This document shows, one piece after another, positions 1 through 61,470 of a stretch of 61,470 bases of DNA. The notes below the pieces were generated by a model. It was not told where the DNA came from. It made no database searches and saw only the letters and a list, made by a program, of their open reading frames with translations. The stretch is from Pseudomonadales bacterium (GTDB taxonomy: Bacteria > Patescibacteriota > Microgenomatia > UBA1400 > PJMF01): NCBI GenBank assembly GCA_020632235.1, contig JACKFY010000003.1, positions 160,139 through 221,608 of the forward strand. Direction: 5' to 3'. The number at the start of each line of letters is the position of its first letter. Position 1 is the first letter of the stretch. A program made the position numbers and the translations under genes.

Positions 1-542
1 CTATCACGGCAGGACTACTAATCACCCAACTCATCACCGCAAAACGCACATCGCTCACGCTCCTTGCAGGCATCATACTGCTGGCAACTCTGCCTCGCTC
101 ACTCTACTTTTTGCGTGAGTACGCCAGTCGGTATCAGACACATCAAGTTGACAACCTCATCAGGCCAGAAGAGCTAGCAGCGGGAGCATTTATCCAAGCT
201 ACCACTCAACCAACCAGCGTTATCTATGTTGACGCGAGCTTTTCCTATAATGAGCAAACGCCGTACGTTTCGTTTATTACCAAACGCCAAACAGTCTTAG
301 GAGGTGACGGTCTGCTTGAAAGTCACGCACAAGATATCAGTGGTCTTCAAGCTCTTCAAAAGAGCATTGAAGATAAGCGCGATGCGAAAAAGCTCCATGC
401 ACTACTCCAACAAAATAACATTACCCATCTCTATCTCGACCCAACTTCAGAGCTCTCAAAGCGAGTGCTTCAAGATCTTAATAATGTATACTTTGCTCCG
501 TTGCTTGAGAACGCCAAAGTGCGTATTGTTGCAGTCAAGTAG
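1..542 (+). CDS. 5'-truncated membrane protein, probably the C-terminus of a GT-C/ArnT-like glycosyltransferase
   Basis: The frame of ORF 111..542 is open back to base 3 (ITAGLLITQLITAKRTSLTLLAGIILLATLPRSLYFL, hydrophobic), followed by a soluble tail; glycosyltransferase-cluster context. Confidence 0.55.
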   Translation, partial: ITAGLLITQLITAKRTSLTLLAGIILLATLPRSLYFLREYASRYQTHQVDNLIRPEELAAGAFIQATTQPTSVIYVDASFSYNEQTPYVSFITKRQTVLGGDGLLESHAQDISGLQALQKSIEDKRDAKKLHALLQQNNITHLYLDPTSELSKRVLQDLNNVYFAPLLENAKVRIVAVK

Positions 543-543
543 C

Positions 544-2133
544 TTATGGACTATCAGAGGTGAGAAAAAAGTAAAATCTTGGCTGCCCGTCGCTTCCAAA
601 AACGGTGTGGAATGCCTTACGCACATCTATTTCGTCTTCTGGCGAGGCAACTACCAACGCATTGTTTCTGGCTAAATCGACATCGGTGATGTCTTGGGTA
701 AACTCATACTTCACTAATGATCCACCTCTATACCAAATAGGGTTGGTCTTGCGCACAAAAAGCGCGTAGATATAGGGCTGACCATACTCTGCAGTGAAGA
801 GTATTTTTTCTACCGTTGGTGCTCCGTCCAGCCCTTTTTCGTACTGCTGGGCGAGCGCAAACGCCTCTAGGTACCCATCTGAGAATGATGAAGCGGAAGT
901 CTGAGCAAACACGCAGTAGTAATCTGAAAGATAGGCGGTGAAAAGAAAGACGTGTAGTGTCAAGACAACACCTATCGTAAGTTTGAGATAAATACTACCC
1001 AATTTTTTTGCCACTCTTGCCATCACGCTCATACCTAAAGTAGCCAGGAGTATACACCCGGGTAGTGCGAGAAGTGCTCTATTGGGATGCGGCACACTTT
1101 CCCCAATTGCAGCAGGAATTATCCCTATCACCATCCACAAAAATCCAAGTACCCACACTTTTTTTTCTTTGCTAGAAAAGCTGTGTTTTATAAAAAATCC
1201 AACACAAGAAATGAGCACTAATGCCAGCGTGGTGGGTAAAAGCACTCCCCACACTCCATCGCCGTGCCGCAGCGTATCGGTTGCACCGCCTATTAAAAAT
1301 CCTGGAGAAAGATGCAGCAACCACTGCTGTCCTGTTCTTGCTAACGCTTGGCCAAGTGGCTGGGTGGCAAACACCGTGCTGCTCGCTCGCGCTAGCCCTT
1401 GCCCAAACAATGAGTCTTTCAGGAATGGGTAGAGCGCAACTATGCCTAAAGCTCCGCTCGCTACCAACTCGCGCAATCGAGAATGAGCGCTTTTTTTATA
1501 AAGAATAAGGAGAGAGAGGAATAAAAGTGGGGTTACTACTTTTGCGCTATGGTAGGTGTAGAGGCTGCCTGCTCCACAAAGAACCGAGAATGTGAGTAAA
1601 ATAAGCCCGAGCTTACTACTCGCGCTTGTTTGAAACGCCCACAGTAGAAATACCACCATCCAGACGAGAAAACACAACGCAATGCCCGACTCAAACCCCA
1701 CCCGACTAAAGTGATGATGCCAAGGAGAGGCTATCATCAAAAACATACCAAATAATGATAGCCAAGTGCTTTGTGGTGTTTTTGGTAACAGTAGTTTGAG
1801 TAAAGCATATATGCCAATAATCGAGATAACCCCTGCGAGCGCAAAGGGTGTGCGTACTGCCGTCAGGTTCATGCCAAACAAAAAAGTAGAAAAGCCATTA
1901 GCGTAAATTGCAAGCGGAGCTTTGTAGTCACCAAACGATTGAAACGAAACAGGTAGGCGTTCCAACCACTCATCTCTTCTAGTGTGAAGGACTGCGTAAC
2001 CATTGTAGCCGATAGCTACCTCATCCCACGTCATGCCATGGGGAACTACCCCCAGATTGTAGAAGCGCGTTATAACTACTAGTAGCAACAGCGCAATACC
2101 CAGCAGTAATTGCGGCGGCACTCGTTTCATCAC
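544..2133 (-). CDS. GT-C fold glycosyltransferase (ArnT/PMT, GT39/GT83-like)
   Basis: N-terminal TM then RFYNLG..WDE acidic loop motif, YKAPL, many TM helices. Confidence 0.85.
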   Translation of the reverse strand: MMKRVPPQLLLGIALLLLVVITRFYNLGVVPHGMTWDEVAIGYNGYAVLHTRRDEWLERLPVSFQSFGDYKAPLAIYANGFSTFLFGMNLTAVRTPFALAGVISIIGIYALLKLLLPKTPQSTWLSLFGMFLMIASPWHHHFSRVGFESGIALCFLVWMVVFLLWAFQTSASSKLGLILLTFSVLCGAGSLYTYHSAKVVTPLLFLSLLILYKKSAHSRLRELVASGALGIVALYPFLKDSLFGQGLARASSTVFATQPLGQALARTGQQWLLHLSPGFLIGGATDTLRHGDGVWGVLLPTTLALVLISCVGFFIKHSFSSKEKKVWVLGFLWMVIGIIPAAIGESVPHPNRALLALPGCILLATLGMSVMARVAKKLGSIYLKLTIGVVLTLHVFLFTAYLSDYYCVFAQTSASSFSDGYLEAFALAQQYEKGLDGAPTVEKILFTAEYGQPYIYALFVRKTNPIWYRGGSLVKYEFTQDITDVDLARNNALVVASPEDEIDVRKAFHTVFGSDGQPRFYFFLTSDSP

Positions 2134-3254
2134 GGACTGACTTTCTGCACTATGGTGTCACCAGAAAGTTTTTGCTCCAGCAGTCTTACGATCAGCACTA
2201 TCCAAAACGGCAGCAGCAAGAGTATGTAGCGAAGTGAACTAGCAGAACCAAACGCAAAGAGAAATAAGGTCAGGACGCTAAACATCCCCATCATCATGCT
2301 CCAAAATGAGTGGCGTTGTCTCAAGCATGCATAGCAGTAGCCCAGAAATGTCAGTGGCACAGCCCGAGACCATGAGGGCTCAGTGTATATCGTGTGAGGT
2401 TGCCACCAGGCGGCATACTTCCCAAATAATATTGAATCAAAAATAAGAAACTTTGGTATGGTACGCTCTCCTGTCCACCAAGAAAAACGAAACCACTCAA
2501 AACGCGCAAAGTCTACAAGACTATGACTCATAAAATAAACACTGTAGGTGGCTAGGTACACTCCTACTGCCACTACAAATGAGTACAAAGCGTGCAGTAA
2601 CACTTTTTCTTTGTGAGCAACAACCATCACCAGCCCAGCTGGTAGGATCATAAAGGGAAATGGGTACTTGATCGCACTCATTACACCCAAACACACCCCA
2701 ACCAATCCATACTTCATCACTGGACTACATTTTTTTGAAGCAAGCAAAATAAACAGCAGTAATACAGAAATAAGAAGGGGTATGTCAAGCATCGTAAACT
2801 GCAGCTGCTCGGATACAATAGGGAAAGAGAAAAAGATTGCCATGCTCAAGAACCTCATACTGGTGCGCTGCAGTACCATTGCTGAGAATGCATACATGCA
2901 CAGAGCCAACACTCCATATACAACGCTATTTATAGTATAGACGGATCCAAACAGCTGTGCCCCAAAACCATAGAGATACTTCGCCAGCGGAGGATGTTCA
3001 AAGTTGACCGTAGTAGGGTCTTGACCCTGCAGATAGATGTACGCAGCGTAACTATACAAATCTGAGTCACTTATCTCAAGCAACTTTTGATCACCCAATA
3101 CATACTGTGATGTGCTGTATAACACAGAGTAGTCATCAAGTGTTGTTTGTTTGAAAAGCGTCTCTCTATACCCAATCAATGACCAAAAAAATAATACTAA
3201 AAAAATACTAAAAAAACCATACAGCAATATGTTTTCTGTTAAACTATTCGTCAT
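2130..3254 (-). CDS. GT-C fold lipid-carrier-dependent glycosyltransferase
   Basis: SDSDLY and NFEHPPLAKY motifs, polytopic membrane protein; 4-nt overlap with the next gene. Confidence 0.75.
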   Translation of the reverse strand: MTNSLTENILLYGFFSIFLVLFFWSLIGYRETLFKQTTLDDYSVLYSTSQYVLGDQKLLEISDSDLYSYAAYIYLQGQDPTTVNFEHPPLAKYLYGFGAQLFGSVYTINSVVYGVLALCMYAFSAMVLQRTSMRFLSMAIFFSFPIVSEQLQFTMLDIPLLISVLLLFILLASKKCSPVMKYGLVGVCLGVMSAIKYPFPFMILPAGLVMVVAHKEKVLLHALYSFVVAVGVYLATYSVYFMSHSLVDFARFEWFRFSWWTGERTIPKFLIFDSILFGKYAAWWQPHTIYTEPSWSRAVPLTFLGYCYACLRQRHSFWSMMMGMFSVLTLFLFAFGSASSLRYILLLLPFWIVLIVRLLEQKLSGDTIVQKVSP

Positions 3255-4143
3255 ACTTCATCTTCCAGTACGGTTTCCACAGTAGATGCAAAAACTTCTC
3301 TTTCAGCGTGCCATTTTTCCACACAAATGTCTGTGCGTTGTTCCAGCTCATGGCTTGAATCTGCTTTCTGCCAAACACCGATCTATTGGTTGTCTCGTGA
3401 TCGTGCGCAACGGTGGCAGTTGGCTCAAACAACACCTTCCAGCCCCTTTTTCGCGCTCGAAATGACAAGTCAACATCTTCCCAATACGCTGGATGGTAGG
3501 CCTTATCAAACCCACCCAGCTCAAGCCATTTTTCTCTGTCAAAAAGCGCGCTGCCGCCCGACGCCCAGGCAGTCTCGCCCCCACTCATATCATCTGCTTT
3601 TTGGTGAAAAAACAATCCTTTTTCAAACCACAGCTTGTTTTTTCCTGATACCACCTGGTGATTATCTGCCTCCACCTCTCTGCAGCCAACTGCAAATACT
3701 ACCTCGTCATCGAAGTGAGCTAGGAGTGGAGCTATCAGCTCGCCCATCGGGCGCACATCATTATTGAGTAGCAGTACAAAACGATGTGATGACAAAAGCA
3801 CGCCAATATTGGCAGCACCTGCAAAGCGTATGTTGTCTCTCAGCGCCACCAACACGATACGCATTTTCTTTGCTGTAGCCGTTATGACACTACCGTAGGC
3901 TATCTGTGAAATACCATCAGTGGAGTCAGGATAGTACCCACGAGGAGTGGGAACCTGAGGTATCTGCTCTACCTGTTTGAGGCCATAGGTCTGCTCGAGC
4001 CAGCTTTTCGTTTCATCACCGCTTGCATCATCCACAATCACCACTTCGTCTTGATCCCTGAGTATGCTCAGCACCGCTGGTATGTTTTTTTGGAGATGCA
4101 CAACTCCATTGTAGGTGGGAATAACAACCGATACGCCTGACAT
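3244..4143 (-). CDS. GT2 family glycosyltransferase
   Basis: SVVIPTYNG, IVDDAS, LLNND, YWEDVDL motifs. Confidence 0.9.
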   Translation of the reverse strand: MSGVSVVIPTYNGVVHLQKNIPAVLSILRDQDEVVIVDDASGDETKSWLEQTYGLKQVEQIPQVPTPRGYYPDSTDGISQIAYGSVITATAKKMRIVLVALRDNIRFAGAANIGVLLSSHRFVLLLNNDVRPMGELIAPLLAHFDDEVVFAVGCREVEADNHQVVSGKNKLWFEKGLFFHQKADDMSGGETAWASGGSALFDREKWLELGGFDKAYHPAYWEDVDLSFRARKRGWKVLFEPTATVAHDHETTNRSVFGRKQIQAMSWNNAQTFVWKNGTLKEKFLHLLWKPYWKMKYDE

Positions 4144-4186
4144 GACCCTTAGTATACGCTATTACCCCAAAAAGTGATTGGTTATC

Positions 4187-5299
4187 CTAGACTCCAAATA
4201 CGGCAGCGACCCGTTTTTCAAAGAGTGACTGATCAAACTGCCACGCCCTTTGGCGCACTGACGCTTGAAATGACGTGTAAAGGTCTGGGTTGGCAATGAG
4301 TTCAAGCGTTTTATTACTGCATTCTTCTTTTGTGTGCCACAACAAATCTTTCAGCTCTGGACCGAGCACCTCTATCTGCCCACCCTTCGCGTGTACTAGA
4401 GGAACAGCCCCGGCTGCCATAGCCTCGACAGTGCTAATGCCAAAGTGCTCTACTTGCTCTGGATGCTTTGATTGTTTGATGCCGTACCCCGCCGCGTGCC
4501 AAAATAAGCGTGCACGAGAAAGTCGCTTGACCAACTCTAGGCGATCTACATCATGATGAAATGAGATGGGGTACCCGACAGCTTTTGTGCGTAACTGGGC
4601 AACATAGCTAGCATCTTCAACCGGGCCGATGAGCTGCAAACTCCATTTTTTTTTGATACTTGGTTGCTTCTGACACAAATTGATGAACATCTCGATCAAG
4701 ATATCTTGCCTTTTGGCATGAAGCTGCGTAAAAAACCTACCTACACTCACAATGGTGTTTGTTTTTTTTTGGTGAGCAAGTGGAGCAAACTCTTTCAAGG
4801 AAACAACGGGATGTAGCACGCTATCAACACGCACCCCCCACTCTCGCTCCACCACCTGTTTGGTAAACAGTGAGTTTGTATTAATGTGGCTCCAGGTTGT
4901 GTACTTGAGTCGCTGCGTGAGTGAGTGAGAGACAGTAGTCAGCGGCACTTGTATATGCAAGATGCTGTTTTTTGCCCCAGAGAAAAAAATACTTCCATCG
5001 GTGGTATAAAACAGATGTGAGTAGCGTCGTGTCCAGAGGTACTTGGTGAGTGGGTTGGCACTTGTGCCCAGCGGAGTCGTCTCCCAGGTAATGCAGTCCA
5101 GGCTCTGGTCTAGAAACATCTCGTATGTTTTTTTAATGCGGGCCTGAAACGTAGCGTCTCTGTGCGCGGGGGTGTCCCTGAGTGCTACCGTGATGGGCAT
5201 ACCTGTTTTTGTATGCAGGGCAAGCGCTATGGAAAACAGATGTTTTTCTCCTCCACCGGTGTGATTGGGGATGTAGGGAGAGTACAGGGCAATCTTCAT
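4187..5299 (-). CDS. GT4 family glycosyltransferase
   Basis: Start reassigned to MKIALYSPY..GGGEK (5299, ATGA overlap); EHFGISTVEAMAAG GT-B motif. Confidence 0.9.
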   Translation of the reverse strand: MKIALYSPYIPNHTGGGEKHLFSIALALHTKTGMPITVALRDTPAHRDATFQARIKKTYEMFLDQSLDCITWETTPLGTSANPLTKYLWTRRYSHLFYTTDGSIFFSGAKNSILHIQVPLTTVSHSLTQRLKYTTWSHINTNSLFTKQVVEREWGVRVDSVLHPVVSLKEFAPLAHQKKTNTIVSVGRFFTQLHAKRQDILIEMFINLCQKQPSIKKKWSLQLIGPVEDASYVAQLRTKAVGYPISFHHDVDRLELVKRLSRARLFWHAAGYGIKQSKHPEQVEHFGISTVEAMAAGAVPLVHAKGGQIEVLGPELKDLLWHTKEECSNKTLELIANPDLYTSFQASVRQRAWQFDQSLFEKRVAAVFGV

Positions 5300-6111
5300 A
5301 ACCCCTTTTTCCACTCTGAAACAATGCTTTTTTCCATCTCTTTGTAACGCTCGGCAATGCTTGGATTTTGTTGACGTTCCCACACCTGAATGTACACCAA
5401 GACTCGGTTGATGGCCTGCACCACCCCCTCGATCACCCCCACCTGGCCGTCTTTATACCCTCCTTGTTGGATCACTCTTCTAAAAAACTCCATCGCGCCT
5501 TTACGTAGTAGTGTCCAGACCGTTACTGGCAAAGCACCCGACTGATACAGCGCTTCTGCTTCCATTGGTGTCCAGGCTATCGTTTTTTTGAGTCCAGAAA
5601 TAGTATCACGGTGAGAAAGGTGTATCAGCGGTGTAGTGAGTGTTCTCTGTCCTCCTGTAAACACAGGGCTTTCATGCACGTCACCGTGCCAAGTAGAGAG
5701 TGCAGAGCGGCGAAAAACTCGTGTCACGCTGTCACTGCCCCACCCGCCAAACTGCAAGTGAGAGCCATAAAAAATATTATCTCGCTTGATGGTAAGTGCG
5801 CTCTCATGCCCCAGCTCAATGGCAAGTAAGATCTCTTTGGCGAGTGGTGGGGTCACACGCTCATCCGCATCGATGTACACTACCCACCCCGTGCTAACGT
5901 ACTTGAGAGCTTCGGTTCGTTTTCTCGCAAACGAAGAGTGAGAAAATGAAACAACTCGCGCACCACGCTTGCTGGCCACGCTCGCCGTCTCGTCACGGGA
6001 CGCATCATCTATCACTAACTGTTCATCACACCACTGCAAAGTGTCAAGGCATGCTCCAATCATCTCTGCTTCGTCTTTTGCGATGATAATGGCAGTAATG
6101 CTTGGTTTCAT
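5296..6111 (-). CDS. GT2 family glycosyltransferase (WaaE/KdtX-like)
   Basis: ITAIIIAKDE, IDDASRD, YIDADERV, VHE motifs. Confidence 0.9.
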   Translation of the reverse strand: MKPSITAIIIAKDEAEMIGACLDTLQWCDEQLVIDDASRDETASVASKRGARVVSFSHSSFARKRTEALKYVSTGWVVYIDADERVTPPLAKEILLAIELGHESALTIKRDNIFYGSHLQFGGWGSDSVTRVFRRSALSTWHGDVHESPVFTGGQRTLTTPLIHLSHRDTISGLKKTIAWTPMEAEALYQSGALPVTVWTLLRKGAMEFFRRVIQQGGYKDGQVGVIEGVVQAINRVLVYIQVWERQQNPSIAERYKEMEKSIVSEWKKGL

Positions 6112-6115
6112 GCCT

Positions 6116-7024
6116 CTATACTACCGTATACTTTCCCATTCTGCCTATGAGTGCGTGAAGTGCTCCCAGTCGTTCGTACTGCGCTCCCCCATACAACTGG
6201 CGAATGGCAAATGAGAGTGTCGTCATCTTTCTGCGCCATTTTCCGTGTTGCAGACCAAAATAAATCCTGTTTCTGGTAAAGTAGTAACGTTGGGTGGGTG
6301 AGGCAATCCCAGAAGAGCCAGCGTTATCATGCCAGACAATTGCGCTGGGCTGCAGGTAGAGCTCATACCCATATTTTTTGGCTAAAAGTGAAAATGCTAC
6401 GTCTTCTAAGTATAAAAAGTACTGCGGGTCAAGTCCGCCTGTTTTTTCCAGCACTTCGCGCTTGATAGCCATACAGCACCCCGTGGCGTAGTCAACTGGC
6501 TGCAAGGCAACACATTGACCTCTATCAACCTCGTCAACCCCGCGATGAAATGCTAGGACATTAGGCCAATCGATACTTCCCCCAGCATACCAAATAACCT
6601 TTCCTCGCTCTGCTTGGGTATACCCAGAGTGAAACTCCTGACCTTTAGTAAAGTAAATAAGCGGACAGATAATACCTGCGCCAGGGCGCTCATCAAATGC
6701 TGTCAGTAACTTGACCAATAGCTGTCTATGAACAGTGGTATCGTTATTAAGCAGCGCCACGTGTGATGAGTTTTTCTGCTCGATAGCATGCTTGATGCCT
6801 ATGTTATTACCACCAGTAAAGCCCAAGTTCTGTTCACTACGCACCACTAAAAACCTTGAAGGTGAGAGAGTGCGGGGTAGTGTGTAGGGCTTTTTTGAAC
6901 CATTATCAACAATAATCACCGAGTACCCAAACCCCTTGGTGGCCAGCTTTGAGAGCGAGCGTAAACAGCGAGAGGTAACCGCAGAGTTGTTGTAATGAAC
7001 GATGACAAGAGAAATGTGCTGCAT
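6116..7024 (-). CDS. GT2 family glycosyltransferase (WbbL/rhamnosyltransferase-like)
   Basis: IVHYN, IVDNGS, NLGFTGGNN, LLNND, GCCM, YFLYLED. Confidence 0.9.
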   Translation of the reverse strand: MQHISLVIVHYNNSAVTSRCLRSLSKLATKGFGYSVIIVDNGSKKPYTLPRTLSPSRFLVVRSEQNLGFTGGNNIGIKHAIEQKNSSHVALLNNDTTVHRQLLVKLLTAFDERPGAGIICPLIYFTKGQEFHSGYTQAERGKVIWYAGGSIDWPNVLAFHRGVDEVDRGQCVALQPVDYATGCCMAIKREVLEKTGGLDPQYFLYLEDVAFSLLAKKYGYELYLQPSAIVWHDNAGSSGIASPTQRYYFTRNRIYFGLQHGKWRRKMTTLSFAIRQLYGGAQYERLGALHALIGRMGKYTVV

Positions 7025-7045
7025 GTACCATGCTAGTATAGCATC

Positions 7046-7963
7046 CTACACCCCTAGCTTACGCCGCACTCGCCAATACAGCTTTATAAGCCCCTTGCTT
7101 TCTCGCACACGGTACTCAGCAATCCAGTAGTGAAGATCTCGGGCAACATGAGTCAGCGCCTCAAGCGTTATATCAACATCTGTCTTTGACACAACAAAAT
7201 CATGCGCTTGCCATACTTTGGCTTGCTCTACCACCTGATACATGCTCTGCAGTAGAGAAAGCAACACACCGTGCGTACCATCTTTAAGCCCCTCTTTGGC
7301 AAACAACCTACTGAAAAACTCGCTAGAAAATGCCTCTATGACTTGGGTTTCTGAAAGTGGCTGGACAGGCGCCGTATCTTCACCAGCACTAATGGAAGTA
7401 TAGCGCTCTAGCCGCTCAAGATAACTTTCAATGCTTGGATAGTTGTGGTGTAACAAGGCGTTTTTTTCTGTCGGCGCAAGTTGCACAAGTTCTCCTTTGA
7501 CATCAGGCTGTCTGTGTATGCCGTTGTACCACGATACACTGCCGTTTTTAAATAATCTGGTTTGATAGTCCGGCCACCAACCAGTATGAGCAATCCATGC
7601 GCCAAAAATGATATTTTTTCTAGGGATCGCGTACGCACTGACATCTCTGTTTTTGATCAAAGTAGGTAGTTGGTCTGCTAGGGAGGCTGATACTTCCTCA
7701 TCAGCATCGAGTACTAGTATCCACTCACCCTTTGCTTTGCTCAGGGCAAAGTTGCGTGCCGGCTCAACATACCCCAAATCATTATGAAAGTATGTGTGTG
7801 CACCGTACGTTGTTGCTATTTGTATACTGTCATCACTGCTGTGCATATCTACAACGATAATCTCTGCACCAAGGTGCGCAACGCTCTGTAAACACGCTTT
7901 GAGCGTTTCTCCAGCGTTTTTGGTATTGATAACAATAGAGAGTGATGGTTGTTGTGTGGACAT
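7046..7963 (-). CDS. GT2 family glycosyltransferase (WaaE/KdtX-like)
   Basis: SIVINTKN, VVDMHSSD, LDADE, WWPDYQTRLF. Confidence 0.9.
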   Translation of the reverse strand: MSTQQPSLSIVINTKNAGETLKACLQSVAHLGAEIIVVDMHSSDDSIQIATTYGAHTYFHNDLGYVEPARNFALSKAKGEWILVLDADEEVSASLADQLPTLIKNRDVSAYAIPRKNIIFGAWIAHTGWWPDYQTRLFKNGSVSWYNGIHRQPDVKGELVQLAPTEKNALLHHNYPSIESYLERLERYTSISAGEDTAPVQPLSETQVIEAFSSEFFSRLFAKEGLKDGTHGVLLSLLQSMYQVVEQAKVWQAHDFVVSKTDVDITLEALTHVARDLHYWIAEYRVRESKGLIKLYWRVRRKLGV

Positions 7964-7967
7964 GCTA

Positions 7968-9452
7968 CTACTCTTTTAGCAATGAAATCTCTTGTCGCAG
8001 CTTGCTGTTTCCTACTATCCAAAATACTACCATATAAGTACATGCTAGGAGCATCATGCCAAAGAGTAACTGTCCTACTCCTTGACTCCACCACCCCCAT
8101 CCCACCATCCCAACCAAAGCCATACAACCAGCTGCCACTAGCTGCCGCCAAAATGTCTCCAAAAAGTGAAACGGCACAAACCGCTTGAGCATAGTGACAG
8201 ACAAGGCCGAACTCCAACTAATGACAAATGCCGCCAGCGCAACACCTTGATATCCCTGCCACCACACAAAAAGAGGTGTTACTACCCACACTAAAACTGT
8301 CCACATGATCATCAACTGTAGCGTCTTGTTGATCTCACCGATAGCATTGAGTGCGTTGGTGAGAGGTGAGGAAAGCGCGCTCCACCCAATACTTAAGGTA
8401 AAGAAAATCAAGCTACTGGCTGCAGGTAGCCACTTGCTGTATTCAGTAAACACTCGCAAAGTAGGGATAATAAATACGCACATTCCAACAATGATAGGAA
8501 AGATCACCAGTGTGATAAAAAAAAGTGATGATTCTATTCCTTTCGCCAGTGCTTTTTTATCATTTTGCAACCGAGAAAACGCAGGAAATGTAACTGCCAT
8601 AATATTTTGTACTGTTAGATTGTACGGATACATCGACCAACTTTTTGCCCATTGAATATATCCAAACTCTCTGGGAGAAAGAAAGAAAACCAATACTAAA
8701 TAAAATAGTTGGTCTTTAATACGAGCCAAGAAATCATTTAGTTGGAACTTAACGCCAAAACCCAGAAGACTTTTCAGTTTTGAGAAGTGAAATGAAAAAC
8801 CAATTGGCCACCACTGAATAGATGCCAATACTAATACTCCACTGATTGATCGAGCAAGAATTGCAGGCGCATAAGAAAGTACGCCAAAATCAGAAATAGC
8901 CAAAGCAATAAGAACAGCATGAAAGACCACTTGTTCAACAATTTGCGGAATGACTAACTTCGAAAAAGCCAACCGTCGCTCAAGCATAACTGAGGGAATT
9001 GTTTTTAGCGCTGCTAAAGGAAAAGAAAATCCAAGTGAGAGTAGAATCAAAAATCCAACCTGACCGAGCCTGTCCTGAAGGATCGGCACCTGATACAAAC
9101 CAATTATTACTAGTACAATTGCCCAAGATAACAGTTGTTGAATAGTGAAAGCCAGCCTATACTCTTCAAGCGTTGGCTCCTCCTCCTTCTGAACCAGTGT
9201 TGCCGCCAGTCCAATGTCAGAAAAAAAGACTAAGATACCAATTACCTGTATTACTAGTCCATACAAACCAAAATCTTCTGGACTGAAGTAGTAACTCAAG
9301 ACAAGTACTGAAACCAAACCTATACCCTGCACCAAAAGGGTCCGAAAAAAGTAGGAGGCAGCACCCGCTATGCTCTTGGCGTGAATACTCTTTTCTGCTG
9401 GAGATGCGTGGGTGGCTGTTTTGTTACGCATGTTTGCTGTGTTTGTAGACAA
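7968..9452 (-). CDS. wzx: Oligosaccharide flippase (Wzx/PST family)
   Basis: LSYYFSPEDFGLYG, DIGLAATLVQK, about 12-14 TM; start may be 9431. Confidence 0.85.
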   Translation of the reverse strand: MSTNTANMRNKTATHASPAEKSIHAKSIAGAASYFFRTLLVQGIGLVSVLVLSYYFSPEDFGLYGLVIQVIGILVFFSDIGLAATLVQKEEEPTLEEYRLAFTIQQLLSWAIVLVIIGLYQVPILQDRLGQVGFLILLSLGFSFPLAALKTIPSVMLERRLAFSKLVIPQIVEQVVFHAVLIALAISDFGVLSYAPAILARSISGVLVLASIQWWPIGFSFHFSKLKSLLGFGVKFQLNDFLARIKDQLFYLVLVFFLSPREFGYIQWAKSWSMYPYNLTVQNIMAVTFPAFSRLQNDKKALAKGIESSLFFITLVIFPIIVGMCVFIIPTLRVFTEYSKWLPAASSLIFFTLSIGWSALSSPLTNALNAIGEINKTLQLMIMWTVLVWVVTPLFVWWQGYQGVALAAFVISWSSALSVTMLKRFVPFHFLETFWRQLVAAGCMALVGMVGWGWWSQGVGQLLFGMMLLACTYMVVFWIVGNSKLRQEISLLKE

Positions 9453-11136
9453 TACCTCCCAAAAGCACTGCGCTGATTAAGGTAATGCTGTCAGCAGTTT
9501 TTCTCAGCGGTGTTTCTAAAAATACAAGTCGTACGTTGTGAGTGCCTGCTGGTTGCTGCCAAGAAATACGCCCATACTCATCTGTTGTGGTGGCGACTGG
9601 TAGGTCATCAACAAACACCTGCCAGCCAGGATACCACGCCACACTGCCGCTCACCAAGCTAGTAGTTGCTTGGTCTACTGCAAAACGAACGCGGTGAGGC
9701 TGCTCTACGAGATCACGCACTTGACCACACCCACTGCACGAAAACAGACCCGTGCGAGCTCCTTCTGGGGGTAGGTAAAACTCGGCCGGAGCAAAGTCAT
9801 TCATGGTGTTACTCATCTCTACTGCAATGCGAGGAGGATCACTATAGTAGTGCTGCTCTACTACATTTTGCGTGGAAACAGGCCGAAAGTATGTGAGAGA
9901 GGTCAAGCACGCCCACGCAACCCCTACCGTGACAAATATTTTTCTCAGCTGTACAGGCGCCAGGGGAACCCAAGCAGTGGCAAGAAGTCCCATAAAAACA
10001 CTGGCGAGTGAGAGCCAGCGCCAGGGAAACTGTAAGTAAGAAAAAAGAGACAGTGTTTCCCACACTGACGTTGAAAAACGGTGGGTGAGCAAAAGCAAAA
10101 GAGCCGTAACTCCAAACAACATACTCACCAAACGAACCCCCCTACTCGGCCAGGTTTTTTGAAAGATGCTCTTTCTATAATGCGCCACATACCACAACAA
10201 CAACCCCATCGTAAGGATGCTTCCGCCCAACTGAGGCCATCCCAAAAAGAATGAAATGCCATCGAGTGGTCCTTCAAGAGATCCACCGTACTCCCAGTTT
10301 TCTACAAACCACTGTCGCCAACCAACGAAGTGCAAGTGATAATCAAACAAGTTGCCTGTCACTGCGGTAGTGACAATGGTATCTGGTCGCTCTAAAAACG
10401 CTGGAATCGTGTAAAACGCACTGACACCTACTGCAAGGAGACTAATGACTATAATATTTCTGTACATCCTAACCCATGTTGAAAAAAATCGTCTTGATTG
10501 TGGGGTTAAGAGCGCGAGAAGCATAACAGGAGCAAAAACAATCACCATGAGGCTCATTAAGTTATGACTCAGTAGTAACGTAATGAATGACGTAGCAAAA
10601 ATCACATATCCAATACCATCTTTTGTATTATCATAGATGCGCAGCAAACCGTATAACAACCAAGGAATGGTCATCATCCCCCAACTTTCAGCAACTGCCC
10701 CGCGCACAAACAGATTAACCGCCCGGTAGGGAGCCAGGGTAATAAACGCCGCTGTCAGCACCCCACCAGCAGCTCCAAACAGACGTCTGCCCAAGAGGTA
10801 CGAGCCAAGCAGTGTCACCAGACTCGGGATGATAAACAATGCCTTAACCGCAGTTGTCAGTGATGCTCCCAACAGGGTGCATAACGCCCCCACCAGGTAG
10901 GGTAGCGGAGCGTAAAAACTAAACAGCGGCATGCCGTAGCCATAATTGAAGTTTTGACTCCATCGCGCCGGGATATGTCCAGCCAGCACTGCACGCTGCA
11001 TTTCTACGATTCGCGCCCCATGCACAAAGTCATGCGTATAAAACATGCCGTCTTGACTAATAATACTCCAGGTAGTGCACAGGAAAACCAATAGTAGAGA
11101 CAAAAAGATAAAAATAGCCTGCTTTTGGATGACCAT
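9424..11136 (-). CDS. PTPS-related/YfhO-like membrane GT-C protein
   Basis: THDFVHGAR, RWSQNFNYGYGMPLFSFYAPLPY, APYR..RGA..E, C-terminal WYPGWQV..G.H.VRL. Confidence 0.8.
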   Translation of the reverse strand: MVIQKQAIFIFLSLLLVFLCTTWSIISQDGMFYTHDFVHGARIVEMQRAVLAGHIPARWSQNFNYGYGMPLFSFYAPLPYLVGALCTLLGASLTTAVKALFIIPSLVTLLGSYLLGRRLFGAAGGVLTAAFITLAPYRAVNLFVRGAVAESWGMMTIPWLLYGLLRIYDNTKDGIGYVIFATSFITLLLSHNLMSLMVIVFAPVMLLALLTPQSRRFFSTWVRMYRNIIVISLLAVGVSAFYTIPAFLERPDTIVTTAVTGNLFDYHLHFVGWRQWFVENWEYGGSLEGPLDGISFFLGWPQLGGSILTMGLLLWYVAHYRKSIFQKTWPSRGVRLVSMLFGVTALLLLLTHRFSTSVWETLSLFSYLQFPWRWLSLASVFMGLLATAWVPLAPVQLRKIFVTVGVAWACLTSLTYFRPVSTQNVVEQHYYSDPPRIAVEMSNTMNDFAPAEFYLPPEGARTGLFSCSGCGQVRDLVEQPHRVRFAVDQATTSLVSGSVAWYPGWQVFVDDLPVATTTDEYGRISWQQPAGTHNVRLVFLETPLRKTADSITLISAVLLGGIVYKHSKHA

Positions 11137-11183
11137 ACAAGCTATTGTAGCGCAGAGTGATGCTGTATAGTACCCTACAGATC

Positions 11184-12305
11184 ATGAGTGACCCATTACC
11201 CCTACCCGAGCCTGCAGAGCAACCAGAATTTTCCTGGAAAATACTTGGCATCTTATTTCTCAAAACCACCGCCCTTTCGTTTGTGTTTGTCGCTGTGTTG
11301 CTCTTCTTGACAACGCTCATTGTTGGCGTTGTTGCGGAAAGAAAACTCACCACCTTTCAAACGCTCACGGGGGTCTCTCGATCAGAACTCTTCTCGTTAG
11401 CAAAAGAGGGTTGGCGGGCAACACCTAGACAAACCGATGGCAGTATTACTATTCTTTTGCTTGGCACAGATTCTCTGGAAACCAGAGGTGACACTCCACC
11501 CCTCACCGATACGATGCTGCTAGCGTCAATCAACATCCACTCGGGAGAAACAACACTCCTTTCTCTTCCGCGAGACCTGTGGAGTAGCGCCTATCAAACC
11601 AAGATCAACGCACTCTATGCCTACGGATTTGAGAAAACACCAACAGAGCCAACACGCTTTGTCACTGATACCATTGCCGAGATGACACAACTTCCCATCA
11701 ACTACACCGTAGTGCTCTCGATGGAAGATGTAGCCACCATTATTGATGCCATCGGAGGTGTGAGGGTAGATATTCCCACTTCATTTACTGATGCAGAGTT
11801 TCCTAAAAGTGACGTTGATGTGACAACAGAGACCGACCCAGAGGTACTCTATAAAACAGTTTCGTTTGCGCGGGGACAAGAGCTGATGAATGGCTCGCGA
11901 GCCCTTGAGTACATGCGCAGCCGCCACTCTCAGGACGAAAACGGTAGTGATGGTAGTCGTGCGCTGCGCCAACAACTAGTACTACAAAGTATGCTCTCGT
12001 CCCTCTTGACTACCAAAACTATGACTAATCCAGAAACGCTTGCCCAGCTTTTCACCTACTATCAAGATCATCTGGCCGAGTACCTCCCCATGACTGATGG
12101 CATCGCCATCGCCAGGTTGCTCAGAGACGCTGATGACGACCTTTCGTTTGAGAGCACGAGCCTGAGTATATTTCCCGACGACTCGAGCGGTGTCATCTTC
12201 CACCCGCCCACCACCCAAACTGAAGGCGTATGGATCTATGAAGTCAGAGATACCCAGACGTTTCGCCAAGAAATCGCCCGCCTACTGGGAAACACAGCAG
12301 AGTAA
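11184..12305 (+). CDS. LCP (LytR-CpsA-Psr) family glycopolymer transferase
   Basis: N-terminal TM, ILLLGTD, TDTM, SLPRD, KINALY, ALEYMRSR, D..R..RQ; start taken at ATG 11184. Confidence 0.9.
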   Translation: MSDPLPLPEPAEQPEFSWKILGILFLKTTALSFVFVAVLLFLTTLIVGVVAERKLTTFQTLTGVSRSELFSLAKEGWRATPRQTDGSITILLLGTDSLETRGDTPPLTDTMLLASINIHSGETTLLSLPRDLWSSAYQTKINALYAYGFEKTPTEPTRFVTDTIAEMTQLPINYTVVLSMEDVATIIDAIGGVRVDIPTSFTDAEFPKSDVDVTTETDPEVLYKTVSFARGQELMNGSRALEYMRSRHSQDENGSDGSRALRQQLVLQSMLSSLLTTKTMTNPETLAQLFTYYQDHLAEYLPMTDGIAIARLLRDADDDLSFESTSLSIFPDDSSGVIFHPPTTQTEGVWIYEVRDTQTFRQEIARLLGNTAE

Positions 12306-12390
12306 AAACTTGGGATTGGGTGTGACTCCAAAAAAAGCTTGCCAGTACTCGCAAAGTGCAGTACCATGCACTCCAGATACAACAAACACT

Positions 12391-13401
12391 ATGCACACAC
12401 TCTTGGTTACCGGCGGAGCCGGGTTTATTGGCTCCAACTTTATTCGCTACTGGCTAAACAGGCATCCTGAAGACAAGGTCATAAACCTTGATCTACTTAC
12501 CTATGCTGGTAGCACTCAAAATCTGGGGTCGGCAAATGACAACCCTCACTACCAGTTTGTACAGGGTGACATTCGTGATCAAGAACTGGTAGACAAGCTC
12601 GCCGCTGACGCAGATGTGATTGTTCACTTTGCAGCCGAAAGCCACGTTGATCGCTCAGTGCTTGAGCCAGACGTCTTTCTCTCGACCAACGTACTGGGCA
12701 CCCACACACTGCTCAAAGCCGCTCGCGCTCAAAACATCAAACGATTTCATCATATCTCGACAGACGAGGTCTTTGGCTCACTAGAGCTGGGCACCACAGA
12801 GCAATTTAATGAGCGCACCGCCTACGACCCGCGCAGTCCTTACTCTGCCAGCAAAGCAGCCTCCGACCACCTGGTGCGTGCGTATGGCGAAACGTACGGT
12901 CTCCCTTTCACCATCACCAACTGCAGCAACAACTACGGTGAGTATCACTTTCCAGAAAAACTCTTTCCCCTGGCTATTACCAACCTTATTGAAGGAAAGC
13001 CCGTGCCTGTCTATGGCGATGGACTGAATGTGCGTGACTGGCTCTATGTCCAGGACCACTGTAGTGCGATCGAGCGTGTGTTGACCGACGGGAAAACAGG
13101 TAAAACCTACGTGGTGGGCGGCATGAACCAAGATGTTTCTAACCTTGATGTAATCAAGCAGATCCTCTCACTCATGGGCAAGAGTGAAGATATGATTACA
13201 TTTGTCAAAGACCGCGCCGGTCACGACAGGCGCTACAGTGTTGACTGGAGTAAGATAAAGCGCGAACTAGGCTGGCAACCTTCCGTCACCCTTGAAGAAG
13301 GGCTTGAAAAAACTATCCAGTGGTACAAAAATAATGAAAGCTGGTGGCGACCGAGAAAAGAACAAGAAGGTGATTTTTTCAAGAAAAACTATCAAGTATG
13401 A
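12391..13401 (+). CDS. rmlB: dTDP-glucose 4,6-dehydratase
   Basis: LVTGGAGFIGSNF, HFAAESHVDRS, STDEV, SPYSASKA, NCSNNYG; start reassigned to 12391. Confidence 0.97.
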   Translation: MHTLLVTGGAGFIGSNFIRYWLNRHPEDKVINLDLLTYAGSTQNLGSANDNPHYQFVQGDIRDQELVDKLAADADVIVHFAAESHVDRSVLEPDVFLSTNVLGTHTLLKAARAQNIKRFHHISTDEVFGSLELGTTEQFNERTAYDPRSPYSASKAASDHLVRAYGETYGLPFTITNCSNNYGEYHFPEKLFPLAITNLIEGKPVPVYGDGLNVRDWLYVQDHCSAIERVLTDGKTGKTYVVGGMNQDVSNLDVIKQILSLMGKSEDMITFVKDRAGHDRRYSVDWSKIKRELGWQPSVTLEEGLEKTIQWYKNNESWWRPRKEQEGDFFKKNYQV

Positions 13402-14006
13402 CCCACAGTTTCTTTCCTACACCAAGCAACCAAGTTGATGAGTATATCTACCAAACACCTATTACTGGCTTGTGGTATATCGCTGGCAAACGCTTTGACG
13501 ATGAGCGCGGGTTTTATGCAGAGCTGTTTCGCACTCCAGAGCTCGACAGACTGCTTGAAACACCATTCACCCCCAAGCAAACCAACCTTTCTCACTCCAA
13601 ACAACACGTTATACGCGGCATTCATGCTGAAAACTGGAACAAGCTACTGACTGTAACACAGGGCAGCTGTTTTGCAGCTTGGGTTGATGTGCGAAAAGAA
13701 TCTGATACTTACGGGCATGTCATCACAGCCACATTGGGAACAGGAGAAAATGCTATGTTCGGCAGCATGTTTGTTTCAAGTGGTATCGGCAACTCATTTG
13801 TGACACTCTCAGACAACCTTGATTATATCTATACGGTTGACCAACTCTACGCTGAGCGTGATACCTCGGGTGACGTTGCTATCTCGGTGTTTGACCAAGC
13901 CCTCGCCATTCCCTGGCCTGGAGATAGAGAAACCTATAGTATTTCAGACAGAGATCGCACTGCCTTAACACTAGCCGAGTGGGAAGAAAAAACGTATGCC
14001 AGTTAA
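13398..14006 (+). CDS. rmlC: dTDP-4-dehydrorhamnose 3,5-epimerase
   Basis: FDDERGFYAELF, Q.N.S.S, VIRGIH, VDVR; between rmlB and rmlD. Confidence 0.9.
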   Translation: MTHSFFPTPSNQVDEYIYQTPITGLWYIAGKRFDDERGFYAELFRTPELDRLLETPFTPKQTNLSHSKQHVIRGIHAENWNKLLTVTQGSCFAAWVDVRKESDTYGHVITATLGTGENAMFGSMFVSSGIGNSFVTLSDNLDYIYTVDQLYAERDTSGDVAISVFDQALAIPWPGDRETYSISDRDRTALTLAEWEEKTYAS

Positions 14007-14880
14007 ACAGCCACTTTTGATTACTGGTGGCAACGGGCTGGTTGGCTCAAAATTTAAACAGCTGTATCAAGATATATATGACTTTGACTCACTTGATATT
14101 TCAGATAAAAAACGACCAGTAGATATTACTGATCTTGAAAGTGTTCGGGCAGCACTAGATGGCTCAGCGGCTACTCACATCATTCACCTGGCTGCCTATA
14201 CCGATGTAACTGGGGCTTGGCAGCAAACTGACGACAAAACTGGCCTCGCGTGGAAAGTCAATGTGGACGGTACAGATAATATTGTGCGGGCGGCACAGGA
14301 AACAGGCAAGCACCTCGTGCACGTCTCGACTGCGTTTGTCTTTGATGGGGAAAAAGAAGGGCTCTACACAGAAACAGACGCACCCAACCCCATCGAGTGG
14401 TACGGCTCTACCAAGGCGCAGTCTGAAAGAATCGTAATGAACGCTAGCGGTGACTGGACCATCTTTCGGATTGACTTTCCCTTTCGCTTTGATACCTTTC
14501 TCAAGCCAGACATTGTGCGAAAACTAGCGGGCGTCATCACTAGCGACAACCCTTATCCACTGTTCGCCAATCATTACTTTGGCCCTACCGTGATTGAAGA
14601 CTTCTCTAAAGTACTTGACTGGGCTGTGCGTACTTCACCCACCGGGCTGTACCATGCATCAAGTGGAGAGAGGTGGAGTGATTATGACCTCGCACACTTG
14701 ATCAACACCACTCATAACCTAGATGGAACGGTTATAAAGGGCGATGTGCATGAGTACCTGAAAACCCTTGATAGACCCTATCAAAAAAACACCGCCATGA
14801 GCACAGAAAAACTACAAAACAAGATAGATTTTGAGTTGATGAGTGTTAAGGAGGCGATAGCAAAATGTGTAATTGAGTAG
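13996..14880 (+). CDS. rmlD: dTDP-4-dehydrorhamnose reductase
   Basis: ITGGNGLVG, HLAAYTDV, STAFVFDG, YGSTK. Confidence 0.9.
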   Translation: MPVKQPLLITGGNGLVGSKFKQLYQDIYDFDSLDISDKKRPVDITDLESVRAALDGSAATHIIHLAAYTDVTGAWQQTDDKTGLAWKVNVDGTDNIVRAAQETGKHLVHVSTAFVFDGEKEGLYTETDAPNPIEWYGSTKAQSERIVMNASGDWTIFRIDFPFRFDTFLKPDIVRKLAGVITSDNPYPLFANHYFGPTVIEDFSKVLDWAVRTSPTGLYHASSGERWSDYDLAHLINTTHNLDGTVIKGDVHEYLKTLDRPYQKNTAMSTEKLQNKIDFELMSVKEAIAKCVIE

Positions 14881-14882
14881 TG

Positions 14883-15533
14883 TCAATCTGAACTACTTTT
14901 GATCCTCCATTCTGCAATCTTCCCATGATTGCCGCTCAGCAATACCTTTGGTACACTCCAGTTATTGTATGTTTCTGGCTTTGTGTACTGCGGGGCAGCT
15001 AAAAATCCAGATGTATCGTGCGACTCTTGGTTGAGGCTTTCTGGATTTCCTAGCACTCCTTCTTGCAGTCGCATCACGCTATCTACTATACTCAGGGCCG
15101 CTGCTTCCCCGCCAGAAAGCACGAAGTCACCTATTCTCACTTCCTGGTCTACCAGATGCTCTGCCACGCGCTCATCCACCCCTTCATAATGTCCACAAAT
15201 GATGGTGAGATACTCCAGCCCCGCATACTCTCGGGCAGTTTTTTGAGTGTAGCGCTCGCCTTTCGCCGAGGTAAGAAGTATGCTTGATTTTTCTTGATTT
15301 TTTGCAACTCCAATGCTGCGCAACGCTTTCTCTATTGGCTCTACCATCATCACCATACCCGCTCCACCGCCATACGGAGTGTCATCCACCCGCTGGTGCG
15401 TACCTATGCCAAACTGCCTGAGATCAACTATTTTGAGCGTGTGTTCTGGTTGCGCAAACGCTCGACCCACAATTGAAAGTGAGAGTGGTTTTTTAAAGTA
15501 CTCTGGAAAGAGAGTGATGATGGTGATGGTCAT
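14883..15533 (-). CDS. trmD: tRNA (guanine37-N1)-methyltransferase
   Basis: ITLFPE, VDDTPYGGGAGM, CGHYEGVDER, IGDFVLSGGE, PQYTKP; start reassigned to ATG 15533. Confidence 0.98.
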   Translation of the reverse strand: MTITIITLFPEYFKKPLSLSIVGRAFAQPEHTLKIVDLRQFGIGTHQRVDDTPYGGGAGMVMMVEPIEKALRSIGVAKNQEKSSILLTSAKGERYTQKTAREYAGLEYLTIICGHYEGVDERVAEHLVDQEVRIGDFVLSGGEAAALSIVDSVMRLQEGVLGNPESLNQESHDTSGFLAAPQYTKPETYNNWSVPKVLLSGNHGKIAEWRIKSSSD

Positions 15534-15583
15534 GGAGAGTAGTATAGCAAAATTTTTGCCGACCACATGTAGGCTTCCCCAAT

Positions 15584-15661
15584 CTACAGTACAGGAAAAA
15601 TCTGAGCTCCTACATTTACCGCAATGGCAACAACCAGACCCGTGAGGATCAGTCCCAACAC
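15584..15661 (-). pseudogene. 3' remnant of a membrane-protein gene truncated by the IS
   Basis: Hydrophobic frame VLGLILTGLVVAIAVNVGAQIFPVL* of backbone-like composition runs right up to the IS left end. Confidence 0.4.
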
Positions 15662-15724
15662 TGACCCGCTCCCCTTATACTTGACACTAATTGTAATTAA
15701 AATAGTTGTCAGAAAGGGGGCAAA

Positions 15725-15937
15725 GTGGCAGGAATTTCTAAAGATATTAAGGCCGAAATCATAGCCAAGGTAAAGGCAGGGCAAAAAGTGGCGGATTTAG
15801 CCAAGGCGTATGGAATTAGCACTAAAACCATCTATAACTGGCTGCGAGGTCAAGTAAAAGAGCAGGTGTCTATGGGGAATACAAACGGTAATGAAGAAAC
15901 CAACAACTTAAGGCAAATACTTGAGTTCTCACACTGA
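15725..15937 (+). CDS. IS3-family OrfA (HTH)
   Basis: KVADLAKAYGISTKTIYNW helix-turn-helix. Confidence 0.8.
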   Translation: MAGISKDIKAEIIAKVKAGQKVADLAKAYGISTKTIYNWLRGQVKEQVSMGNTNGNEETNNLRQILEFSH

Positions 15938-16198
15938 ACCAGAAGTCAAAAAAAAGAACAGAAACTAGTACATTACTTTTGGAAGCACTGCCACATCTGG
16001 ATAAAACTCTCTTGGCGGATGCTCTTGGTATTTTAGGTAGTGGTTGTACAAAACAGATTTTATTCAGGTGAAAAAAGACAAGCAGTTAAAGCAACAAATT
16101 GAGGAGGTGTAGAGCCCTCACCCAGAGCAAAGCCAGTTATATGGCTACCGCAGGTTAGCAATTGAACTAGGAGTTGGTAAGAAGGAATTCGCAGATGT

Positions 16199-16826
16199 AT
16201 GAAGAAATATGGCTTGAGGCCATACAAAAGAAAAGCCAGATGGCGAAAAAGAAGAGATGAACAAAGAAAGCCAGTAGCTTTTGCAAACGAGATTAAAAAC
16301 CAGTGTCCACTAGTACCCAACCACACTTGGGCTGGAGATTTTACATACTTGCCATTTAAGGGCAAGTTTATCTACGTAGCTACTTTCTATGGATATTTTT
16401 ACCAGAGAGATAGTGGCTTGGCAAATATCCGATAGACATGACAAAACATTGGTTAATGCAAGCCTTTTAGATGGCTTAGTTAACCGAGACTTCCAGAAAC
16501 CAATATACATCCACTCTGACCAAGGAGCAGAATATTGTTCCCAAGATTACACTTGATTTAGTGAAGAATTTTGGGGTTAGCAATTTCCATGAGTACCAAG
16601 GCTTCTCCCTGGGAAAATGGTTACCAAGAATCCTTTTACAACAACTTTAAAACTGACTTAGGCCTTGAGTTTGACCGCTTCGACGATGAAGGGCACTTTC
16701 TGGAAGCAATACACCACACCCTTTAGAGCTACAACCATGAAAGAATTCACTCTGCCTTGAAAATGCCACCCTCCAGATTCCATGCCAAGTATTTACAATC
16801 CGTGTCTACGAAAAGGGGCGCTTGAC
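16199..16826 (+). pseudogene. IS3-family OrfB DDE integrase core, split by several frameshifts
   Basis: PNHTWAGDFTYL, IHSDQGAEY, PWENGYQESFYNNFK and RIHSALK occur in different frames. Confidence 0.8.
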
Positions 16827-16906
16827 AATGTGCTATTAAATTTCGTTATTATAACGCATCAATATCAATTCCCGTAAGTTCTTTTATTTTTAATTTTGAT
16901 CCATTA

Positions 16907-17368
16907 TCAATAGCTTGTAAAGCTATACAGAGATTTTATTGTTACTCCATGGTCTCCTTCCGATGGCGATAAATACCTTTCCTCAGACAAGCCTAATACT
17001 ATTCCAGGACCAAGTGTAGTGGTGGTAATTCCCAGTTTTTGAAGCTTTATAATCAATGTTTCTTTTCTTCCAATACTTGCCATTCCGCTATCTGTTAACG
17101 CATAAGGTCTAGCTAGTTGGGGGTCTGTTTCTACATGCATGGTTCGTGCATCTCTATTAAGTAAATAACTACCTTCGGCAATATCCAACAACAATGATCC
17201 CAAATTAACACCTCTAAAATAAAGCGAAGTACTGGGATCATAAGCTTCAAAAACTTGTGAATCATCGACTTTTTTCAGAATTTGAAATGCTGCATCAACA
17301 ATACTAATTCTAGTTTGTCTCTCCGGAATACCACCTTGATCAAAATTAAAAATATTGCCTTTACTCAT
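16907..17368 (-). CDS. Cassette 6: hypothetical protein
   Basis: 153-aa ORF starting about 35 nt after the attC5 core; no family recognised; the true end may be 16849 (..LQAIDNGSKLKIKELTGIDIDAL*) if frameshifted. Confidence 0.65.
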   Translation of the reverse strand: MSKGNIFNFDQGGIPERQTRISIVDAAFQILKKVDDSQVFEAYDPSTSLYFRGVNLGSLLLDIAEGSYLLNRDARTMHVETDPQLARPYALTDSGMASIGRKETLIIKLQKLGITTTTLGPGIVLGLSEERYLSPSEGDHGVTIKSLYSFTSY

Positions 17369-17402
17369 ATTACTTTACATATTGGTAAATTTAATAGCAT
17401 TT

Positions 17403-17537
17403 CATATAACGTTTTGCAGCTACCCGAAGGTGGCGATTTCGAAGCACTTCACTGTCAGCTAAGCACAAACTTTGATAGAGGCACAAAGCTTGATTTAACC
17501 ACTGAACCGCCACTTTTGGGTAGGTGCTGTTATGGGC
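17403..17537 (-). repeat. attC-like site 5
   Basis: R'' GCCCATAAC (17537-17529, contains the CPBP stop TAA), R' GTTATATG (17410-17403); arms CTACCCAAAAGTGGCG / CTACCCGAAGGTGGCG, 14/16. Confidence 0.9.
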
Positions 17538-18346
17538 TGGTGTTCTTCTCGCGTTCATTTGTCGCTAAATTTTTTGGCTTAAAAATAATGATTGTCAAAA
17601 TACCCCAAACTGTTATTAAAAATCCCATATAGTTCACGATATTTTTGTCGGCAAGGTCTGCTGTGAATGCGATGTCTATGGTTGAGTGAAAAAAAACAGC
17701 ACAAATTAAAATACTTGCTCTGGATGAGTTGTAAAGCCAAGTCAATAAAATACTTCCTGTCAATAGGCTAAATGTCCAGCCGAATATGCCTGCAAAATCC
17801 ATTGAAGTGTAACCTGGTCTGTAAAAGAAAAGTGGCCAATGCCAAACAGCCCAGAATATTGTCAAAATGATACTTGAAGTCAAAGCATTAAACTTGTCTT
17901 GAAACCTTGGCAATGCAAAACCCCGCCAACCAACTTCTTCTCCAAGTCCAAAGAAGATTAAGTTATAAATGAAAAATGTCAACAAGTTGAATTGAGGAAA
18001 CTCTTTTGAAGTTAAAAGACCCGAAATATTGATAGGCGAGTTATCAACGAAGTAGTTTATGATTGTCGCAATGAAAACGAGTAAGAATGGACTTAAAAGT
18101 GCGATTGCAAAATAAATTAGCGGTCTAACTTGTAAGCACTTTTTAATCAAACTTTTTACACCTTCGTTATTTTGAAACATCCAAGTTGTAAGAAATTAAA
18201 GCCGATTAACGGACCAAGTCCACCAAGTCCGTGGTAATAAGCAAGGTCGGCAAATTTGTCAACCCCAAAATGTGTCCATATAGCGGAAGCCAAATTGTCC
18301 AACTGATTAAATATGCAAGTCCGAAATATGTTATTAGTTGTTTCAT
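17530..18346 (-). pseudogene. Cassette 5: CPBP/Abi (CAAX-protease-like) intramembrane metalloprotease, two 5' frameshifts
   Basis: EEVGWRG, WAVWHWP, H motifs; N-terminus MKQLITYFGLAYLISWTIW starts at 18346 in another frame; stop lies inside R''. Confidence 0.85.
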
Positions 18347-18377
18347 TTCTTTTTAAACTCTGTCGTCACTTACACTT

Positions 18378-18518
18378 GCCCATAACGGTTGGGCGGTAAG
18401 GTATGAGTAGTGGCGGATTACGGAGCACTTTCCTGTCAAGATACGATGAACTTGATGCGAGGTAGAACGCCTGAATACGCTACAGCCCCCGCCATTACTT
18501 ATACACGATGTTATGGGC
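18378..18518 (-). repeat. attC-like site 4
   Basis: R'' GCCCATAAC (18518-18510), R' GTTATGGGC (18386-18378); arms GTATAAGTAATGGCGG / GTATGAGTAGTGGCGG, 14/16. Confidence 0.9.
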
Positions 18519-18537
18519 TGGGCTTCTTTTTCTGTCG

Positions 18538-19167
18538 TCAATAACTATACTTGTCATTCAGTCCTATTCCGTTAAAAATCTGTTCTTTGTATTTCTCAAT
18601 TCGACCAATTCTTGTTTGTGATTGCTTGGGTTGTGAAAAATGAATGATATAGCCCCTTTGTCGTCCAGCTGTTAATGCGTAAAATGCTTTCTTAAATGCA
18701 GGGTCTTGTTCAAATGCTTCAAGAAGTTCGTTAGGAATTGGTTCAGGGTTTTTCTTAAACTCTACTTTTTTTCCGCTTTCTTCAATTTCTATTGCTTCCA
18801 AAACGTATTCTTTTAAAACATCTTTTACTTTCTCTATGTCTTTAACATTGGTGAATTTTATAATTCTGTCTGACTGCAAATTTCCTTGTTGTTGGAGTAT
18901 TTTATGTTTGTCAGTCAATAATACTCCTTTGAAAAAGCCAATGTTTGCCGATTCCTTCAATGCACCCACAGAAACAATGTTTTTCCCTTTATGCGTATAG
19001 ACTGGTGCTCCCCATTTTATTTCTTCTGTCAAACCTGTTTCTAAAACAATTTGTCTAAGCATTTCCAATTCTTCACGCCAATTATGGACTTTGCATTGTG
19101 GCGTTCCGCCATACTTACAACGCATACAGCCGTCAATAAGATATTTGTCTACTTGTGGGTTCATCAT
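18538..19167 (-). CDS. Cassette 4 gene 2: DUF1801 plus YdeI/OmpD-associated domain protein
   Basis: EEIKWGAPVY, IGFFKGVLL, AFYALTAGRQRGY, TR..RIEK. Confidence 0.85.
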   Translation of the reverse strand: MMNPQVDKYLIDGCMRCKYGGTPQCKVHNWREELEMLRQIVLETGLTEEIKWGAPVYTHKGKNIVSVGALKESANIGFFKGVLLTDKHKILQQQGNLQSDRIIKFTNVKDIEKVKDVLKEYVLEAIEIEESGKKVEFKKNPEPIPNELLEAFEQDPAFKKAFYALTAGRQRGYIIHFSQPKQSQTRIGRIEKYKEQIFNGIGLNDKYSY

Positions 19168-19540
19168 TTTGTTAGAAGGTTTAATCTGTATTCAATCATT
19201 TTGATAATCAGTTCTTCGGGCAAAGGTTTATTTATAGGGAACAGAACAGAACCTTTACCTTTTTTGTAATCTTTTAATTCTTCATCAAATTTCTCAATTG
19301 TAGTGGGGTGAGGATAAAGTCCAACGTGATTTTATAACCTGCCATCATAATTTGTTGTTCTCTTTTTCCATTTTTTATTAGGGCATACGCTGGAATATTA
19401 TAATTCAATAATTCTTCTGCATCTGGAACAACCTTAAAAATACACTGTCTAATTTGAAGTAATGTATTTTTTACCTTTTCAGGTTGCGAATGGAAGTAAT
19501 CTTCTACTGAATTTATTTTTGCACTATTGTCCATAAGCAT
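19164..19540 (-). pseudogene. Cassette 4 gene 1: DUF1801 (YdhG-like) protein, one frameshift
   Basis: VEDYF, LLQIRQCI, YNIPAY; adding one A restores YKNHVGLYPHP..GKGSVLFP..KPLP and a stop overlapping the next ATG. Confidence 0.8.
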
Positions 19541-19581
19541 TTTAAATTATCCGTTTTTTCAACTGTCTGTCGTTTAGCCTT

Positions 19582-19654
19582 GCCCATAACGGTCGCGTGT
19601 ATGTGGCGTAGCCTGCCGATAGGTGGCTATGACATATACACAGTGTTAGGTAGC
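19582..19654 (-). repeat. attC-like site 3 (short, 73 bp)
   Basis: R'' GCTACCTAAC (19654-19645), R' GTTATGGGC (19590-19582); arms GTATATGTCATAGCC / GTATGTGGCGTAGCC, 12/15. Confidence 0.88.
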
Positions 19655-19669
19655 GTTTTTTTTACTTTT

Positions 19670-19963
19670 TTAGGTTAATAATCCGCAAATCAGCCCACCA
19701 ATTAACCCCAATGCCATTATTGGTTTAAATGCCTTCGTTATCAAAGCATCTGGAAAACTCATTACTCCGCCAATTATTAATCCCTTCAACCAACCCTGTA
19801 TTGGCAAGTCAATGTTGAAAATAATAAACCCAATAGAAAACCTATTTACAAATGAAGCAATAATTGCTTTTTGCTTATCTTCAAATTCCATAAAGAACAT
19901 TGGTATTATTGAGGTAATTCCAAAAATTGTCCCAGCAATCAAACCTTTGATAATATTATTCAT
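19670..19963 (-). CDS. Cassette 3 gene 2: small membrane protein of unknown function
   Basis: 97 aa, about 4 Gly-rich TM segments; ends just before R'' of attC3. Confidence 0.75.
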   Translation of the reverse strand: MNNIIKGLIAGTIFGITSIIPMFFMEFEDKQKAIIASFVNRFSIGFIIFNIDLPIQGWLKGLIIGGVMSFPDALITKAFKPIMALGLIGGLICGLLT

Positions 19964-19967
19964 ATTT

Positions 19968-20312
19968 TCAACTTTTTAATTCGTAGGCAGATTTAGCCAA
20001 CTTATCAATTCTTTGTCAACATCATTAAGTTTTTCCAATTTAACTATATGCTTAAATCTGTTAGCAGATATTTTTTCAATTTTTTGTATTCTTTCACTCT
20101 CAATTTCAAAGTTTGTGTGAATTTTCAACAAGAGGTAGTTTTTCCGTGAGTAAACTCCAGCAAATCCCGATTTACTGTCCAAATGAATGCTTGACTTTTT
20201 AGGTAATTGAGTTACTGTTCCAAATTTTTTCGCATTCGGTTATTAGTTTCTCGTAGATTTTGGAAACTATTGGTTCTTTATTTATCAAGTGGTCATTAAC
20301 CGTATATTCCAT
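19968..20312 (-). pseudogene. Cassette 3 gene 1: DUF5655-like protein, two homopolymer frameshifts
   Basis: Reconstructed MEYTVNDHLINKEPIVSKIYEKL..PKKSSIHL..FAGVYSRK..HIVKLEKLNDVDKELISWLKSAY. Confidence 0.7.
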
Positions 20313-20331
20313 TTGTTTGTTTTTTCGTAAT

Positions 20332-20467
20332 GCTACCTAACGTTTTGAATATGGTGCGTTTGGCATTTTGAAACACGTCATTTTCAAACTACTATTATTT
20401 TTTATTAATTGCTATAAACTTCATTTTTTGCACTTTCTGCCAAATGCACTATATTTTTGTTAGCTGC
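20332..20467 (-). repeat. attC-like site 2
   Basis: R'' GCAGCTAAC (20467-20459), R' GTTAGGTAGC (20341-20332); arms ATATAGTGCATTTGGCA / ATATGGTGCGTTTGGCA, 15/17. Confidence 0.9.
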
Positions 20468-20472
20468 AGGTA

Positions 20473-21049
20473 TTACTTTAATTCTCTTCCTAATTTTTCA
20501 ACTTTGTTAACCAACTTTTTCTTTTTGTACATCTGTTGAACTTTTAACAGGTCCAAAAGTTGTTATTTTCACGGGTTTAATGCCAACAAAAACTCCAAAA
20601 TCGACTTTTTCATTGAATTATGTCCAGGCTTTTATAAATCAATGAATAATACCAATTTGGTGTGTCAGTCGTTACAATTAATCTTGCAGTTTTTCAGTTA
20701 ATAGTTTTTGAGAACGGTGATTTCTCTTGGTATTCAAAAGCAAATCCAGGCAGAAACAATCTCATCAAAAATCTTTTAACAACGCAGGATAAGTCCCCCA
20801 CCAATTGGGATAAACGAAAACCAAATGATCAGCTTTTGTTATTAAATCCCATACTTTTTGTAAGTCTGGTTCCAAATCTGTTCGTTTTCTGTACCCATAT
20901 TTTAATACAGGCGAAAATTCTAAATCTGTGAGGTTAATAATTTCACATTCTGTTTCGGACTTATCTACTCCTGTTTTGTATTTTTCTGCCAATGAAGTGC
21001 AAAAACTCTCTTTGTCAGGATGTCCATTAATTATCAATATTCGTTTCAT
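20473..21049 (-). pseudogene. Cassette 2: NAD(P)H:quinone oxidoreductase (flavodoxin_2/MdaB-like), several frameshifts
   Basis: ILIINGHP, ADHLVFVYPNWWGTYPALLK; the downstream LFLPGFAF, KTARLIVTTDTP and GIKPVKIT segments lie in shifted frames. Confidence 0.85.
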
Positions 21050-21078
21050 ACTTACTGTCCTTTATATTGGTTTTACTT

Positions 21079-21223
21079 GCAGCTAACGTTTGCGTGTATG
21101 AGAAGTTTCGCACACAACCTTAATTTTATCAATTAAATGTGCGAAATTTGGGAGAAAGAAAAAGTGCAACCTTTGAAAATTACTAACGCACTTTTTCTTG
21201 AACCTTATACACGCTGTTATATG
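21079..21223 (-). repeat. attC-like site 1
   Basis: R'' CATATAAC (21223-21216), R' GTTAGCTGC (21087-21079); arms GCGTGTATAAG / GCGTGTATGAG. Confidence 0.88.
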
Positions 21224-21243
21224 ACGTATTGCTCAGACCCCTA

Positions 21244-21840
21244 TTAGTAGAGATTAAATTTGTCTAAATGATCTCTAATTCTAAAAAATATTTTTTTGTG
21301 ACCTTCTGAAGTCGGATGTAAGCCATCGTCTAAATCAGTTTCATTAATTACATCAAAGGTTGGAATAAAATGGACGTTTTGTTGGGATGAAATTTTTGCA
21401 ATTGCTTCATCGTATTTTTTTAGCGTTTCGTTCTTGTAGTACTTTTTCTTGTCACGGAGGTAAACAGCGTTGATTTTTTCCTCATCAACTTTTGTTAAAC
21501 CAACTAAAATAATATGAGAAGTGTAGGATCTGGCCATATCAACAAGCTCTTCAAAATTTTTGATTGTATCTTCGAGATTGACTCTATATTTCTTCTCATC
21601 AGTAAAATACTGTGAATCGTTGCCGGCAATTGCAAAAATTATTATTTCGGGTTTACGTGGCTTACATTCGTTATTAAACCTTTGAAGCAGGTCATTAGTA
21701 TCGTCTCCAGAAATACCAAGGTTAAAAATAAAAATGCCTTTTCCAAGAAGATATCTCTTTAGAAGGTCACACCAGCCGCCTTCTTTAAAGTCGTTCATGC
21801 CGCTGGTAATACTGGCTCCAAATACACAGGCTTTCTTCAT
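21244..21840 (-). CDS. Cassette 1: SGNH/GDSL hydrolase
   Basis: Block I FGASIT, block II NLGISG, block III GND, block V DGLHP; intact. Confidence 0.9.
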   Translation of the reverse strand: MKKACVFGASITSGMNDFKEGGWCDLLKRYLLGKGIFIFNLGISGDDTNDLLQRFNNECKPRKPEIIIFAIAGNDSQYFTDEKKYRVNLEDTIKNFEELVDMARSYTSHIILVGLTKVDEEKINAVYLRDKKKYYKNETLKKYDEAIAKISSQQNVHFIPTFDVINETDLDDGLHPTSEGHKKIFFRIRDHLDKFNLY

Positions 21841-21904
21841 AAAAAATATTTTTTAGAATTGTTTGTAAGATAAACTTTCATTTACGGTTGTCTGAGCAAT
21901 ATTT

Positions 21905-21966
21905 CATATAACACTTGTCTATACGAACCTTTTGTAACTAAAAGTTAGTATAGACAAGATATCAAC
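21905..21966 (-). other. attI-like primary recombination site with adjacent hairpin
   Basis: Core GTTATATG (21912-21905) matches R'' of attC1; no inverse core upstream; perfect 11-bp inverted repeat at 21914-21924 / 21948-21958. Confidence 0.7.
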
Positions 21967-21988
21967 AGTATGATAGTGTTTTATTACC

Positions 21989-22831
21989 ATGGTAAAAACG
22001 GATATTACGAACTTTAGGAAGAAGATGAAGATTCAGCGGTACTCCCCTCGTACCGTCAAAATATACTGCTCGCATGTTGCGCAGTTTTTCGCACATAGAC
22101 AACTGCAACCGAATCAAGTCACAAAAATAAATATCGAAGAGTATGTAGCGTTTTGCATTGACCAGAAAAACATCGCGTTTTCAACCCAAAAAGGCATCGT
22201 GGGTGCAATCAAGCTCTTTTACACATTATGCTATAACAGAAACCTGCACATCGACTACATCTACCCCAAACGAAAAGAGTATAAGATGCCCACAGTACTC
22301 TCACAAAATGAAGTAGCCCTACTACTCAACGCGCCCACAAATCTCAAACATAAGACAATCTTAAGCCTTATATACAGCTGCGGACTCAGGCTCTCGGAGG
22401 TTGTCAATCTCAAAATAGCAGATATCGACTCAGCTCGCATGCTGATTCACATACGGGCAAGTAAAAATAACCGCGACAGAGACGTGATGCTCTCGCCCAA
22501 AATTCTCACACTGCTCAGAAGTTACTTTGCAGAGTACAAACCGACGGTTTATTTGTTTGAGGGGCAAAAAAGAGGCAAGTACTCCACTCGCTCTGTGCAA
22601 AAAGTTTTCAAAATAGCACTCGCAAATTCAGGCATCCAAAAGAGCGCGAGCGTGCATACTCTTCGTCATTCTTTTGCAACACATATGATAGAAAACGGCA
22701 TAGATGTACGCGTTGTCCAAGAGCTGCTCGGGCACAAAAATATCCAGACTACCCAACTCTACACGCACATCACTACCCACATGAAATCAAAGATAAAAAG
22801 TCCCTTTGACACGTTGCTTGCCTCAACTTAA
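21989..22831 (+). CDS. Tyrosine recombinase, integron-integrase-like (short form)
   Basis: N-terminal SAM-like region (YSPRTVKIY); catalytic R (YSCGLRLSE), K (SKNNRDR), HTLRH, LLGH, TTQLY; divergent from the cassette array. Confidence 0.92.
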   Translation: MVKTDITNFRKKMKIQRYSPRTVKIYCSHVAQFFAHRQLQPNQVTKINIEEYVAFCIDQKNIAFSTQKGIVGAIKLFYTLCYNRNLHIDYIYPKRKEYKMPTVLSQNEVALLLNAPTNLKHKTILSLIYSCGLRLSEVVNLKIADIDSARMLIHIRASKNNRDRDVMLSPKILTLLRSYFAEYKPTVYLFEGQKRGKYSTRSVQKVFKIALANSGIQKSASVHTLRHSFATHMIENGIDVRVVQELLGHKNIQTTQLYTHITTHMKSKIKSPFDTLLAST

Positions 22832-23229
22832 CCCACTCTCCCACCCGCCCGCACCGCCAACTCATCAGCCTTTAGCAGCTCTTTGAGCTCATCGAGTGTT
22901 TTTACATCCTTTGGCGGCCGGATAAACCTATCAATAGTAAACTGCACCTCTTTGCCATATACCTCACCGTCAAAATCAAGGACGTAAACTTCAAGCACCT
23001 GGGTCGTCTCCCCCAGCACGTAGCGAGGGCCGTAGTAGAGTCCCCCTACATACTCTTGTCCTTCCAAGATTAGTTGAGAAGTATAGACTCCCGGCTTTGT
23101 ACTGCGGGGAATGCTATGAGCATCAAGGTTAAGCGTGGGGTACCCAATGGTTCTACCCAACTTCTGCCCAGCAAACACGTGGCTGCTGTACCACACTACG
23201 TGCTTCTCCTCCTGATCTGCACCCGCCAT
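22828..23229 (-). CDS. Stand-alone riboflavin kinase (RibF C-terminal domain only)
   Basis: GQKLGRTIGYPTLN, GVY, LEVYVLDFDGEVYG, FIRP; no FAD-synthetase domain. Confidence 0.88.
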   Translation of the reverse strand: MAGADQEEKHVVWYSSHVFAGQKLGRTIGYPTLNLDAHSIPRSTKPGVYTSQLILEGQEYVGGLYYGPRYVLGETTQVLEVYVLDFDGEVYGKEVQFTIDRFIRPPKDVKTLDELKELLKADELAVRAGGRVG

Positions 23230-24107
23230 AAACTGAAAAATACTAAGCCTGCACCAAGAAACTGAGTGTTGGTGAGTGTTTTATCAAAATACATATAGTC
23301 TATAGCCACTGCTGAAACTGGCCACAGTAACTCAAACAGCGTTGCTACTCGCGCAGGCGTATGCTTGAGCCCTGTGTAGTAAATAAGCAAGCCCACCATG
23401 CCAGCTGAAAGAGCTATAAGTAAGATGGCCTGCATCTGGACAGCAGTTACACTGAGAAGTTCTGGTGTTTTGCCCAACAGCACAACAAGAATACCTGCCA
23501 TCACGGTAGTCAGTCCAAAGCGCATCACTGTCGAGGTAAGCGCTGAGGTGGTGTTAAGCACCATCTTACTAATTACCGTTGAGGAGCCCCAACACGCGGC
23601 TGCACCCAGTGCCATCAGTGCTGCTAGAAGCGTTGCAGTATTTCCCTGTGTGTTGAGAGTGAGAGTAGGAAATGAAAGCAAGTACGCACCTATCAGAGCC
23701 AGCACCAGCCATACATAAAACTGCTTGTTCACCTGCTCTTTGAGCATAAATCGAGCCAAGACAACGACAAACAGCGGCTGGAGCTGTTGGAGTAACACCA
23801 CTACCGAGTACTGAATGTACTCCACTTTGCCAAGTGCCGCCGTGTAGAGAACTGTGCCCAGAAGCCCAGAGAAAAAAGCAACAACGGTCATTGTCATCCA
23901 GTTTTTTCTTGAAACTGTCTTGATTTCTGAAAGCCAACGAGGAGCTGTAAGGAGCAACAGTGTAAGGCCAAACAGATGCTCTAAAAACACTAATACCAGA
24001 GGTGATAGAGTGTACAACTCACGACGGAGCACATCATCAAAACTCCATACAATGGCCGCACACGCAACAAGAAAAGGGGCAACTGTTTGTATGCGGGTGG
24101 CATTCAT
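23196..24107 (-). CDS. EamA/DMT family transporter (possible riboflavin importer)
   Basis: 10-TM duplicated EamA pattern (LQPLFVVVLARFMLKE; ELLWPVSAV); overlaps the riboflavin kinase start. Confidence 0.85.
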   Translation of the reverse strand: MNATRIQTVAPFLVACAAIVWSFDDVLRRELYTLSPLVLVFLEHLFGLTLLLLTAPRWLSEIKTVSRKNWMTMTVVAFFSGLLGTVLYTAALGKVEYIQYSVVVLLQQLQPLFVVVLARFMLKEQVNKQFYVWLVLALIGAYLLSFPTLTLNTQGNTATLLAALMALGAAACWGSSTVISKMVLNTTSALTSTVMRFGLTTVMAGILVVLLGKTPELLSVTAVQMQAILLIALSAGMVGLLIYYTGLKHTPARVATLFELLWPVSAVAIDYMYFDKTLTNTQFLGAGLVFFSLWRVQIRRRST

Positions 24108-24207
24108 ATGTACCTAGTTTCGTATTGATTAGAAAAAGGCAGAGCGCTACACTAGCCTTCACGAGCAGACACGGTAGTGTAGCATACTTGAAAGAAAGAA
24201 AGCGTAT

Positions 24208-25500
24208 ATGCAGATAGTGATCATTGGTACAGGGTTTGTGGGCGTAGTAAGTGCGGCAGTGTACGCCTCGTTTGGACACACGGTGTACGGGCTTGACATA
24301 GATGAGCACAAAATCACTTCTCTAAAACAATCGAAGGTTCCCTTTTTTGAACCAGGGCTTTCAGAGTTATTGACGCAGCAACAAGAAAATGGCAACCTTC
24401 ATTTTACAACAAGTTATAAAGAGGCTATTACAGATGCTGATGTTGTGATTATTGCTGTCGGCACACCCTCAAGACCCGATGGCAGCGCCAACCTATCGTA
24501 TATCTATGCAGCTGGTGAAAGTATGGCGCCTTACTTGAAAGAAAACGCTGTAGTAGTCATCAAGTCAACGGTGCCACCTGGCACCATGGATGGTGTTACC
24601 CAAACAATCAAAGAGCACACCAGCACGCCACTCCATTTTGCCTCACTGCCAGAATTTTTGAAAGAAGGCAGCGCTGTTGCTGATACCCTCAAGCCAGACC
24701 GAGTGGTGATCGGTAGTAGTAGCGAGCATGCCAAAAAACTCTTGAGCGAACTACATGAGCCACTCGGCGCACCCATCGTCCACACCAGTATCGAGTCTGC
24801 CCAGATGTCAAAGTACGCTGCCAACGCCTACCTTGCCTCACGCATCAACTTTATCAATGAAATAGCCAATTTATGTGAAATAAACGGGGCTCATGTACAA
24901 GAAGTAATCAACGCTATGGGCTACGACAAACGGATCGGCCATCACTACTGGTACCCAGGCCTCGGCTTTGGCGGCTCATGCTTCCCCAAAGATGTAGCAG
25001 AGTTGGCGTCGTACTCAAAAGAGCATAGCTTGGACGCCAACCTTTTTGTATACCTTGATGCAGCTAACACACAGCGCATCCAGATAAAATGGAGAGAGTA
25101 CACACAGCTGCTTGACGGATGGCAAGGAAAAACAGTCGCCGTGCTCGGGCTGGCGTTCAAGCCTAATACCGACGACATGCGCGTTGCCCCCAGCCTAGTG
25201 TTTGTACCACAGCTCCTTGAGGCTGGCGCACTGGTTCGTGCATATGACCCCAAGGCAACCCCTACGGCAAAACAACTATTTGAAGAACATGAGCGACTCA
25301 TCTATGCAGACACCATCACGCAGGCAATCACCGATGCAGACATCATCATTCTCCTAACTGAGTGGGACGAGATCGTGCAGTTTGATTTCTCAAAACACAC
25401 AGAGAAAGAAAAACAACAGTGGATCATTGACACTCGAAATAGACTGAACAAAGCAACGTTAGAACAAGCAGGATACCACTATGTCAGCATTGGATCATAA
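24208..25500 (+). CDS. ugd: UDP-glucose 6-dehydrogenase
   Basis: IGTGFVG, AVGTP, KSTVPPG, PEFLKEG, GFGGSCFPKD, GLAFKPNTDDMR. Confidence 0.95.
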   Translation: MQIVIIGTGFVGVVSAAVYASFGHTVYGLDIDEHKITSLKQSKVPFFEPGLSELLTQQQENGNLHFTTSYKEAITDADVVIIAVGTPSRPDGSANLSYIYAAGESMAPYLKENAVVVIKSTVPPGTMDGVTQTIKEHTSTPLHFASLPEFLKEGSAVADTLKPDRVVIGSSSEHAKKLLSELHEPLGAPIVHTSIESAQMSKYAANAYLASRINFINEIANLCEINGAHVQEVINAMGYDKRIGHHYWYPGLGFGGSCFPKDVAELASYSKEHSLDANLFVYLDAANTQRIQIKWREYTQLLDGWQGKTVAVLGLAFKPNTDDMRVAPSLVFVPQLLEAGALVRAYDPKATPTAKQLFEEHERLIYADTITQAITDADIIILLTEWDEIVQFDFSKHTEKEKQQWIIDTRNRLNKATLEQAGYHYVSIGS

Positions 25501-26437
25501 CGCACCGATCTTACTTACAGGTGGCACGGGATTTGCCGGCTCTCATCTCTATGATCTGCTCGTAGAGCGCGGTTACACCAATCTTCACCTCACCAGCCTC
25601 ACTGGCAGCCATACAGCACGATTCCCTCAGGCTACAGTACACGCGCTTGATCTCACCAACACGGAAGCTACATGCACTCTTTTCAAACAAGTACACCCAA
25701 CAGCCATTGTGCACTTGGCGTCTATTCCCACCACTCACGACCCGAGCCTGCCCAAGCTCTACACCCTGCATCAAAATATCGCTGTGCAAGACTCGGTGCT
25801 TGAAGCAATGCGACTACATACCCCTACTGCTCGACTCTTGGCTATTACCTCGGCAGAGGTCTACGGCCACCACAACCAAGGCAACACACCACTCACAGAA
25901 ACAACCCCATTTACCCCAGCCAATGAGTACGCTGTTTCAAAAGTCTATCAAGATGCGCTGTCGTGTCAGTACGCTACAGAGCACAACCTAGACATTGTCA
26001 GGGTACGCCCCTTTAATCACGTCGGGCCGCGGCAGACTCCCCATTTTGTCGTTGCCTCCTTTGCCAAGCAAATTGTTCAGATTGAGAATGGTGCGCAAGA
26101 GACACTACAAGTAGGAAATCTCGATGCTGTACGCGACTTTACCGATGTGCGCGACGTGGTGCGCGCCTATCTTGTGTTACTAGAAAATGGAGTGTCTGGC
26201 GACGTCTACAACGTAGGGAGTGGTGTGGGCATCTCTATTACTTCTCTTTTGGACATACTGCGCGAACACTCTCGGGCTGAGATCAGTGTTGTACAAGATA
26301 AAGCACGATTGCGCCCCAGTGATAATCCCGTTATGATTGCAGATGTGACGAAACTAACAACACTTGGGTGGCAACCAACACTACCACTCAAAACAACCGT
26401 ACTCGATATACTTGCCTACTGGAGGGAACAACTATGA
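25481..26437 (+). CDS. GDP-4-keto-6-deoxy-D-mannose reductase (Rmd/Tld-like SDR)
   Basis: [48 protein letters not shown]; directly upstream of gmd. Confidence 0.75.
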
Positions 26438-27408
26438 AGAAAGCATTTATCACCGGCATTACTGGTCAAGACGGCTCGTACCTGGCAGAGTTCTTACTTG
26501 AAAAAAAGTACCAGGTATACGGCTTGACACGAAGAACAAGTACTCAAAATTACGAGCGTATCGCTGGTATTGTTGACAACCCCAACTTGACACTTGTCTC
26601 GGGGGACTTGAGTGACCAACACTCGCTGACACACGCGCTCAAAGAGATTCAGCCAGATGAAGTCTACAACCTTGCTGCCCAGTCATTTGTCAAAGCTAGT
26701 TGGGATCAGCCCGTACTAACGGGCGACTTTACTGGACTGGGAGTTACGAGAATGCTTGAGGCTGTCAAACTCGCCGTACCTCACGCCAAGTTTTACCAAG
26801 CCAGCTCCAGCGAGATGTTTGGCAAAGTCCAGGCAGTACCCCAAACTGAGAGCACTCCATTTTACCCTCGATCGCCCTATGGAGTTGCCAAGGTCTACGG
26901 TCACTGGATCACCATCAACTATAGAGAGTCCTACGATATGTTTGCTATTTCTGGTATTTTGTTTAATCACGAGTCTCCTCGCAGAGGGCTTGAGTTTGTA
27001 ACCAGAAAAATTGCCAACGCCGTGGCGCGTATCGTAGTGGGAAAACAAACCCATGTTGAGCTAGGCAACCTTGATGCACAACGTGACTGGGGTTACGCCA
27101 AAGACTATGTCGAGGCTATGTGGCTGATGCTGCAACAAGAAAATCCAGAAGACTACGTCATTGCAACAGGAGAAACCCACTCAGTACGAGAGTTTTTACA
27201 GCTCTCTTGCGCGGCAGCCGGCATATCAGATTGGGAGTCAGTTTACAAACACAACAAGCAGTACGACCGCCCAGCAGAAGTTGATCTATTGATTGGCGAT
27301 CCATCAAAAGCGCACAAAAATCTTGGGTGGAAACCAAGCGTGACGTTTGAAGAGCTGGTTTCACTGATGGTACAAGCCGAGATAGAAAAAGAACAACACA
27401 CTGCATGA
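26434..27408 (+). CDS. gmd: GDP-mannose 4,6-dehydratase
   Basis: [54 protein letters not shown]; start 26434. Confidence 0.97.
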
Positions 27409-28592
27409 AACAAACCGCCGTTGTTATCATTCCCACCTACAATGAGCGGGAAAATATAACCACTACTATCGAAGCACTTCTAGCCGTATTCAAAACAATC
27501 TCTGATTGGAAGATGTTTATTTTAGTTGTTGATGATACATCACCAGACAAAACATACGAAGTAGTGCGCCAGGTTGCCGCAAAAAACAAACAAGTGCACT
27601 TACTGCTCAATAAAAAAAAGTCGGGACTAGGTGGCGCTTACCTCAAAGGCATGGAGTACGCCTTTGGCACTCTGCAGGCCGACGCAGTATTTGAGTTTGA
27701 CGCCGATCTTTCTCATGACCCACAGCGTATTCCGGCCTTTCTCAAACAATTACATGAGGGAGCTGATATGGTGCTTGGATCACGCTACATACAGGGCGGC
27801 TCTATTCCTAGCAATTGGGGGGCGCATCGAAAATTGCTCAGTATTGGCGGCAACACGCTCATCACCGTTGTCTTGGGAAATAGAAGCATTCGAGATTGGA
27901 CAACAGGGTATCGCGCACTTACGAAAGATGTCTATCTGGCCGTTGAGCCACACCTACACGCAGAAAAATTTACTGGCTATACCTTTCAAATTGGATTTTT
28001 ACACACTGCTATAGAAAATGGATTTCGCGTCGTTGAGGTGCCCATCCACTTTGTGGACAGAGCGTATGGTGAATCTAAAATTGGCCCCGAGTACATCACC
28101 AACACGCTCCGCTACATTGTGCGGGTGCGAGCAAGCTCGCTTATAAAATCTCGGTTTTTTAAGTTTATGGTGGTGGGGGCTATTGGTGCAGCTGTGCAGC
28201 TGGTATCACTTCAAGTACTTCGGGTAGTACTTCCAGAATTTTCTCTCTTTCATCTTGACACCTACATGTTGGCCTCAATAGTGAGTATAGAACTAGCCGT
28301 ACTTTCAAACTTTATTCTCAATAATACCTGGACATTTGCTGATAGAAAACTACAGGTAGGTGAGTACGTACAAAAATTTTTCCAGTTTAATATGGCTTCA
28401 TTAGGCTCCATTGGTGTGCAACTGGTGATAGCATTTTTGGGGAAAACACTCATTGGTTTGAAGCACTTGTTTACCGTGCCCTTGATTGGAATATCTGTCG
28501 ATACAGGCTTGGTCTTTGCTGTTGTTGGCATCTTGGTGGGTATGGCATGGAACTTTTTTGCCTACACTACTTTTATCTGGAAAAAAAAGTAA
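27405..28592 (+). CDS. Polyprenol-phosphate hexose synthase (DPM1-like GT2) fused to a GtrA flippase domain
   Basis: [37 protein letters not shown]; C-terminal [19 protein letters not shown] GtrA pattern. Confidence 0.88.
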
Positions 28593-28619
28593 TACCTTCT
28601 TGGGCTATCACCATCCTTC

Positions 28620-30173
28620 ATGAAAACACTCACCGCACTACTCCACTCGCTACAAACCTGGGAAAAGGTGCTACTTATAAGCTGTATTGTAGCAGGAGCA
28701 TTCCTGTATTTTTTTCAAGTGAATCAAACACTGCAGTTTCAGGGAGACCAAGGCAGAGATGCACTCATCGTTTCACGCATATTTACCCAACATGACTTTG
28801 TGTTCATCGGCCCTGTAACCAGTGTGGGCAATATGTACTTGGGGCCCCTCTACTACTACTTTATGCTGCCGTTTTTATGGGTCACCTACCCCAGCCCTAT
28901 GGGACCGGTCTATGCGGTGGGCGCGCTCGCGCTGTTGGTTATACCCTTGTTATATTTGTTTGTCAGGAAATTATTTGGGCCAACTGCCGCTGCTGCCGCT
29001 GTGATACTCTATACAAGTAGTGCTGTGTTTGTGGCGCACGCTCGTTTTAGTTGGAATCCTAACCCCGAACCCATCGTGATGCTGGGAATGCTGTTTGGTA
29101 GTTATAAGGCGTGGATAGAAAAAGATCATAGGTACTGGCTGCTTGTCTCACTTTGTTTTAGCGCGCTCTTACAACTCCACTACGTAACACTCATTACTGC
29201 TGTGGGTGCGCTATTCCTTTGGATGCTGAGCTTTAAAACAGAGCTAAAAAAATACCAAAAAAAGAGAAAAAAAATACTTTCCTCTGGTTTTATGCGTAGC
29301 ACAGTACTTGCCATCGGCCTATTTCTCGTCTCACTCACACCTCTACTTTTATTTGATCTCAAACATGATTTTTTGAATGCTCGCTCATTTACCGAGCTCA
29401 TCACCAGCTCAAACTCATTCAACCCTGCGCACGCTGCTGCTGAAAAACAATCAAGCATCATACAGATGTATGATAGAACGCTCCAGATTCTTTATTTTGA
29501 GTTGCTTGATGACATACATATCGCTACCGCTACTACCTTTTTCTTGCTTGAAGTACTAGTCGTGCTTATTTTTTTTATACAGTCAGACTCACATAAAGAA
29601 AAGCAATCGCTGCTCTTACTTCTTTTCTACTTGGTTCCCACCTGTTTCGCGCTGGGTATGTACAACCGAGATGTCTACGCGCACTACATTCTCTTTGCTT
29701 TACTGATCTCGGTCATGTTACATGGGTTCGTACTCGCACACGCTGTGCGTCAACACACACACAGTATCACCATCGTGCCACTCGTACTATTTTTATCAGC
29801 ATATATTATTTCAAATGCGCGCTCACTACCTCTCACTCCACCCTCATGGACAGTCTCTGATATCTGGCACCTCTCAAACACCATTGCTGATCGAGTAACA
29901 CCAGGAGAAGCATATAACATCTCAGTTATTAACAACGGCGGTGATAACGAAGGTATGAACTATCGATACTTTCTCACAACAACCAACACTCCGCCACTCC
30001 AAAAAGAAGAGTACGATACCGCCCAGACCCTCTTTATCATCAATGAAATGCCGTTTGAGGTCACAAATCCTACCAGCTCTCCTCTCTATGAGATCGTTGT
30101 GTTTCCTAACAAAATTCCAGCAGAGGTGTATACTGTTGGTGGTGACCACCAAGTAGTTGTTCTGCGAAGATAA
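28620..30173 (+). CDS. GT-C fold glycosyltransferase (ArnT/GT39-like)
   Basis: FQGDQGRD, GPVTSVG..YLGPLYYY, RFSWNPN, LQLHY. Confidence 0.85.
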   Translation: MKTLTALLHSLQTWEKVLLISCIVAGAFLYFFQVNQTLQFQGDQGRDALIVSRIFTQHDFVFIGPVTSVGNMYLGPLYYYFMLPFLWVTYPSPMGPVYAVGALALLVIPLLYLFVRKLFGPTAAAAAVILYTSSAVFVAHARFSWNPNPEPIVMLGMLFGSYKAWIEKDHRYWLLVSLCFSALLQLHYVTLITAVGALFLWMLSFKTELKKYQKKRKKILSSGFMRSTVLAIGLFLVSLTPLLLFDLKHDFLNARSFTELITSSNSFNPAHAAAEKQSSIIQMYDRTLQILYFELLDDIHIATATTFFLLEVLVVLIFFIQSDSHKEKQSLLLLLFYLVPTCFALGMYNRDVYAHYILFALLISVMLHGFVLAHAVRQHTHSITIVPLVLFLSAYIISNARSLPLTPPSWTVSDIWHLSNTIADRVTPGEAYNISVINNGGDNEGMNYRYFLTTTNTPPLQKEEYDTAQTLFIINEMPFEVTNPTSSPLYEIVVFPNKIPAEVYTVGGDHQVVVLRR

Positions 30174-30185
30174 TCTTAGATACAC

Positions 30186-30962
30186 ATGTCAACATCTCAA
30201 CCCTTTATTTCTATCGTCATCCCCTCCTATAATGAAATGAAAAACATTCGTCACGGGGTGCTTGATGAAGTGCTGTCATTTCTACAAGAGCAATCATTTT
30301 CTTGGGAAGTTGTCTTAAGTGATGACGGCTCAAGTGATGGAACAGTGGAAGAGCTTGAAAAATGTGCTAAAAAAGATGCCCGCATTCGCGTGCTAGAAAA
30401 CCCACATCGTGGCAAAGCACCAACGGTCAAGGCTGGCATGCTGAAAGCAACTGGCAAGTGGCGGCTGTTTACCGACTTTGACCAGTCTACTCCACTCTCA
30501 GAACTCACAACGTTTTTACAGATAGTCAAGCAACAAAACCCTGACATCATTATTGGCTCTCGCGAAGGTGATGGAGCCCAGAGAGACAAAGAACCGTTTC
30601 ACCGACACCTAATGGGTCGGGTGTTTAATACTCTCGTCCAGCTGCTCGCTGTTCCTGGTATTGAAGACACCCAGTGTGGATTTAAGCTATTTTCCCAAGA
30701 TGCTACAAAGCACCTCTTTAACAACCTCGTGATTTACGGTGATGAGGTAGAGCGCACGGATGCATTTACTGGCGCCTTTGACGTTGAGTTGCTCTTTTTA
30801 GCCAGAAAATACAATTACCAAGTGGTAGAGCAACCTATTGTTTGGCGACATGCTGCCTCCGACAGAGTTAGCCCTGTGAAAGACTCACTGAGAATGTTTC
30901 GTGATATCGTGCGCATTCGCCTGGCAGACTTGACAGGAAAGTATCGATCCTCACACTCATGA
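30186..30962 (+). CDS. Dolichyl/polyprenyl-phosphate beta-glucosyltransferase-like GT2
   Basis: IPSYNE, DDGSSD, GKAPTV, FTDFDQSTP, DTQCGFKLF, FDVELLF. Confidence 0.88.
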   Translation: MSTSQPFISIVIPSYNEMKNIRHGVLDEVLSFLQEQSFSWEVVLSDDGSSDGTVEELEKCAKKDARIRVLENPHRGKAPTVKAGMLKATGKWRLFTDFDQSTPLSELTTFLQIVKQQNPDIIIGSREGDGAQRDKEPFHRHLMGRVFNTLVQLLAVPGIEDTQCGFKLFSQDATKHLFNNLVIYGDEVERTDAFTGAFDVELLFLARKYNYQVVEQPIVWRHAASDRVSPVKDSLRMFRDIVRIRLADLTGKYRSSHS

Positions 30963-32155
30963 TGACCAAACTGCTGCTGGCACGATGGATTGGTGTTGCA
31001 GCAATGTGGCTGGTGTTTTCCTATAGCTTTACTGATCCTAATCTAACGCTCGTCAACCATTCTCTGTATGTATCGCTTCAGGAATGGCTCTGGCAGCATC
31101 TATTTGCCAACAAACAACTACTCACTACGTTGTTTTTTCTGTTTGTGTTTATTTTATTTTTTCTGTATTTTTCCTCAATTAAAAAATATGAAAAAATTCT
31201 TGGGTATCCAATAGTATTAGTAGGTATATTTATTCTACTCACACTCTCCTACCCCGCCCTCTCGCACGATATTTTTAACTACATCTTTAATGCTAAAATA
31301 GTATGGGTTTACCAAAAAAATCCACATGAAGTAGCTGCCCTCTCATTCCCAGATGATGTGTGGACACGCTTTATGCATAACACACACACACCAGCTCCCT
31401 ACGGCTACGGCTGGACACTCATCTCGCTTGCTCCTTTCTCTTTAGGACTCTCAAAATTTATGCCCACATTTTTTTTATTTAAATTTTTTTCCTTTTTTTC
31501 ATATATATCATTTTTTGTACTTTTTACAAAAAAAGTGACTCTCTCTCGCTACACGCTGCTGTTCTTACTCAATCCACTGGTACTCATCGAAATTCTTAGC
31601 TCAGCACACAATGACCTGTGGATGATGCTGCCTGCCGTAGGAGCCATCATGCTTCTGATGAAAAACAGGTTGAGTAAAAAAAATAGCATACTTGCTCTCT
31701 TACTCCTTACTGTTTCTATCTCAATCAAGCTTGTTACCGTAGTACTACTCCCCATCTATCTCCTCAGACTCGCAGTAGAACACTGGAATCATCCACTACG
31801 CTCACTCTATATGCAGTCGCTACCCCTCTTTTCCTCACTCATACTGTTTCTGCCACTCATGACCGAGCGCTCTCAACAATTTTTACCGTGGTACCTGGCG
31901 TGGTCGCTCTGCTGGCTACCACTCTTTGCATACATACAGCATCCTGTGCTCAAAAAACTAGGTATCTACTGGAGTACTGTGCTTATTACCTTTTCGGCTA
32001 GCTCATTGTTTCGCTACCTACCTTGGATATATGAAAACGGCTACTCACCAGAAATACAGCTACAGCAACGCCTCATCACGTGGATTCCGGGACTAATCGC
32101 GTGTGTACTCATCTGTATGCACTGGGCGCATCAACGACAGACAACAGCATCATGA
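30959..32155 (+). CDS. GT-C glycosyltransferase (MptA/GT87-like)
   Basis: SHDIFNY, APYGYGW, NPLVLIE, AHNDLWM, SIK, PWY. Confidence 0.75.
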   Translation: MMTKLLLARWIGVAAMWLVFSYSFTDPNLTLVNHSLYVSLQEWLWQHLFANKQLLTTLFFLFVFILFFLYFSSIKKYEKILGYPIVLVGIFILLTLSYPALSHDIFNYIFNAKIVWVYQKNPHEVAALSFPDDVWTRFMHNTHTPAPYGYGWTLISLAPFSLGLSKFMPTFFLFKFFSFFSYISFFVLFTKKVTLSRYTLLFLLNPLVLIEILSSAHNDLWMMLPAVGAIMLLMKNRLSKKNSILALLLLTVSISIKLVTVVLLPIYLLRLAVEHWNHPLRSLYMQSLPLFSSLILFLPLMTERSQQFLPWYLAWSLCWLPLFAYIQHPVLKKLGIYWSTVLITFSASSLFRYLPWIYENGYSPEIQLQQRLITWIPGLIACVLICMHWAHQRQTTAS

Positions 32156-33692
32156 AAAAACTATTTTTGTTACTACTCTTTTTCTACGTGATCTTGACCA
32201 TACCAGCACTCACCTCCATACCCGTGTTTGCCGATGAGGCTATCTATATTCGCTGGGCACAACTCATTCTCTCCGATCCACAACAGTACCTTTTTTTTTC
32301 TCTCAATGACGGAAAAACGCCTCTTTTTATCTGGCTACTAACACCATTTTTGCGCATTTTTTCTGATCCACTCATGGCTGGCAGAGCTTTGAGTGTGTGT
32401 GTTGGAGCCGGGCAAGTGATGGCTGTGGTTATGCTTGCACAGACCATAAAATTGTCAAAACAAACACAGTTATTTTCTGGAATGCTAGCTGCCAGTCTTC
32501 CTATTTTCCTGATACACAATAGACTGGCGGTCATGGACGGACTTCTCACGCTTTTGGTAACACTCAGCGCACTCTTTTTTTTGCGCTACACCCAATACCT
32601 CTCTAGTAATAAACTCTCTATTACTCGCGCATACATCTGTTCACGGTGGCTGTGGATGGCTGCAGGATGCTTTTTCTTAGCACTGATGAGTAAACTCACA
32701 GCTGTGATTGCGTTTCCTGTAGTGGTGCTTATTGGCTTTTTTCCTTTCAAGTTTTCATCACGAGGAATGCAACAGTGGTTGTTGGTTGGAGCACTGTTTG
32801 GAGGAATCAGCATGGGTTTGTTTTCACTCCTCGCCCTCCACCCTGCGTTCCCCAGCTTTTTTCACGAGGAGGTGATTTTTTGCGCCCCATCAGCTCGCTT
32901 TTTCACTCATCGTTTGTGTATAGAAGCGCTGGCAACCTGCGTTTTATACTCTCTGTATTCTGGCAGTACTTCACTCCCGGATTTTCTATCTTACTGGTAG
33001 CAAGCATACTGTTGAAAAAAAAATCTACTACTCTCCTCCTACTTGCTGGCAGCTCGTTTCTCTCGCCACTCATCCTCCTGGCTGATGTACTACACAGTAG
33101 ATACCTCTTGCCTGCCGTTCCCTTTTTTGCGATAGCTGTTGGCTCGGTGCTAGAAGCATCGTATCAGCAGTTGACAAAACAGTTCAAAGCACCACTCGTC
33201 ATTCAATGCCTGCTCTTTACTTTATTTGTGCCATCGTTACTGTTTCTCTATCAACTCTGGACCAACCCCATCTCTGCCAATTGGGTAGCTGATGATGAAA
33301 GCCAGTTATTTACTTCTTGGTCGTCAGGGCACGGCATTAAAGAAGTATCCACTCTCATTCTTGAAGAATCCCGTAGCACTCCAGTTGCAGTAGCAACTGA
33401 AGGCTACTTCGGCACACTACCAGACGGTATACTGATGTATCTGTTTGGTAAATCTGGAGAGTACTACGTTGAGGGCATTGGCCAACCCGTGCGTGAAGTA
33501 TCGGGTAAGTACGCACGGCTGAGTCAAGGGTACGAAAAAAAATGGCTTGTCGTGAACAGTCATCGGCTAGACATGCAGCTTCCCCCAGAGTTACTCATCA
33601 GCGAGTTTTGTCGACCATTGAGCGCCCCCTGCCTGCAGCTGTGGGACGTTTCTTCCATCGCTCCCACTCAATCAAAAGAGGTGCTGCCGTAA
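32152..33692 (+). pseudogene. GT-C glycosyltransferase (GT39-like) split by a single frameshift
   Basis: PVFADEAIYIRWAQ, DGKTPLF; one extra C in the CCCC run at 32850-32853 joins ORFs 32080..33000 and 32775..33692 as HPAFPQLFSRGGDF; may be a sequencing error. Confidence 0.75.
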
Positions 33693-34512
33693 AGGTAGAC
33701 GAGTAGGTGCCCGTAATCGCACCTATCAAGAGTGCCAAGGCAAATCCAAAGATGCTCTCTCCACCAAGTAACACCAGTGATAACAGCATAATAATGATAG
33801 TGAGTGAGTTATTAAGCGAGCGACCCAGTGTTTCAAGTACTGCTACTCCAACAAGTTCGTGCATGGGGGCTCTTGTATGTGATCGCTGCAGCTCTCTAAT
33901 ACGATCAAACACCACAATGGTATCGTGCACCGAGAACGAAAGAGTGGTGAGTACTGCTGTCACAAATAGCGTGTCAACTTGCAGAGGTAACACCAGTGAT
34001 AGCATGCTGTAGCTACCCACCAACACCACTGTGTCATGGAGCATTGCTAAAAGTGCCGAGACCCCAAATTGAAGGTCTGAGAACTGGCGCCAGACATACA
34101 ACACAATGCATATGGCCGCGATCAGCACGGCAGTCAGGGTTTTCGTCAATAACTCACTACTAAATGTCGGGCCAACAGTTGCAAACTGTTGCTCACTCGC
34201 TGGGGCAATGTTCGAGAGAGTGGCTAAAGCTGCATCCTTTTGTGACAATTCCATTTGATCAAAGCGGAGTGAAAACTGGTTATTGCCAAGACTACGCACT
34301 GACTCAAATCGAAAGCTTTCATATGGGAGTAGTGCTGCTTCTACCTCTTGGGTCGTCACAACTTGATTGCTCGAAAACGAAACATCAAGGAGCGAACCGC
34401 CCGTAAAGTCAACGCCCAGCGGCACACCGTTGAAACCCAAAGAGATAAGACCAGGAACAATAACCAAGAGTGATATCACAAAGTACCAACGGTAGTGTTT
34501 CATCAAGTTCAT
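33598..34512 (-). CDS. secF: Protein translocase subunit SecF
   Basis: LGVDFTGG, VGPTFS, AMLHD, FSVHDTIVVFDRIRE, GTYSSTF. Confidence 0.96.
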   Translation of the reverse strand: MNLMKHYRWYFVISLLVIVPGLISLGFNGVPLGVDFTGGSLLDVSFSSNQVVTTQEVEAALLPYESFRFESVRSLGNNQFSLRFDQMELSQKDAALATLSNIAPASEQQFATVGPTFSSELLTKTLTAVLIAAICIVLYVWRQFSDLQFGVSALLAMLHDTVVLVGSYSMLSLVLPLQVDTLFVTAVLTTLSFSVHDTIVVFDRIRELQRSHTRAPMHELVGVAVLETLGRSLNNSLTIIIMLLSLVLLGGESIFGFALALLIGAITGTYSSTFTAAPLLIEWERWKKRPTAAGRGRSMVDKTR

Positions 34513-35882
34513 AGGCGTTCTTCTCCAAGATTATCGGTACGCAAAAATGCACGCAGCAAAACCCTTGAAATAAACACGCCAGTAAACAGCCCCAACAACA
34601 CTCCTATCAAAAGCGTAATACCAAACCCACGCACAATACCACTGGTGCTCAAAAAGCTGACATTGAGTGGGTTGATAAGAATAAGAGAGGTGAGAATGGT
34701 CGCAACATTAGCATCTTTAATGCTATCCCAGGCTCTACCAAACCCGAGCTCAAGTGCTTGGTTACCTGATTTGCCACTCCGCAGTTCTTCTTTCATACGT
34801 TCAAAAATGAGAATATTGGCATCCACCGCCATACCCACCGAAAGAAGTAGGCCTGCGATGCCAGGTAGGGTGAGGGTAACTCCCAGCACTTTATACACAG
34901 CGATGGTCATCACACCGTAGAGGGCAAGTGCTAATGAAACAATAGCGCCTTTTGTCCCGTACATACTGATCATAAACACCACTACAGCAACTAGGCCAAT
35001 CAAGCCAGCTACCGTGCTTTGTTTGATCGAGGCTGCTCCTAAAGAAGCACCAATGCTGCGTTGCTCTAAAATAGAAACTGGCACAGGAAGTGCACCTGCA
35101 TTCAGCTGGATACTCAACTCTTTGGCTTGCTCGACGGTCATACCACCACTAATAACTGCCTGACCGTTTACAATAGGTTCTCTGATAACTGGCGCCATGA
35201 TCGACACGCCATCAAGCACAATCGCCAATGCTTGCCCGGTATGATCGGTGGTAATCTGAGAAAATAACTCTGTTCCTTCGCTATTAAATGAAATGCCCAC
35301 CACAGGCTCACCCGTATCGGGTTGAAACTGCACGGTGGATTTTTGCAGTTGTGAACCATCAAGATCGGTAGGTTGTAGTAGTGATGCAGAGGTACTTGCA
35401 TCAGTGACTGTTTGTGCAGCTTGCGTATCCAACAGAGCAAACGAAAGCTGCGCTGTGGTCCCCACCAGACTCAATGCCTCTGCCGGGTCCTCAACACCAG
35501 GCAGCTCCACCAACACACGGTAGGCATCGGTGCTGACCGAGGTCTGCACGTTTGGTTCTGAAATACCGTACAGGTCCACCCTCCTGGTGATGATTGCTCG
35601 CACCGTTTCAAGCGCATCAGCTCTATCAGCAGCAGAAACACCCGACATATCAGCGTCAAGCAAGATCTGCATACCTCCCTGAATATCAAGCCCTTTTTTA
35701 AGCTCAAAAGTCTTATGCACCAGCCTATCACCCAGCATAAATGAAATAGTAGGAGAAGTGATAGGAAGTGTGTACTGCCTACCCATTAGGACAATCTGGG
35801 TTGGAGTGCTCGGTAGAGCAATAATCGTAGAGACAATAGCCAGCAGTACAATCTCAATCAATTTCTTGGTTAATCCTGACAT
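34509..35882 (-). CDS. secD: Protein translocase subunit SecD
   Basis: KGLDIQGG, RRVDLYGISEP, LNAGALPVP, IGASLG, GMAVDANILIFER. Confidence 0.96.
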   Translation of the reverse strand: MSGLTKKLIEIVLLAIVSTIIALPSTPTQIVLMGRQYTLPITSPTISFMLGDRLVHKTFELKKGLDIQGGMQILLDADMSGVSAADRADALETVRAIITRRVDLYGISEPNVQTSVSTDAYRVLVELPGVEDPAEALSLVGTTAQLSFALLDTQAAQTVTDASTSASLLQPTDLDGSQLQKSTVQFQPDTGEPVVGISFNSEGTELFSQITTDHTGQALAIVLDGVSIMAPVIREPIVNGQAVISGGMTVEQAKELSIQLNAGALPVPVSILEQRSIGASLGAASIKQSTVAGLIGLVAVVVFMISMYGTKGAIVSLALALYGVMTIAVYKVLGVTLTLPGIAGLLLSVGMAVDANILIFERMKEELRSGKSGNQALELGFGRAWDSIKDANVATILTSLILINPLNVSFLSTSGIVRGFGITLLIGVLLGLFTGVFISRVLLRAFLRTDNLGEERL

Positions 35883-35885
35883 AGG

Positions 35886-36485
35886 CTAGATTCCAGGCAC
35901 TGATCGCTCTGAAAAGTCATCCTCATTGCCAATAACCATTACTTTGGTTGAGTATAAAATATCCATCACAAATGGGTCACGACGTGTTTTTCGAAACTCA
36001 AACTCTTCGTCGCTAAAAACAGCATAGTTAATTTCGCGTTGCACAACCTCTTCTTGCTCTTTGATCAGTGCTTGAAGCTCTGCTATCACAATGTCACCCA
36101 CCACCAACAAATCAACAGCTGAGTTGCGCGGAGGCTGCCCGCGCACAAAGTGGCCAGCAAACATAATAAACGAAACATCGCCAAGCTTTCGACGCAACTT
36201 AACCATTTTCTTGCCTAAACCAGAAGACTTGACTACCATCTGCTGCAGTTCTTGAAAAAACTGATAGCGCTTGTTTAAAAAGTAGTACATTCTGTTACCG
36301 CGTTGCTCGCTCTTGAGTAAACCATAGCCCACCATTTTTTCCAACTCTCTTCTGACGGCATTGATTTCTTCGTTGATCTCTCTGGTGATCTCTCGCACGT
36401 AGTAGAGCTCGTCTGCGTTGTTAAAAAACAACAGCATCATCTTGACGCGAACTTTGGAAATCATGAAGTGTTGCAGTGGATGCAT
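35886..36485 (-). CDS. Winged-HTH protein with a C-terminal minimal-nucleotidyltransferase-like domain
   Basis: SKVRVK..YVREITREINEEINAVRRELEKM HTH; VDLLVVGD, REINY. Confidence 0.7.
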   Translation of the reverse strand: MHPLQHFMISKVRVKMMLLFFNNADELYYVREITREINEEINAVRRELEKMVGYGLLKSEQRGNRMYYFLNKRYQFFQELQQMVVKSSGLGKKMVKLRRKLGDVSFIMFAGHFVRGQPPRNSAVDLLVVGDIVIAELQALIKEQEEVVQREINYAVFSDEEFEFRKTRRDPFVMDILYSTKVMVIGNEDDFSERSVPGI

Positions 36486-36548
36486 AGAAAATCCATTCTA
36501 CCCCAATCACTCACTATTTGGCAGTGATAGTTTTCTTTTTCTCAAACA

Positions 36549-37706
36549 CTAGTTGTAGGAAACTTCACGAGACGTATCAAGTACTGAGATCCAAATGGGT
36601 CCGCGAACAAACTGGACTGGTTTGCCATTAACGGTAAACGAAATCTGTGACTCGCGGGTTGGCTTACTCCACGTTGTCTCCACGACAGTACCATTTTGAA
36701 ACACAAGAGCCTCGCCCGTACCAGTGGTATCATACAGCATGTGCTTGAGCTCGTTGAGGGGACCTCGCTCGTTTGTCTGTAGCACTACCACGTTGGAAAC
36801 AGTCAGCTGAGCATCGTTATTCAGATCAGTGTGTGCTGCTCCCGCCATCGAGCGCTGATAGGTGTTGGTAGCAGCGTCATAGCTCCAGGCAACGGAGTAG
36901 TCATTATATCCTGTCCAGAAAAGGTATGAAAGAGAGCTCGCGTCAGGAGTGCTTATGGGGGCACCATCAGCAAAACTCCACTCTGTGTACCCATCACTCC
37001 ACTCCTTGCCATTAGGAGAGGTGTTGGTCCAGCCTCGAGCGTCACCTACTTCCCACAGTTTCTCGGTGGTGGTCTCCATGGTGTGTTCTGTTGCCACCGG
37101 CCTTCCCAAACGCCCTGCGTTACGCACGAACGTAGGGTAGCCAATCGAGAACTGATTCAAATCATTTTGTTGTGACCAACCGTACTGGTCAAGTTGACCA
37201 AGCGCGTTGGTGGGCCCTGGTAAGTTGGCTCCACCCACATGCACGTAGAGGGGGTAGTTAAATCCAGATGCCCAGTCAATATAGTACGTGCGAGCCGAGC
37301 GAATGGGTGCCAAAGTAGTATCTTCAGCCTGAACATCACAGTAAAATAACGCCATAAACCGAGTGACCCCGCCCTCGGCTAATGCCTCAAACACCACGTC
37401 AGCATTTGAAAGACCTGACTGTGGACGAGCATCAGGCGAGTTTTCGATCATCACCGCCAATGGTCGTCGCTGCTCCCATGCGTCACGCTCTGCCTGGGTG
37501 TAGAGCGCGCCGTTGAGTGGGCATATTTGATCTTTAGGCGCAGACGGATCAATAGCGAGTAGTGAGCCGAGTGCGGTCTCTTCGTCATTCTGTGTTGCCA
37601 CCTGACCAGCACCTCCTAGTGGGTTGAGCGCACTAAATACACCAAACACCGCAATGCTTGATACCAGGTAGGTAAGAACTGCTGTGATGATAATATTTTT
37701 TTTCAT
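36549..37706 (-). CDS. DUF3048 domain exported protein
   Basis: RPLAVMIEN, ARPQSGLSNADVVFE..EGGVTRF, PIRSARTY. Confidence 0.88.
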   Translation of the reverse strand: MKKNIIITAVLTYLVSSIAVFGVFSALNPLGGAGQVATQNDEETALGSLLAIDPSAPKDQICPLNGALYTQAERDAWEQRRPLAVMIENSPDARPQSGLSNADVVFEALAEGGVTRFMALFYCDVQAEDTTLAPIRSARTYYIDWASGFNYPLYVHVGGANLPGPTNALGQLDQYGWSQQNDLNQFSIGYPTFVRNAGRLGRPVATEHTMETTTEKLWEVGDARGWTNTSPNGKEWSDGYTEWSFADGAPISTPDASSLSYLFWTGYNDYSVAWSYDAATNTYQRSMAGAAHTDLNNDAQLTVSNVVVLQTNERGPLNELKHMLYDTTGTGEALVFQNGTVVETTWSKPTRESQISFTVNGKPVQFVRGPIWISVLDTSREVSYN

Positions 37707-37768
37707 AGTATTTTCTTGCTTTAGCTATTTAGGGCAGCCTTCCTGCGCTACTACAACAGCATACCATT

Positions 37769-38032
37769 TTAGCGAATATACATCCAAATGCCAACCAACA
37801 AAGCTATCAAGACGGTACTCACCAGCACTGTTTTTTTGAGGTCTTGATAGATAAATGCTGGGTCGTAGGCAAAGTATGCGGCAAGACTACTTGCTGGTGC
37901 ATCTGAAACAAGACCAGACTGCTCAGAACGGCTGCGCTGTGTGCCCGCTGGCGCATCAAAGGTGTAGACGCCCTCTTCTCGTTTTTGCGAGACTTGCTGC
38001 TTGTGTGCTTTTGTTCTTCTTTGTACTGCCAT
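37769..38032 (-). CDS. Small hypothetical protein with C-terminal TM
   Basis: 87 aa, GAGG SD, IYQDLKKT followed by a hydrophobic helix. Confidence 0.7.
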   Translation of the reverse strand: MAVQRRTKAHKQQVSQKREEGVYTFDAPAGTQRSRSEQSGLVSDAPASSLAAYFAYDPAFIYQDLKKTVLVSTVLIALLVGIWMYIR

Positions 38033-38052
38033 AGCAACCTCTTATGTACTCT

Positions 38053-39150
38053 CTACCATAATCGCGTAATGTCTCGAGCGGTGATAATGATAATCAACCC
38101 CATCAGCACAATGTAGCCTACCGAACCAGCCACTTCCTCAATTCGTTTTGAGCGGTGAGCACCGATAATGCGCTCCAAGATAATAAAAACTGCCCGCCCG
38201 CCATCCAGCGGCACAATGGGCAACACATTCATGATCGCTAAGTTGATAGAAAGCATGCCGGCAAACGAAAGCGCTGCTAAAAACCCGTCTTGAAACACCC
38301 CCAGCTCGCCTGCTTGCTGGACAATGCCGACTGGCCCGGCCAGGTCAGCTGGTAACGTTTGGTTACTGACTGCCTGCTGAACAAGACTGCCGAGCGCATC
38401 AAGAATCAACACACTCATCCCCAAGGCTTGCTGGGTACCATACACAGCTCCGCGCACCGGCATCTCGTACCAAGGGTATGTCTGCATGATGGGTGGGTCA
38501 AAGGCAACGCCCAGCGCTCCCTCTCCTTCTGGTGTTTCCTCGGCTGTTCTAATGTAGGCAGTTGTCTCTGTAGTCTGGGTGCACACCCCATCGTCTTGAC
38601 ACTCTCGAGTAGTAAGGGTGACATCACTCCCTGCGTGCTCCGAGATAAAGTACATCAGCTCATCTGCTGAGGTAATCTGCATACTGTCATCACCAGACTC
38701 AACCCGAGTTACTTCATTACCTGCCGTCAGCCCTGCCTGAGCTGCCGGTGAGCCCGGCGCAACCTCTACAAATCGCGCGGGGTAGTGGGGAATGCCGACA
38801 ATTGAGTAAATAACGGCAAACGCCAGCACGCCAAACACAAAGTTGACACTCGCCCCAGCCAAGATAGTCACTAGTTTTTTGACAACGCTAAGTTGAGAAA
38901 ACTTGCCCGTAAATTTTTTTGCGTCTTCCGCCTCGTCTTCCTCACCCCACAGCTTGACAAACCCACCAAAGGGAATCCAGTTGAGCGTCCACTCTGTCCC
39001 CCATTTCTCAAACAGTTTTTTGGCCCGCGGGGGGTAACCCAAGCCAAACTCTTCTACCTTGACCCCCGCCCATCGGGCTGCCAAGTAATGACCCAGCTCA
39101 TGGATGATAACTAAAAATGAAAGAATAAGAATTGAGTAGATAATAAACAT
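38053..39150 (-). CDS. rseP: Site-2 protease (M50, RseP-like) with PDZ domain
   Basis: IHELGH, PFGGFV, AGASVNF, PDZ (SPAAQAGL), NVLPIVPLDGG. Confidence 0.92.
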   Translation of the reverse strand: MFIIYSILILSFLVIIHELGHYLAARWAGVKVEEFGLGYPPRAKKLFEKWGTEWTLNWIPFGGFVKLWGEEDEAEDAKKFTGKFSQLSVVKKLVTILAGASVNFVFGVLAFAVIYSIVGIPHYPARFVEVAPGSPAAQAGLTAGNEVTRVESGDDSMQITSADELMYFISEHAGSDVTLTTRECQDDGVCTQTTETTAYIRTAEETPEGEGALGVAFDPPIMQTYPWYEMPVRGAVYGTQQALGMSVLILDALGSLVQQAVSNQTLPADLAGPVGIVQQAGELGVFQDGFLAALSFAGMLSINLAIMNVLPIVPLDGGRAVFIILERIIGAHRSKRIEEVAGSVGYIVLMGLIIIITARDITRLW

Positions 39151-39156
39151 AGCGTG

Positions 39157-39711
39157 TTACAGCTTGAGTAGCTCAGCCTCCTTTTTATCAGAGAGCGCGA
39201 CAAGTTGATCGGTGTACTGCTTGACAATCCCCTCTAGTTCTTCCAGTTGGGTGGTAATGTCATCTTCGCTCACCCCATCATCATCTTTGGTGTCTTCAAT
39301 GTCTTTTTTCAGCTCGCCCCGCTGTGTGCGCAACATAACTTTACCCGACTCAATCTTTTGGTGCAGTTGCTTGACTAGCTCTTTTCGCTGCTCGCCTGTG
39401 GGTGGGGTAACGGTGATTCTAATCATGTCGTCACTTACCACTGGGTTGAGGTTGAGGCCTGCAGTGGCAATTCCTTTTTCAATATCTGGCAAGAGTGCTT
39501 TATCCCAAGGGGTAACCGTTAGCAGAGTAGGGTCAGGTGCACTCACACTGGCTACCTCGATCAGCTTCATCGGCGCACCGTACGCCATCACCGTTACTGG
39601 GTCGAGCATCTGGGTAGTTGCCCTACCCGTGCGCAGTGTGGCGATGTCCTGCCCTACGTGAGAGAGGATATTTTCAAATGCTGCCTGAGCTGCTGCTTGT
39701 GTGTATGCCAT
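39157..39711 (-). CDS. frr: Ribosome recycling factor
   Basis: LRTGRA, V.AYG, PWDK, GLNLNP, PPTGEQRKELVK; start reassigned to 39711. Confidence 0.95.
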   Translation of the reverse strand: MAYTQAAAQAAFENILSHVGQDIATLRTGRATTQMLDPVTVMAYGAPMKLIEVASVSAPDPTLLTVTPWDKALLPDIEKGIATAGLNLNPVVSDDMIRITVTPPTGEQRKELVKQLHQKIESGKVMLRTQRGELKKDIEDTKDDDGVSEDDITTQLEELEGIVKQYTDQLVALSDKKEAELLKL

Positions 39712-39850
39712 AGACTTCCTTGGTGAAAAGCATTGTAGCAAATTCAGCTGATAGGTACTACTGGGAAGTTTGTTTAAAATGAACAAAAAAAGTACTCAAA
39801 ACCATTTCACAACCGTTTCACGACAACTACTACTTGAGAAATCCATTGTT

Positions 39851-40282
39851 TCACGGTGAAACAAAAAAACTATACACAAAGAAAAACAATCCCAGAAATG
39901 CCGCGCAGGTGTGAAACAGCTGGTACAAAATAGCAGAATCATTCTGCTTGATCCATGCGTACCTGCGAAACAATGGTGCCTGGTACTCATTACTAGAAAA
40001 CTGATGTGCCAACCAATAGAGCACTTCAACAACACTGCGAATGGTAAAAAAGAGCAAAAGATAACGTAATATCCACAGAGGATCCAAAAACAAAAATAGC
40101 ACTGATGATACTGCCCAAAATGGGGCCAAAACTAATCCATCACCCCACACAAAAACCCCCAGCGGCCATAAAACATGGGTATCTGTGTAAAAACCACTGT
40201 GACGAGAGTTTTTTCCTGCCTGCCAAAACACCACCACACTTACCAAAAACAAACAGAGACTGAGTAGTTGAGGTATGTTCAT
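39851..40282 (-). CDS. Hypothetical membrane protein
   Basis: 143 aa, about 4 TM; co-directional with neighbours. Confidence 0.7.
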   Translation of the reverse strand: MNIPQLLSLCLFLVSVVVFWQAGKNSRHSGFYTDTHVLWPLGVFVWGDGLVLAPFWAVSSVLFLFLDPLWILRYLLLFFTIRSVVEVLYWLAHQFSSNEYQAPLFRRYAWIKQNDSAILYQLFHTCAAFLGLFFFVYSFFVSP

Positions 40283-40287
40283 GCTGA

Positions 40288-40656
40288 TTACTCTAGTGAT
40301 AACTCCATCGAAACTGCAGGAAATGGTAGGTACTCATCGGCGGGGTCGGCTGCCTCAAGCTCTGCTTGCAGCTGGCGAATACGCCGCTCGTACTCATTCT
40401 CTTCAGGCGTGAACGCAGCAACTGAAGGCGATGGCTCTATCGAGGGCTGCACCAGAGGCGCGCTTGGTTTTCTATTGGTAAGAGCTACGGTTGAAAAAAG
40501 CAGCGCAGCTACCGCAACGCCGATGCCAATCAAAACCCTTTTCTTCTTGTACCACTTCGTGGATGTAGCACCATCGTCTGTTGCAGCTTGCTCTACAGAT
40601 AACACATCAGGGTCGTTGGTAAAGGTGGTTTGGTTTTCGCTTTGGTTTTTTTTCAT
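40288..40656 (-). CDS. Hypothetical single-TM protein
   Basis: 122 aa, KKKR then TM, P/S linker and short coiled coil. Confidence 0.7.
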   Translation of the reverse strand: MKKNQSENQTTFTNDPDVLSVEQAATDDGATSTKWYKKKRVLIGIGVAVAALLFSTVALTNRKPSAPLVQPSIEPSPSVAAFTPEENEYERRIRQLQAELEAADPADEYLPFPAVSMELSLE

Positions 40657-41532
40657 AGTTGCAGTAGTTCTGTAAGATAGCGAATACCTCTGGAGAGATC
40701 GGAGTACACACCGCCTAAATCCTCGCGCAACCGGCTGTAGTTGCTTTCCGACAAACCAGTGATGTTGGCAGTCTGCTGCTCGATAAGTACTGCGTGAGCA
40801 CTCTCAAACCGTGTATCAAGCTCGGCTACTGCGCGCTCGCGTTGAGCGCTAATAACCTGCGAGACTGGCTCTGTTTGCTGGTAGGACACCAACGATTCTT
40901 TTAAAATTTGTGACTTGTCATAGACAGCCTGGAGCTTACCCACTCTGAGCATCCCCAGTGTAAAGTAGGTGGTCGAGCGAATACCTGGGGCAATGCTGGC
41001 AAATGACCCACTGAGTGCTGCCACTTCTTCTCTTGTTGTGGCACTGCTAACCTGGGCAATATGCTGGCTTAGCTCTGATTTTCTGACCTCAATTTGCTGT
41101 AGCGCTTCTGCTTTTTTTGCCTCATCTACCCCTTCTGACAGAAGTACCTCGTATCGCGCGATGTCAAAGTATGTATGTAGCACATCACCTCGCAAACGAA
41201 ATGCTGTCTTGGTTGATCCAAGCAGCGACTCGAGTGCTGTTAAAGTTTGCAACTGCTGATAATCAGTCTTGGCCAAAAAGAAGTTTTTTTCTGCCTTGCG
41301 ATACTCTTCTATCTGCCCACGGTAGGTGGCGCGAAGCACTGCTTGCTCCTCCATCCAGGCTTGTTGCTGGGGGTTGACCACGATACTGCTGTTGGTAGAC
41401 TCTCGTTGCTCTGCTGGTGGTTCAGCTGCGATTGAAGCTTGTTGGTCCACCTCTTGAGCTCTGAGCGGCACAACCCTGCAGTAAGCAGACCGGCAAAAAC
41501 AGAAAGAATGTAGAGAATATATGGTGTTTCAT
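40653..41532 (-). CDS. Hypothetical secreted helical/coiled-coil protein (probable frameshift in the signal peptide)
   Basis: ORF 40653..41471; removing one G of the GGG run near 41475 links it to ATG 41532, giving MKHHIFSTFFLFLPVCLLQVVPLRAQE. Confidence 0.6.
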
Positions 41533-41623
41533 AGATACTATCGCTCAATTCAAACTACGGTACGCTCTCACTTAAATATACCGTACTGAGATTGATTGTT
41601 TCAAGACTCCCCTACCCCAAACG

Positions 41624-42475
41624 TCAACGCACATCTAGGTACTTTCCATACCCAGATTTTTCGAGCGGTCGGGCTAACTTCTCAAGTTGTTCTCTGTCTA
41701 TAAAACCCTGTTGATACGCGGTTAACTCTGGTGATGCGATAATCTTTCCTGTTCTGTTCTGCATCACCCGCACAAAGTCATTGGCATCAACTAGGCTGTC
41801 TATCGTGCCGGTGTCAAGCCAGACATCGCCAAACAAAGAAACCTTGAGCTCTCCCATCTGTAAGTAGGCATCAAGCACCGAGGTGATCTCGATCTCTCCT
41901 CTTTGGGATGGAGTAACTGCTTTAGCAATACGAGGAACTCTGTTGTCAAAAAAGTACAAGCCAGAGTTGGCGTAATGGGACTTTGGCTTTGCTGGTTTTT
42001 CCTCAATGGAGAGCACCTGCATCTCTTCATCAAACTCATAAATACCGTACCGCTCTGGGTTTTCAACCTCAACTGCAAAGCCCATGCCTCCGGTGAAGTC
42101 CGCCACCGCTGTCTGCAGTTGCTCTGCCAAATCTGCACCGTAAAAAATATTGTCTCCCAAAATCATAGCCACAGAGTCACTGCCGATGAAGTCTTCGCCC
42201 ACTATAAATGCGTCTGCCAACCCACAAGGTTTTTCTTGCACAGCATACTCTAGTTGAACTCCCCATTGTGAGCCATCTAACAGCAATGACTTGAACTTCG
42301 GCTGATCTTCTGGCGTAGTGATAATCAAGATTTCTTGTATGCCAGCCTGCATCAGGGTAGACAGCGGATAGTAGATCATTGGTTTGTCATAAATCGGCAT
42401 CAATTGCTTGCAGACTGCTTGAGTAATAGGAAACAGCCGAGAGCCCGTTCCACCTGCCAAGATAATGCCTTTCAT
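41624..42475 (-). CDS. rmlA: Glucose-1-phosphate thymidylyltransferase
   Basis: KGIILAGGTGSRL, KQLMPIYDKPMIYYPL, LGDNIF, RGEIEIT, WLDTGT. Confidence 0.97.
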   Translation of the reverse strand: MKGIILAGGTGSRLFPITQAVCKQLMPIYDKPMIYYPLSTLMQAGIQEILIITTPEDQPKFKSLLLDGSQWGVQLEYAVQEKPCGLADAFIVGEDFIGSDSVAMILGDNIFYGADLAEQLQTAVADFTGGMGFAVEVENPERYGIYEFDEEMQVLSIEEKPAKPKSHYANSGLYFFDNRVPRIAKAVTPSQRGEIEITSVLDAYLQMGELKVSLFGDVWLDTGTIDSLVDANDFVRVMQNRTGKIIASPELTAYQQGFIDREQLEKLARPLEKSGYGKYLDVR

Positions 42476-42505
42476 ACACTCCCTCTCTGTTTTTTTATAC
42501 TAAAG

Positions 42506-42775
42506 CTACAGCGTGATGACATACAGTGCGCTGCCAGCTACCAGCGATAGTACCACATACTCTATAGCGATGCTTTTTGTAAGAGTATTGCTGCGAAGAT
42601 GCGCCATCCAACCCCAAATACAGTAAAAACAGGTAAAGAAAAAGATAAGCACGCGCGCAAGTGATTTATTTGGCCAAACAGATAGAAAGAGTGCAACAAA
42701 CACCACTAGAAACAACACAAGCGAGACATACGAGCGAACACTATGCGCTGTACTATTTTTGTGGATACGTCTCAT
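42506..42775 (-). CDS. Small hypothetical membrane protein
   Basis: 89 aa, 3 TM, YCIWG..H..IAIEY pattern. Confidence 0.65.
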   Translation of the reverse strand: MRRIHKNSTAHSVRSYVSLVLFLVVFVALFLSVWPNKSLARVLIFFFTCFYCIWGWMAHLRSNTLTKSIAIEYVVLSLVAGSALYVITL

Positions 42776-43659
42776 ATCACTACTCCGCTTTTGATACTCA
42801 AGAGCAATGCAATAACAACTAAAAACACCAGCACGTGCGCCGTTGACGCACCAACATTGCGCCCTAGTGTCAACCGACTGGCTACCAAGTGGTCATACAA
42901 AAATAATATCACCAGTAACGTCAAGACAATACCAATAGCTACCTGTAAAACTAAAAAAGGTGAAACCGTTTGCGCTACCCCTTGGGTTGTAGCAACCAGC
43001 GAAGACGAGGTTGGTGAAGCCTGAGTTGTGCTGGTCCCCACTACGCCAACGCTACCCTCTATTACTGGGTCCTGACCAACCAACCTAGGGAGAGCAAACA
43101 GCTGCACCACAACAGTGGTCTGGACACCATCAAGCATGCCGGTAGCCAAACCGATACCCGTTTGGGTATAGCGCGGATGCACAATATTTGCCCGGTGCGT
43201 TGGCGAACGCATCCAGGCCTCCACCATTCTGGGTGTTGTATCAAAATCTCTGGCCAAGTTTTCACCAGCCAGTTGATAGGAGTACCCAACCTCATCGATA
43301 AATGCCCACGGCTCCTCACCCGAGGGTGTGGTGTGTGCCCAGTACTGCTTTTCTAGCATATCAGCAGCCTTGTGCTGGGCAGCTTGTGAAAGGAGGGTGT
43401 TTTCTACCAACGCTTCAAGCCCTCTGTTTTGTCGTTCTTGATTCGTCTGGCTGAGCACTTGCAAAGTAGTAATACTTGAAGTATATCCAAGCACTACTCC
43501 ATGTGAACTAGTGGTATGCCCCACAAGCAACAGCCACAAAGGAAGTACCACCAGACAGGCTAAAAAACCCAGTAAGGCAGGTGTGTGGAGAAGACGAGCC
43601 CGATAATTATTGGTATGACCTGGAGTAACAAAGTGGTGAAAGGTGGAGCGAAACATCAT
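42772..43659 (-). CDS. CAP (SCP/Tpx-1) domain membrane protein
   Basis: TNQER, LSQAAQHKAADM, YWAH, AGENLA, WMRSPTHRANI. Confidence 0.9.
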   Translation of the reverse strand: MMFRSTFHHFVTPGHTNNYRARLLHTPALLGFLACLVVLPLWLLLVGHTTSSHGVVLGYTSSITTLQVLSQTNQERQNRGLEALVENTLLSQAAQHKAADMLEKQYWAHTTPSGEEPWAFIDEVGYSYQLAGENLARDFDTTPRMVEAWMRSPTHRANIVHPRYTQTGIGLATGMLDGVQTTVVVQLFALPRLVGQDPVIEGSVGVVGTSTTQASPTSSSLVATTQGVAQTVSPFLVLQVAIGIVLTLLVILFLYDHLVASRLTLGRNVGASTAHVLVFLVVIALLLSIKSGVVI

Positions 43660-43691
43660 CTACCACTATAGCAGAGATGCAAGAACACATG

Positions 43692-44879
43692 CTACAACTG
43701 CAAGATGTTGAGTGGTGGAGATAATTCTGAAGTGTTACCGACCACATCTCTGACTCTCAGGCGCATAAACTGCTGTTCGTCAGTTGGCTCAAAGACTCTT
43801 AACCACTCAAATGACCCTTCAGGAACGCTCTGGAAAGTCAAGTTGGCAGAGGATGATGATACAAACCAGTCGTGAAACACCGGTTGCCAAGAGTATGGAC
43901 CAGCAGCCTGTGAGGCTACAGCTGTTTGCAACACAGCGCCAGTGTCTTGATATGCCTCATCACCATATCGCAGCATGAGTTCTCCCTTGCTCCACTCAAA
44001 CTCTCCTGTGGTGGGGAGGGTGGGTGGGGTGGCGTCTGCAATAAGCGTCGTATTGATCATAGATACAAGATCGGCAGAGTCTTGGGCAGTGATAACGGCG
44101 GGAGACAGTTGATCATGGTAGTAGGTATAGATCAGCTCGGTATCTTGACAAGTCTGGAGTGAATCTAGTTGCAGGCAGATGTCTGCTGGTTCATTGGTGG
44201 TGATGCGCAGCGACTCACCAGCCCGAAGAGCGATGTTCTGTGTCTGTACATTAGCTATCTTGATTGTCGCAGAAGTATGGGGAAATACTGCCCGAGACCA
44301 AAAAGTCAATAGTTCTGGAGTACCCGCAGGCAAGCGGGCAAAGCCTTGGTGCCACTCGCCATCAGTATCGCTGCTACTTGGCTGAAACACAACATCACTG
44401 CCGTACGTGACTTGAAATAACCGCTCGCGCATAACGTCTGAGTACTCATGAGGTGTAACTGCATACCAAAATGAAAGAACCTGTTCTGAGCTAGGAGAAA
44501 ACGCTGTGCTAATCAAGGCGGGTGAGTTGTGTTCTGCCTGCAAAACAGCAACTTGAGCGCTGGTCGAGGCCGTAGGAATGCTGTCCAAACCAACAGATAC
44601 ACTACCCTGAGTGGTCCAATCAACCAATCCTTCTTGAAACGAGCCGTTGGAGATGTACTCAACGATCTGTGTTTCGGCACCCGTTTCACCCAGGTGAAAG
44701 AGTGACATTTCTGGTGGCACCCAGTCGCCACTCTGCAGTAAGATAGACAACGATGAAACTGGCGCGCTAAAGTATGCGCGGGCAGGACTGCCCGCGCAGG
44801 CCAGCACCGCTACTGCACACGCAGTAGCGGCACATACCCCAGTCATCACAGTGTTACAGCGCTGGCCAAACATCTGCAT
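43692..44879 (-). CDS. Hypothetical secreted protein with a SipW-type signal-like motif
   Basis: Hydrophobic N-terminus ending ARAYFS..GDWVPP; beta-rich body. Confidence 0.6.
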   Translation of the reverse strand: MQMFGQRCNTVMTGVCAATACAVAVLACAGSPARAYFSAPVSSLSILLQSGDWVPPEMSLFHLGETGAETQIVEYISNGSFQEGLVDWTTQGSVSVGLDSIPTASTSAQVAVLQAEHNSPALISTAFSPSSEQVLSFWYAVTPHEYSDVMRERLFQVTYGSDVVFQPSSSDTDGEWHQGFARLPAGTPELLTFWSRAVFPHTSATIKIANVQTQNIALRAGESLRITTNEPADICLQLDSLQTCQDTELIYTYYHDQLSPAVITAQDSADLVSMINTTLIADATPPTLPTTGEFEWSKGELMLRYGDEAYQDTGAVLQTAVASQAAGPYSWQPVFHDWFVSSSSANLTFQSVPEGSFEWLRVFEPTDEQQFMRLRVRDVVGNTSELSPPLNILQL

Positions 44880-45390
44880 CGATCTGTTTTGCCCCCATCA
44901 CCACGTTGGTAGCAATATCTTGGGCTTGATACTCGTTGCCTGCCTCAGAAGCAAGCGAGATACTTGCCCGATACTGCACGCTCTGACTAGGCAAGAGCGA
45001 GAGCAAGTTTGACTCTGACCCATCATCGCTATAGAAAAAGACCCCTTCACTAGAAACTTGCACCGGCTCCCACACACCAGCGTTATTCCTCTCGATGCTC
45101 TCAACGGTCAGATAAGAGCTGTCGAGCGAGCTGTCAACAAACGTAGGGTTGATGCTTCCCATCAAGTGCAACTCTCTATCTCCGCTGTTTGTCGCACTCC
45201 ACCCTACTTGGACTGACTCTCCTGGCAACAGCGTGTCGGCACTACCTGTAGTTTCAGATGCAAGCTCAATCTCAAGCGTTGCGGTGCCAAATGAGCCTAT
45301 GTTGAGCGTCTTGACGCTGGTAAAGTAGGCATACGCTACTCCTACTACCAGACACAGCGCTGTGAGCGCAAACACCATTCTTTTTTTCAT
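44854..45390 (-). CDS. TasA/CalY (camelysin M73)-like protein with SipW-dependent-type signal peptide
   Basis: MKKR..VGVAYAYFTS..FGTATLEI, LLPGES, V.NSG, GNEYQ. Confidence 0.75.
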   Translation of the reverse strand: MKKRMVFALTALCLVVGVAYAYFTSVKTLNIGSFGTATLEIELASETTGSADTLLPGESVQVGWSATNSGDRELHLMGSINPTFVDSSLDSSYLTVESIERNNAGVWEPVQVSSEGVFFYSDDGSESNLLSLLPSQSVQYRASISLASEAGNEYQAQDIATNVVMGAKQIDADVWPAL

Positions 45391-45535
45391 ACCACCCTTT
45401 CCTAGTATGTTGTACTAGTTTGGTAGTGTAGAGGGTGTTTCTTACACAAAGATGACGCCCAAGCAGTAATAGCAATTGCAACACATCAGTGCTACACTAA
45501 CCACTCATTAGGAAACTACAAAACGAAAGCACACT

Positions 45536-45826
45536 ATGGCATCAAATCCACTCTCCATGCTTGGCGATCTCAATAAACTACGCCAACAGGCAAAACAAAT
45601 GCAGCAAGACCTAGCTGCCGAAGAAATTCGCATTGAAGAAGGTGATATCGTGGTCGTCATCACAGGAGCACAAGAAATCACTCATTTCTCAGTCCAGGGC
45701 ATCACCAGTGACGCCGCAGTCAAGGCTTTGAACAAAGCAATTAAACAGTCGCAAGAAATGGCAGCTAAGAAACTGCAGAACATGACTGGCGGCTTGGGTG
45801 GGCTCATGGGTAGTGGTGCAAACTAA
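45536..45826 (+). CDS. YbaB/EbfC nucleoid-associated protein
   Basis: QQAKQMQQDLA, VVITGAQEI, ALNKAIKQSQ. Confidence 0.85.
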   Translation: MASNPLSMLGDLNKLRQQAKQMQQDLAAEEIRIEEGDIVVVITGAQEITHFSVQGITSDAAVKALNKAIKQSQEMAAKKLQNMTGGLGGLMGSGAN

Positions 45827-46418
45827 CACCCTGCTGTTTGCCACCAACAACCACCATAAACTAGAAGAGGCGCGTAGCATACTTGCCGCCGTTGGTGTTG
45901 ACGTGCTTTCTTTATCTGATCTTGAGGAAACCAAGCACATTTCAGACATACCAGAAACGGGCAGCACATTTGAGGGAAATGCCCAGCAAAAACTTGATTT
46001 CGTCTGGCAACAGTATGCCAAGCTGCCCGTTATGGCAGATGATTCTGGGCTTGAGGTGACAGCACTAGACAACCAACCTGGCGTGCGCAGTAAACGCTGG
46101 GTAGCAGGCAGCGATAACGACCGGGTTGCGTACTTACTCCAAAAAATTGAGGGAAACAGTGACCGCACTGCACAGTTCGTCACTTCACTTTGCTATAGAG
46201 AAAGTGAAGAACAGAGCGTTCTTTTTTTTACTGGAGTAGTGAAAGGCATAATAGCCGAAAAGCCAAGGGGAAAAAATGGTTTTGGCTATGATCCTGTGTT
46301 TATTCCACATGGCTACAACAACACATTTGCAGAGTTGAGTCAGAGCAGTAAAAACACCCTCTCGCATCGAGCGCTGGCATTTCACGCTCTTGTCAAACAC
46401 CTCACAAAGGAGGTATAA
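45816..46418 (+). CDS. rdgB: Non-canonical purine NTP pyrophosphatase (RdgB/HAM1)
   Basis: ATNNHHK, ETGSTFEGNA, ADDSGL, PGVRS, GFGYDPVF, SHR. Confidence 0.95.
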   Translation: MQTNTLLFATNNHHKLEEARSILAAVGVDVLSLSDLEETKHISDIPETGSTFEGNAQQKLDFVWQQYAKLPVMADDSGLEVTALDNQPGVRSKRWVAGSDNDRVAYLLQKIEGNSDRTAQFVTSLCYRESEEQSVLFFTGVVKGIIAEKPRGKNGFGYDPVFIPHGYNNTFAELSQSSKNTLSHRALAFHALVKHLTKEV

Positions 46419-46427
46419 CCACACCCT

Positions 46428-47627
46428 ATGTACGCTCCCGATACAAAAACTCTCACTGCCTACGCCCACGTGCTCGTCAACTACGCACTCAATTCTGGCG
46501 CAGGAGTCAAAGCCGGTGAAGTAGTGTACTGCGGCGTACCAGATGTGGCCAAGCCGCTCGCCCTAGCCCTACAAACAGCTATCCTCAAGGCAGGCGCTCA
46601 CCCCATGATGCAACTCTCGCCCACAGGCTTTGACAAAGACTTCTACCAGCACGCGGGGCCCGAACAGCTCACCTTTTTCCCTGAAACTTACCTAAGGGAA
46701 CGCGCCAACTTGATTGACCACACGATCGGCATTATTGCCGAGGTCGACCCGTATGAACTATCTGAAACTGACCCAGCCAAGATCATGGCAGCCCGAAATG
46801 CCCGCAAGCCCTACCGCGACTGGCTGGTAGAGAAAGAAAATGCTGGTGCGTTTACCTGGACTATTGCCCTCTGGGGCACCCGGGCTAAGGCTGATATTGT
46901 CGGTCTTTCGCTAGAAGAATACTGGCAGCAAATTATCAAGGCATGCTACCTTGATGCTGCCGACCCCATCTATGAGTGGAAGCAGCTGTCTGGACTGAGA
47001 GATACCATTAAAGAAAAACTCAACGCGTTGTGCATTGAGTGGCTACATATACAAGGCAATGATGCTGATCTTCACGTTCAGCTAGGAGAAAACAGAGTAT
47101 GGCAGGGTGGCGGTGGGCGCAACATCCCCAGCTTTGAGATCTTTACCTCTCCCGACTGGCGCGGCACGCATGGCTGGATCCGGTTTAATCAGCCAGTCTA
47201 TAGATATGGTTCAAAAATAGATGGCGTACGACTTGAGTTTAATGATGGGCTGGTCACCAAGGCCGAGGCACAAGAGGGTGAGGCACTCCTGCATGAAATG
47301 CTCAAGACCCCTAACGCCAATAAAGTAGGTGAGTTTTCCCTCACAGACTCCAGAATGTCACGCATCACCCACACTATGGCAGAAACTCTGTTTGATGAAA
47401 ACATTGGCGGCCCATACGGCAACACGCACCTGGCTATTGGCTCTGCGTATCATGATTGCTATCGAGGCAACCCCGCACACGTCTCCAAACAAGAGTGGCG
47501 AGAGATGGGCTTTAATGACTCTGCCGAGCACACCGACATCGTTAGTACTACTGATAGAACGGTAACAGCAACGCTGAATTCTGGCGAAAAGAAAGTGATT
47601 TATAAAGATGGGCAGTTTGCTGTCTAA
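46428..47627 (+). CDS. Aminopeptidase, M29 (AmpS/AmpT) family
   Basis: NIPSFEIFT, GEFSL, LFDENIG, HLAIGSAY, NDSAEHTD. Confidence 0.92.
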   Translation: MYAPDTKTLTAYAHVLVNYALNSGAGVKAGEVVYCGVPDVAKPLALALQTAILKAGAHPMMQLSPTGFDKDFYQHAGPEQLTFFPETYLRERANLIDHTIGIIAEVDPYELSETDPAKIMAARNARKPYRDWLVEKENAGAFTWTIALWGTRAKADIVGLSLEEYWQQIIKACYLDAADPIYEWKQLSGLRDTIKEKLNALCIEWLHIQGNDADLHVQLGENRVWQGGGGRNIPSFEIFTSPDWRGTHGWIRFNQPVYRYGSKIDGVRLEFNDGLVTKAEAQEGEALLHEMLKTPNANKVGEFSLTDSRMSRITHTMAETLFDENIGGPYGNTHLAIGSAYHDCYRGNPAHVSKQEWREMGFNDSAEHTDIVSTTDRTVTATLNSGEKKVIYKDGQFAV

Positions 47628-47642
47628 AACGAATAGCGAGTA

Positions 47643-48119
47643 CTACTCACTAAGATTTTCAATTCGGGGTTGCTGTTTGTACGTTGAGATAAGAACCTCT
47701 CCTACAACGTCTCTATAATCTTCTCGCTTTTCTTGGTGGCGAAGCACTGCTGTAAAACTCAGTGAGGCGTATGGTTTGTTTTTTGGTTTTTTTGTATCAA
47801 CAAATTTTACTTCAAGATCATCTAGGCTTTCTATCACGAAATCTTGCAACTCAGCTGTGTTTGCAATCTTTGAAAGTGTGTCGTCAATGATAAATCTTAG
47901 TGCAGCTTCAGCGCATTCTTCTGCCAAATTGTATAAATCTGTACCTGATCTGTAACCAATAGCAGTTTGAATCGCAGAGGCTAGTGCTGGAACCTTCAAA
48001 GTCAAACTAAGCTCATTCCAGTATTCTTCAGGAGATTTTTTTGATAAAAGGACTACGTCACCCCCCCCCGCTCTAAAGAGATCAACACGAACACCCATTT
48101 TTTCAGCATATGTAACCAT
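47643..48119 (-). CDS. Hypothetical protein, AT-richer than its neighbours, with a G9 tract
   Basis: 158-aa ORF filling the gap between the aminopeptidase and fbaB; no family recognised. Confidence 0.6.
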   Translation of the reverse strand: MVTYAEKMGVRVDLFRAGGGDVVLLSKKSPEEYWNELSLTLKVPALASAIQTAIGYRSGTDLYNLAEECAEAALRFIIDDTLSKIANTAELQDFVIESLDDLEVKFVDTKKPKNKPYASLSFTAVLRHQEKREDYRDVVGEVLISTYKQQPRIENLSE

Positions 48120-48146
48120 AGAATAATAATATCAAATGATATCAAT

Positions 48147-49202
48147 CTATGCAATAGTGATACTCTGATCCAGGTACACCGCCTGCACCAACCGCAAGAT
48201 CGCAAGCCCTTCATCCCAAGATTTCTTGAACACCTTACGCCCCATGATCAGCCCACTCCCACCCGCCCGCTTGTTGATAACGGCCGTGCACACTGCGTCA
48301 CGAATGTCGTTCTCACCGCTCTCCCCACCAGAGTTAATCAGAGGAATTTTCCCCGCGTAGCTATGCAGCACCTGGTAGCGTACCAGGTCTATCGGGTGAT
48401 CGGTCAAAAGTGCGTCGTACATCTCTGGTGTGTACTTGGAAAAACCCAACTCTTCAAAACCTCTGGCAGCTGAGGGCAGTTTTTGTTTGACAATGTCAGC
48501 TCCCAGCGTGGCGCCAATGTGAATAGCCTGCGAGGTGATATCAACCGACCGCTCGTGATTGGAGCCGTCTTTGGTGTACTGGTCATTTCTGGGGTAGCAC
48601 CATAGTACCGTGAACATACCCAGTTGGTGTGCGGCGGCAAATTGGCTTGCAATTTCGGTTATTTGTCGATGAGACTCTGGTGAGCCAAAGTAAATAGTTG
48701 CCCCCACCCCTTTTGCACCCAGCTGGTAGGCCTGGGCAGCGGTAGCAAACAATATCTGATTTGTTTTCTCGGGTAACGTCAAATGTTCACTGTGATTAAG
48801 CTTGACAATAAAGGGGATTTCACTGGCATACTGCCCAGAAACAAGCGCCAGCGCACCATAACTAGAGGCAACAGCACTACACCCCCCTGCTATGGCTAGC
48901 TTGATAATGTTCTCGGGGTCAAACAGACTGGGGTTGGTGTAAAACGAATAACCAGCCGTGTGCTCTAAAGCTTGGTCTACCGGGAAAATGGAGAGATACC
49001 CAGTGCCAGCAAGTGCGCCGTGATGGTACATGCTCATGAGTGAGTGCTGCACTGCTTTTGAACGATCAGAGCGGGCAAACGTGTGCTGGGCAGCCTCAAT
49101 CGAAGGTGTCTGCACACGCTCTCGAGGTACCTTCTGACAACGATGATTGAGCAGTGACTCTGCTTCATCACCAAGAATTGAAAAAATATCGGATTGTTGC
49201 AT
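48147..49202 (-). CDS. fbaB: Class I fructose-bisphosphate aldolase
   Basis: GYLSIFPVDQ, IPFIVKLNH, GATIYFGS, VLWCYPR, GADIVKQK, INSGG, GLIMGRK. Confidence 0.95.
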   Translation of the reverse strand: MQQSDIFSILGDEAESLLNHRCQKVPRERVQTPSIEAAQHTFARSDRSKAVQHSLMSMYHHGALAGTGYLSIFPVDQALEHTAGYSFYTNPSLFDPENIIKLAIAGGCSAVASSYGALALVSGQYASEIPFIVKLNHSEHLTLPEKTNQILFATAAQAYQLGAKGVGATIYFGSPESHRQITEIASQFAAAHQLGMFTVLWCYPRNDQYTKDGSNHERSVDITSQAIHIGATLGADIVKQKLPSAARGFEELGFSKYTPEMYDALLTDHPIDLVRYQVLHSYAGKIPLINSGGESGENDIRDAVCTAVINKRAGGSGLIMGRKVFKKSWDEGLAILRLVQAVYLDQSITIA

Positions 49203-49295
49203 AGGCAGAGAGATACGCTAGCCAAGCGCTAGCAAAATATGTTATTTTTACGTGTACTCACTATAGCAGAAGCCAAAACAAACACACAAGAACGC

Positions 49296-50951
49296 ATGTC
49301 TTCACCCAGTATTTCACCCGCCCATCCTGTTGCCTACCTGTGCGCTGAGTACGCGCTGTCTGACGCCCTCCCCTGGTATGCAGGAGGTCTTGGTGTGCTA
49401 GCTGGTGATACCCTCAAGCAAGCTGATGATGAACAGTACCCCATGATTGGTATTGGCTTACTGTACCGAGGGAAAAATGCGCTCCAGCATGTTGACGAGA
49501 CAGGCATGCAGTATGAAACTGATGATGCCTACGACCCACTCCAGCGCGGTCTACAACATGTCTACGACGCCCAAGGCGACCCGCTCTTTATCACGGTACA
49601 ACTAGGTGAGCTTCCAGTGTGGCTGCGTGTTTGGCAGTACATCTTACCAAACAGCCTGCCCCTCTACTTGCTTGACACAAATACCGATCAAAACCCGCTG
49701 GAAGTTCGCTCACTCACAGAAGAGCTCTATGCTGGCAGTGACACACTCCAGCTACAAAAACAAATCATCTTGGGTGTGGGTGGCGTACGACTGCTCGAGG
49801 AGCTACGCATCACTCCCAGTGTCTATCACTGCAACGAGGGACGCCCCATCTTTGCTGTCTGGGAGCTGCTGGCTCGCTATACAGAACGTGAAGAAATGAG
49901 CTTTGCAGATGCAGTAGCACTTGTTCGCTCTCAAGTGGTCTACACCAACCACACACTGGTGGCAGCTGGCAACAAGCAGTACGACCTGCCAAAAGTAGAA
50001 AGCCTCGCACTCCCCTACGCAGAGCGGGCTGATGTGAGTGTGCAAGAACTGGTTTCGCTAGGAGTACCTGGTGACCAAGATTCATTTAGCCCTACCGTGA
50101 TGGCACTCAACACCTCTCGTGCAGCCAATGGCGTATGCATGCTCCACACTGCTATATCTGAAAAAACATGGCCTGACTACAACTGGGTAGCCATCACCAA
50201 CGGCGTACACATGCCTACCTGGAAAGATACACGCATACGCGCAGATCAAAGTGACCAAGAGCTCTGGGACGCGCACCTACAGCTAAAACGAGAAACAGTA
50301 GAGTACATTCAACAAAAAACAGGCTACCGCTACAATCCAGAATGGTTGGTTGTGTCATGGGCGCGCCGACTAGCAAGCTACAAGCAGCCAGAGCTGCTTT
50401 TTTCTGATGTAGAAAGACTGCGCGCTATCCTCACCAATGCTGAGCGACCAGTGATGCTCCTCATGTCTGGTAAAGCTCACCAAGGTGACAGGGCTGGTAA
50501 AGAGCTACTCCAGACTATTATTGGCTACATGCGAGACACACTGCCAGGCCATGCTCTCTACATTCCTGGTTACTCGCTGGGTGTTGCCAAGATGCTAGTA
50601 ACCGGCAGTGACGTTTGGCTCAACACACCAGTCTTTGGTCTGGAGGCCTGCGGCACCTCTGGTATGAAGGCAGCTGCCAACGGCGTTATTCAGGCAAGTG
50701 TGGCTGACGGGTGGGTGGCCGAGGTAGATTTGACCACGGCCGGGTGGGTGCTTGACCACACAGATCTGCAAGCATCTCTCTACACCACACTTGAAGACGT
50801 GATCGCTCCACTCTACTACCAAAGAGATGGGGCTGGAGTACCTACCGAGTGGCTCGCGCGCATGAGGGAAAGCATGAAGATAGGTGAGCAGTTTGGGACC
50901 GACCGCATGCTTGAACAGTACAAAACACACTTCTACACACCACATGACTAA
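49296..50951 (+). CDS. glgP: Alpha-glucan (glycogen/starch) phosphorylase
   Basis: YAGGLGVLAGD, HCNEG, YTNHT, WARRLASYK, EACGTSGMKA; start 49296. Confidence 0.93.
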   Translation: MSSPSISPAHPVAYLCAEYALSDALPWYAGGLGVLAGDTLKQADDEQYPMIGIGLLYRGKNALQHVDETGMQYETDDAYDPLQRGLQHVYDAQGDPLFITVQLGELPVWLRVWQYILPNSLPLYLLDTNTDQNPLEVRSLTEELYAGSDTLQLQKQIILGVGGVRLLEELRITPSVYHCNEGRPIFAVWELLARYTEREEMSFADAVALVRSQVVYTNHTLVAAGNKQYDLPKVESLALPYAERADVSVQELVSLGVPGDQDSFSPTVMALNTSRAANGVCMLHTAISEKTWPDYNWVAITNGVHMPTWKDTRIRADQSDQELWDAHLQLKRETVEYIQQKTGYRYNPEWLVVSWARRLASYKQPELLFSDVERLRAILTNAERPVMLLMSGKAHQGDRAGKELLQTIIGYMRDTLPGHALYIPGYSLGVAKMLVTGSDVWLNTPVFGLEACGTSGMKAAANGVIQASVADGWVAEVDLTTAGWVLDHTDLQASLYTTLEDVIAPLYYQRDGAGVPTEWLARMRESMKIGEQFGTDRMLEQYKTHFYTPHD

Positions 50952-51243
50952 GTACAAAGCCTACTACCAAAAGATGGAGACAGAGCATCAAGAGCTGTTC
51001 GACCGCTTTGAGCCCATTCATGATGCGTATAAAGCCGACCGCAGTGAGGCGGAGGCGTTTCATGCCATTGGTGGAGAGGTAGTGGCGATCATGCGCGAGT
51101 GGGAGCAGCGACTGTGCGCTGGCATGGAGCGAGGTAAACACGCCCAGTACTCGCGTGGAGTCTCTGAAAAGTTTTGGAACGAGATTAAGCAGCGATTTTC
51201 CCACATCGAGTTGGTAGGAGTTACCTCAACGTTTCAAACATGA
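50944..51243 (+). CDS. Small hypothetical protein
   Basis: MTKYKAYYQKM.. starts overlapping the glgP stop and ends overlapping the next ATG. Confidence 0.7.
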   Translation: MTKYKAYYQKMETEHQELFDRFEPIHDAYKADRSEAEAFHAIGGEVVAIMREWEQRLCAGMERGKHAQYSRGVSEKFWNEIKQRFSHIELVGVTSTFQT

Positions 51244-52919
51244 CTGCCTTTGGCGAGATCACACTACTCCTAGCGCTTACTGCTGGCATTTCGTTGGTGA
51301 TGAAACTCATCCGCCAACCCCTGATCATTGGATACATCTTGGCTGGAGTGCTCGCTGGCCCGTACATGTTGGGTATTTTGACTGATACCCACAGCATCGA
51401 GTTATTTTCTACCTTTGGTATTACTATCTTACTCTTCATTGTTGGCCTGCACCTCAACCCTCTGGTGATCAGAGAGGTGGGAAAAGTCTCTCTGGTTACT
51501 GGTCTGGGACAAGTTCTTTTTACTTCGCTTGTGGGTTTTCTCATTTCTTTACTGATTGGTCTTAACGTAATTGCAGCCCTGTACTGCTCTATTGCCCTTA
51601 CCTTTAGCAGTACTATTATTATCTTAAAACTGCTGTCGGACAAAGGTGATATTCAGTCACTCTACGGCAAGATTGCGGTCGGGTTTCTCTTGGTCCAAGA
51701 CATCGTGGCAAGCATCATCTTGATGGCGTTTTCCTCTTTTGGCACAGCTGCCAATCAACCCCTTCCTCTCACCATCACGCTCCTGGTGGTAAAAGGCCTA
51801 TTGTTGTTCTGTTTTCTCTACGCAGTCAGTAAGTATGTACTGCCCAAACTGATCACCTTTGCTGCTGGTAGTAGCGAACTACTGTTCTTACTCTCGCTCA
51901 GCTGGGGACTACTAGTTGCAGTACTGTTTCAAACACTCGGTCTTTCACTCGAGATTGGCGCACTCATTGCAGGCATCACTCTTTCTACAAGTGATTACGT
52001 TGAGGAAATAGCCGCCAGACTACGCCCCCTTCGTGACTTTTTTATCATTCTCTTTTTTGTACTCCTAGGAGCAGAGATGATCCTTGATTTTACCCCTCAA
52101 ATTCTACTCTCGGCACTTGCCCTCTCTCTCTTTGTGTTGATAGGAAACCCCATCATCATGATCGTGATCATGAATCTTTTGGGCTACAAACAGCGCACTG
52201 GCTTTATGGCAGGCTTGACCGTGGCCCAAATCAGCGAGTTTTCATTGATATTGGCTACACTTGGCTTACAACTCGGCCACATCTCAAAAGAAGTCATGAC
52301 AATTATCACGCTGGTGGGACTCATCACCATCTCTATCTCTAGCTACTTTATTATCTACGCCGAGCGCATCTACCCTCCACTCAGAAAGATATTGAAGTTT
52401 TTCCAACTGAGAAAAAAAACTAGCGAAAAACAGAAAAAAATAAAAAAGATTGATGTATTGCTATTTGGATACAACCGAGTGGGACTCCAACTCCTCACCT
52501 TCTTGAAAAAACAAGACTACCGAGTAGGTGTGGTTGACCTTGATCCTGCTACTGCAGACAAGCTGCCAGGAAAACGCGCACCGCTCTTTCACGGTGATAT
52601 AGAAAACATAGAGTTTTTAGAAAGCCTGCCGCTCTCGGAGGCAAAACTCATCATCTCTACCATTACCAAAACAGAAACAACACTGTTGCTGACCAAAACA
52701 GTACGGACCGCCAACCCTACTGCCACCATTATTCTCTTTGCTCACACACAAGAGGATGCCCACGAGCTTTACCAAGCTGGGGCCACCTATGTCGTGCTAC
52801 CCCACCACGTGGGTGCAGATCATCTCACTCAAATCATCGAGAGTCTTGGCTTTGAAGAAAAAGCGTATACGCGCAGGAAGAATAAGCATGTAAGGGAACT
52901 GGAGAGCATACTGTCGTAA
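51240..52919 (+). CDS. CPA2 cation:proton antiporter (KefB/KefC-like) with TrkA-N domain
   Basis: RQPLIIGYILAG, LLFIVGL, SSTII, LLVQD, QISEFSL, GYNRVG. Confidence 0.92.
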   Translation: MTAFGEITLLLALTAGISLVMKLIRQPLIIGYILAGVLAGPYMLGILTDTHSIELFSTFGITILLFIVGLHLNPLVIREVGKVSLVTGLGQVLFTSLVGFLISLLIGLNVIAALYCSIALTFSSTIIILKLLSDKGDIQSLYGKIAVGFLLVQDIVASIILMAFSSFGTAANQPLPLTITLLVVKGLLLFCFLYAVSKYVLPKLITFAAGSSELLFLLSLSWGLLVAVLFQTLGLSLEIGALIAGITLSTSDYVEEIAARLRPLRDFFIILFFVLLGAEMILDFTPQILLSALALSLFVLIGNPIIMIVIMNLLGYKQRTGFMAGLTVAQISEFSLILATLGLQLGHISKEVMTIITLVGLITISISSYFIIYAERIYPPLRKILKFFQLRKKTSEKQKKIKKIDVLLFGYNRVGLQLLTFLKKQDYRVGVVDLDPATADKLPGKRAPLFHGDIENIEFLESLPLSEAKLIISTITKTETTLLLTKTVRTANPTATIILFAHTQEDAHELYQAGATYVVLPHHVGADHLTQIIESLGFEEKAYTRRKNKHVRELESILS

Positions 52920-52928
52920 TCAAACGAC

Positions 52929-53114
52929 TTAGCTACCTTCACCCTCCGCTGGCTCTTCAAGATCTTCAAGACCAACACTCACTCCTACTGAGGGGAAACT
53001 AAATTTCTCACCAGTTTGTCTTATTCTGTCTATAACTAATAGTACAGCCAAAGCTGAACCATAAGGATCAACTCTGATCTCTTTTTCTACTACCTCCCTC
53101 TTGTTGTTCTCCAC
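52929..53114 (-). CDS. Possible small hypothetical protein
   Basis: 61-aa ORF with GGAG upstream, filling an intergenic gap. Confidence 0.35.
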   Translation of the reverse strand: MENNKREVVEKEIRVDPYGSALAVLLVIDRIRQTGEKFSFPSVGVSVGLEDLEEPAEGEGS

Positions 53115-53189
53115 TTTCTGATGCTCGTTCTTGATCTGAAGTCATATACTTTTTCCTTTCTATACAATGCGGCAAGCAAGACAACTATA

Positions 53190-54110
53190 TCACAATACGT
53201 CTCGTTTTTTGAGCAAGAAAACCAGCAAGCCAGTCAAGCTGACCGCCAAAAGACCAATAGCGATAAACGAGCTAGAGTGCTGGGCAAACGGCAAGACAAC
53301 ATTCATCCCAAAAAAGCTAGCAATCATCGTGGGTACTGTCAAGATTGCTGTCATGACCGTCAACAACTTCATGTTTTTATTCAGTCTATTGGTGGCAATG
53401 GTGGTGTAGGAGTCACGAATGTTGATGATGCCCTTGATGTGCGTCTCGCACATGCGGATCAGCTGGTTGTTGTTCTGCAAAAGGTCTTCTAAAAGATCAG
53501 CGTCATGTTCGTAGAGCTTTAGGTACTTACCAGACATCAACTGCTCAAGCATCAAGCTGATAGGCTCGAGTGAAAATAACAACTCATTAAATGTTGACTC
53601 CAAAAGCACCAGCGACTCGATATCACTGTCTGAAAGCGAGGTAAAGTTTTTGCTCAGGGTAAGCACTTGCTTTGCGCGTGTGTGAATAATAGCCTCGTAC
53701 TCATTGTCTATCTCAAGCAAAATATTGATGATGAGGCGCGATTTTTGGGTAGTGTAGATAGCCTTGTTTTGCTCAAGTAGGGTGGTGACCCTATCCAATT
53801 TTTCAGGACTAACCGTCAGGACGTGTGCTGGTGTGCGAATGAGCAGTAGTGGCGCTGTGCGAATGGTATCACCAATAAAACGAGGAAAACGAGTGATCAA
53901 GTACGTTGTTTCTTCGTCCAGCTCTATGCGAGGGATCTCGAACGGGTCAAGCGCGTCAGATAAAATAGGGGTTTCGAGTGCAAACTCTGTTGCTAGCTGG
54001 AGTAGTTCTTTTTTGCTCGGCTCGCTCGTATGAATCCAAGCGCCAACTTTTGGCCCTGTCAGAAGTCTATAGTTTTTACTCAGCTTATTTTTATAAAAAA
54101 TTATCCGCAT
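53190..54110 (-). CDS. corA: CorA family Mg2+/Co2+ transporter
   Basis: DALDPFEIPR, RLNKNMKLLT, PTMIASFFGMN signature. Confidence 0.93.
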   Translation of the reverse strand: MRIIFYKNKLSKNYRLLTGPKVGAWIHTSEPSKKELLQLATEFALETPILSDALDPFEIPRIELDEETTYLITRFPRFIGDTIRTAPLLLIRTPAHVLTVSPEKLDRVTTLLEQNKAIYTTQKSRLIINILLEIDNEYEAIIHTRAKQVLTLSKNFTSLSDSDIESLVLLESTFNELLFSLEPISLMLEQLMSGKYLKLYEHDADLLEDLLQNNNQLIRMCETHIKGIINIRDSYTTIATNRLNKNMKLLTVMTAILTVPTMIASFFGMNVVLPFAQHSSSFIAIGLLAVSLTGLLVFLLKKRDVL

Positions 54111-54165
54111 GCGGTTACTATGACACAGATGATGGTGGTGTGCATGGGGAAAGGCGTAGTGCTTG

Positions 54166-54236
54166 ATCCCAGGCTAGGATTCGAACCTAGAATAACAGGG
54201 TCAGAACCTGTTGTGATGCCATTTCACTACCTGGGA
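54166..54236 (-). tRNA. tRNA-Gln(CTG)
   Basis: Cloverleaf TCCCAGG..ACAGG-TTCTGAC-CCTGT..CTAGG-TTCGAAT-CCTAG-CCTGGGA; U1-A72 pair; CCA not encoded. Confidence 0.95.
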
Positions 54237-54397
54237 GTGATCGACTAGACGTAGTATACCGCACAGAGAGTTGATAGACAAAGCAGGCTATCCCATCCCC
54301 TTTCAAAAGCCGCGTAAGGTGTTTGTAAGAAAGCCCCTGTATAGTACATCAAACTGTATATAAAAAAACTATACTGTATACTAGCTAGATATACACT

Positions 54398-55072
54398 ATG
54401 AACACCATTTTATTACTCGAAGATGATGGAGTTTTAAGAAAACAATTGACAAGCGTGCTGGGAGCGAAGTACCAAGTGCATGATTCAGGCAGAATGGATG
54501 AAGGGTTTGCTCTCATCCAAAAACATCTCTACGACGTCGTAGTAACAGATAGACTGCTGATTGATGGTGACAGCCTAGCCCTCATAGAGTACGTGCGAGA
54601 AATGTCTCCCACTACCAAAGTTATCTGCATATCAAAACTTTCAAAAAGCAATGAGCGTATCGAGGGACTCTATTCTGGAGCTGATGATTATCTTCCCAAA
54701 CCACTCTGTGTACAAGAACTTGTCTTGAAAGTTGAACGAATCCTAGAGCTAGAGAGAAAACCACAAAGAGAAGCGATTTCGTTTGGTCCATGTGCATTTT
54801 TTCCTGAAACAGGACGCCTACAAACACCAGATCGCACCATTCAATTGCGCAAAAAGGAGGCAGCTATTTTTTACACCCTCCTGAGACACCGCAACTATAC
54901 TGTCTCAAGACAGACTATTCTAGCTGAGGGATGGCCTGAAGAAACAGCGCCGCTGCAGACATCGCTCGACGTCTACATGCGCAGATTGCGTATACAGCTA
55001 GGTGAGTATGCCTACCTTTTGCAGACAAGTAGGGGGTATGGCTACAAACTGGTCAGCCCAGTGGAAGTATAA
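54398..55072 (+). CDS. OmpR/PhoB-family response regulator
   Basis: LLEDD, VVTD, GADDYLPKP receiver; winged-helix LRKKE, LDVYMRRLR, RGYGY. Confidence 0.93.
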   Translation: MNTILLLEDDGVLRKQLTSVLGAKYQVHDSGRMDEGFALIQKHLYDVVVTDRLLIDGDSLALIEYVREMSPTTKVICISKLSKSNERIEGLYSGADDYLPKPLCVQELVLKVERILELERKPQREAISFGPCAFFPETGRLQTPDRTIQLRKKEAAIFYTLLRHRNYTVSRQTILAEGWPEETAPLQTSLDVYMRRLRIQLGEYAYLLQTSRGYGYKLVSPVEV

Positions 55073-55733
55073 TTGTTGTTTTTGTGCCCAGTGATGGCTT
55101 GCTGTACATACGCATTGAACCACCCATTGAACGAAATACCTGTCTGGCAAACGGCAGCCCCAATCCTTTCCCCGCGTACTTGAAACTAACCCCTTTCTTG
55201 AGAGCCAAAAGGGTTGCAAGCTTATTCATACCTTTGCCAAAATCTTGGATGGTAATAACTGCAGCGCTTTTTGAGTACTCTAGTGAAAGAGAAACGGGCG
55301 CAGCACTCCCCACTGGGGATGCATCAATGCTGTTTTTTAACACACATAAAATCGCTTGTTCAAATATCACCGCGTCACCATGAAGTACGTCATTGGAGAT
55401 AGCAAGCGAAGTGTGGATAGGCGCGCCATATAACGACTCGGCCAACCGAACCACTGCTTCTAGCTTACTTTTTATACAAAACTGCGTGTCTTTGCTATCA
55501 GCAGTCAAAAGCTCCATAATGTGTTGAATGGCAGACGTTGTCTGAAGAAGTTGTGCGTGCGTCATGCTTCCCTCTCTGAGCGCTTGGTTGGTGGTGCTTT
55601 TCAACACACTGAGTGGAGTACCCACTGCGTGTTGGAGCGCAGGACAAATATAAAAGTCGTAGGAATCATGAGGTGCTACACGAAATTGACCTGGCTGAAG
55701 ACCGAGGAGCTTGGTGAGTAGCATCTGTAACAT
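55053..55733 (-). CDS. Soluble histidine kinase without a sensor domain
   Basis: H-box-like QHAVGTPL, N box VLKNSIDA, G1 QDFGKGM, G2 GKGLGL; no TM. Confidence 0.8.
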   Translation of the reverse strand: MLQMLLTKLLGLQPGQFRVAPHDSYDFYICPALQHAVGTPLSVLKSTTNQALREGSMTHAQLLQTTSAIQHIMELLTADSKDTQFCIKSKLEAVVRLAESLYGAPIHTSLAISNDVLHGDAVIFEQAILCVLKNSIDASPVGSAAPVSLSLEYSKSAAVITIQDFGKGMNKLATLLALKKGVSFKYAGKGLGLPFARQVFRSMGGSMRMYSKPSLGTKTTIILPLG

Positions 55734-55846
55734 AGTCGAGCAAGCGACATGGAGTATATCATACTATGCCAAAAAAGCAACTACTCGCCTTGTCTTGATC
55801 ACACCCTAAACAGAAACAGGATGTATGGCGTGTTAGACTGATAGAT

Positions 55847-56743
55847 GTGAAACAAACCCTGCTTGCCCCGCTTGCGCTATTTCTTGTTACGTTTGGCTAC
55901 GTTGTGTGGGTGCGATCTCTCCAACACGCTGCTACTCCCCCGATACACATGTATGAGCTCTATCAAATAGACACAGCGCCTCTTCCCACAGTACGTGGGC
56001 GCCCAACGATCGAGGGTGTGCAGGCTAGCTCATACTTGGTGCGCGATGTTGCTTCTGGTAGTGACCTAGCACGTAAAGCGCCCACTACCCAGGTCTTTCC
56101 CGCCTCAACCATCAAGCTAGCAACTGCCTTGACAGCACTGCACACCTATTCGCATAATCCCCTCCTCTCTGTACCTGCCCAAGCGGTCGGCCAAGGTGAG
56201 CGCGTTATTTTGCCTGTAGGCGCACAGTACTATGCAAACGATCTGATTCAGGCAGCCGTAGTCCAGTCAGTCAATGCTGCCGCACTTACCCTAGCCTATA
56301 ATCATCCAGGGGGTTATGAAGGATTTGTGCGCGATACAAACGAACTCTTTGAGTCTCTAGGGCTGACTGCAACACACACCGATACTCCTGTTGGGTTTGA
56401 TACCGAGTACACGCAGTCAACGGCTCGCGACTTGACCATCTTGAGTACTCAGGCTATTAAACAACCTCTGATTGCGTCAGCAGGAGGTACTCGGGTGCTT
56501 GATCTTACCAGTACTAACACCAAACAAGTTATTAGACTGCACAACACAAACCCCTTGTTGAGAAGTGATCCACGCGTGGTGGGGCTTAAAACAGGCACCA
56601 CTGATGGTGCGCGTGAAACGCTCATTACTCTAGCCATCATTGATGGACACCAAGTGCTGATTACGCTCCTTGATAGCCCTGATAGAGGTGGTGATACAGA
56701 GCGTATTCTATCGTGGCTTTCCTCATCGGTAAGCTGGAAGTAA
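55847..56743 (+). CDS. D-alanyl-D-alanine carboxypeptidase (peptidase S11)
   Basis: SxxK (ASTIK), SxN (SVN), KTG (GLKTGTT); N-terminal TM. Confidence 0.92.
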   Translation: MKQTLLAPLALFLVTFGYVVWVRSLQHAATPPIHMYELYQIDTAPLPTVRGRPTIEGVQASSYLVRDVASGSDLARKAPTTQVFPASTIKLATALTALHTYSHNPLLSVPAQAVGQGERVILPVGAQYYANDLIQAAVVQSVNAAALTLAYNHPGGYEGFVRDTNELFESLGLTATHTDTPVGFDTEYTQSTARDLTILSTQAIKQPLIASAGGTRVLDLTSTNTKQVIRLHNTNPLLRSDPRVVGLKTGTTDGARETLITLAIIDGHQVLITLLDSPDRGGDTERILSWLSSSVSWK

Positions 56744-56818
56744 AAAACAAAAAAGACCGCGCGCCTTTACACACAGATACAGTATTCGCTACACTACAAC
56801 GTACGAGATAACCTGCGT

Positions 56819-57892
56819 ATGGAAACCTACACCACTGCCCCCAACTCACTTACCAACGTCACTCGTGGCGGGAGAAAGGTGGTCCAGTTTGGCTTGATTG
56901 GTCTAGTCTTACTCATGACAGGCAGACTCTTGTGGGGAAGTTTCTGGAGCTACTGGGAGGCTACCCACCCCCGACCCACCCCCCCACCCACCATGGGCTT
57001 TGGCCAACTGCCAGAACTTCGTTTTCCTGAAATAACGAGCGCTACGAGCTATGAGTACACGCTCGAGCTGCCCACCGGCTCACTACCTGTGTTTGGTGAC
57101 AGAGCAAGCGTCTTTTTCATGCCACCAGCCAGCATCGGCCTCTTTTCAAGTGAAGATGCGAGTGAAGTTGCCAGCTCGTACGGGTTTACCAGCCCACCCA
57201 CCATCCTAACCTCCACTGAGTACCGCTGGAGTAAAACAGGGCAATTTTTAGAAACACTTGACGTAGCCATCGACACAGATAACATTACCTACAGCACCGA
57301 CTACCTGGCTAAACCAGAGTTACTCCTCCAGACGGATGTGCTCAGCGGCTTTAACGCACTCGAGCAAACTAAACGATTTTTGCAAAAAGCAGAGCTCTTA
57401 CCACCAGATATGGCAACAAGCTCGGGCAGCGTTGTGTATAAAAAATCACTTGCAGGCGAGCTAGTAGACGCTGTCTCGGTCTCTGATGCAGACTTTGTAG
57501 CTGTTGATATCAATCGCACACCAATTGATGACACCTACTCGCTCTTCACTCCAGAAGGAGAAGTTGGTGTTGTACACGCGGTCTTGACCAGTGGTACTTC
57601 GTCACAAAACGGCGTGCTCGAGTTGTCTCGTCGCTACCATCCGGTTGACTACACCCAGTCGCATACCTATCCACTCAAGACAACAGACCAAGCATATCAA
57701 GAACTACGCTCGGGCTCAGGATATATAGCCCAATACACAGGGAGCGCTAACGCTGTGACTATTCGCTCGGTAGAGTTGGGGTACTACGACGACTTTGAGT
57801 ATCAGGCGTACCTCCAACCCATCTATGTTTTTCGCGGTGACAATAACTTTTTAGGCTACGTGCCTGCTGCCACGCTCTCGCTCCAACAGTAG
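56819..57892 (+). CDS. Hypothetical single-TM exported protein
   Basis: 357 aa, TM then PTPPPT linker. Confidence 0.75.
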   Translation: METYTTAPNSLTNVTRGGRKVVQFGLIGLVLLMTGRLLWGSFWSYWEATHPRPTPPPTMGFGQLPELRFPEITSATSYEYTLELPTGSLPVFGDRASVFFMPPASIGLFSSEDASEVASSYGFTSPPTILTSTEYRWSKTGQFLETLDVAIDTDNITYSTDYLAKPELLLQTDVLSGFNALEQTKRFLQKAELLPPDMATSSGSVVYKKSLAGELVDAVSVSDADFVAVDINRTPIDDTYSLFTPEGEVGVVHAVLTSGTSSQNGVLELSRRYHPVDYTQSHTYPLKTTDQAYQELRSGSGYIAQYTGSANAVTIRSVELGYYDDFEYQAYLQPIYVFRGDNNFLGYVPAATLSLQQ

Positions 57893-57935
57893 CCTATTTT
57901 GGACTCACACACAAAGCTCGGGTATACTATCGCTT

Positions 57936-59369
57936 ATGAAACGTCGCACTCGCATTGCTCCTAGTCCTACCGGCATCGCTCACGTGGGGACTGCCTGGAT
58001 GTCACTGTTTGATTGGGGGCTGGCACAGCAGACCGACGGTGCGTTTGTAGTCAGAATCGAAGACACCGATCGGCGGCGCTTTATAGCAGAGGCAGAAAGT
58101 GAAATCTACCGTGCGTTTGAGTGGCTGGGAATTACGTATGATGAAGGTGGGCAAAAAAGCGGCCCACACGCCCCCTACCACCAGTCAAAACGACTCGATA
58201 TCTACCAAAACTATGCCACGCAACTAGAAGAAGAGGGACACCTCTACCCTTGTTTTTGTAGTAGCGATCGCCTTAAAGAAATGCGAGACACCCAGCAAAA
58301 AAATGGCACACCACCTGGCTATGATGGGTTGTGTCGAGCGTTAACACAAGAAGAGATTATAGCCAACAAAGATGCGGGTGAATCATACGTCTTGCGACTC
58401 AAAACACCAACAGCAGGAACAATTTCTTGGAACGACGCTATTAGAGGTCAGATCTCGTTTGATCTAGCGCACATTGATGATGCAGTGATGATCAAGTCTG
58501 ATGGCTTTCCCACTTATCACTTTGCCGTAGTCATTGACGATCACCTGATGGAGATCACCCACGTGTTGCGCGGCGAGGAATGGATCAGCAGTGGACCCAA
58601 GCACCTATTGCTCTACCGATACTTGGAGTGGGAGCCGCCCATCTTTGCCCACATGCCGCTGATTCGAAATGCTGATAAAAGTAAACTCTCGAAGCGTAAA
58701 AACGATGTCTCTATCATGAGTTATAAAGAAAAAGGCTACTTGCCCGAGGCGCTCGTCAACTTTATAGTGCTCTTGGGTTGGTCACATCCAGAGGGAAAAG
58801 AAATATTTTCTCTAGAAGAATTTTTGAAAGTGGTCTCACTCGACCGCGTGCAGACAACAGGGCCTATTTTTGATACTAAAAAGCTTGACTGGATGAACGG
58901 CCAGTACATTCGCTCACTCTCAAAAGAGGAACTGCACACACGACTCGTCCCATTTTTACCCCGTGATTTTCCTCTCGATCAATACCACGCTATTATTCCC
59001 CTGGTGACCGAGCGCTTAGTCACACTTGCTGATGTCGAGGGTCTGACTGCATTTTTCTACCGCACCCCAGAAGTGCCAGCAAACCTCCTTTTAAAGCGAG
59101 CTGATGGGTCATTGGTGGCAGAACAGCTCAAATTATTGATAACAACACTTGATCAGGTTGGAACTTGGGAAGCAGCAGAGATTGAAAGGCGTATTCGCTC
59201 GCTAGGCGAGACACATAACTATCACAAAAAACAGTTTTTTATGATGATTCGGGTTGCCGTCACGGGCAGCACCCAAACACCACCACTCTTTGAGACAATG
59301 GAGGTGATCGGAAAACAAGCAGTGCTTGAACGACTCCAAAGCGCCCAACAGCTAGCCCAAGCTGCCTAA
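57936..59369 (+). CDS. gltX: Glutamate--tRNA ligase
   Basis: RIAPSPTG, HVGT (HIGH-like), RIEDTD, RGEEW, KLSKR. Confidence 0.98.
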   Translation: MKRRTRIAPSPTGIAHVGTAWMSLFDWGLAQQTDGAFVVRIEDTDRRRFIAEAESEIYRAFEWLGITYDEGGQKSGPHAPYHQSKRLDIYQNYATQLEEEGHLYPCFCSSDRLKEMRDTQQKNGTPPGYDGLCRALTQEEIIANKDAGESYVLRLKTPTAGTISWNDAIRGQISFDLAHIDDAVMIKSDGFPTYHFAVVIDDHLMEITHVLRGEEWISSGPKHLLLYRYLEWEPPIFAHMPLIRNADKSKLSKRKNDVSIMSYKEKGYLPEALVNFIVLLGWSHPEGKEIFSLEEFLKVVSLDRVQTTGPIFDTKKLDWMNGQYIRSLSKEELHTRLVPFLPRDFPLDQYHAIIPLVTERLVTLADVEGLTAFFYRTPEVPANLLLKRADGSLVAEQLKLLITTLDQVGTWEAAEIERRIRSLGETHNYHKKQFFMMIRVAVTGSTQTPPLFETMEVIGKQAVLERLQSAQQLAQAA

Positions 59370-59413
59370 TTCCCTCCTGACAGTGCTCAAGATTCTGGCT
59401 ACAATGAGTCTCT

Positions 59414-60238
59414 ATGCCTAGGACTTCTGCCCAGCTGCAGGCTCTGCGTGAAGCCTCACTTTCCAAACAACTCGATTTCCAATCAGAACATGACGTTGTT
59501 GCAGCCCAATTACTTTCTACCGCCACCAGACAGACCCAAAGAAACACACGTGTCTGGTCTGATCAAGACACGGCTGCAAATACACAAATAGAAGAAACCC
59601 TCCACAACCTTGATGAGACTCTGGCGGGGCAAGCAACAAGTATTTCAGATGAAGAACAGGCGATGATCTTTGAAAAACTCACCCAGGTGGTGCACAGTCC
59701 CACTACGCTTTCACACGATGACCTGCTGTATCTTGAACAACAGTTGGCCGATATGTACGGTCACTCCATTTCACGCACACTCCTTGGTGTCCCACTCCCT
59801 ACTGTTGGGGTTACTGTGTGCGGCTTGCCACACATGAGTCGGCATGCTGCCGATACTCTCGCTGACCACCACAGCGTACTTGAAGCTGGGTACTCTTCCA
59901 AACGAGGTATTTTTTCTTGGTCGACTACCACTCAAAGCAACGAACACGAACTCTACGGGGTGTTCCTTCCCCTTTCGCTGTGTAAACAGCCCGATCAAAC
60001 ACTCGAGCGCACCCTCTCGTTACTAGCCCAAAGCAAAGTGTTGGTCATTGCTCCTCACAGCAAGCGGGCGGTGATTGCGCCAGTTGCTGGCATTCTTTCA
60101 GGATCTGCTGCCAGGTATGGACTGGGATGTACACCAGAGACTATGCGTTTCTTGCAGTTGTGGCAGCCCACAACACATGGCTCTGCCTGCCTGTTTGTAG
60201 TAGAAAACCCAGAGGCAAGCGTAGGGTTTTTAGAATAA
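59414..60238 (+). CDS. Hypothetical protein
   Basis: 274-aa ORF co-directional with gltX, with a TACAAT box upstream. Confidence 0.7.
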   Translation: MPRTSAQLQALREASLSKQLDFQSEHDVVAAQLLSTATRQTQRNTRVWSDQDTAANTQIEETLHNLDETLAGQATSISDEEQAMIFEKLTQVVHSPTTLSHDDLLYLEQQLADMYGHSISRTLLGVPLPTVGVTVCGLPHMSRHAADTLADHHSVLEAGYSSKRGIFSWSTTTQSNEHELYGVFLPLSLCKQPDQTLERTLSLLAQSKVLVIAPHSKRAVIAPVAGILSGSAARYGLGCTPETMRFLQLWQPTTHGSACLFVVENPEASVGFLE

Positions 60239-60247
60239 CCACACAGT

Positions 60248-60574
60248 ATGAACATTCATTTTTCCACGTTTTACGATACCCTACTTGACCAGGAAATGCT
60301 CTTGGGGGTTCTCTCCTACCTACCAGAGCATGAACAAACAGAAGGTCTGCAGTTGATCCTTGATGCCTGTGACAGCGTGATGTTTCACTATATCTTTACC
60401 CTTACCCCATCAGAACATCATCAGCAAGTACTCGCAGCTATCAATGGCGGATATACCAAGAAAGACGCACTTGAGCTCTGCCTGCAGTTGGTACCAGAAC
60501 TACAACCCGTTGTAACAGAATCACTACAACGCACACTTCTTGGCCTAGAAAACAGCATCAGCAGTATACAATAG
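60248..60574 (+). CDS. Hypothetical protein
   Basis: 108-aa ORF in the gltX-ybeY run. Confidence 0.65.
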   Translation: MNIHFSTFYDTLLDQEMLLGVLSYLPEHEQTEGLQLILDACDSVMFHYIFTLTPSEHHQQVLAAINGGYTKKDALELCLQLVPELQPVVTESLQRTLLGLENSISSIQ

Positions 60575-60582
60575 GATCTCAT

Positions 60583-60972
60583 ATGAATTATGTCTCTGTA
60601 TCGATCGGCTCTCGCTACCCTGTTGCCACCAGTACCATTACAGCCTGTGTGGAGCGCGTACTAGCCAAACACAACGTAGATAACACCAGGGTGGACGTCA
60701 GCATTGTGGGCAAGCGCAAGATCAAGCAACTGAATGAAACACATCTCCATCACCAGGGTCCTACCGACGTACTTTCCTTTCCCCAACACGAGCGAAACGA
60801 GCGCAACACCTTCCCTCAGCCTGACGGCACACTCACCCACTTGGGAGACATCGTTGTTAGTTTTCCTGAAGCAGTCACTCAGGCAAAAAAGTACGGCAAA
60901 CGCGTCGACGACCAACTCTGTTTTTATGTCCAACACGGACTGATGCATCTCTTGGGCTACCATCACGAGTAG
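60583..60972 (+). CDS. ybeY: rRNA maturation endoribonuclease YbeY
   Basis: PTDVLSFP, LGDIVVS, HGLMHLLGYHH zinc motif. Confidence 0.95.
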   Translation: MNYVSVSIGSRYPVATSTITACVERVLAKHNVDNTRVDVSIVGKRKIKQLNETHLHHQGPTDVLSFPQHERNERNTFPQPDGTLTHLGDIVVSFPEAVTQAKKYGKRVDDQLCFYVQHGLMHLLGYHHE

Positions 60973-60997
60973 CTTTGTCGTATAGTACACAAGCCGT

Positions 60998-61470
60998 ATG
61001 AACTGGAATCGCACCTATCGCCCCCAAACTATAAAAGAACTACATCTAGAACGAGTGCGAGCAGAACTCGAGCAGATCCTACAATCAGGTAGTATGCCGC
61101 AAGTACTCTTGTTTGCGGGTCCGAAAGGAACGGGCAAAACCTCAGCAGCACGCATTTTGGGGGCAGTGGTCAACACTCCCAATAACAAAGCATCGGTCAA
61201 CGCGAGTTTTTTTGGCCAGGGAACACACACACCGTTTCTTGATGAAACAGAAAGTGACCTGGCACACGCCATCTTTACGGGCAACTCATTTGTCGTTAGA
61301 GAACTTGATGCTGCTAGCAACCGCGGCATTGATGAGATCAGGCAGCTGAAAGAAACTGCCCACCTCCCACCCTCTCACGGCATGGTCTCTGTCTTTATTC
61401 TTGATGAGGCGCACATGTTGACCACCGAGGCCTTTAACGCACTCCTGAAGCTCCTTGAAGAACCGCCCAG
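60998..61470 (+). CDS. dnaX: DNA polymerase III subunit gamma/tau, 3'-truncated by the window
   Basis: Absent from the ORF track: MNWNRTYRPQT, LFAGPKGTGKTSAARI, ELDAASNRGIDEIR, ILDEAHMLTTEAFNALLKLLEEPP. Confidence 0.96.
   Translation, partial: MNWNRTYRPQTIKELHLERVRAELEQILQSGSMPQVLLFAGPKGTGKTSAARILGAVVNTPNNKASVNASFFGQGTHTPFLDETESDLAHAIFTGNSFVVRELDAASNRGIDEIRQLKETAHLPPSHGMVSVFILDEAHMLTTEAFNALLKLLEEPP

Follow-up and report, generated by a model that had tools for sequence, protein, structure and literature searches.

A probable integron-like gene-capture platform with a short tyrosine recombinase in the chromosome of a CPR bacterium

The chromosome of a CPR bacterium (Microgenomates-type) with a tiny genome, from activated sludge, probably carries an integron-like gene-capture platform composed of a short recombinase, an attI-like site and cassettes whose hairpins take the role of attC; we give this reading a probability of about 80%. 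Positions 16828-22831 of the window (the whole 61,470-nt stretch of DNA that was analysed) contain a 280-aa tyrosine recombinase, the attI-like site, five complete cassettes and one cassette cut by an insertion sequence. The attI-like core ends 76 nt 5' of the recombinase gene, which is transcribed away from it, and the cassettes lie beyond the site on the opposite strand. Each complete cassette carries one or two genes with a hairpin site 3' of them. The original prediction had named six cassettes (the sixth cut), five hairpin sites, an attI-like site and a divergent tyrosine recombinase, and all were recovered, as follows (cassette limits were set with the crossover placed at AA|C):

21989-22831, + strand: recombinase gene, 280 aa, Phage_int_SAM_4 and Phage_integrase domains; related to XerA and IntI, with neither IntI insertion
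21905-21988, no strand assigned: attI-like region; core CATATAA|C = CATATAAC at 21905-21912, motif ACTTGTCTATACGAAC, palindrome at 21914-21958
21087-21911, - strand: cassette c1, 825 nt; GDSL/SGNH hydrolase gene 21244-21840; hairpin site E 21084-21224
20341-21086, - strand: cassette c2, 746 nt; flavodoxin-like / FMN reductase gene 20765-21049, broken in the assembly; hairpin site D 20338-20468
19590-20340, - strand: cassette c3, 751 nt; DUF5655 gene and a gene for a 97-aa membrane protein 19670-19963; hairpin site C 19587-19654
18386-19589, - strand: cassette c4, 1204 nt; DUF1801 gene and a gene for a 209-aa DUF1801/OmdA protein, 18538-19167; hairpin site B 18383-18518
17410-18385, - strand: cassette c5, 976 nt; gene for a CPBP/Rce1-like protease 17530-18180; hairpin site A 17407-17537
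16828-17409, - strand: cassette c6, truncated; 153-aa ORF 16907-17368; hairpin site lost to the IS insertion
15681-16827, + strand: IS3-family element that cuts the array at c6; assembly indels account for part of its frameshifts

A tRNA was the only Rfam match in the window. The window differs from the short-read contigs at many single nucleotides, and the broken cassette ORFs coincide with such differences, which suggests that the breaks are assembly indels; the ORFs broken here are intact in 20 other loci, and in other loci the DUF5655 protein of c3 has 114 aa and the DUF1801 protein of c4 has 123 aa.

The five hairpin sites of the window are 68-141 nt long, and each reads 5'-YAAC|G...T|GTTR-3' (coordinates on the + strand). 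The first 8-10 bases of every complete cassette (5/5) are the reverse complement of that cassette's own inverse core. The right box of each site, set over 10 nt against the reverse-complemented left box that comes next in the direction of the recombinase, matches it at 9, 10, 10, 9 and 9 positions, whereas only 1-5 of the 6 variable positions match the site's own left box. With the related loci included, there are 24 adjacent site pairs; in 22 of them the left box of the next site is matched at 5 or more of the 6 variable positions, and only two match their own left box. It had also been predicted that the upstream core of each complete cassette is the exact reverse complement of its own inverse core and that these cores differ between cassettes; the first half of this holds (9-10 of 10 nt in all five cassettes), but the second does not, as core GTTATGGGC is common to c4 and c5 and core GTTATATG to c1 and c6.

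An unbiased scan of the window plus related loci (1.02 Mb), in which only Watson-Crick pairs were allowed, found 32 sites of this geometry, against 0-3 in shuffled sequence. The central spacer, which is partly paired, has an excess of 3 or 4 nt on the arm holding AA|C in 29 of these 32, and the mirrored spacer geometry occurs at chance level. The stems comprise 11-25 pairs without bulges, and there are no extrahelical bases on the R''-L'' arm; the canonical aadA1 attC, by comparison, has T and G bulges on its 3' arm. Mismatches in the stems are strongly biased (48 G.T versus five A.C), and because of this bias it is likely, on indirect grounds, that the bottom strand is the one that folds. In four of the five window sites the + strand, complementary to the coding strand, has the lower folding energy.

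In the reaction that we propose, the strand complementary to the coding strand would fold into a hairpin with an R box (nnnnnYAAC/GTTRnnnnn), a central spacer that is asymmetric, and an L box (GTRTAT/ATAYAC). Within the conserved AAC/GTT triplet, strands would then be exchanged by the recombinase, with a cut between A and C that is placed by analogy with IntI, and cassettes would exit as circles and enter at attI. The single-stranded substrate, the exact cleavage bond, the circular intermediates and the mode of cassette expression are all putative.

The movement of cassettes as units, of which a footprint had been claimed, is seen in comparisons with other genomes. Cassettes 3 and 4 occur in 20 other loci at 98-99.8% nucleotide identity with varied neighbors. 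Cassette 3 is 99.3-99.7% identical in ten of these, all with different flanks, and its homology stops exactly at the AAC of both left boxes; cassette 4 is 98-99.8% identical in the other ten, three of which adjoin short recombinases of 41-46% identity. These cassettes are independently mobile units. The hairpins do lie 3' of genes and form stable folds, as would terminators or REP-like repeats whose likeness to recombination sites was incidental. However, a terminator scan gave no match at these sites, the flanking cores covary cassette by cassette, and the same site body is found with many different flanks in the source metagenome. The breaks in between-genome homology exactly at AAC cores exclude the terminator or repeat interpretation for practical purposes.

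A platform that is real but dead in this lineage, with cassettes that are inherited relics, is unlikely. The distal end of the array has been removed by an IS insertion and the window has breaks in several cassette ORFs, as might be expected of a fossil, but the ORF breaks have the explanation given above and the catalytic residues of the recombinase are intact. In addition, the cassettes are 98-99.8% identical to copies elsewhere, which makes them recent acquisitions, and one sample appears to contain two alleles of the array. The second allele is indicated by a 942-nt contig in which other sequence lies between attI and the end of cassette 4; it has depths of 9.6 and 11.3 in the two source runs, a contig with cassettes 1 and 2 has 13.8 and 14.8 in the same runs, and their sums (23.4 and 26.1) are close to the backbone depths of 21 and 26. 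Thus two array variants appear to share one attI in the source population, with the alternative allele represented by one short contig with 30-nt anchors. Breaks in the short-read contigs coincide with cassette boundaries, and one lies at 21909, inside the attI-like core. Different arrays at one attI are also present in three Empedobacter strains, in which the recombinase and attI are identical.

Could the locus instead be a low-GC island of a Bacteroidota genome wrongly joined to a CPR contig during assembly or binning? Its G+C content is 31-40%, lower than that of the flanks (44-52%, about 47%); in the sample, cassettes 3-5 and site A far exceed the backbone in abundance; and a Bacteroidales MAG (L013) has, next to an unrelated gene, a site with 93.6% identity to site A. 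The depth of cassette 3 is ∼500 versus a backbone depth of 21, that of the site A body is ∼2100-3900 in the source sample, and that of the IS3-family element is ∼100. Low G+C and excess depth are to be expected of shared mobile cassettes in any case, however, and host genes are on the same independent short-read contigs as attI and the recombinase, at the backbone depth of 21. The contig over 16799-17434 (cassette 6) is likewise at backbone depth, the two array alleles have depths that add up to that of the backbone in both runs, and the closest relatives of the recombinase are in CPR bacteria with the same layout. A chimera is very improbable, and the original assignment to this host stands, with the island not moved to another organism; the host's TrmD also points to CPR.

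The recombinase falls below every IntI, XerC and XerD cut-off. Its match to TIGR02249 is in two pieces and scores 196 bits (cut-off 265), and the NF011946 score is 128 (cut-off 435). XerD and XerC identities were rejected on scores far below the cut-offs (182 bits versus 330 and 176 versus 335, respectively) and on their outgroup position in the tree. Its score for the archaeal XerA profile NF040815, 219 bits, is just below the cut-off of 220, and the best sequence and fold match is archaeal XerA (PDB 5hxy, 4a8e); the protein was nevertheless not assigned to XerA, since it misses that cut-off and archaeal XerA sequences branch outside the 100-row clade of the short family and IntI. With XerC/XerD as outgroup, the recombinase lies in this clade together with IntI1 and VchIntIA, and its order relative to IntI was not separated. 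Residues R134, K159, H223, R226, H249 and Y258 are the conserved catalytic residues in an alignment of the family, and the lysine motif of the beta-hairpin is KNNRDR in the CPR clade versus KGxKDR in its relatives.

The IntI-specific domain (I2 helix region) is thought to be essential for integrons. Insertions of ∼31 and ∼11 aa, present in IntI1 and in the canonical IntI of another locus (L086), are missing from the 280-aa protein, and ∼43 residues of VchIntIA have no counterpart in it. The comparison with IntI1 and the L086 IntI, the split TIGR02249 match and the AlphaFold model, which has no extra helix, agree that there is no room for an I2 insertion, as had been predicted.

Homologs that are 35-58% identical adjoin the same kind of array in CPR bacteria, Bacteroidota and one Firmicutes MAG. 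Such neighbors are present in the CPR loci L002 (Nomurabacteria), L114 and L115 (a complete 762-kb genome), in Psychroserpens, Winogradskyella and other Flavobacteriaceae, in a Firmicutes MAG, and in loci L099, L104 and L105. Recombinase and array are linked in two fixed orientations, divergent and co-oriented. The complete genome CP064982.1 is among the carriers of such arrays. The expectation that homologs would be linked to arrays is borne out by these neighbors in several phyla, and that of a distinct recombinase and site family acting as gene-capture platform of a reduced genome is supported, except that the system also occurs outside CPR; among the loci examined, Bacteroidota hold most of its members.

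It might still be argued that the array is an ordinary one on which a canonical IntI acts in trans from a gene elsewhere, and that the short recombinase is an unrelated Xer-type housekeeping enzyme, and the near-cut-off XerA score and the structural match to archaeal XerA would fit this. Judged from the window and the related loci, this is quite improbable. The recombinase gene abuts an attI-like site whose motif, YAAC|ACTnGnnTATACGAA, is common to two CPR homolog loci (L114 and L115) and whose core is immediately followed by a palindrome with 22-nt arms (21914-21958). Such recombinases lie beside arrays in many phyla in the same two orientations, the sites have a different spacer geometry and none of the extrahelical bases read by IntI, and surveys report almost no IntI in Bacteroidetes, yet such arrays are seen there. 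We infer that the recombinase beside the array is its catalyst.

The platform resembles integrons, above all the sedentary chromosomal ones and those of the co-oriented “inverted integrase” group, in having a recombinase, an attI and an array of promoterless cassettes, in the AAC/GTT cores of its hairpin sites, and in cassette starts that complement their own inverse cores. Other shared features are a bottom strand that probably folds, site types shared within a community, the occurrence of both divergent and co-oriented layouts, and the placement of IntI1 and VchIntIA in the same tree clade as the short recombinase, apart from XerC/D and archaeal XerA. It differs from them in that the short recombinase lacks both IntI insertions, the I2 region included, and in that its sites have, in place of extrahelical R''-L'' bases, a spacer ∼3 nt longer on the AA|C arm. 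The palindrome beside the core in the attI region is a further difference, as are the hosts, CPR and Bacteroidota, which are nearly empty in integron surveys. XerC/XerD acting on the folded single-stranded attP of CTX-type phages (IMEX) show that a recombinase of Xer length without an extra domain can recombine a single-stranded DNA hairpin, but there whole phage genomes are integrated at dif by two host recombinases, and there is no cassette array, attI or cassette-specific core. Archaeal XerA has the same length and domain order as the short recombinase, but it resolves chromosome dimers at dif and has no associated arrays.

By IntegronFinder criteria the locus might be taken for a CALIN, a cassette-site array without IntI (Cury et al. 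2016, PMC4889954), but unlike in CALINs a conserved recombinase adjoins the array. That study (PMC4889954) noted four recombinases near attC sites that were “intermediate between IntI and Xer” and dismissed them as not IntI. Published integron surveys report almost nothing in Bacteroidetes, neither integrons nor CALINs, a hint that sites of this type may be missed altogether by such surveys. We found no description in the literature of a platform of this type with a short recombinase.

In practice, what counts as an integron is decided by one attC model and the IntI-specific domain, and on these terms Bacteroidota and CPR are reported as nearly free of integrons, whereas this locus and its relatives have the same gene-capture logic with a recombinase that lacks that domain and with a different site geometry. 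It would follow that gene exchange by cassettes is probably far more widespread than its known distribution indicates, that the I2 region is not universally required for hairpin-site recombination, with a recognition mechanism that is directly testable, and that CPR bacteria with reduced genomes gain a route to near-identical genes circulating among Bacteroidota-like wastewater genomes. A wider interpretation, which we hold tentatively and at somewhat less than even odds, is that recombinases without I2 and bulge-spacer sites constitute a second and large lineage of integrons, unseen by current finders. It would be the main cassette-exchange system of Bacteroidota and would reach CPR and perhaps DPANN archaea, episymbionts that draw on their neighbors' community cassette pool. 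It would also be the native platform from which ISCR2 took the tet(X) tigecycline-resistance genes, recognition would depend on the asymmetric spacer and not on extrahelical bases, and the IntI insertion would be a later specialisation.

The “xerD” or tnpF-like gene beside tet(X3), tet(X5) and tet(X14) (PMC7473080; p34AB, NZ_MK134375.1) belongs to the same recombinase family. Its protein is 47% identical to the window recombinase and is N-terminally truncated on plasmids, and in the literature consulted it figures as an Xer gene of unknown role, with “no integrons” reported. Unlike the present system, it does not form a working platform there but is a fragment borne on ISVsa3/ISCR2. Its membership in the family gives a concrete hypothesis for where these resistance genes sat before mobilisation. 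The sequence before tet(X3) has a cassette-type start, GTTATGTGCC, together with an attI-like palindrome.

The island containing the tyrosine recombinase gene has a G+C content of 31–40% across about 16.0–22.0 kb of the window, and its flanks are at 44–52%. All island genes other than the recombinase gene lie on the - strand, and five imperfect hairpins of 68–141 nt (sites A through E) stand between them; read on the + strand, each starts with nnnnnYAAC|G (left box) and finishes with T|GTTRnnnnn (right box). A lone left box, followed directly by a palindrome with 22-nt arms, forms an attI-like site.

Features of the cassette island
15681–16827: IS3-family element on the left side, cutting the sixth cassette
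17407–17537, read on +: hairpin site A
18383–18518, read on +: hairpin site B
19587–19654, read on +: hairpin site C
20338–20468, read on +: hairpin site D
21084–21224, read on +: hairpin site E
21902–21912: attI-like lone left box (TTTCATATAAC), 76 nt ahead of the recombinase start codon
21989–22831, + strand: tyrosine recombinase, 280 amino acids, at the right edge of the low-G+C island

The integron-like anatomy of the original prediction, an array with an attI-like site and a short recombinase, is thus confirmed with all its parts in place, and its interpretation as a cassette system is supported. A promoter and terminator scan over the island gave matches at chance level only, and no Pc-like promoter is proposed. 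The best named matches of TrmD, whose gene lies immediately beyond the island, are from Patescibacteria, Woesebacteria, Pacebacteria and Microgenomates (55–63% identity).

With the crossover placed inside the AAC triplet, a cassette begins with the C of a left box and stops after the AA of the following one in the direction of the recombinase. The right box in each cassette is complementary, in reverse, to the left box found at the cassette's opposite end (9, 10, 10, 9 and 9 of 10 nt match in the five complete cassettes of the window). A site's own left box is part of the neighboring cassette and does not match that site's right box. Among 24 adjacent site pairs from the window and ten related arrays, 22 have at least five of six variable positions in agreement with the neighboring left box; the own left box agrees equally well in only two. 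The cores had been thought to be specific to each cassette; the complement rule does hold in all five, but not all cores differ, as cassettes 4 and 5 share one and cassettes 1 and 6 another. The final cassette of a Nomurabacteria array (locus L002) breaks the core rule.

The window recombinase is not an IntI protein under the accepted criterion: it scores 196 bits, in two pieces, with the integron integrase model TIGR02249 (cut-off 265), 219 bits with NF040815 (XerA_Arch; cut-off 220), 182 bits with XerD (cut-off 330) and 176 bits with XerC (cut-off 335). Its match to VchIntIA (PDB 2a3v) is also split, and about 43 integrase residues have no partner in the window protein. Direct alignment gives insertions of about 31 amino acids in IntI1 (reference sequence from plasmid R46) and about 11 in the canonical IntI of locus L086; at this point the window protein and every aligned array-linked relative are as short as XerC, XerD and XerA. 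An AlphaFold2 model (pLDDT 88) runs from a helix at residues 170–183 through a short beta hairpin to a helix at 200–214, and the extra helix is absent. The top fold matches of the model are XerA and then VchIntIA, the latter aligned with about 40 gap columns. The split TIGR02249 match, these alignments and the model all bear out the earlier claim that there is no room for I2, the helix-bearing insertion specific to IntI. The catalytic Arg, His, Arg, His and Tyr residues and the hairpin Lys are kept across 25 family members.

A quick maximum-likelihood tree was computed for 104 sequences, with E. coli XerC and XerD as the root. Archaeal XerA splits off first in it and is followed by a clade of 100 sequences (support 98). 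Within the latter, the canonical IntI group (VchIntIA, IntI1 and the L086 protein; support 99) forms a single branch in a radiation whose branching order the tree does not resolve; the remaining branches consist of short recombinases only, and the window protein lies in a 21-member clade (support 99) alongside CPR and Bacteroidota members. With these 104 sequences the tree is compatible with either gain or loss of the IntI insertion. Smyshlyaev et al. (2021) described the insertion as "not fully conserved" within their integron-like subgroup, and Cury et al. (2016; PMC4889954) reported four attC-adjacent recombinases as "intermediate between IntI and Xer" and concluded that they were not IntI.

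The hairpin sites also differ from canonical attC. The folded bottom strand of the aadA1 attC (R46) has a T and a G bulged from its 3′ arm and unpaired spacers of near-equal length, whereas the sites of the window and its relatives have bulge-free stems of 11–25 pairs. Their asymmetry lies in the central spacer, where the arm with AA|C is longer by three or four bases in 29 of 32 sites; the mirror spacer geometry occurs at chance level only. An L box (GTRTAT/ATAYAC) keeps a constant spacing from the core, and by eye the attI regions have a similar TATA(G/C)AC motif at a nearly equal distance. With stems picked by Watson–Crick pairs alone, as a guard against strand bias, 48 stem mismatches are G·T and five are A·C, and this excess of G·T indicates that the strand complementary to the coding strand is kept foldable; it is also the better-folding strand at four of the window's five sites. 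A first strand-bias scan, which counted both G·T and A·C as pairs, gave 68 matches against about 50 in shuffled sequence and was discarded; its Watson–Crick-only replacement gave 32 against 0–3. MAFFT with RNAalifold on 28 full-length sites misaligned the two arms, and the only pairing recovered was that of AAC/GTT plus a short inner helix, so no covariance model was built and our own scanner was used. A recombinase without I2 and sites without extrahelical bases would make a coherent pair.

The window system behaves like an integron, but it lacks two of the things that define integrons in current usage, the integrase domain and the attC architecture with extrahelical bases. A full-text literature search, in which most subscription journals were outside coverage, found no description of a short-integrase cassette system. 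IntegronFinder 2.0 reported one complete integron only in Bacteroidetes proper.

In line with the original prediction, homologs of the recombinase are linked to adjacent arrays, here in CPR, in Bacteroidota and in a Firmicutes MAG. The Nomurabacteria locus encodes a 58% identical recombinase and, like the window, has a divergent layout; the cores of its four cassettes are chained. The complete 762-kb CPR genome CP064982.1 has spaced minus-strand genes in the matching position, where attI and one chained site were verified, and a further CPR contig (L114) has one cassette only; the attI motif YAAC|ACTnGnnTATACGAA is common to the window and these last two. Three Empedobacter strains have an identical recombinase in the same chromosomal place with the same attI, and their arrays are wholly different. 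Chained-core arrays also adjoin homologs in Psychroserpens, Winogradskyella, other Flavobacteriaceae, several Bacteroidota MAGs and one Firmicutes MAG; some are divergent like that of the window, and others lie downstream and are co-oriented. Because of these Bacteroidota and Firmicutes homologs the system is not CPR-specific, and most members seen here are Bacteroidota. No such hairpin sites were found in 23 relatives from a mostly proteobacterial clade. A scan of genome contigs gave 30–48% identity among the matches listed, which do not include the window's own genome or its nearest kin. To this system the window adds a CPR host, near-identical cassettes held in common with Bacteroidota-like genomes, and signs of array polymorphism within the source population.

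Several of these loci have features of their own. In the Nomurabacteria locus the array end adjoins a tRNA gene, with a second copy of the 3′ end of that gene at a distance of 140 nt (L002:5960–6180), and a conserved motif, AGTGCAACGTGG, lies about 40 nt past three hairpin sites (6300–6350, 8040–8095 and 8815–8870). The recombinase and lone cassette of L114 (3594–7490) lie between the N- and C-terminal halves of a split transketolase gene pair. In a Candidatus Pacearchaeota MAG (L077:7965–11470) a DPANN archaeal recombinase homolog is followed by co-oriented small genes, one of which encodes a GDSL hydrolase 41% identical to the window cassette 1 protein; directly behind it is a 102-nt hairpin with the ends ...TTCAAC and GTTGAAC.

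The 97-amino-acid protein of cassette 3 has letter-for-letter copies in 263 blocks of the public collection. In ten fetched loci its neighbors differ on both sides, and window positions 19587–20342 are 99.3–99.7% identical in nucleotide sequence to all ten. The homology runs in every locus from the AAC of site C to the AAC(G) of site D; these bounds place the crossover within AAC-G. They also mean that a hairpin moves together with the genes preceding it on the coding strand, so that the polarity is the canonical one. Cassette 4 is 98–99.8% identical in ten other loci, three of which adjoin short recombinases 41–46% identical to that of the window. Site A has a 93.6% identical counterpart next to an unrelated gene in a Bacteroidales MAG; site types are therefore common to different phyla.

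The window stretch is present in many activated-sludge and wastewater metagenomes. In the source sample a single 4253-nt short-read contig at depth 21 joins attI, the recombinase and the downstream host genes, and so gives no ground for placing the island in a different organism. Cassette 6 is also at depth 21, cassette 4 at 49, cassette 3 at about 500 and the body of site A at 2100–3900. Short-read contig breaks coincide with cassette boundaries, the loose ends on either side of site A vary from contig to contig, and in other samples the cassettes are present and the backbone is nearly absent. The excess depth, the varied site A ends and the cassettes without backbone indicate that the cassettes are also in other organisms. 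The contig of cassettes 1 and 2 has a depth of 13.8 (14.8 in a twin run), below the backbone's 21 and 26. A 942-nt contig, with a reported join at attI, carries the last 30 nt of cassette 4 and then other sequence at depths of 9.6 and 11.3; summed, the two contigs reach 23.4 and 26.1, matching the backbone. We read this, from the contigs and short anchors, as two array variants in one population that differ between attI and cassette 4. The alternative cassette is not a second copy of cassette 6, which is at plain backbone depth. Joints with sides below 30 nt (17401>21631, 17534>19588 and 16918>19270) were left out of the interpretation.

Several cassette open reading frames look truncated in the window (DUF5655, 68 amino acids; DUF1801, 88; flavodoxin-like, 94). 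Compared with the window, short-read contigs of this sample have single-base indels at 19991 and 20225 in cassette 3 and many in the IS3-like element (15681–16827), and DUF5655 (114 amino acids) and DUF1801 (123) are intact in all twenty other loci. From these indels and intact copies, the breaks in DUF5655 and DUF1801, like that in the IS transposase, are probably assembly errors and not pseudogenes; the flavodoxin-like gene, which has no comparison copy, is outside this reading.

The 5′ spacer of site B is unusually long (14 nt; 18386–18400), and the nearest copies of cassette 4 differ from the window at exactly these positions, with homology beginning at 18401. An exact copy of cassette 4 (L106:1–7700) lies between crAss-like phage genes (crAss_MUZ, CrAss_Ring_1/2) and a 272-amino-acid recombinase 35% identical to the window's, and may belong to a phage genome carrying such a platform. 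At four loci (L107, L109, L110 and L111) cassette 4 lies a few hundred bases from an IS91-type transposase (Zn_Tnp_IS91, Y2_Tnp) paired with a 304-amino-acid tyrosine recombinase 34% identical to that of the window, a pairing also seen with ISCR2 on Acinetobacter plasmids. A cassette for a 439-amino-acid Beta-lactamase-family protein (PF00144) adjoins cassette 4 at L105:3474–5448, where the recombinase is 46% identical.

Two loci carry tet(X)-type genes. The second cassette of an Empedobacter array (L008:6000–10001; GCA_047948065.1) encodes a Tet(X)-family monooxygenase 86% identical to Tet(X3) and is flanked by an ANT(6)-like cassette and an alpha/beta-hydrolase cassette; the paper on tet(X14) in Empedobacter described a "xerD" divergent from the tet gene and "no integrons". 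On the A. baumannii plasmid p34AB (L089:5049–7220; NZ_MK134375.1), ISVsa3 is followed by an N-terminally truncated recombinase of this family and then by tet(X3), with an attI-like palindrome and the same cassette start as in Empedobacter (GTTATGTGCC) ahead of tet(X3) and half a hairpin site behind it. The truncated recombinase gene of the p34AB type is present on about 70 Acinetobacter plasmids.

Follow-up and report, generated by a model that had tools for sequence, protein, structure and literature searches.

The window (the whole 61,470-nt stretch of DNA that was analysed) carries an array of six cassettes, c1 to c6, with their genes on the - strand, and, adjoining the array and divergent from it, the gene of a tyrosine recombinase, with the insertion site in between as is expected of an integron (Table 1). 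As in classical integrons (IntI1, VchIntIA; attC sites R''-L''...L'-R'), promoterless genes of the same orientation lie beside a divergent tyrosine recombinase, the sites are imperfect hairpins and the cassette boundary is at a conserved G/TT. The attC-like hairpins of the array are 68-142 nt long and have AAC...GTT ends. The strict boxes GTTRRRY and RYYYAAC are matched, among the six R' and five R'', by GTTAGGT and ACCTAAC alone; unlike the classical strict GTTRRRY, the core is here GTTA+N3.

Table 1. Recombinase gene, cassettes, cassette arms and attC-like sites in the window. Cassettes are read on the - strand, from the G of R' (start) to the C of R'' (end).
Feature	Positions	Strand	Sequence or remark
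Tyrosine recombinase, 280 aa	21989..22831	+	IntI/XerA-like, without IntI-specific insertion; Pfam PF13495 plus PF00589
attI-position hairpin	21914..21958	-	CTTGTCTATAC ... GTATAGACAAG; read from sequence; one base ahead of first core GTTATAT (21912)
Cassette c1	start 21912, end 21216	-	own-end score 21/23 (9 bp, 2 mismatches, 12 bp)
c1 start arm	21890..21912	-	GTTATATGA-AA-TATTGCTCAGAC
c1 end arm	21216..21238	-	GTCTGAGCAATA-CG-TCATATAAC, extension plus R''; downstream of GDSL gene stop codon
attC-like site 1, 142 nt	21081..21222	-	R'' ATATAAC ... R' GTTAGCT
Cassette c2	start 21087, end 20459	-	own-end score 15/18
c2 start arm	21070..21087	-	GTTAGCTGCA-A-GTAAAAC
c2 end arm	20459..20476	-	
attC-like site 2, 131 nt	20335..20465	-	
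Cassette c3	start 20341, end 19645	-	own-end score 12/13
c3 start arm	20329..20341	-	GTTAGGTAGC-A-TT
c3 end arm	19645..19657	-	
attC-like site 3, 68 nt	19584..19651	-	
Cassette c4	start 19590, end 18510	-	own-end score 13/15
c4 start arm	19576..19590	-	GTTATGGGC-AA-GGCT; identity with eight other copies starts exactly here
c4 end arm	18510..18524	-	AGCC-CA-GCCCATAAC
attC-like site 4, 137 nt	18380..18516	-	final ~15 nt ahead of next GTT unlike other c4 copies
Cassette c5	start 18386, end 17529	-	own-end score 13/15
c5 start arm	18372..18386	-	GTTATGGGC-AA-GTGT
c5 end arm	17529..17543	-	overlaps end of CPBP-protease ORF
attC-like site 5, 132 nt	17404..17535	-	
Cassette c6	start 17410, end cut by IS	-	
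c6 start arm	17387..17410	-	GTTATAT-GAAA-TGCTATTAAATTT; perfect 13-mer TGCTATTAAATTT begins 4 nt past core
c6 surviving distal arm	16831..16843	-	AAATTTAATAGCA, reverse complement of TGCTATTAAATTT; abuts IS3 remnant

The recombinase has the same domain layout as the Xer/dif recombinases and archaeal XerA, with no insertion, and its best structural matches are the XerA structures PDB 5HXY (E 1e-41) and 4A8E (2e-37). We rejected its assignment to the integron integrases as defined by the additional IntI domain and the model TIGR02249: it scores 196 bits (cut-off 265), in two pieces with a break at profile position about 179, and its alignment with VchIntIA (2A3V), in which residues 8-181 correspond to 8-182 and 200-274 to 244-318, leaves a gap implying that, unlike in classical integrons, about 43 aa of the IntI segment 183-243 are absent. 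The XerA equivalog model NF040815 gives 219 bits (cut-off 220), and 226-242 bits on relatives with arrays, L031 having 183; NCBI's own name for this model is 'recombinase/integron integrase'. Smyshlyaev et al. 2021 (PMC8138268) defined an 'Integron-like' subgroup of simple tyrosine recombinases, regarded integrons as unable to function without the insertion and described no cassette arrays for insertion-less members, to which the recombinases considered here probably belong.

The first-pass annotation had listed six terminal inverted repeats that extend from the 7-bp core into the cassette bodies, and a literal check found all six at their positions and with their scores, above chance. Among 319 chance inverted GTTNNNN/NNNNAAC pairs taken as a null from the window backbone, a perfect run of at least 9 occurs in 9.7%, against 5/5 complete cassettes (about 9e-6), and a second helix of at least 12 in 0/319. 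Perfect runs from the core measure 9 bp in c1, c4 and c5 and 10 bp in c2 and c3, so that the first bases of each of these five cassettes complement its own inverse core, as they do over 9-11 nt in classical integrons (PMC2727003); R'' and R' within one site, the array neighbours, pair over about 4 bp only. At positions 8-23 the own ends match 14 times in c1, 9 in c2, 6 in c3, 6 in c4 and 9 in c5, against a background of about 4 for non-own pairs, so that c3 and c4 are just modestly higher than background beyond position 15, and the distal helix of c2 or c3 (2-3 bp), taken singly, is no longer than chance would allow (null P(>=3) = 0.30 when the hinge is searched freely). In c6, the hinge between the two helices, the R'' (inverse core) and the attC were removed by the IS3 remnant. 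The repeats had also been described as cassette-specific, which holds beyond position 11 and fails at positions 8-11, where a family consensus is found (G at 8, A or C at both 9 and 10, A at 11). The arms of c1 and c6 have GTTATATGAAAT in common and those of c4 and c5 GTTATGGGCAAG; the latter two are otherwise identical and differ by a compensatory change, GGCT/AGCC in c4 versus GTGT/ACAC in c5.

The same two-part, interrupted stem is found in 32 cassettes from 22 loci in Bacteroidota, Ignavibacteria-type and candidate-phyla genomes and in metagenome contigs, and all 22 loci encode IntI/XerA-like recombinases of 270-280 aa without the IntI insertion (short-recombinase arrays). As the site detector chained sites by the 7-mer core alone, the extension played no part in this selection. 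The perfect run is 9-10 bp in 29/32 cassettes. The own-pair match frequencies at positions 8-15 (n=32) are 1.00,.94,.62,.03,.78,.75,.75 and.62, against.48,.31,.32,.06,.43,.31,.25 and.34 for non-own pairs, and at position 12 the two sides frequently both carry T (non-own match 0.43), so that the apparent 'pairing' there is partly a shared consensus. Position 11 on the start side is A in 30/32 and has G opposite in 23/32, and this A/G is a G·T wobble in the bottom strand only and an A·C mismatch in the top strand; over positions 8-15, 33 mismatches would be G·T in the bottom strand and 3 belong to the corresponding top-strand type. After this hinge a cassette-specific distal helix runs for 3-17 bp further, with a median length of 4 versus 2 in the null (Mann-Whitney p = 1.5e-13), in a hinge analysis devised once the pattern had been seen and on 32 cassettes that may share descent and are not fully independent. 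It is of 3-5 bp in Bacteroidota cassettes and long in candidate-phyla cassettes, and reaches 12-17 bp in c1, c6, L008 and L130. The suggestion of the first-pass annotation that the repeats reflect a folding requirement of this type of recombinase fits the recurrence of the extension, with covariation, in related arrays.

Nine cassettes were looked at in the candidate-phyla arrays L041, L045, L091, L129 and L130. In 7/9, a perfect distal helix of 16-18 bp begins on the start side exactly 4 nt past the core, and on the end side the same helix lies 27-69 nt off, behind an inserted GC-rich module whose insertion point is exactly the hinge. The retention of the distal helix behind this module marks it as a separate element, and the predicted folds of module-bearing cassettes contain a branched junction.

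As canonical controls we used cassettes of arrays with an IntI above the TIGR02249 cut-off (433-495 bits) plus class 1 arrays, a small set of 15 cassettes to which a single locus contributes 7. Their perfect runs of 7-13 bp are followed by baseline, and the distal helix in these 15 cassettes does not exceed the null (p = 0.28). Position 11 pairs in 3% of short-recombinase versus 73% of canonical cassettes, and A/G is found there in 23/32 versus 0/15 (Fisher p = 2.4e-6). Extension past the core is routine for its first 2-3 pairs, since most classical cassettes self-pair over '9-11 consecutive complementary nt' (Bouvier 2009, PMC2727003) and the controls have runs as long or longer; equal extension in canonical cassettes is thus found for the unbroken run only. 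What is peculiar is the architecture: unlike in classical integrons, a fixed A/G, unpaired or wobble, breaks the stem at 10-11 before it continues as a second helix, and a module of 27-69 nt may sit at the hinge; neither the interrupted stem nor the module was seen in any of the 15 canonical cassettes.

As had also been proposed, we reconstituted the circular junctions of c1-c5 and folded them with DNA parameters; the extension is part of the minimum-energy structure in 5/5, with a gain of 5.8 to 15.7 kcal/mol. From core only to core with flanks, the bottom strand passes from -27.7 to -43.4 kcal/mol in c1, from -19.3 to -26.5 in c2, from -17.2 to -23.0 in c3, from -17.6 to -26.7 in c4 and from -25.1 to -34.7 in c5, and the array-context folds of sites 1-5 are weaker (-26.7, -18.0, -14.8, -24.0 and -24.7 kcal/mol). 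The bottom strand of c2-c5 is 3.4-7.8 kcal/mol more stable than the top strand, as in classical integrons, where the bottom strand also folds better; in c1 both strands fold equally well. Because complementarity is between the two ends of one cassette and not between array neighbours, the base of the attC hairpin would be lengthened only in the excised circle, and because the arms are 0.6-1.2 kb apart in the array, the stem would be unable to aid excision in the simple way in which it aids the circle.

Copies of c4 occur in eight other contexts, with different neighbours, at 99.1-99.8% identity over 1190 nt, and this identity starts at G/TTATGGGCAAGG and stops just short of the next GTT. These cassettes are, as in integrons, discrete mobile units bounded at the conserved G/TT, and since identity starts exactly there, the mobile unit carries both of its arms along. 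In the source sample, short-read contigs break or branch at the same cassette boundaries.

Two other types of element were considered, and the c4 contexts speak against both. A transposon or MITE with terminal inverted repeats is contradicted by the eight c4 contexts, which have no target-site duplication, and by the ends of c4, which in every context are an attC-like hairpin on one side and, on the other, the GTT shared with the preceding site; no transposase genes were found in the cassettes of the array. The sites joined to c4 in different contexts have just GTT(A) in common, a crossover identity too short for the overlap region of 6-8 bp of a Xer/dif-type duplex site.

We consider it probable that the repeats are under selection as the outer stem of the recombination site into which the bottom strand of an excised cassette folds. 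In the circle, the first bases of the cassette (G/TT...) would land 3' of its own attC-like hairpin and pair with the bases just 5' of the inverse core (R''). The proximal helix of 9-10 bp (the 7-bp core plus 2-3, as also in classical integrons) would offer the crossover-arm monomer a duplex of normal tyrosine-recombinase length, the hinge at 10-11, with its fixed letters (A in the start arm and, when the end arm is read as its reverse complement, usually G there), would form a G·T wobble, sometimes plus T·T, in the bottom strand and an A·C mismatch in the top strand, and the distal helix of 3-17 bp, varying by cassette, may clamp the base of the hairpin. Such a clamp could stabilise the folding of AT-rich sites and the asymmetric hinge could favour the bottom strand, which would be the reactive strand. 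To judge from the sequences, the recombinase would need or read this outer stem, and exchange would, by analogy with integrons, be single-stranded. The fixed mismatch at position 11 with a second, private helix looks like a hallmark of short-recombinase arrays.

That nothing more than the ordinary stem extension of classical integrons is seen here, the remainder being noise, we consider unlikely: the 9-11 paired nt of most classical cassettes (PMC2727003), the 7-13 bp of the canonical controls and the shortness of the distal helix in c2 and in c3 agree with it, but the near-absence of pairing at position 11 (3% vs 73%), the A/G found there (23/32 vs 0/15), the return of pairing at positions 12-15 (0.62-0.78) in short-recombinase cassettes only and the distal helices of 12-17 bp (c1, c6, L008, L130), or of 16-18 bp behind the module, do not. 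A scar of cassette genesis, left without present selection when one end was copied (templated or snap-back) or when a hairpin-forming element captured the gene, would account for long perfect repeats (12-18 bp) private to each cassette; such a scar should decay at random, however, and instead one position is always imperfect with letters and orientation fixed, changes elsewhere are compensatory and the distal helix outlasts the insertion of a 27-69-nt module, so that we regard it as improbable. The first-pass annotation had offered templated copying of one end as a way in which cassettes are made, an idea for or against which the sequences do not decide; a mismatch that is both conserved and asymmetric, together with compensatory changes, points to selection still at work more than to a passive scar.

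Equally improbable, in our opinion, is that the arms meet within the array, in single-stranded DNA at a replication fork, looping out the gene and joining the R' and R'' of one cassette in a branched, Holliday-junction-like excision substrate. The pairing of own start with own end, the mere 4 bp or so between R'' and R' of one site and the shortness of the cassettes (0.6-1.2 kb) are what this would predict, but a loop of 0.6-1.2 kb is costly to close, and the strands would not be contiguous over the R/L junction, so that the product would be no normal core site. A role in RNA, with the 5' and 3' ends of the cassette message pairing and so stabilising or insulating it, is suggested by arms in or beside untranslated flanks; it is very improbable, since the fixed imperfection is a true mismatch, A·C, when read in the sense (top) strand, G·T existing only in the antisense DNA strand, 33/36 wobble-type mismatches favour the bottom strand and the recombination core forms part of the arms.

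One arm of a dif site measures 11 bp, and the proximal helix of the outer stem is about as long. Unlike the system described here, in which the recombinase gene adjoins a cassette array, Xer has as its substrate a single duplex dif site of 28 bp in each replicon, on which it performs two strand exchanges. The phage CTX-phi is reported to integrate via XerCD at a folded, single-stranded attP hairpin, by one strand exchange that is resolved by replication (Val et al. 2005). An insertion-less Xer-type recombinase would likewise act here on a hairpin of one DNA strand, and CTX-phi would set a precedent for such chemistry in the absence of the IntI insertion; unlike these cassettes, CTX-phi uses the host XerCD and the chromosomal dif, moves a phage genome and has no private outer stems.

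More tentatively, and as a possibility that we hold less probable than the selected outer stem itself, the two-part stem, whose hinge is fixed as G·T (±T·T) in the bottom strand, might let an insertion-less, Xer-like recombinase perform integron-type, single-strand, strand-selective recombination, replacing the recognition of extrahelical bases by IntI; the form of the stem might also record cassette provenance, and the array might document recent traffic of cassettes between Bacteroidota and a candidate-phyla host via a shared, undescribed integron branch. In integron surveys the defining features are the IntI insertion and a 7-bp core, and the insertion is regarded as essential for its reading of extrahelical attC bases. 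In the widespread arrays of Bacteroidota, Ignavibacteria-like and candidate-phyla genomes, cassettes demonstrably move, and the recombinase of these arrays has no such insertion. The sites share a conserved asymmetry between the strands, a concrete candidate for the means by which the strand is chosen and the hairpin recognised without it. A simple means to find such cassettes and to trace their exchange between phyla is the signature of a start GTT-N7-A and an end C-N7-AAC, beyond which the complementarity is private to each cassette.

The repeats that bound the cassettes are real and in part an ordinary feature, and their distinctive part is an apparently undescribed form of integron cassette site. 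They belong to an integron-like platform consisting of a tyrosine recombinase gene and six promoterless cassettes (c1 to c6), with a G+C content of 32-38% in the cassettes against 47% in the backbone; c6 is interrupted by an IS3 remnant. Full-text literature searches returned no account of cassette arrays whose IntI-like recombinase lacks the insertion, and none of an outer stem with an interruption: Smyshlyaev et al. 2021 (PMC8138268) go no further than noting that, in their integron-like subgroup, the insertion "is not fully conserved", and for Bacteroidetes proper IntegronFinder 2.0 lists a single complete integron.

Features of the integron-like platform in the window and of other compared loci (L-numbers); cargo from Pfam
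Feature	Position	Strand	Content
Tyrosine recombinase gene	21989-22831	+	280 aa; divergent from the cassettes
attI-position site	21914-21958		Hairpin, 11-bp perfect arms CTTGTCTATAC/GTATAGACAAG
Cassettes c1-c6	21912 down to 16831	-	Six, promoterless
Sites between cassettes			Five imperfect hairpins, 68-142 nt each
c1		-	GDSL hydrolase
c2		-	Flavodoxin-like reductase
c3		-	DUF5655 fragment; small protein without Pfam match
c4	18387-19590	-	Two DUF1801/YdeI genes
c5		-	CPBP protease
c6		-	Protein without Pfam match
attC-like site 5	17404-17535		
Modules, L041	8811-8854; 8036-8093	-	GC-rich insert, examples
Duplicated insertion site, L130	2925-3010	-	Second copy, ~80 nt
L044 recombinase locus	3594-7490		Short recombinase; single upstream small gene
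L135 platform	1-5687		DUF1801 cassette; 272-aa short recombinase

The recombinase is built of a SAM-like N-domain and a catalytic domain, and archaeal XerA proteins are its best solved relatives. It fails the integron-integrase model TIGR02249 (196 bits for a cut-off of 265, with a match split at profile position ~179) and lies at the threshold of the NCBI XerA/"integron integrase" model (219 vs 220). Aligned with VchIntIA (2A3V), its residues 8-181 and 200-274 correspond to 8-182 and 244-318, and ~43 residues of the IntI segment 183-243 have no counterpart. This segment is reported (MacDonald et al. 2006) to contain the helix and residues through which IntI binds the extrahelical attC bases. 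We call IntI/XerA-like proteins without the insertion short recombinases, and full IntI canonical. The attI-position site, one base from the first core, is itself a hairpin; to our knowledge, classical attI sites are not. No Rfam match was found within 15500-23000, and promoter and terminator consensus matches did not exceed shuffle level.

The first-pass annotation had described complementarity between the start and the end of each cassette beyond the 7-bp core, and its positions and scores were all confirmed: 21/23 for c1, 15/18 for c2, 12/13 for c3, 13/15 for both c4 and c5, and for c6 a perfect 13-mer that begins 4 nt past the core and whose partner abuts the IS. A regularity that it had not recorded is that, in all five complete cassettes, pairing of the two arms is perfect over 9-10 bp (proximal helix), breaks at position 10-11, counted from G|TT at the cassette start (hinge), and then resumes (distal helix). 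At position 11, A stands on the start side without exception, and the end side, read as its reverse complement, always has G; the top strand then has an A·C mismatch and the bottom strand a G·T wobble. Among 319 inverted GTTNNNN/NNNNAAC pairs from the window backbone, used as a chance control, 9.7% had a perfect run of at least 9 and none a second helix of at least 12. Cassettes c1 and c6 (GTTATATGA.., distal helix of 12 and at least 13 bp) are of a candidate-phyla style, and c2-c5 (distal helix of 2-4 bp, e.g. GTTATGGGC-AA/TG-GGCT) of a Bacteroidota style.

Circular junctions were rebuilt from each cassette's own attC and own first bases and folded with DNA parameters. The extension was present in the minimum-energy structure of all five, the bottom strand being 5.8-15.7 kcal/mol lower in energy than when the site was trimmed to its 7-bp cores, and the same sites folded much more weakly with the array neighbour downstream than with the cassette's own start. 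In c2-c5, folding favoured the bottom strand over the top by 3.4-7.8 kcal/mol; in c1 the two strands were equally stable.

Protein searches recovered recombinases of 35-49% identity in Bacteroidota, Ignavibacteria-type and Balneolales genomes and 53-66% identical in candidate-phyla genomes, e.g. Nomurabacteria and Dojkabacteria; a metagenome scan also recovered genuine IntI loci. Model scores split the two classes (short recombinases, TIGR02249 189-217 and NF040815 183-242 bits; canonical IntI, TIGR02249 433-495). Cassettes were detected as AAC...hairpin...GTT sites outside long ORFs, chained solely where the 7-mer of the core box R'(k) was exactly reverse-complementary to that of the inverse core box R''(k+1), and oriented by their longest ORF; links overlapping better ones, spanning the recombinase gene or lying in annotated non-cassette genes were dropped, and a few cassettes were added by eye. 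Bases beyond the core were not used for selection. Simpler detectors (local complementarity, folding energy, or an inverted 7-mer plus one hairpin) gave mostly false matches in the GC-richer backbone, and a covariance model from five attC-like sites was dropped because the MAFFT alignment placed the stems wrongly.

The short-recombinase set comprised 32 cassettes without insert from 22 loci; 29 of the 32 cassettes had a perfect run of 9-10 bp. Start and end of one cassette matched at positions 8-15 with frequencies of 1.00,.94,.62,.03,.78,.75,.75 and.62, compared with.48,.31,.32,.06,.43,.31,.25 and.34 for ends not of the same cassette, the match at position 12 being in part a shared consensus T; past position 15 the match was at baseline. 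Position 11 carried start-side A in 30/32 and the opposite G in 23/32, and mismatches at positions 8-15 were of the bottom-strand wobble type in 33 cases versus 3 of the top-strand type. When the hinge was allowed to span as many as 4 nt, the second helix had a median length of 4 against 2 for the null of non-own pairs (Mann-Whitney p = 1.5e-13). By contrast, the canonical set, a small one of 15 cassettes (seven from L103, two from L125, one each from L110, L114 and L122, with blaVIM, arr-3 and aacA4; the class 1 array L141 was left out), had perfect runs of 7-13 bp, a pairing at positions 8-13 of.93,.80,.73,.73,.53 and.47, then baseline, and no excess of a second helix over the null (p = 0.28). 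The A/G pair at position 11 occurred in 0/15 (Fisher p = 2.4e-6, for a post hoc statistic on cassettes that may share descent), and dfrA14 and aadA1 followed the canonical pattern. The contrast is thus one of architecture: a single unbroken helix in canonical cassettes, and in the others two helices separated by a hinge that is fixed and asymmetric. As to whether extension is routine in canonical cassettes, a point that the first-pass annotation had raised against its own reading, this holds for the first 2-3 pairs past the core, as most classical cassettes self-pair over 9-11 nt (Bouvier et al., PMC2727003), but not for the interrupted two-helix design, seen in none of the 15.

In candidate-phyla loci (L041, L045, L091, L129 and L130), 7 of the 9 cassettes examined have a perfect 16-18-bp distal helix exactly 4 nt past the start-side core (GTTNNNN-GAAA/GACA/GCAA-helix), and on the end side a GC-rich module of 27-69 nt lies between R'' and this helix. 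The hinge is therefore a point that accepts a whole inserted branch while the distal helix is kept, and in the predicted folds the distal helix closes a branched junction. The module is absent from a further L130 cassette, in which helices of 9 and 17 bp are separated by a 2-nt hinge, and from the window's cassettes. Besides the L041 examples, modules occur in the four other loci; their motifs include GGGGACGTTGCRCTTT and CGCTCC..CGTCGCTCACCC, and part of the module resembles a stretch within neighbouring attC-like sites. In L130, the sequence preceding the first cassette (aatacactat..gttcgtataacctagtGTT) recurs as a near-identical second copy. This duplicated insertion site is 7 kb away from the recombinase gene, and a further cassette, whose distal repeat measures 16 bp, comes after it.

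We consider it rather probable that the repeats are an outer stem, formed when the bottom strand of the excised cassette folds into its recombination site. As in classical integrons, the proximal helix of 9-10 bp would provide the crossover arm with a duplex of normal length. The distal helix would clamp the base of an AT-rich hairpin, and the hinge, which the bottom strand can tolerate but which disrupts the top strand, would bias which strand folds. That the hinge is also a recognition mark for a recombinase without IntI's hairpin-reading insertion is speculative and somewhat doubtful. The routine nature of the first extra pairs could suggest that the repeats are only an ordinary cassette feature, but the position-11 statistics contradict this, and we regard it as unlikely. 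It also seems improbable that they are an unselected scar of cassette genesis, as the hinge is fixed and asymmetric, changes are compensatory and the distal helix persists across the inserted module; we have equally little confidence in a pairing of the arms within the array that would loop out the gene for excision. An action at the RNA level is very hard to credit, since in the sense strand the imperfection is a genuine mismatch.

Cassette c4 is 99.1-99.8% identical over 1190 nt to eight metagenome contigs (L132-L139), flanked on each side by different neighbours and often with short recombinase genes close by. Identity starts exactly at G|TTATGGGCAAGG and stops just before the next GTT, so that the mobile unit contains both repeat arms. 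At the crossover the recombining partners share only GTT(A), which is too short for the classical overlap of 6-8 bp and would be as expected for integron-type single-strand exchange. A MITE or transposon was ruled out, as there is no target duplication around the c4 copies. The last ~15 nt of the c4 attC in the window differ from the other copies (…CATACCTTACCGCCCAACC vs …CATACACGTAACC), as if this site were recombinant. The c4 protein has dozens of copies 98-100% identical, the named ones from Bacteroidetes, whereas the recombinase and c1 have candidate-phyla relatives (for the c1 protein, the nearest named ones are Paceibacterota/Patescibacteria at 70-78% identity), which points to a recent cross-phylum cassette exchange.

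In the source sample, an activated sludge, assembled short-read contigs end at the same cassette boundaries. Contig depth was ~14 for c1-c2, ~21 for the backbone and ~49 for c4, and summed depth reached 500-670 for c3 (over 19596-20341) and up to ~3,700 for attC-like site 5 (over 17424-17604); this inequality indicates that individual cassettes and sites are common to many genomes of the community. A few contig "joints" were not taken as excision products, their sides being short (20-30 nt) and at shared cores. These contigs differ from the window over 17689-20763 by single-base homopolymer indels (e.g. at 19329, 19991, 20225, 20453, 20522, 20586, 20594 and 20763); for c1-c2, 14 gaps were counted along 1.6 kb. 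The window carries homopolymer errors; among the indels listed, which leave out 12 further ones, none lies inside the arms. The seemingly frameshifted "pseudogenes" of c2-c4 are probably assembly errors rather than decay.

Two platform architectures exist in this one recombinase family, since the array is either co-oriented and starts ~50-180 nt past the recombinase stop (L009, L010, L011, L015, L022, L025, L031, L034, L038, L049, L066, L067 and L080, Bacteroidota and metagenome loci) or upstream and divergent (the window, L004, L008, L014, L017, L041, L070 and L130). Not all relatives have arrays: in L002, the recombinase adjoins a restriction-modification system. On the candidate-phyla contig L044, the 57%-identical recombinase and its small gene lie between the genes for the N- and C-terminal parts of transketolase, an unusual insertion point. 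In L135, cassette and recombinase adjoin genes for crAss-like phage ring-protein domains (PF24228, PF25702), and the short-recombinase platform may also be phage-borne.

Follow-up and report, generated by a model that had tools for sequence, protein, structure and literature searches.

How might cassette sites that fold as single strands be recognised by a recombinase that lacks the I2 helix of integron integrases? In integrons, extrahelical bases (EHBs) and the I2 helix that reads them are held to explain how the folded strand is recognised, how the bottom strand is chosen and how a lethal second strand exchange is avoided. I2 serves to accommodate the EHBs (PMC4792948), and the unpaired central spacer (UCS) alone is still able to impose strand choice once the EHBs have been deleted (PMC2727003). 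The window analysed here, a stretch of DNA of 61,470 nucleotides, carries a five-cassette array at 17397-21912 that adjoins a tyrosine recombinase of 280 amino acids (21989-22831); the host of the array is a Patescibacteria genome from activated sludge.

Here we show that the geometry of these sites defines a site family present in several phyla. We think it probable that these sites play the part of attC in an integron-like gene-capture platform whose recombinase is short, IntI/XerA-like and without I2, and that a one-sided bulge takes on the roles of both the spacer and the EHBs. Our literature searches, outside whose coverage some journals lay, found no earlier description of a short-integrase system.

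Results

A cassette array beside a short recombinase

The array and its surroundings comprise the following features.

15725..16826, plus strand: degenerate insertion-sequence (IS) remnant ending the array, with broken frames
16830..17409, minus strand: truncated sixth cassette, 153-aa ORF at 16907-17368, site removed by the IS
17410..18385, minus strand: cassette A, S1 body and CAAX/Rce1-like protease ORF (Pfam PF02517)
18386..19589, minus strand: cassette B, S2 body, DUF1801/YdeI ORF and DUF1801 fragment (Pfam)
19590..20340, minus strand: cassette C, S3 body, 97-aa membrane ORF and DUF5655 ORF
20341..21086, minus strand: cassette D, S4 body and flavodoxin-like-fold ORF, broken in the window (Pfam PF02525)
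21087..21911, minus strand: cassette E, S5 body and GDSL-type hydrolase ORF at 21244-21840 (Pfam PF13472)
21901..21966, plus strand: attI-position site, R box cATATAAC with AAC at 21910-21912, conserved TATACGAAC at 21920-21928
21989..22831, plus strand: tyrosine recombinase P0001, 280 aa, Xer-sized, IntI/XerA-like, without I2

Each cassette unit consists of one site body and the ORFs as far as the next AAC, with an R box of 9-10 bp in the circular cassette. The remnant that ends the array is presumably of the IS3 family, as the original prediction had it, and in the truncated sixth cassette gctattaaattt (16830-16843) is an inverted copy of 17381-17396. Metagenome depth is about 500 over cassette C and about 21 over the backbone, an abundance some 25 times that of the host. 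The changes in depth occur precisely at 19588 and 20341, and contig breaks as well as depth steps are seen at these and the other R boxes. The two steps bounding cassette C show that a site body travels with its upstream ORFs. A unitig over cassette B spans 18509-19590 at a depth of 48.8. The 3' flank of one site pairs over a mean of 5.8 nt with the 5' flank of the next, against 1.2 nt with the 5' flank of its own site (n=17), and the flank of cassette E pairs with that of attI over 6 nt. The reversed layout, with each site ahead of its own ORF, was excluded by the 19588-20341 depth step together with the attI end, flank pairing alone being insufficient. In its cassette limits, its crossover at R' and its bias to the bottom strand the array is canonical.

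An alternative genetic code was rejected for the broken cassette ORFs, which table 25 leaves unmended; short-read contigs show the breaks to be mostly 1-nt assembly indels. Separately, some metagenome contigs contain "joints" (e.g. 17534>19588 and 19590>21901) that have short sides and match no simple attC x attC product, and these were left out of the evidence for excision.

The recombinase had been predicted to lack the IntI insertion (I2), and this is confirmed. Its match to the IntI model TIGR02249 (196 bits, cut-off 265) is split in two stretches, and its residues 8-181 and 200-274 align to 8-182 and 244-318 of VchIntIA (2a3v), leaving 18 residues in place of 61. Scores for the Xer models of NCBIfam are 219 bits for NF040815 XerA_Arch (cut-off 220), 182 for XerD (330) and 176 for XerC (335), and the best solved relatives are XerA 5HXY (146 bits) and 4A8E (132 bits).

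The attI-position site can form a local hairpin with arms at 21914-21935 and 21937-21958, and shares the motif AAC-N7-9-TAYACGMAA with other loci (L041, L050, L046, L043, L042, L008, L014 and L028). Two strains, L055 and L056, have an identical recombinase and the same backbone and diverge exactly at the attI-equivalent AAC, between gcacAAC and gtcttatttacgcaa; this divergence and the conserved motif show cassette turnover at attI, next to the recombinase gene.

The five sites have a one-sided first loop

The sites, all on the plus strand, are listed here with the names given to them earlier and with their scores under R2, a full-length model built only from the sites of other genomes.

21083..21220, plus strand: S5 (attC1), AAC 21085-87, G 21088, bulge TTT 21089-91, TGTT 21215-18; R2 25.8 bits, E 0.0025
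20337..20463, plus strand: S4 (attC2), AAC 20339-41, 5' loop 20342-47, 3' loop 20456-58; R2 59.9 bits
19586..19649, plus strand: S3 (attC3), short form of 64 nt, AAC 19588-90, GTT 19645-47; R1 48.4 bits, R2 40 bits
18382..18514, plus strand: S2 (attC4), AAC 18384-86, GTT 18510-12, 18391-18400 doubtful; R2 68.3 bits, 6-nt insertion relative to the model
17406..17533, plus strand: S1 (attC5), typical 124-nt form, AAC 17408-10, G 17411, bulge TTTT 17412-15, TGTT 17528-31; R2 107.6 bits, E 9e-21

Folding was done with DNA parameters, with AAC and GTT forced to pair. Inward from this R box comes a G.T pair, then a first loop whose 5' (R') arm has 3-4 (up to 6) unpaired nucleotides and whose 3' (R'') arm has 0-3, and beyond it a long stem without one-sided bulges. 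The first loops (5' nt, 3' nt) are (4,0) in S1, (0,2)+(11,0) in S2, (1,1)+(3,0) in S3, (6,3) in S4 and (3,0) in S5, and an unpaired central spacer of about 5 nt per arm is absent, as (4,0), (3,0) and (6,3) make plain. Directly to the 3' side of the crossover stands a C, followed by a G.T wobble, by a T-rich bulge (3-4 nt) confined to the cleaved arm, and by a covarying stem that runs uninterrupted for about 18-20 bp.

With a conserved T:A pair as the landmark, the 3' arm measures 5 nt and the 5' arm 7-9 nt, and in the window assembly the arm differences of S1-S5 are 4, 9, 3, 3 and 3. The original prediction had the stem starting 5 nt after R'' and 8, 8, 8, 14 and 9 nt before R' (attC1-5). Its differences agree with ours (9-5, 14-5, 8-5, 8-5 and 8-5 for S1-S5), but the figures of 5 and 8 include about 4 bp that pair, and the 14-nt spacer of attC4 (S2) should be dropped, as it lies in a stretch without short-read contig support. 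Its placing of the extra unpaired bases on the R'-L' arm is borne out by the folds, as is the lack of extrahelical bases in the R''-L'' arm: none of S1-S5 has a 1-nt bulge on the 3' arm, and a bulge on that arm only is seen in 4 of 52 family sites, compared with 6 of 6 canonical ones. When seven class 1 attC sites were folded in this manner, the canonical layout that the window sites lack was obtained: a spacer close to symmetric and, on the 3' arm, two bulges of 1 nt, with first loops including (5,4), (8,8), (2,1) and (2,2).

The window assembly of this AT-rich island carries indel errors, with 14 indels relative to the short-read contig over 20314-21260. No short-read contig from four runs spans 18391-18400 of S2; the contigs read TAACGGTTACGTGTATGAG there, which brings S2 to +3, and the 14-nt outlier is probably an assembly chimera. 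Short reads also add one T after 20453, on the 3' arm of S4, making that site +2.

The geometry recurs across phyla

An unbiased scan of 732 kb returned 25 sites with an arm difference of +3, where shuffled sequence gave about 2, and 20 with +4, where it gave about 1.3, so the geometry is more frequent than chance would allow; the excess over shuffles is limited to differences of +2 to +5. The geometry was seen again in 23 other loci, which belong to Bacteroidota, Ignavibacteriota, Balneolales and candidate-phyla genomes. Across these loci and the window the 5' arm is longer by 2-4 nt in 49 of 50 complete sites, the sole outlier being S2 (+9), and the bulge ranges from 2 to 4 nt. Site lengths are 64-190 nt in the family and 64-138 nt in the window. 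A 124-nt site family is common to a candidate-phyla genome and Bacteroidota, and loop sequence is conserved across phyla (R2 alignment; alignment A3). AAC and GTT occur in every aligned site, but were demanded by the scan that collected them.

R2 has exactly five matches in the window, S1-S5, and recovered no class 1 attC from class 1 arrays. The trimmed model R1 (72 positions), which does not span the long loops, recovered only S3 and S2, and did worse with filters off. An Rfam search of the window matched a tRNA only; Rfam has no attC family.

The window recombinase belongs to a clade of enzymes of about 277 aa that adjoin such arrays, and homologues of 35-66% identity accompany arrays in L043, L046, L049, L050, L051, L053, L056, L031, L038 and others. 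Among the cassettes of L053 are a LinB-type nucleotidyltransferase and metal transport functions. Every array examined (50 complete sites, in the window and 23 other loci) combines the short enzyme with sites of reversed asymmetry. This co-occurrence and the blindness of R2 to class 1 attC fit a putative co-adapted recognition scheme of site and enzyme, which is supported by correlation, the enzyme-site link resting on one contrast, that with class 1 integrons.

Covariation and the folding strand

The plus strand, which is the non-coding strand of the cassettes, is the better-folding one for all five window sites, and in 50 of 52 family sites it is the bottom strand that gives the more stable fold. 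The bottom strand is the one that selection has kept foldable. Stem pairs show the same polarity, with G.T outnumbering A.C by 94 to 28 (p 1.6e-9). In the covariation set, whose sites were selected by stem register, 88% of cells are paired in the +3 register and 32-47% when the stem is slid (47% in the canonical register), and compensatory changes are seen in 17 of 18 stem pairs. The conserved elements also include a G.T wobble about 14 bp into the stem (position 27-49; 13 of 19 sites) and a set of GCAC motifs in the loop.

Discussion

The mechanism that we favour gives the one-sided bulge two roles that canonical attC sites divide between a symmetric unpaired central spacer and I2-read extrahelical bases. 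It would kink the hairpin beside the scissile phosphate, fixing the active monomer and discouraging reversal or a second strand exchange. It would also mark the strand: folding the top strand would put the bulge on the opposite arm, where it would be rich in A, and would turn each G.T pair into a C.A mismatch. The 5-nt spacing of the cleaved arm would match the AAC-N5 spacing ahead of the degenerate L box of attI, and resolution would proceed through replication, as in integrons. The position and conservation of the bulge suggest such a part in recombination, and any recognition of it must tolerate its 2-4 nt variation.

Strand choice could instead come from the conserved stem G.T wobble or the loop GCAC motifs. 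In its fuller form, which we consider unlikely if still deserving of attention, this alternative accepts an integron-like platform but makes the bulge only a hinge, the family's version of the unpaired central spacer, with strand choice and active-site exclusion supplied by G.T wobbles, the distal AGTGGCGG/CCGCCATT stem, the loop GCAC motifs or an accessory host protein. The conserved wobble, the loop sequence kept across phyla and the variable length of the bulge speak for it. Yet no feature but the bulge is found in all size classes, the 64-nt S3 with no long loop among them, and the bulge lies 2 nt from the crossover point; in IntI systems, moreover, asymmetry of the spacer is by itself able to set polarity (PMC2727003).

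Much else about the locus resembles classical integrons (IntI/attI/attC, as in attCaadA2/aadA7 and the Vibrio VCR with VchIntIA, PDB 2A3V). In both, the recombinase gene is divergent and an attI-type site lies immediately upstream of it; the cassettes, most of them promoterless, form an array on one strand, and every ORF has its own site after it. Both have imperfect-palindrome sites in which the boxes are AAC...GTT and a G follows the R' AAC, crossover at R', a bottom-strand folding bias and an enzyme with the C-terminal SP(L/F)D motif. The window enzyme differs in having 18 residues for the ~61 of IntI, hence no I2, and an R aligned to the W of IRIWQGKG in VchIntIA. Its sites differ from classical attC in the lack of extrahelical bases on the R''-L'' arm, in a one-sided spacer of 3-4 nt on the R' arm rather than a 5 x 5-6 nt bubble, and in a long, uninterrupted stem. 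It is improbable that a canonical IntI encoded elsewhere uses these sites as ordinary attC, with a housekeeping Xer adjacent by chance. The XerA score only 1 bit below its cut-off and the canonical boxes, strand bias and cassette layout would suit that view, but adjacency of gene and array recurs in many loci of several phyla, cassettes turn over exactly at the AAC upstream of the gene, the geometry is unlike all seven class 1 sites tested, the family model recovers no class 1 attC, and IntI is almost absent from Bacteroidetes in surveys.

Archaeal XerA and the bacterial XerC/XerD that act at dif share the size and domain make-up of the window enzyme, whereas the window has a mobile-cassette array, hairpin sites (64-190 nt in the family) and a dedicated attI. 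In CTX-phage integration, XerCD uses a folded single-stranded attP, so that there an Xer enzyme without I2 is able to use a folded single strand. We give very little credence to the idea that recombination at the window sites is of the ordinary double-stranded core type (Xer/dif-like or pdif-module-like) and their hairpin potential incidental. The enzyme is Xer-sized and integron integrases keep double-strand activity on attI (PMC4792948), but the excess of G.T over A.C makes sense only with one strand folding, and the compensatory changes and the site length argue the same way. The sites associated with the recombinase are at least five cassette-bounding hairpins of 64-138 nt, not a single dif-type site, and their junctions lack the two 11-bp inverted arms and 6-8 bp spacer of one. 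The pdif modules of Acinetobacter plasmids are likewise discrete gene modules moved by an Xer-type recombinase. Their sites are 28-bp, double-stranded and of alternating orientation, are used by XerC/XerD, and have no hairpin, attI or adjacent dedicated recombinase. Artefact from poor assembly of the AT-rich island is scarcely credible as the source of the geometry, for all the indels, the unsupported 10 nt of S2 and the T missing from S4, since short-read contigs agree letter for letter over the 5' part of S1, corrected S2 and S4 remain +3 and +2, and the one-sided geometry is repeated in 45 sites from independent assemblies, isolate genomes included.

The array of the window is divergent from its recombinase gene, whereas in L031, L022, L011, L032 and L023 it is co-oriented with and downstream of it. 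Those relatives resemble in array orientation the co-oriented ("reverse") integrons of Treponema and other Spirochaetota, whose IntI has the insertion (PMC9668308).

On the reading that we prefer, the window system would follow the same logic as integrons without EHBs or I2, and its reversed asymmetry would be a concrete, mutable handle on strand selection without I2. The short-integrase system is widespread in phyla that integron surveys have reported as nearly empty. Such surveys recognise integrases by their I2 domain, so that short-integrase arrays would be entered as orphan clusters at best, and the gene-cassette pools of wastewater Bacteroidota and candidate phyla may be under-counted. 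The shared 124-nt site family and the roughly 25-fold abundance of one cassette suggest that cassettes may pass from phylum to phylum in activated sludge. The platform also bears on the origin of integrases from Xer-like ancestors. We hold in even balance the broader proposal of a second integron lineage in several phyla (Bacteroidota, Ignavibacteriota, Balneolales, Patescibacteria and perhaps more), in which folded single-stranded sites would be recombined without I2 or EHBs, with strand choice and active-site exclusion encoded by a one-sided 3-4 nt bulge in the central spacer of the cleaved arm. If that is true, the I2/EHB device would be dispensable for hairpin cassette recombination, and the bulged-spacer, Xer-sized form could be the ancestral state behind IntI.

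Results

An AT-rich island with hairpin sites and a recombinase lacking I2

The window, at ~47% G+C over its 61.5 kb, contains an AT-rich island (31-37% G+C) made up of small - strand ORFs with five imperfect palindromes between them:

15725-16826, degenerate insertion-sequence remnant, one border of the island
17406-17533, hairpin site S1
18382-18514, hairpin site S2
19586-19649, hairpin site S3
20337-20463, hairpin site S4
21083-21220, hairpin site S5
21989-22831, + strand, gene for a 280-aa tyrosine recombinase, the other border

The - strand ORFs encode a GDSL hydrolase, a flavodoxin-like protein, DUF5655 and DUF1801/YdeI proteins and a CAAX protease. Relatives of the housekeeping protein GltX place the host in Patescibacteria, and this stretch is contained in sequencing runs from activated-sludge and wastewater metagenomes. 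The insertion-sequence remnant (15725-16843 region) has cut off the site of a sixth cassette (ORF 16907-17368), of which just the outer element (gctattaaattt, 16830-16843), an inverted copy of 17381-17396, remains.

The recombinase scores highest among NCBIfam models against the XerA/integron-integrase model, at 219 bits for a cut-off of 220. The absence of the IntI-specific insertion I2, suspected in the original prediction, is borne out by two alignments: the IntI model matches in two separate stretches, and residues 8-181 and 200-274 align to 8-182 and 244-318 of VchIntIA (2a3v), so that 18 residues stand in place of 61. The tryptophan of the VchIntIA motif IRIWQGKG aligns to an arginine. 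At the C-terminus, SPFD is similar to SPLD in IntI.

Reversed asymmetry of the sites

All five sites share the + strand layout xxxxTAAC-G-(spacer)-stem ... stem-(spacer)-T-GTTAxxxx. They were folded with DNA parameters and with AAC/GTT pairing forced; the 5' arm is the R'-L' (AAC) side and the 3' arm the R''-L'' (GTT) side.

First loops (5' nt, 3' nt) and arm differences (5' minus 3' nt) in the window sequence
S1: (4,0); 4
S2: (0,2) and (11,0); 9
S3: (1,1) and (3,0); 3
S4: (6,3); 3
S5: (3,0); 3

With a conserved T:A pair as landmark, arm lengths are 5 nt (3') and 7-9 nt (5'). Spacers of 8, 8, 8, 14 and 9 nt on the L'-R' arm against 5 nt on the other had been predicted for S5 to S1. The differences between arms match the folds exactly, and the unpaired extra bases do lie on the L'-R' arm; the values 5 and 8 do not hold as counts of unpaired bases, since ~4 bp of each pair. 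Also as predicted, extrahelical bases (EHBs) are absent from the R''-L'' arm, none of S1-S5 having a one-base bulge there in these folds.

As a baseline, attC sites from class 1 integron arrays were folded in the same orientation with the same script. Their first loops were near-symmetric, (5,4), (8,8), (2,1) and (2,2), except in the branched attC of aac(6')-29b, and 1-nt bulges exclusive to the 3' arm occurred in 6/6. This agrees with the published definition, in which EHBs lie on the R''-L'' arm, each arm contributes 5 nt to the spacer, and the arms of the VCR measure 31 and 34 nt (PMC2727003). Measured against both, the asymmetry of S1-S5 is therefore reversed.

Comparison with short reads

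Short-read contigs from the probable source sample differ from the window by many 1-nt indels in 17300-21950, including 14 in 20314-21260. Errors of assembly are therefore the probable reason why several cassette ORFs (flavodoxin-like, DUF5655, DUF1801 fragment) are frameshifted, and decay is disfavoured. In the reads, S4 has one extra T on the 3' arm, giving an arm difference of +2. At S2, no contig spanning 18391-18400 was found in four runs; left-hand contigs run on into another site type, while right-hand contigs and one spanning contig read TAACGGTTACGTGTATGAG, with an arm difference of +3. The window version of S2, with its predicted 14-nt spacer, is the sole outlier among 50 sites and is most likely an assembly chimera.

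A family of sites in other genomes

Relatives of the recombinase, ~277 aa long, number in the thousands and come from Bacteroidota, Ignavibacteriota, Kapabacteria, Balneolales, Cloacimonadota and candidate phyla. Many carry the same divergent array (loci L043, L046, L049, L050, L051, L053 and L056), others a downstream co-oriented array (L031, L022, L011, L032 and L023). At L038 (6347-10302), same-orientation sites flank the recombinase gene on both sides, as if it lay inside the array.

An unbiased scan of 732 kb for AACG...TGTT with a 10-bp stem gave 110 matches versus 41 in shuffles, with an excess at arm differences of +3 (25 versus ~2) and +4 (20 versus ~1.3). Pairing held for 88% of cells in the +3 register, compared with 32-47% for a slid partner; since the sites were chosen by register, this is evidence of structure and not of an unbiased register. 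Compensatory changes occurred in 17/18 stem pairs. A model (R2) trained on 27 full-length sites, all from other genomes, returned exactly S1-S5 from the whole window, with scores of 107.6 to 25.8 bits and always on the + strand, and nothing from 52 kb of class 1 arrays. Across 53 sources it found 51 sites, and every complete site except S2 had a 5'-arm excess of +2 (7 sites), +3 (16) or +4 (26). The bulge is rich in T and reads G-(T/G)-T-(T/C).

An alignment of a ~124-nt site class (A3; e.g. window 17436-17505) shows a loop kept across phyla, with three GCAC-centred motifs. This class is as uniform in length (122-127 nt) as the Vibrio VCRs.

Strand, crossover and cassette limits

With the R box enforced, the + strand fold was the more stable in 5/5 window sites, and the bottom strand was favoured in 50/52 sites. 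Non-Watson-Crick stem positions in 45 family sites comprised 94 G.T versus 28 A.C (p 1.6e-9), leaving out the pair used for orienting sites.

Over 17 pairs in 8 arrays, the 3' flank of a site was complementary to the following site's 5' flank over a mean of 5.8 contiguous nt, compared with 1.2 nt for the 5' flank of the site itself. Circularisation of the cassette thus restores an R box of 9-10 bp. Flank pairing by itself does not discriminate between the left-hand and right-hand ORF as companion of the site body. In the probable source sample, read depth is ~21 over the backbone and ~500 over 19588-20341, with steps in metagenome contigs where the AACs of S3 and S4 lie; each cassette is therefore composed of a site body and all ORFs between it and the next AAC. 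Contigs also break at other R boxes (18509-13, 20337-43, 21086, 21222-24 and 21909). The cassette layout is canonical, with crossover at R' on the bottom strand, in the 5' arm.

Two contigs with identical recombinase and backbone and different cassettes diverge upstream of the gene, exactly between gcacAAC and gtcttatttacgcaa. The attI motif AAC-N7-9-TAYACGMAA is common to several lineages (including the regions upstream of L041, L050, L046 and L043), whereas the long attI hairpin of the window (21914-21958) is lineage-specific. Short inverted repeats of variable size surround TAYACGMAA. At the far end of its array, L050 (2900-3154) carries the attI sequence again, together with the first codons of the recombinase, which looks like a partial platform duplication.

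Abundance and cargo

In the same metagenome, summed depth reached ~500 for cassette C (19588-20341) and ~2800 for the S1-type site (17255-17505), against ~21 for the host backbone, and in many unrelated wastewater runs 26-42% of the sequence words of the island are represented. Both the cassette and this type of site are therefore present in numerous other genomes of higher abundance. At L053 (3800-9800) and L054, cassettes encode a LinB-type nucleotidyltransferase, MerT/HMA and a cation-efflux protein, and the same TPR cassette is present twice, each copy with the same site. The platform is thus able to accommodate resistance-type cargo and duplicated cassettes.

Discussion

These arrays have the cassette structure, crossover box and strand bias of an integron-type system, with no I2 in the recombinase and no EHBs in the sites. 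I2 has been described as the domain that accommodates extrahelical bases (PMC4792948). Surveys that take this insertion as the defining mark of an integrase list hardly any integrons for Bacteroidetes, and one classification states that, within its integron-like subgroup, the insertion is "not fully conserved" (PMC8138268). Our literature searches found neither these arrays nor the geometry of their sites described.

The bulge lies on the cleaved arm, 2 nt from the crossover; spacing on that arm is retained (4-5 nt) and the spacer of the other arm has collapsed. When EHBs are deleted, the central spacer alone can still set polarity for IntI1 (PMC2727003). This, together with the retained cleaved-arm spacing, makes it plausible that the one-sided bulge would act as hinge and strand mark at once, and that it may substitute for the spacer-plus-EHB device.

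Follow-up and report, generated by a model that had tools for sequence, protein, structure and literature searches.

Here we report a 61,470-nt stretch of DNA (the window) in which a CPR chromosome appears to carry an integron-like platform, comprising a short tyrosine recombinase together with an attI-position site and an attC-bounded cassette array, with cargo from at least two phylum-level pools. We give this reading a probability of about 75%, and as one part of it we take cassettes 2-5 to be drawn from a very widespread Bacteroidota (FCB-group) cassette pool. What we observed here is the cassette structure, the identity to foreign copies, the linkage to a CPR backbone and the co-existence of two array haplotypes. 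Near-identical cassettes in Bacteroidota and in a CPR array point to very recent gene traffic across phyla.

Host genome and composition of the array

The window belongs to a metagenome-assembled genome (MAG) from activated sludge (870,622 bp in 6 contigs, with 95% completeness and 0% contamination). Its EF-Tu shares 75-87% identity with EF-Tu from relatives of the same order and family, and the EF-Tu of one same-order genome (G026) is that of Ca. Beckwithbacteria GW2011_GWB1_47_15, of the Patescibacteria/Microgenomates group. This placement with named CPR genomes, along with the small genome size (0.7-1.4 Mb among relatives), identifies the host as a Microgenomates-type member of the Patescibacteria (CPR).

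The GC content of 1-kb windows is 0.31-0.40 across 16-22 kb and 0.42-0.52 elsewhere, with individual cassettes of the array (16.8-21.9 kb) at 0.31-0.36. GC3 is 0.23-0.36 in cargo ORFs versus 0.487 ± 0.037 (minimum 0.402) in 29 backbone ORFs, while the recombinase has a backbone-like composition (GC 0.431, GC3 0.516). The initial annotation had proposed that the cargo is foreign; its spot counts were exact (15/60 at 20401-20460, 24/60 at 22321-22380 and 33/60 at 12601-12660), and the proposal is supported both by the low GC (31-36%) and GC3 relative to the backbone and by the presence of copies of cassettes 3 and 4 in Bacteroidota genomes.

attC sites and cassette boundaries

The sites previously described as 135-145 bp long are genuine attC-type imperfect palindromes of a type frequent in Bacteroidota, four of them 139-150 nt long and one 76 nt. 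All five were matched on the plus strand by the covariance model R1, at 17400-17539 (cassette 5; 113.5 bits, E 1.9e-22), 18376-18520 (cassette 4; 115.3 bits, E 7.7e-23), 19580-19655 (cassette 3; 52.2 bits, E 1e-8, this short site having been left out of the R1 training set), 20331-20469 (cassette 2; 96.5 bits, E 1.3e-18) and 21077-21226 (cassette 1; 59.1 bits, E 3e-10), and these were the only matches in the whole 870-kb genome. In the 18-site alignment underlying R1, compensatory changes occur at 18 of the 23 attC pairs and the cores AACG and TGTT are invariant, so that structure is conserved over sequence in imperfect palindromes with R''-L''...L'-R' boxes and AAC/GTT cores, as expected of an integron in the sense of IntegronFinder and Messier & Roy. 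The bottom strand is predicted to fold more stably at 4/5 sites; for cassette 5 the values are -22.3 kcal/mol (+) and -18.0 kcal/mol (-), the plus strand being the more stable "bottom" strand and the one matched by the model. Cassette starts are complementary to the R'' end of their own attC (inverted repeats I1 and I3). This attC type was found in 155/301 sampled Bacteroidota genomes versus 13/300 Patescibacteria genomes, and in named FCB genomes, some of them isolates, it lies beside related recombinases.

Cassettes 2-5 are of Bacteroidota type

All six cassettes lie on the minus strand. Cassette 2 (20462-21090) encodes an NAD(P)H-dependent oxidoreductase (Flavodoxin_2) that is fragmented in the window and is an intact 192-aa gene in the short-read data; compared with a 14x short-read unitig, the window shows no fewer than 12 indels along with 2 substitutions in the interval 20398-20774. 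After correction the protein is an exact match to P0262, with the next-best match at 90% identity. Cassette 5 (17532-18389) encodes a CPBP/Rce1-like intramembrane protease (PF02517, 48.4 bits against a gathering score of 22.4), represented by a 216-aa ORF (17530-18180) and a frameshifted N-terminus; owing to the frameshift the window copy lacks ~54 N-terminal residues of its 270-aa relatives. Its top protein match is 90% identical, and at the nucleotide level it is 83-86% identical to three loci (L101-L103), two of which (L101 and L103) have R1 sites elsewhere in their arrays. Named matches are Bacteroidota in 9/10 cases for cassette 2 and 12/12 for cassette 5; here and for the other cassettes, taxon labels rest on the ~10% of matches that bear a name, mostly MAGs.

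Cassette 3 (19648-20344) contains a DUF5655 ORF (68 aa in the window versus 114 aa elsewhere) and a 97-aa membrane protein (19670-19963) that is found unchanged on 159 contigs, and whose 90% cluster includes members named as Bacteroidota, Saprospiraceae and Ignavibacteriota. Cassette 4 (18513-19593) contains a DUF1801 ORF (88 aa versus 123 aa elsewhere) and a 209-aa DUF1801/OmdA ORF (18538-19167) found unchanged on 292 contigs. The window island is rich in indel errors. Cassette 3 shows 0 substitutions across 757 nt relative to loci of Lewinellaceae (L004) and Saprospiraceae (L006), and cassette 4 shows 1 substitution and 1 indel across 1192 nt relative to another locus (L013), although these identities would be inflated if polishing, as the indel errors make conceivable, imposed the community consensus on cassettes 3 (~500x) and 4 (~49x). 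We attribute the 0-1 substitutions to an arrival that was so recent.

Identity to the foreign copies stops at the cassette ends (19587/20343 for cassette 3 and 18401/19591 for cassette 4), and the two cassettes were seen in 20 loci with different neighbours each time and boundaries at the attC core, as mobile cassettes should be. The hosts named for these copies are Flavobacteriales, Lewinellaceae, Saprospiraceae and Bacteroidia, and at one locus the neighbouring protein bears the name Maribacter aurantiacus. Diverged DNA homologues were found in 25/300 Bacteroidota genomes and in 0/300 Patescibacteria genomes. The Bacteroidota affinity that the initial annotation had suggested for cassettes 2, 4 and 5 therefore holds and extends to cassette 3, and the match of cassettes 3 and 4 to Bacteroidota copies at the substitution level supports its idea of a cassette pool common to several phyla.

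Cassettes 1 and 6 have CPR/DPANN-type genes

Cassette 1 (21219-21912) encodes a 198-aa SGNH/GDSL hydrolase (ORF 21244-21840; PF13472, 86.7 bits against a gathering score of 32.9) and has a 24-nt terminal inverted repeat, I1, at both flanks (21215-21238/21890-21913). Its proposed membership of a CPR/DPANN family was confirmed: every one of the 11 named matches is from CPR or DPANN, a Paceibacterota match reaching 70% identity. Cassette 6 (16828-17410; GC 0.336, GC3 0.227) holds a 153-aa orphan ORF (16907-17368), its own attC having been cut off by an insertion sequence. A search of 1.84 billion representatives gave a single homologue cluster (52% identity, E 2e-27); it derives from a Ca. Aenigmatarchaeota MAG, where it lies within an attC-like array adjoining a 263-aa short recombinase, on a contig that also holds PEP synthase and GAPDH genes. 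As judged from sequence, identifiable relatives of both genes thus occur only in CPR and DPANN genomes, which for cassette 6 refers to that one homologue. The best matches across the cargo are not all CPR, and the mixed phylum origin that had been proposed is borne out, with cassettes 2-5 of Bacteroidota type, cassette 1 of CPR/DPANN type and a homologue of cassette 6 in a DPANN array.

Sparse naming of database sequences could in principle create such a split artificially, with all six cassettes stemming from one non-CPR pool. Cassette 1 bears a Bacteroidota-type attC, with the L-box pattern GTGTATGAG ... CTTATACAC, despite its CPR/DPANN-type gene; its nearest relatives (78% identity), like a locus matching at 80.6% nucleotide identity along the entire cassette (L068), are on short contigs without a taxon name; homologues at E<=1e-25 occur in only 5/300 Patescibacteria genomes at 33-40% identity; and cassette 6 has but one homologue. 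We nevertheless find a single pool improbable: the same search for cassette 1 returned 0/300 Bacteroidota genomes, the named matches are uniformly CPR or DPANN, the cassette 6 homologue is embedded in an Aenigmatarchaeota contig, and one boundary motif, unlike that of cassettes 2-5, is common to cassettes 1 and 6 and an alternative cassette, cX. This motif, GTTATATGAAAT in cassettes 1 and 6, matches the attI core.

Linkage of the array to the CPR backbone

Cassettes 3 and 4 are much more abundant in the sample (~500x and ~49x) than the CPR genome (21x), short-read graphs break at each attC and the island contains many consensus errors, all of which would fit an array that, with or without the recombinase, is part of a Bacteroidota genome and became attached to a CPR contig at repeats during assembly or binning. 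Independent short-read contigs nevertheless join both array ends to the backbone. At the recombinase end, a 4253-nt contig holds attI, recombinase and backbone at 21-26x; at the distal end, a 636-nt contig links the insertion sequence, cassette 6 and attC at backbone depth (21x), and a 14.4-kb contig from another study links backbone, insertion sequence, cassette 6 and attC. Junction unitigs unique to the window's cassette order have depths of 14-20x. Within the sample the array exists as haplotype A (attI-c1-c2-c3-c4; 13.8/14.8x) and haplotype B (attI-cX-c4; 9.6/11.3x), whose depths add up to that of the backbone, and depths covary over four samples. Two further samples contain cassette 1, cassette 2, recombinase and backbone together, at 2.5-5x. 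Sample X4 runs counter to this linkage: there a single contig at 115x carries the left flank, insertion sequence and cassette 6, and a search down to 80% likeness detected neither recombinase nor right flank.

The insertion sequence, an IS3-family element (15681-16827, plus strand) located at the distal array end between trmD (14883-15566) and cassette 6, is resident in the host genome, given its five genomic copies (~97.4% identity) and a short-read depth of 100-134x against 20-26x for the backbone, about five-fold. On the other side, the recombinase stop overlaps a backbone gene, and the RibF-kinase/EamA synteny of this right flank is kept in relatives. Judged by short-read linkage, depth and insertion sequence copies, the array and a Bacteroidota contig do not bin together, and a chimera is very unlikely because short-read contigs tie both array ends to the backbone, the haplotype depths sum and relatives from the order carry related recombinases and attC-like sites.

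Recombinase and putative insertion site

The 280-aa tyrosine recombinase (21989-22831, plus strand; PF00589 and PF13495) is divergent from the array. The attI-position site (21906-21958, minus strand) consists of the core GTTATATG followed by a 22-nt palindrome, with repeats I1 and I5, and ends 30 nt upstream of the recombinase start, placing the first cassette boundary (21906-21913) 76 nt upstream. Two alternative first cassettes abut this same point within one sample.

The top identities of the recombinase are to short Bacteroidota recombinases (47-49%, against 35-43% to CPR relatives), and the maximum-likelihood (ML) tree places it among them with an SH-aLRT of 90, so that FCB bacteria may be the source of the platform itself. 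Taken further, a whole integron, recombinase and array together, could have come recently from a Bacteroidota donor, in which case the CPR cell itself would be no sampler of cassettes. The attC type, a Bacteroidota hallmark, and two loci (L007 and L013) in which cassettes 3 or 4 adjoin short Bacteroidota-type recombinases would suit such a transfer. We consider it unlikely, however: the recombinase has backbone-like GC3 unlike the cargo, the affinities of cassettes 1 and 6 are with CPR/DPANN, haplotypes differing in their attI-proximal cassettes co-exist, and a clade of the window recombinase with its CPR relatives is not rejected by the AU test (p 0.14). Furthermore, a related short recombinase occurs in 5/40 relatives, adjoining trmD in two of the five, both from the same order, and accompanied by attC-like sites in three. 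The earlier description of the recombinase as more resident may hold: composition and the trmD neighbourhood favour it, whereas the placement in the ML tree does not. The platform may also derive anciently from FCB bacteria, with later turnover in place, which would be compatible with our main explanation of a CPR platform with cargo from several pools.

Under that main explanation, cassettes in circular or single-stranded form would enter the cell, perhaps through DNA uptake, for which ComEC is encoded in the host genome; attC would fold into a bottom-strand hairpin; and the window recombinase would presumably catalyse insertion at the attI core, so that the newest cassettes adjoin the recombinase. 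Any link of the CPR cell to a host, from which the initial annotation thought cassettes might come, is likewise hypothetical.

Comparison with known systems

As in classical integrons (IntI1 and VchIntIA; sedentary chromosomal integrons), a divergent tyrosine recombinase adjoins a putative insertion site, co-oriented and mostly single-gene cassettes each end in an attC that is an imperfect palindrome with AAC...GTT cores, the bottom strand is predicted to be the more stable, and one cassette occurs in many genomic contexts with identity stopping at attC. Unlike these systems, the window array has several cassettes in which R''/R' complementarity is stretched to ~24 nt, its host belongs to the CPR, and its attC sites are of the type predominant in Bacteroidota genomes. 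The recombinase also lacks the additional domain near patch III that defines the IntI clade: it matches IntI models in two pieces with the middle skipped (residues 6-182 align to positions 2-179 of 315 in TIGR02249, and residues 199-276 to positions 253-330 in PRK15417), such that ~70 model positions are spanned by only ~16 residues, and PDB 2A3V (IntI4) is likewise matched in two stretches. Related array-linked recombinases are just as short.

Archaeal integrons (Ghaly et al. 2022, PMC9668308) were likewise described from MAGs, as arrays in lineages that are ultra-small or uncultured, DPANN among them, with attC sites 95-100% identical between distant phyla that were read as integron-mediated transfer, and with 6 IntIs carrying the additional domain in 75 genomes. 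The window array differs in that entire cassettes are identical, rather than attC alone, in that the partners are Patescibacteria and Bacteroidota, and in that population haplotypes show turnover.

Because no IntI-type integrase is present, standard tools would probably call the locus a CALIN, the IntegronFinder term for an attC cluster that has no integron integrase (PMC9024848). However, at least 17 of 40 named loci have a related short recombinase beside an array of this kind, and such arrays are therefore probably not orphaned. The window recombinase shares its fold and catalytic motifs (RHSFATH, LLGH, Y) with XerA, XerC and XerD, and its best single structure match is XerA 5HXY (E 1e-41). 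It differs from them in heading a cassette array, and its score against the XerA-type model NF040815 is borderline, 1 bit under the curated cut-off (219 versus 220 bits). The host genome keeps, besides this recombinase, a separate and ordinary Xer-type ORF of ~317 aa on another contig (C4), with similar ORFs in nearly all relatives.

Structure of the array and its linkage to the genome

The array is read on the minus strand from a putative attI core, GTTATATG, at 21906-21913, and lies divergent from the gene for a 280-aa tyrosine recombinase on the plus strand (21989-22831). From the attI core onwards, cassette 1 encodes an SGNH hydrolase, cassette 2 an NAD(P)H oxidoreductase, cassette 3 a DUF5655 protein and a 97-aa membrane protein, cassette 4 a DUF1801 and a DUF1801/OmdA protein, cassette 5 a CPBP protease and cassette 6 a 153-aa orphan, followed by an IS3-family element (IS) and then trmD. 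An imperfect palindrome closes each of cassettes 1-5; the IS cuts off the site of cassette 6. A repeat search found that the start of each cassette complements the R'' end of that cassette's own site, as predicted by a circular cassette intermediate; the repeat pair I1 (21215-21238/21890-21913, 92% over 24 nt) is one example and I3 a second. The boundary GTTATATGAAAT, which matches the attI core, opens cassettes 1 and 6 as well as cX, an alternative first cassette described below, and cassettes 2-5 open with GTTAGCTGCAAG, GTTAGGTAGCATT or GTTATGGGCAAG.

Earlier hairpin scans anchored on AAC...GTT or TAAC...GTTA proved insensitive or noisy, and we used instead a covariance model, R1, built from an alignment of four sites of the window and 14 from related arrays. 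All 18 sites share an invariant AACG and TGTT, and 18 of the 23 predicted pairs show compensatory changes. Searched against the whole 870-kb genome, R1 returned exactly five sites, all within the array, including a 76-nt site that had been held out of training. Fold stability favoured the plus (bottom) strand at four of the five.

In the two sequencing runs that match the window best, the backbone has a depth of 20-26x. A 4253-nt short-read contig (21-26x) carries the attI core, the recombinase and backbone, and a 636-nt contig (21x) carries the IS, cassette 6 and an attC; a 14.4-kb contig at 115x from another study (run X4, 2025 sample) adds left backbone to these same three elements. The IS has five genomic copies and a five-fold depth. 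The junction of cassette 4 with the cassette-3 attC is spanned by a 45-48-nt unitig at 15-20x. A 942-nt contig (9.6/11.3x) links the attI core to the start of cassette 4 across ∼874 intervening bases (cX), joining window positions 19561-19590 to 21901-21935, such that cX replaces cassettes 1-3. Haplotype A (attI-c1-c2-c3-c4, 13.8/14.8x) and haplotype B (attI-cX-c4, ∼40% of the population depth) add up to 23.4/26.1x, equal to the depth of the backbone. In two further samples, fragments covering parts of the backbone, the recombinase junction and cassettes 1 and 2 co-occur at 2.5-5x with no differences, and the right flank (a riboflavin-kinase-like gene and EamA) is syntenic in three relatives. 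Taken as a test for a chimera, these joins, depths, co-occurrences and synteny link the array to the window genome and reveal turnover at its attI-proximal end. In X4 the left part (14800-17436) is present and the recombinase and right flank (21900-27000) were not detected even at 80% likeness, which points to a different right-hand arrangement in that strain. Neither the attI palindrome nor the initial 30 nt of cX had an exact match when JGI metagenome contigs were scanned.

Composition and placement of the genome

The initial annotation had judged the cargo foreign-looking from GC counts of 15/60 at 20401, 24/60 at 22321 and 33/60 at 12601. We reproduced these counts exactly, and the sliding-window check that it proposed (1-kb windows) bore them out, with GC of 0.31-0.40 within 16-22 kb versus 0.42-0.52 elsewhere. 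Individual cassettes have a GC of 0.31-0.36, and GC3 of the cargo ORFs is 0.23-0.36, against 0.487 ± 0.037 (minimum 0.402) for 29 backbone ORFs, placing the cargo 3 to 7 standard deviations under the backbone mean. The recombinase (GC 0.431, GC3 0.516) lies within the backbone range. At least eight further low-GC islands (29-37% GC) occur in the genome, for example at C3:4500-13500, C3:140000-145000, C1:87500-94000 and C1:40500-45000. None of these other islands contains an R1 site; low GC by itself is no marker of cassette arrays in this genome.

The assembly comprises six contigs (870,622 bp, GC 45-47%) from activated sludge, with an estimated completeness of 95% and contamination of 0%; 40 relatives from the family or order have genomes of 0.7-1.4 Mb. 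The EF-Tu of a complete genome from the same order (G026) is that of Candidatus Beckwithbacteria GW2011_GWB1_47_15 (Patescibacteria/Microgenomates group) and is 75% identical to that of the window genome, whose own EF-Tu and S12 fell into clusters with no further members and whose taxonomy was assigned by way of its relatives.

Origin of the cassettes

Cassettes 3 and 4 recur widely. The exact 97-aa protein was found on 159 contigs and the exact 209-aa protein on 292, and the neighbours of the two cassettes differ in each of 20 fetched loci. DNA identity is 99.3-99.8% and ends at the cassette ends (19587/20343 for cassette 3; 18401, or 18361, and 19591 for cassette 4). A base-by-base count gave zero substitutions in 757 nt for cassette 3 against either of two foreign loci (L004 and L006) and one in 1192 nt for cassette 4 against a third (L013). 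The other differences are single-base indels, and short-read contigs contradict both of those in cassette 3. The names of neighbouring proteins indicate hosts among Flavobacteriales, Lewinellaceae, Saprospiraceae and Bacteroidia MAGs; in one locus (L010) a neighbour is identical to a protein named Maribacter aurantiacus/Flavobacteriaceae. Even sampling of 300 species genomes per phylum showed diverged homologues (63-84%) of the cassette 4+3 DNA in 25 Bacteroidota genomes and in none of the other Patescibacteria, and on this count of chromosomal homologues we reject a transfer of cassettes 2-5 from candidate phyla radiation (CPR) bacteria to Bacteroidota.

Cassette 2 is fragmented in the window. 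A 1627-nt unitig from the same sample (14x), spanning cassettes 1 and 2 and the attI core, does not differ from the window in cassette 1 but departs from it in 20398-20774, where there are two substitutions and at least 12 indels; applying these changes yields a 192-aa protein identical to P0262 of that contig. A read comparison over a narrow stretch at 95% likeness gave no match, since the indels of the window lower local likeness, and a wider stretch at 90% succeeded. The next best match of the corrected protein is 90% identical, as is the best match of the cassette 5 protein; taxon names were available for a minority of matches only, and those named were Bacteroidota in 9 of 10 and 12 of 12 cases, respectively. 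As the relatives of cassette 5 are 270 aa long, the window copy is frameshifted or mis-polished. R1 sites directly follow a cassette-2 relative in two foreign loci (L099/L100) and lie elsewhere in the arrays holding cassette-5 relatives in two others (L101, L103).

Short-read contigs of the same sample also differ from the IS copy (15874-16580) by 19 indels, and single indels (19992, 20225 and 19333) cut short the DUF5655 and DUF1801 ORFs. The apparent frameshifts of the island are probably errors of the assembly consensus rather than pseudogenes. Polishing of a MAG with such errors may also have put community consensus into cassettes 3 and 4.

Cassettes 1 and 6 have another affinity. All 11 named matches of the SGNH hydrolase are CPR or DPANN: Paceibacterota (70%), Nanoarchaeota (56%), Woesearchaeota, Kerfeldbacteria, Parcubacteria, Nealsonbacteria and Aenigmatarchaeota. 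At E≤1e-25, homologues occurred in 5 of 300 Patescibacteria versus 0 of 300 Bacteroidota genomes. The terminal attC of cassette 1 is of the Bacteroidota type despite its attI-like start boundary. Its closest DNA relative (L068, 1640-2365; 80.6% over the full cassette) retains terminal inverted repeats (…CATATAAC / TTTATATCAGATATTGCTCAGAC) and has no attC hairpin body, the following gene beginning immediately; a 153-aa ORF beside this homologue proved unrelated to cassette 6. Relatives in a Paceibacterota locus (L067) appear to be ordinary chromosomal genes, and the intergenic repeats there, considered as attC sites, resemble promoters instead. The affinity of cassette 6 is based on one homologue, a single cluster at 52% identity among 1.84 billion representatives searched. 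It lies in a Ca. Aenigmatarchaeota contig (L077), within an array having its own attC-like sites, and adjoins a 263-aa recombinase 35% identical to that of the window. The L077 array with its recombinase (1183-1282, 2100-2275, 2985-3100, 3736-4527) has a different attC type, CTAAC TTACGGCATTAACAG ... CCTGTTAATGCC TGTTA.

The recombinase and the distribution of its sites

Against the model NF040815 the recombinase scored 219 bits, with a cut-off of 220, and integron-integrase models and PDB 2A3V matched it in two pieces only, skipping the domain specific to IntI, the classical integron integrase. The locus would work like an integron, yet by this lack of the IntI domain its recombinase falls outside the integron integrases. 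Among species genomes, the 40 relatives nearest to the recombinase (35-49% identity) are nearly all from Bacteroidota, with Ignavibacteriota and Balneolales in addition, and at least 17 of these loci have R1 sites, including those of the isolates Maribacter antarcticus DSM 21422, Maribacter sp. ACAM166, Rosettibacter primus and Melioribacter sp.

R1, whose training set is largely of Bacteroidota context and which measures that attC type only, matched 155 of 301 evenly sampled Bacteroidota species genomes, often at 10 or more sites each, and 13 of 300 other Patescibacteria, mainly at single sites, several of them at contig ends. In Bacteroidota this ∼139-nt attC type adjoins recombinases without the IntI domain (loci L027-L066; genomes G339-G637), of which the short form (∼275 aa) has divergent, upstream arrays and the long form (∼375 aa, N-terminally extended) co-oriented, downstream arrays. 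According to surveys, integrons are rare in Bacteroidetes (PMC9024848); set against the frequency of this attC type beside non-IntI recombinases, a large integron-like class may have been missed there.

A related short recombinase (35-43% identity) occurs in 5 of 40 genomes of the CPR order; four of the five are at contig ends, two are directly upstream of trmD, and three of these genomes have attC-like sites. In a quick maximum-likelihood tree, the four CPR relatives cluster in one clade (99), to which the Aenigmatarchaeota protein of L077 is sister (96), and the window's recombinase, with a long branch, is placed with short Bacteroidota recombinases (SH-aLRT 90). Constraining it into the CPR clade was not rejected (AU p 0.14). 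The initial annotation had proposed a recombinase more resident than its cargo; backbone-like GC3 and the locus favour this, and the tree does not settle it.

The arrangement with the recombinase beside trmD is seen at 4338-5794 of L093 (G025) and 9339-10546 of L096 (G033). In the window, trmD (14883-15566) and the recombinase flank the array, with the IS on the trmD side, a layout compatible with inversion mediated by the IS; upstream of trmD, the window showed no trace of a CPR-type recombinase.

Proposed mechanism and significance

We read the locus, tentatively and with a probability of roughly 0.4, as a functioning representative of an integron class not described before. This class would have a short XerA-like recombinase without the IntI domain and a ∼139-nt attC found in about half of Bacteroidota species and would extend to CPR bacteria and DPANN archaea; in activated sludge, the locus would now be moving cassettes, identical to the letter, between Bacteroidota and an ultra-small CPR bacterium. 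Cassettes would come into the cell as DNA (ComEC is encoded in the genome), the bottom strand of the incoming attC would fold, and the recombinase would put the cassette in at the attI core. In classical integrons, cassette recruitment during transformation or conjugation is established (PMC8191803); for the present array it is what we infer. Archaea are reported to share attC sites across phyla and domains through integrons (PMC9668308). For CPR, our literature search turned up no publication on integrons.

CPR bacteria, whose genomes are tiny, are presumed to rely on other cells; to our knowledge, little is known of how they gain genes. The array offers a concrete, sequence-level route of gene flow into CPR, with zero-substitution cassettes common to Bacteroidota, a defined insertion site and polymorphism within one population, and a possible physical association of the CPR cell with Bacteroidota carrying the same cassettes, which would bear on the question of its host, can now be checked directly. 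If our reading is true, cassette 1, which combines a CPR/DPANN-type gene with a Bacteroidota-type attC, would be a cassette formed outside Bacteroidota and would bear on how genes gain attC sites.

Two foreign contigs place the shared cassettes in other settings. In L014 (1-7687), cassette 4 has crAss-like phage genes (crAss_MUZ, CrAss_Ring) on one side and a 272-aa recombinase on the other, and also adjoins APH, MFS and IS91 genes; in the wastewater contig L002 (683-3641), cassette 3 is downstream of DHFR, hexapeptide-transferase and erythromycin-esterase genes.
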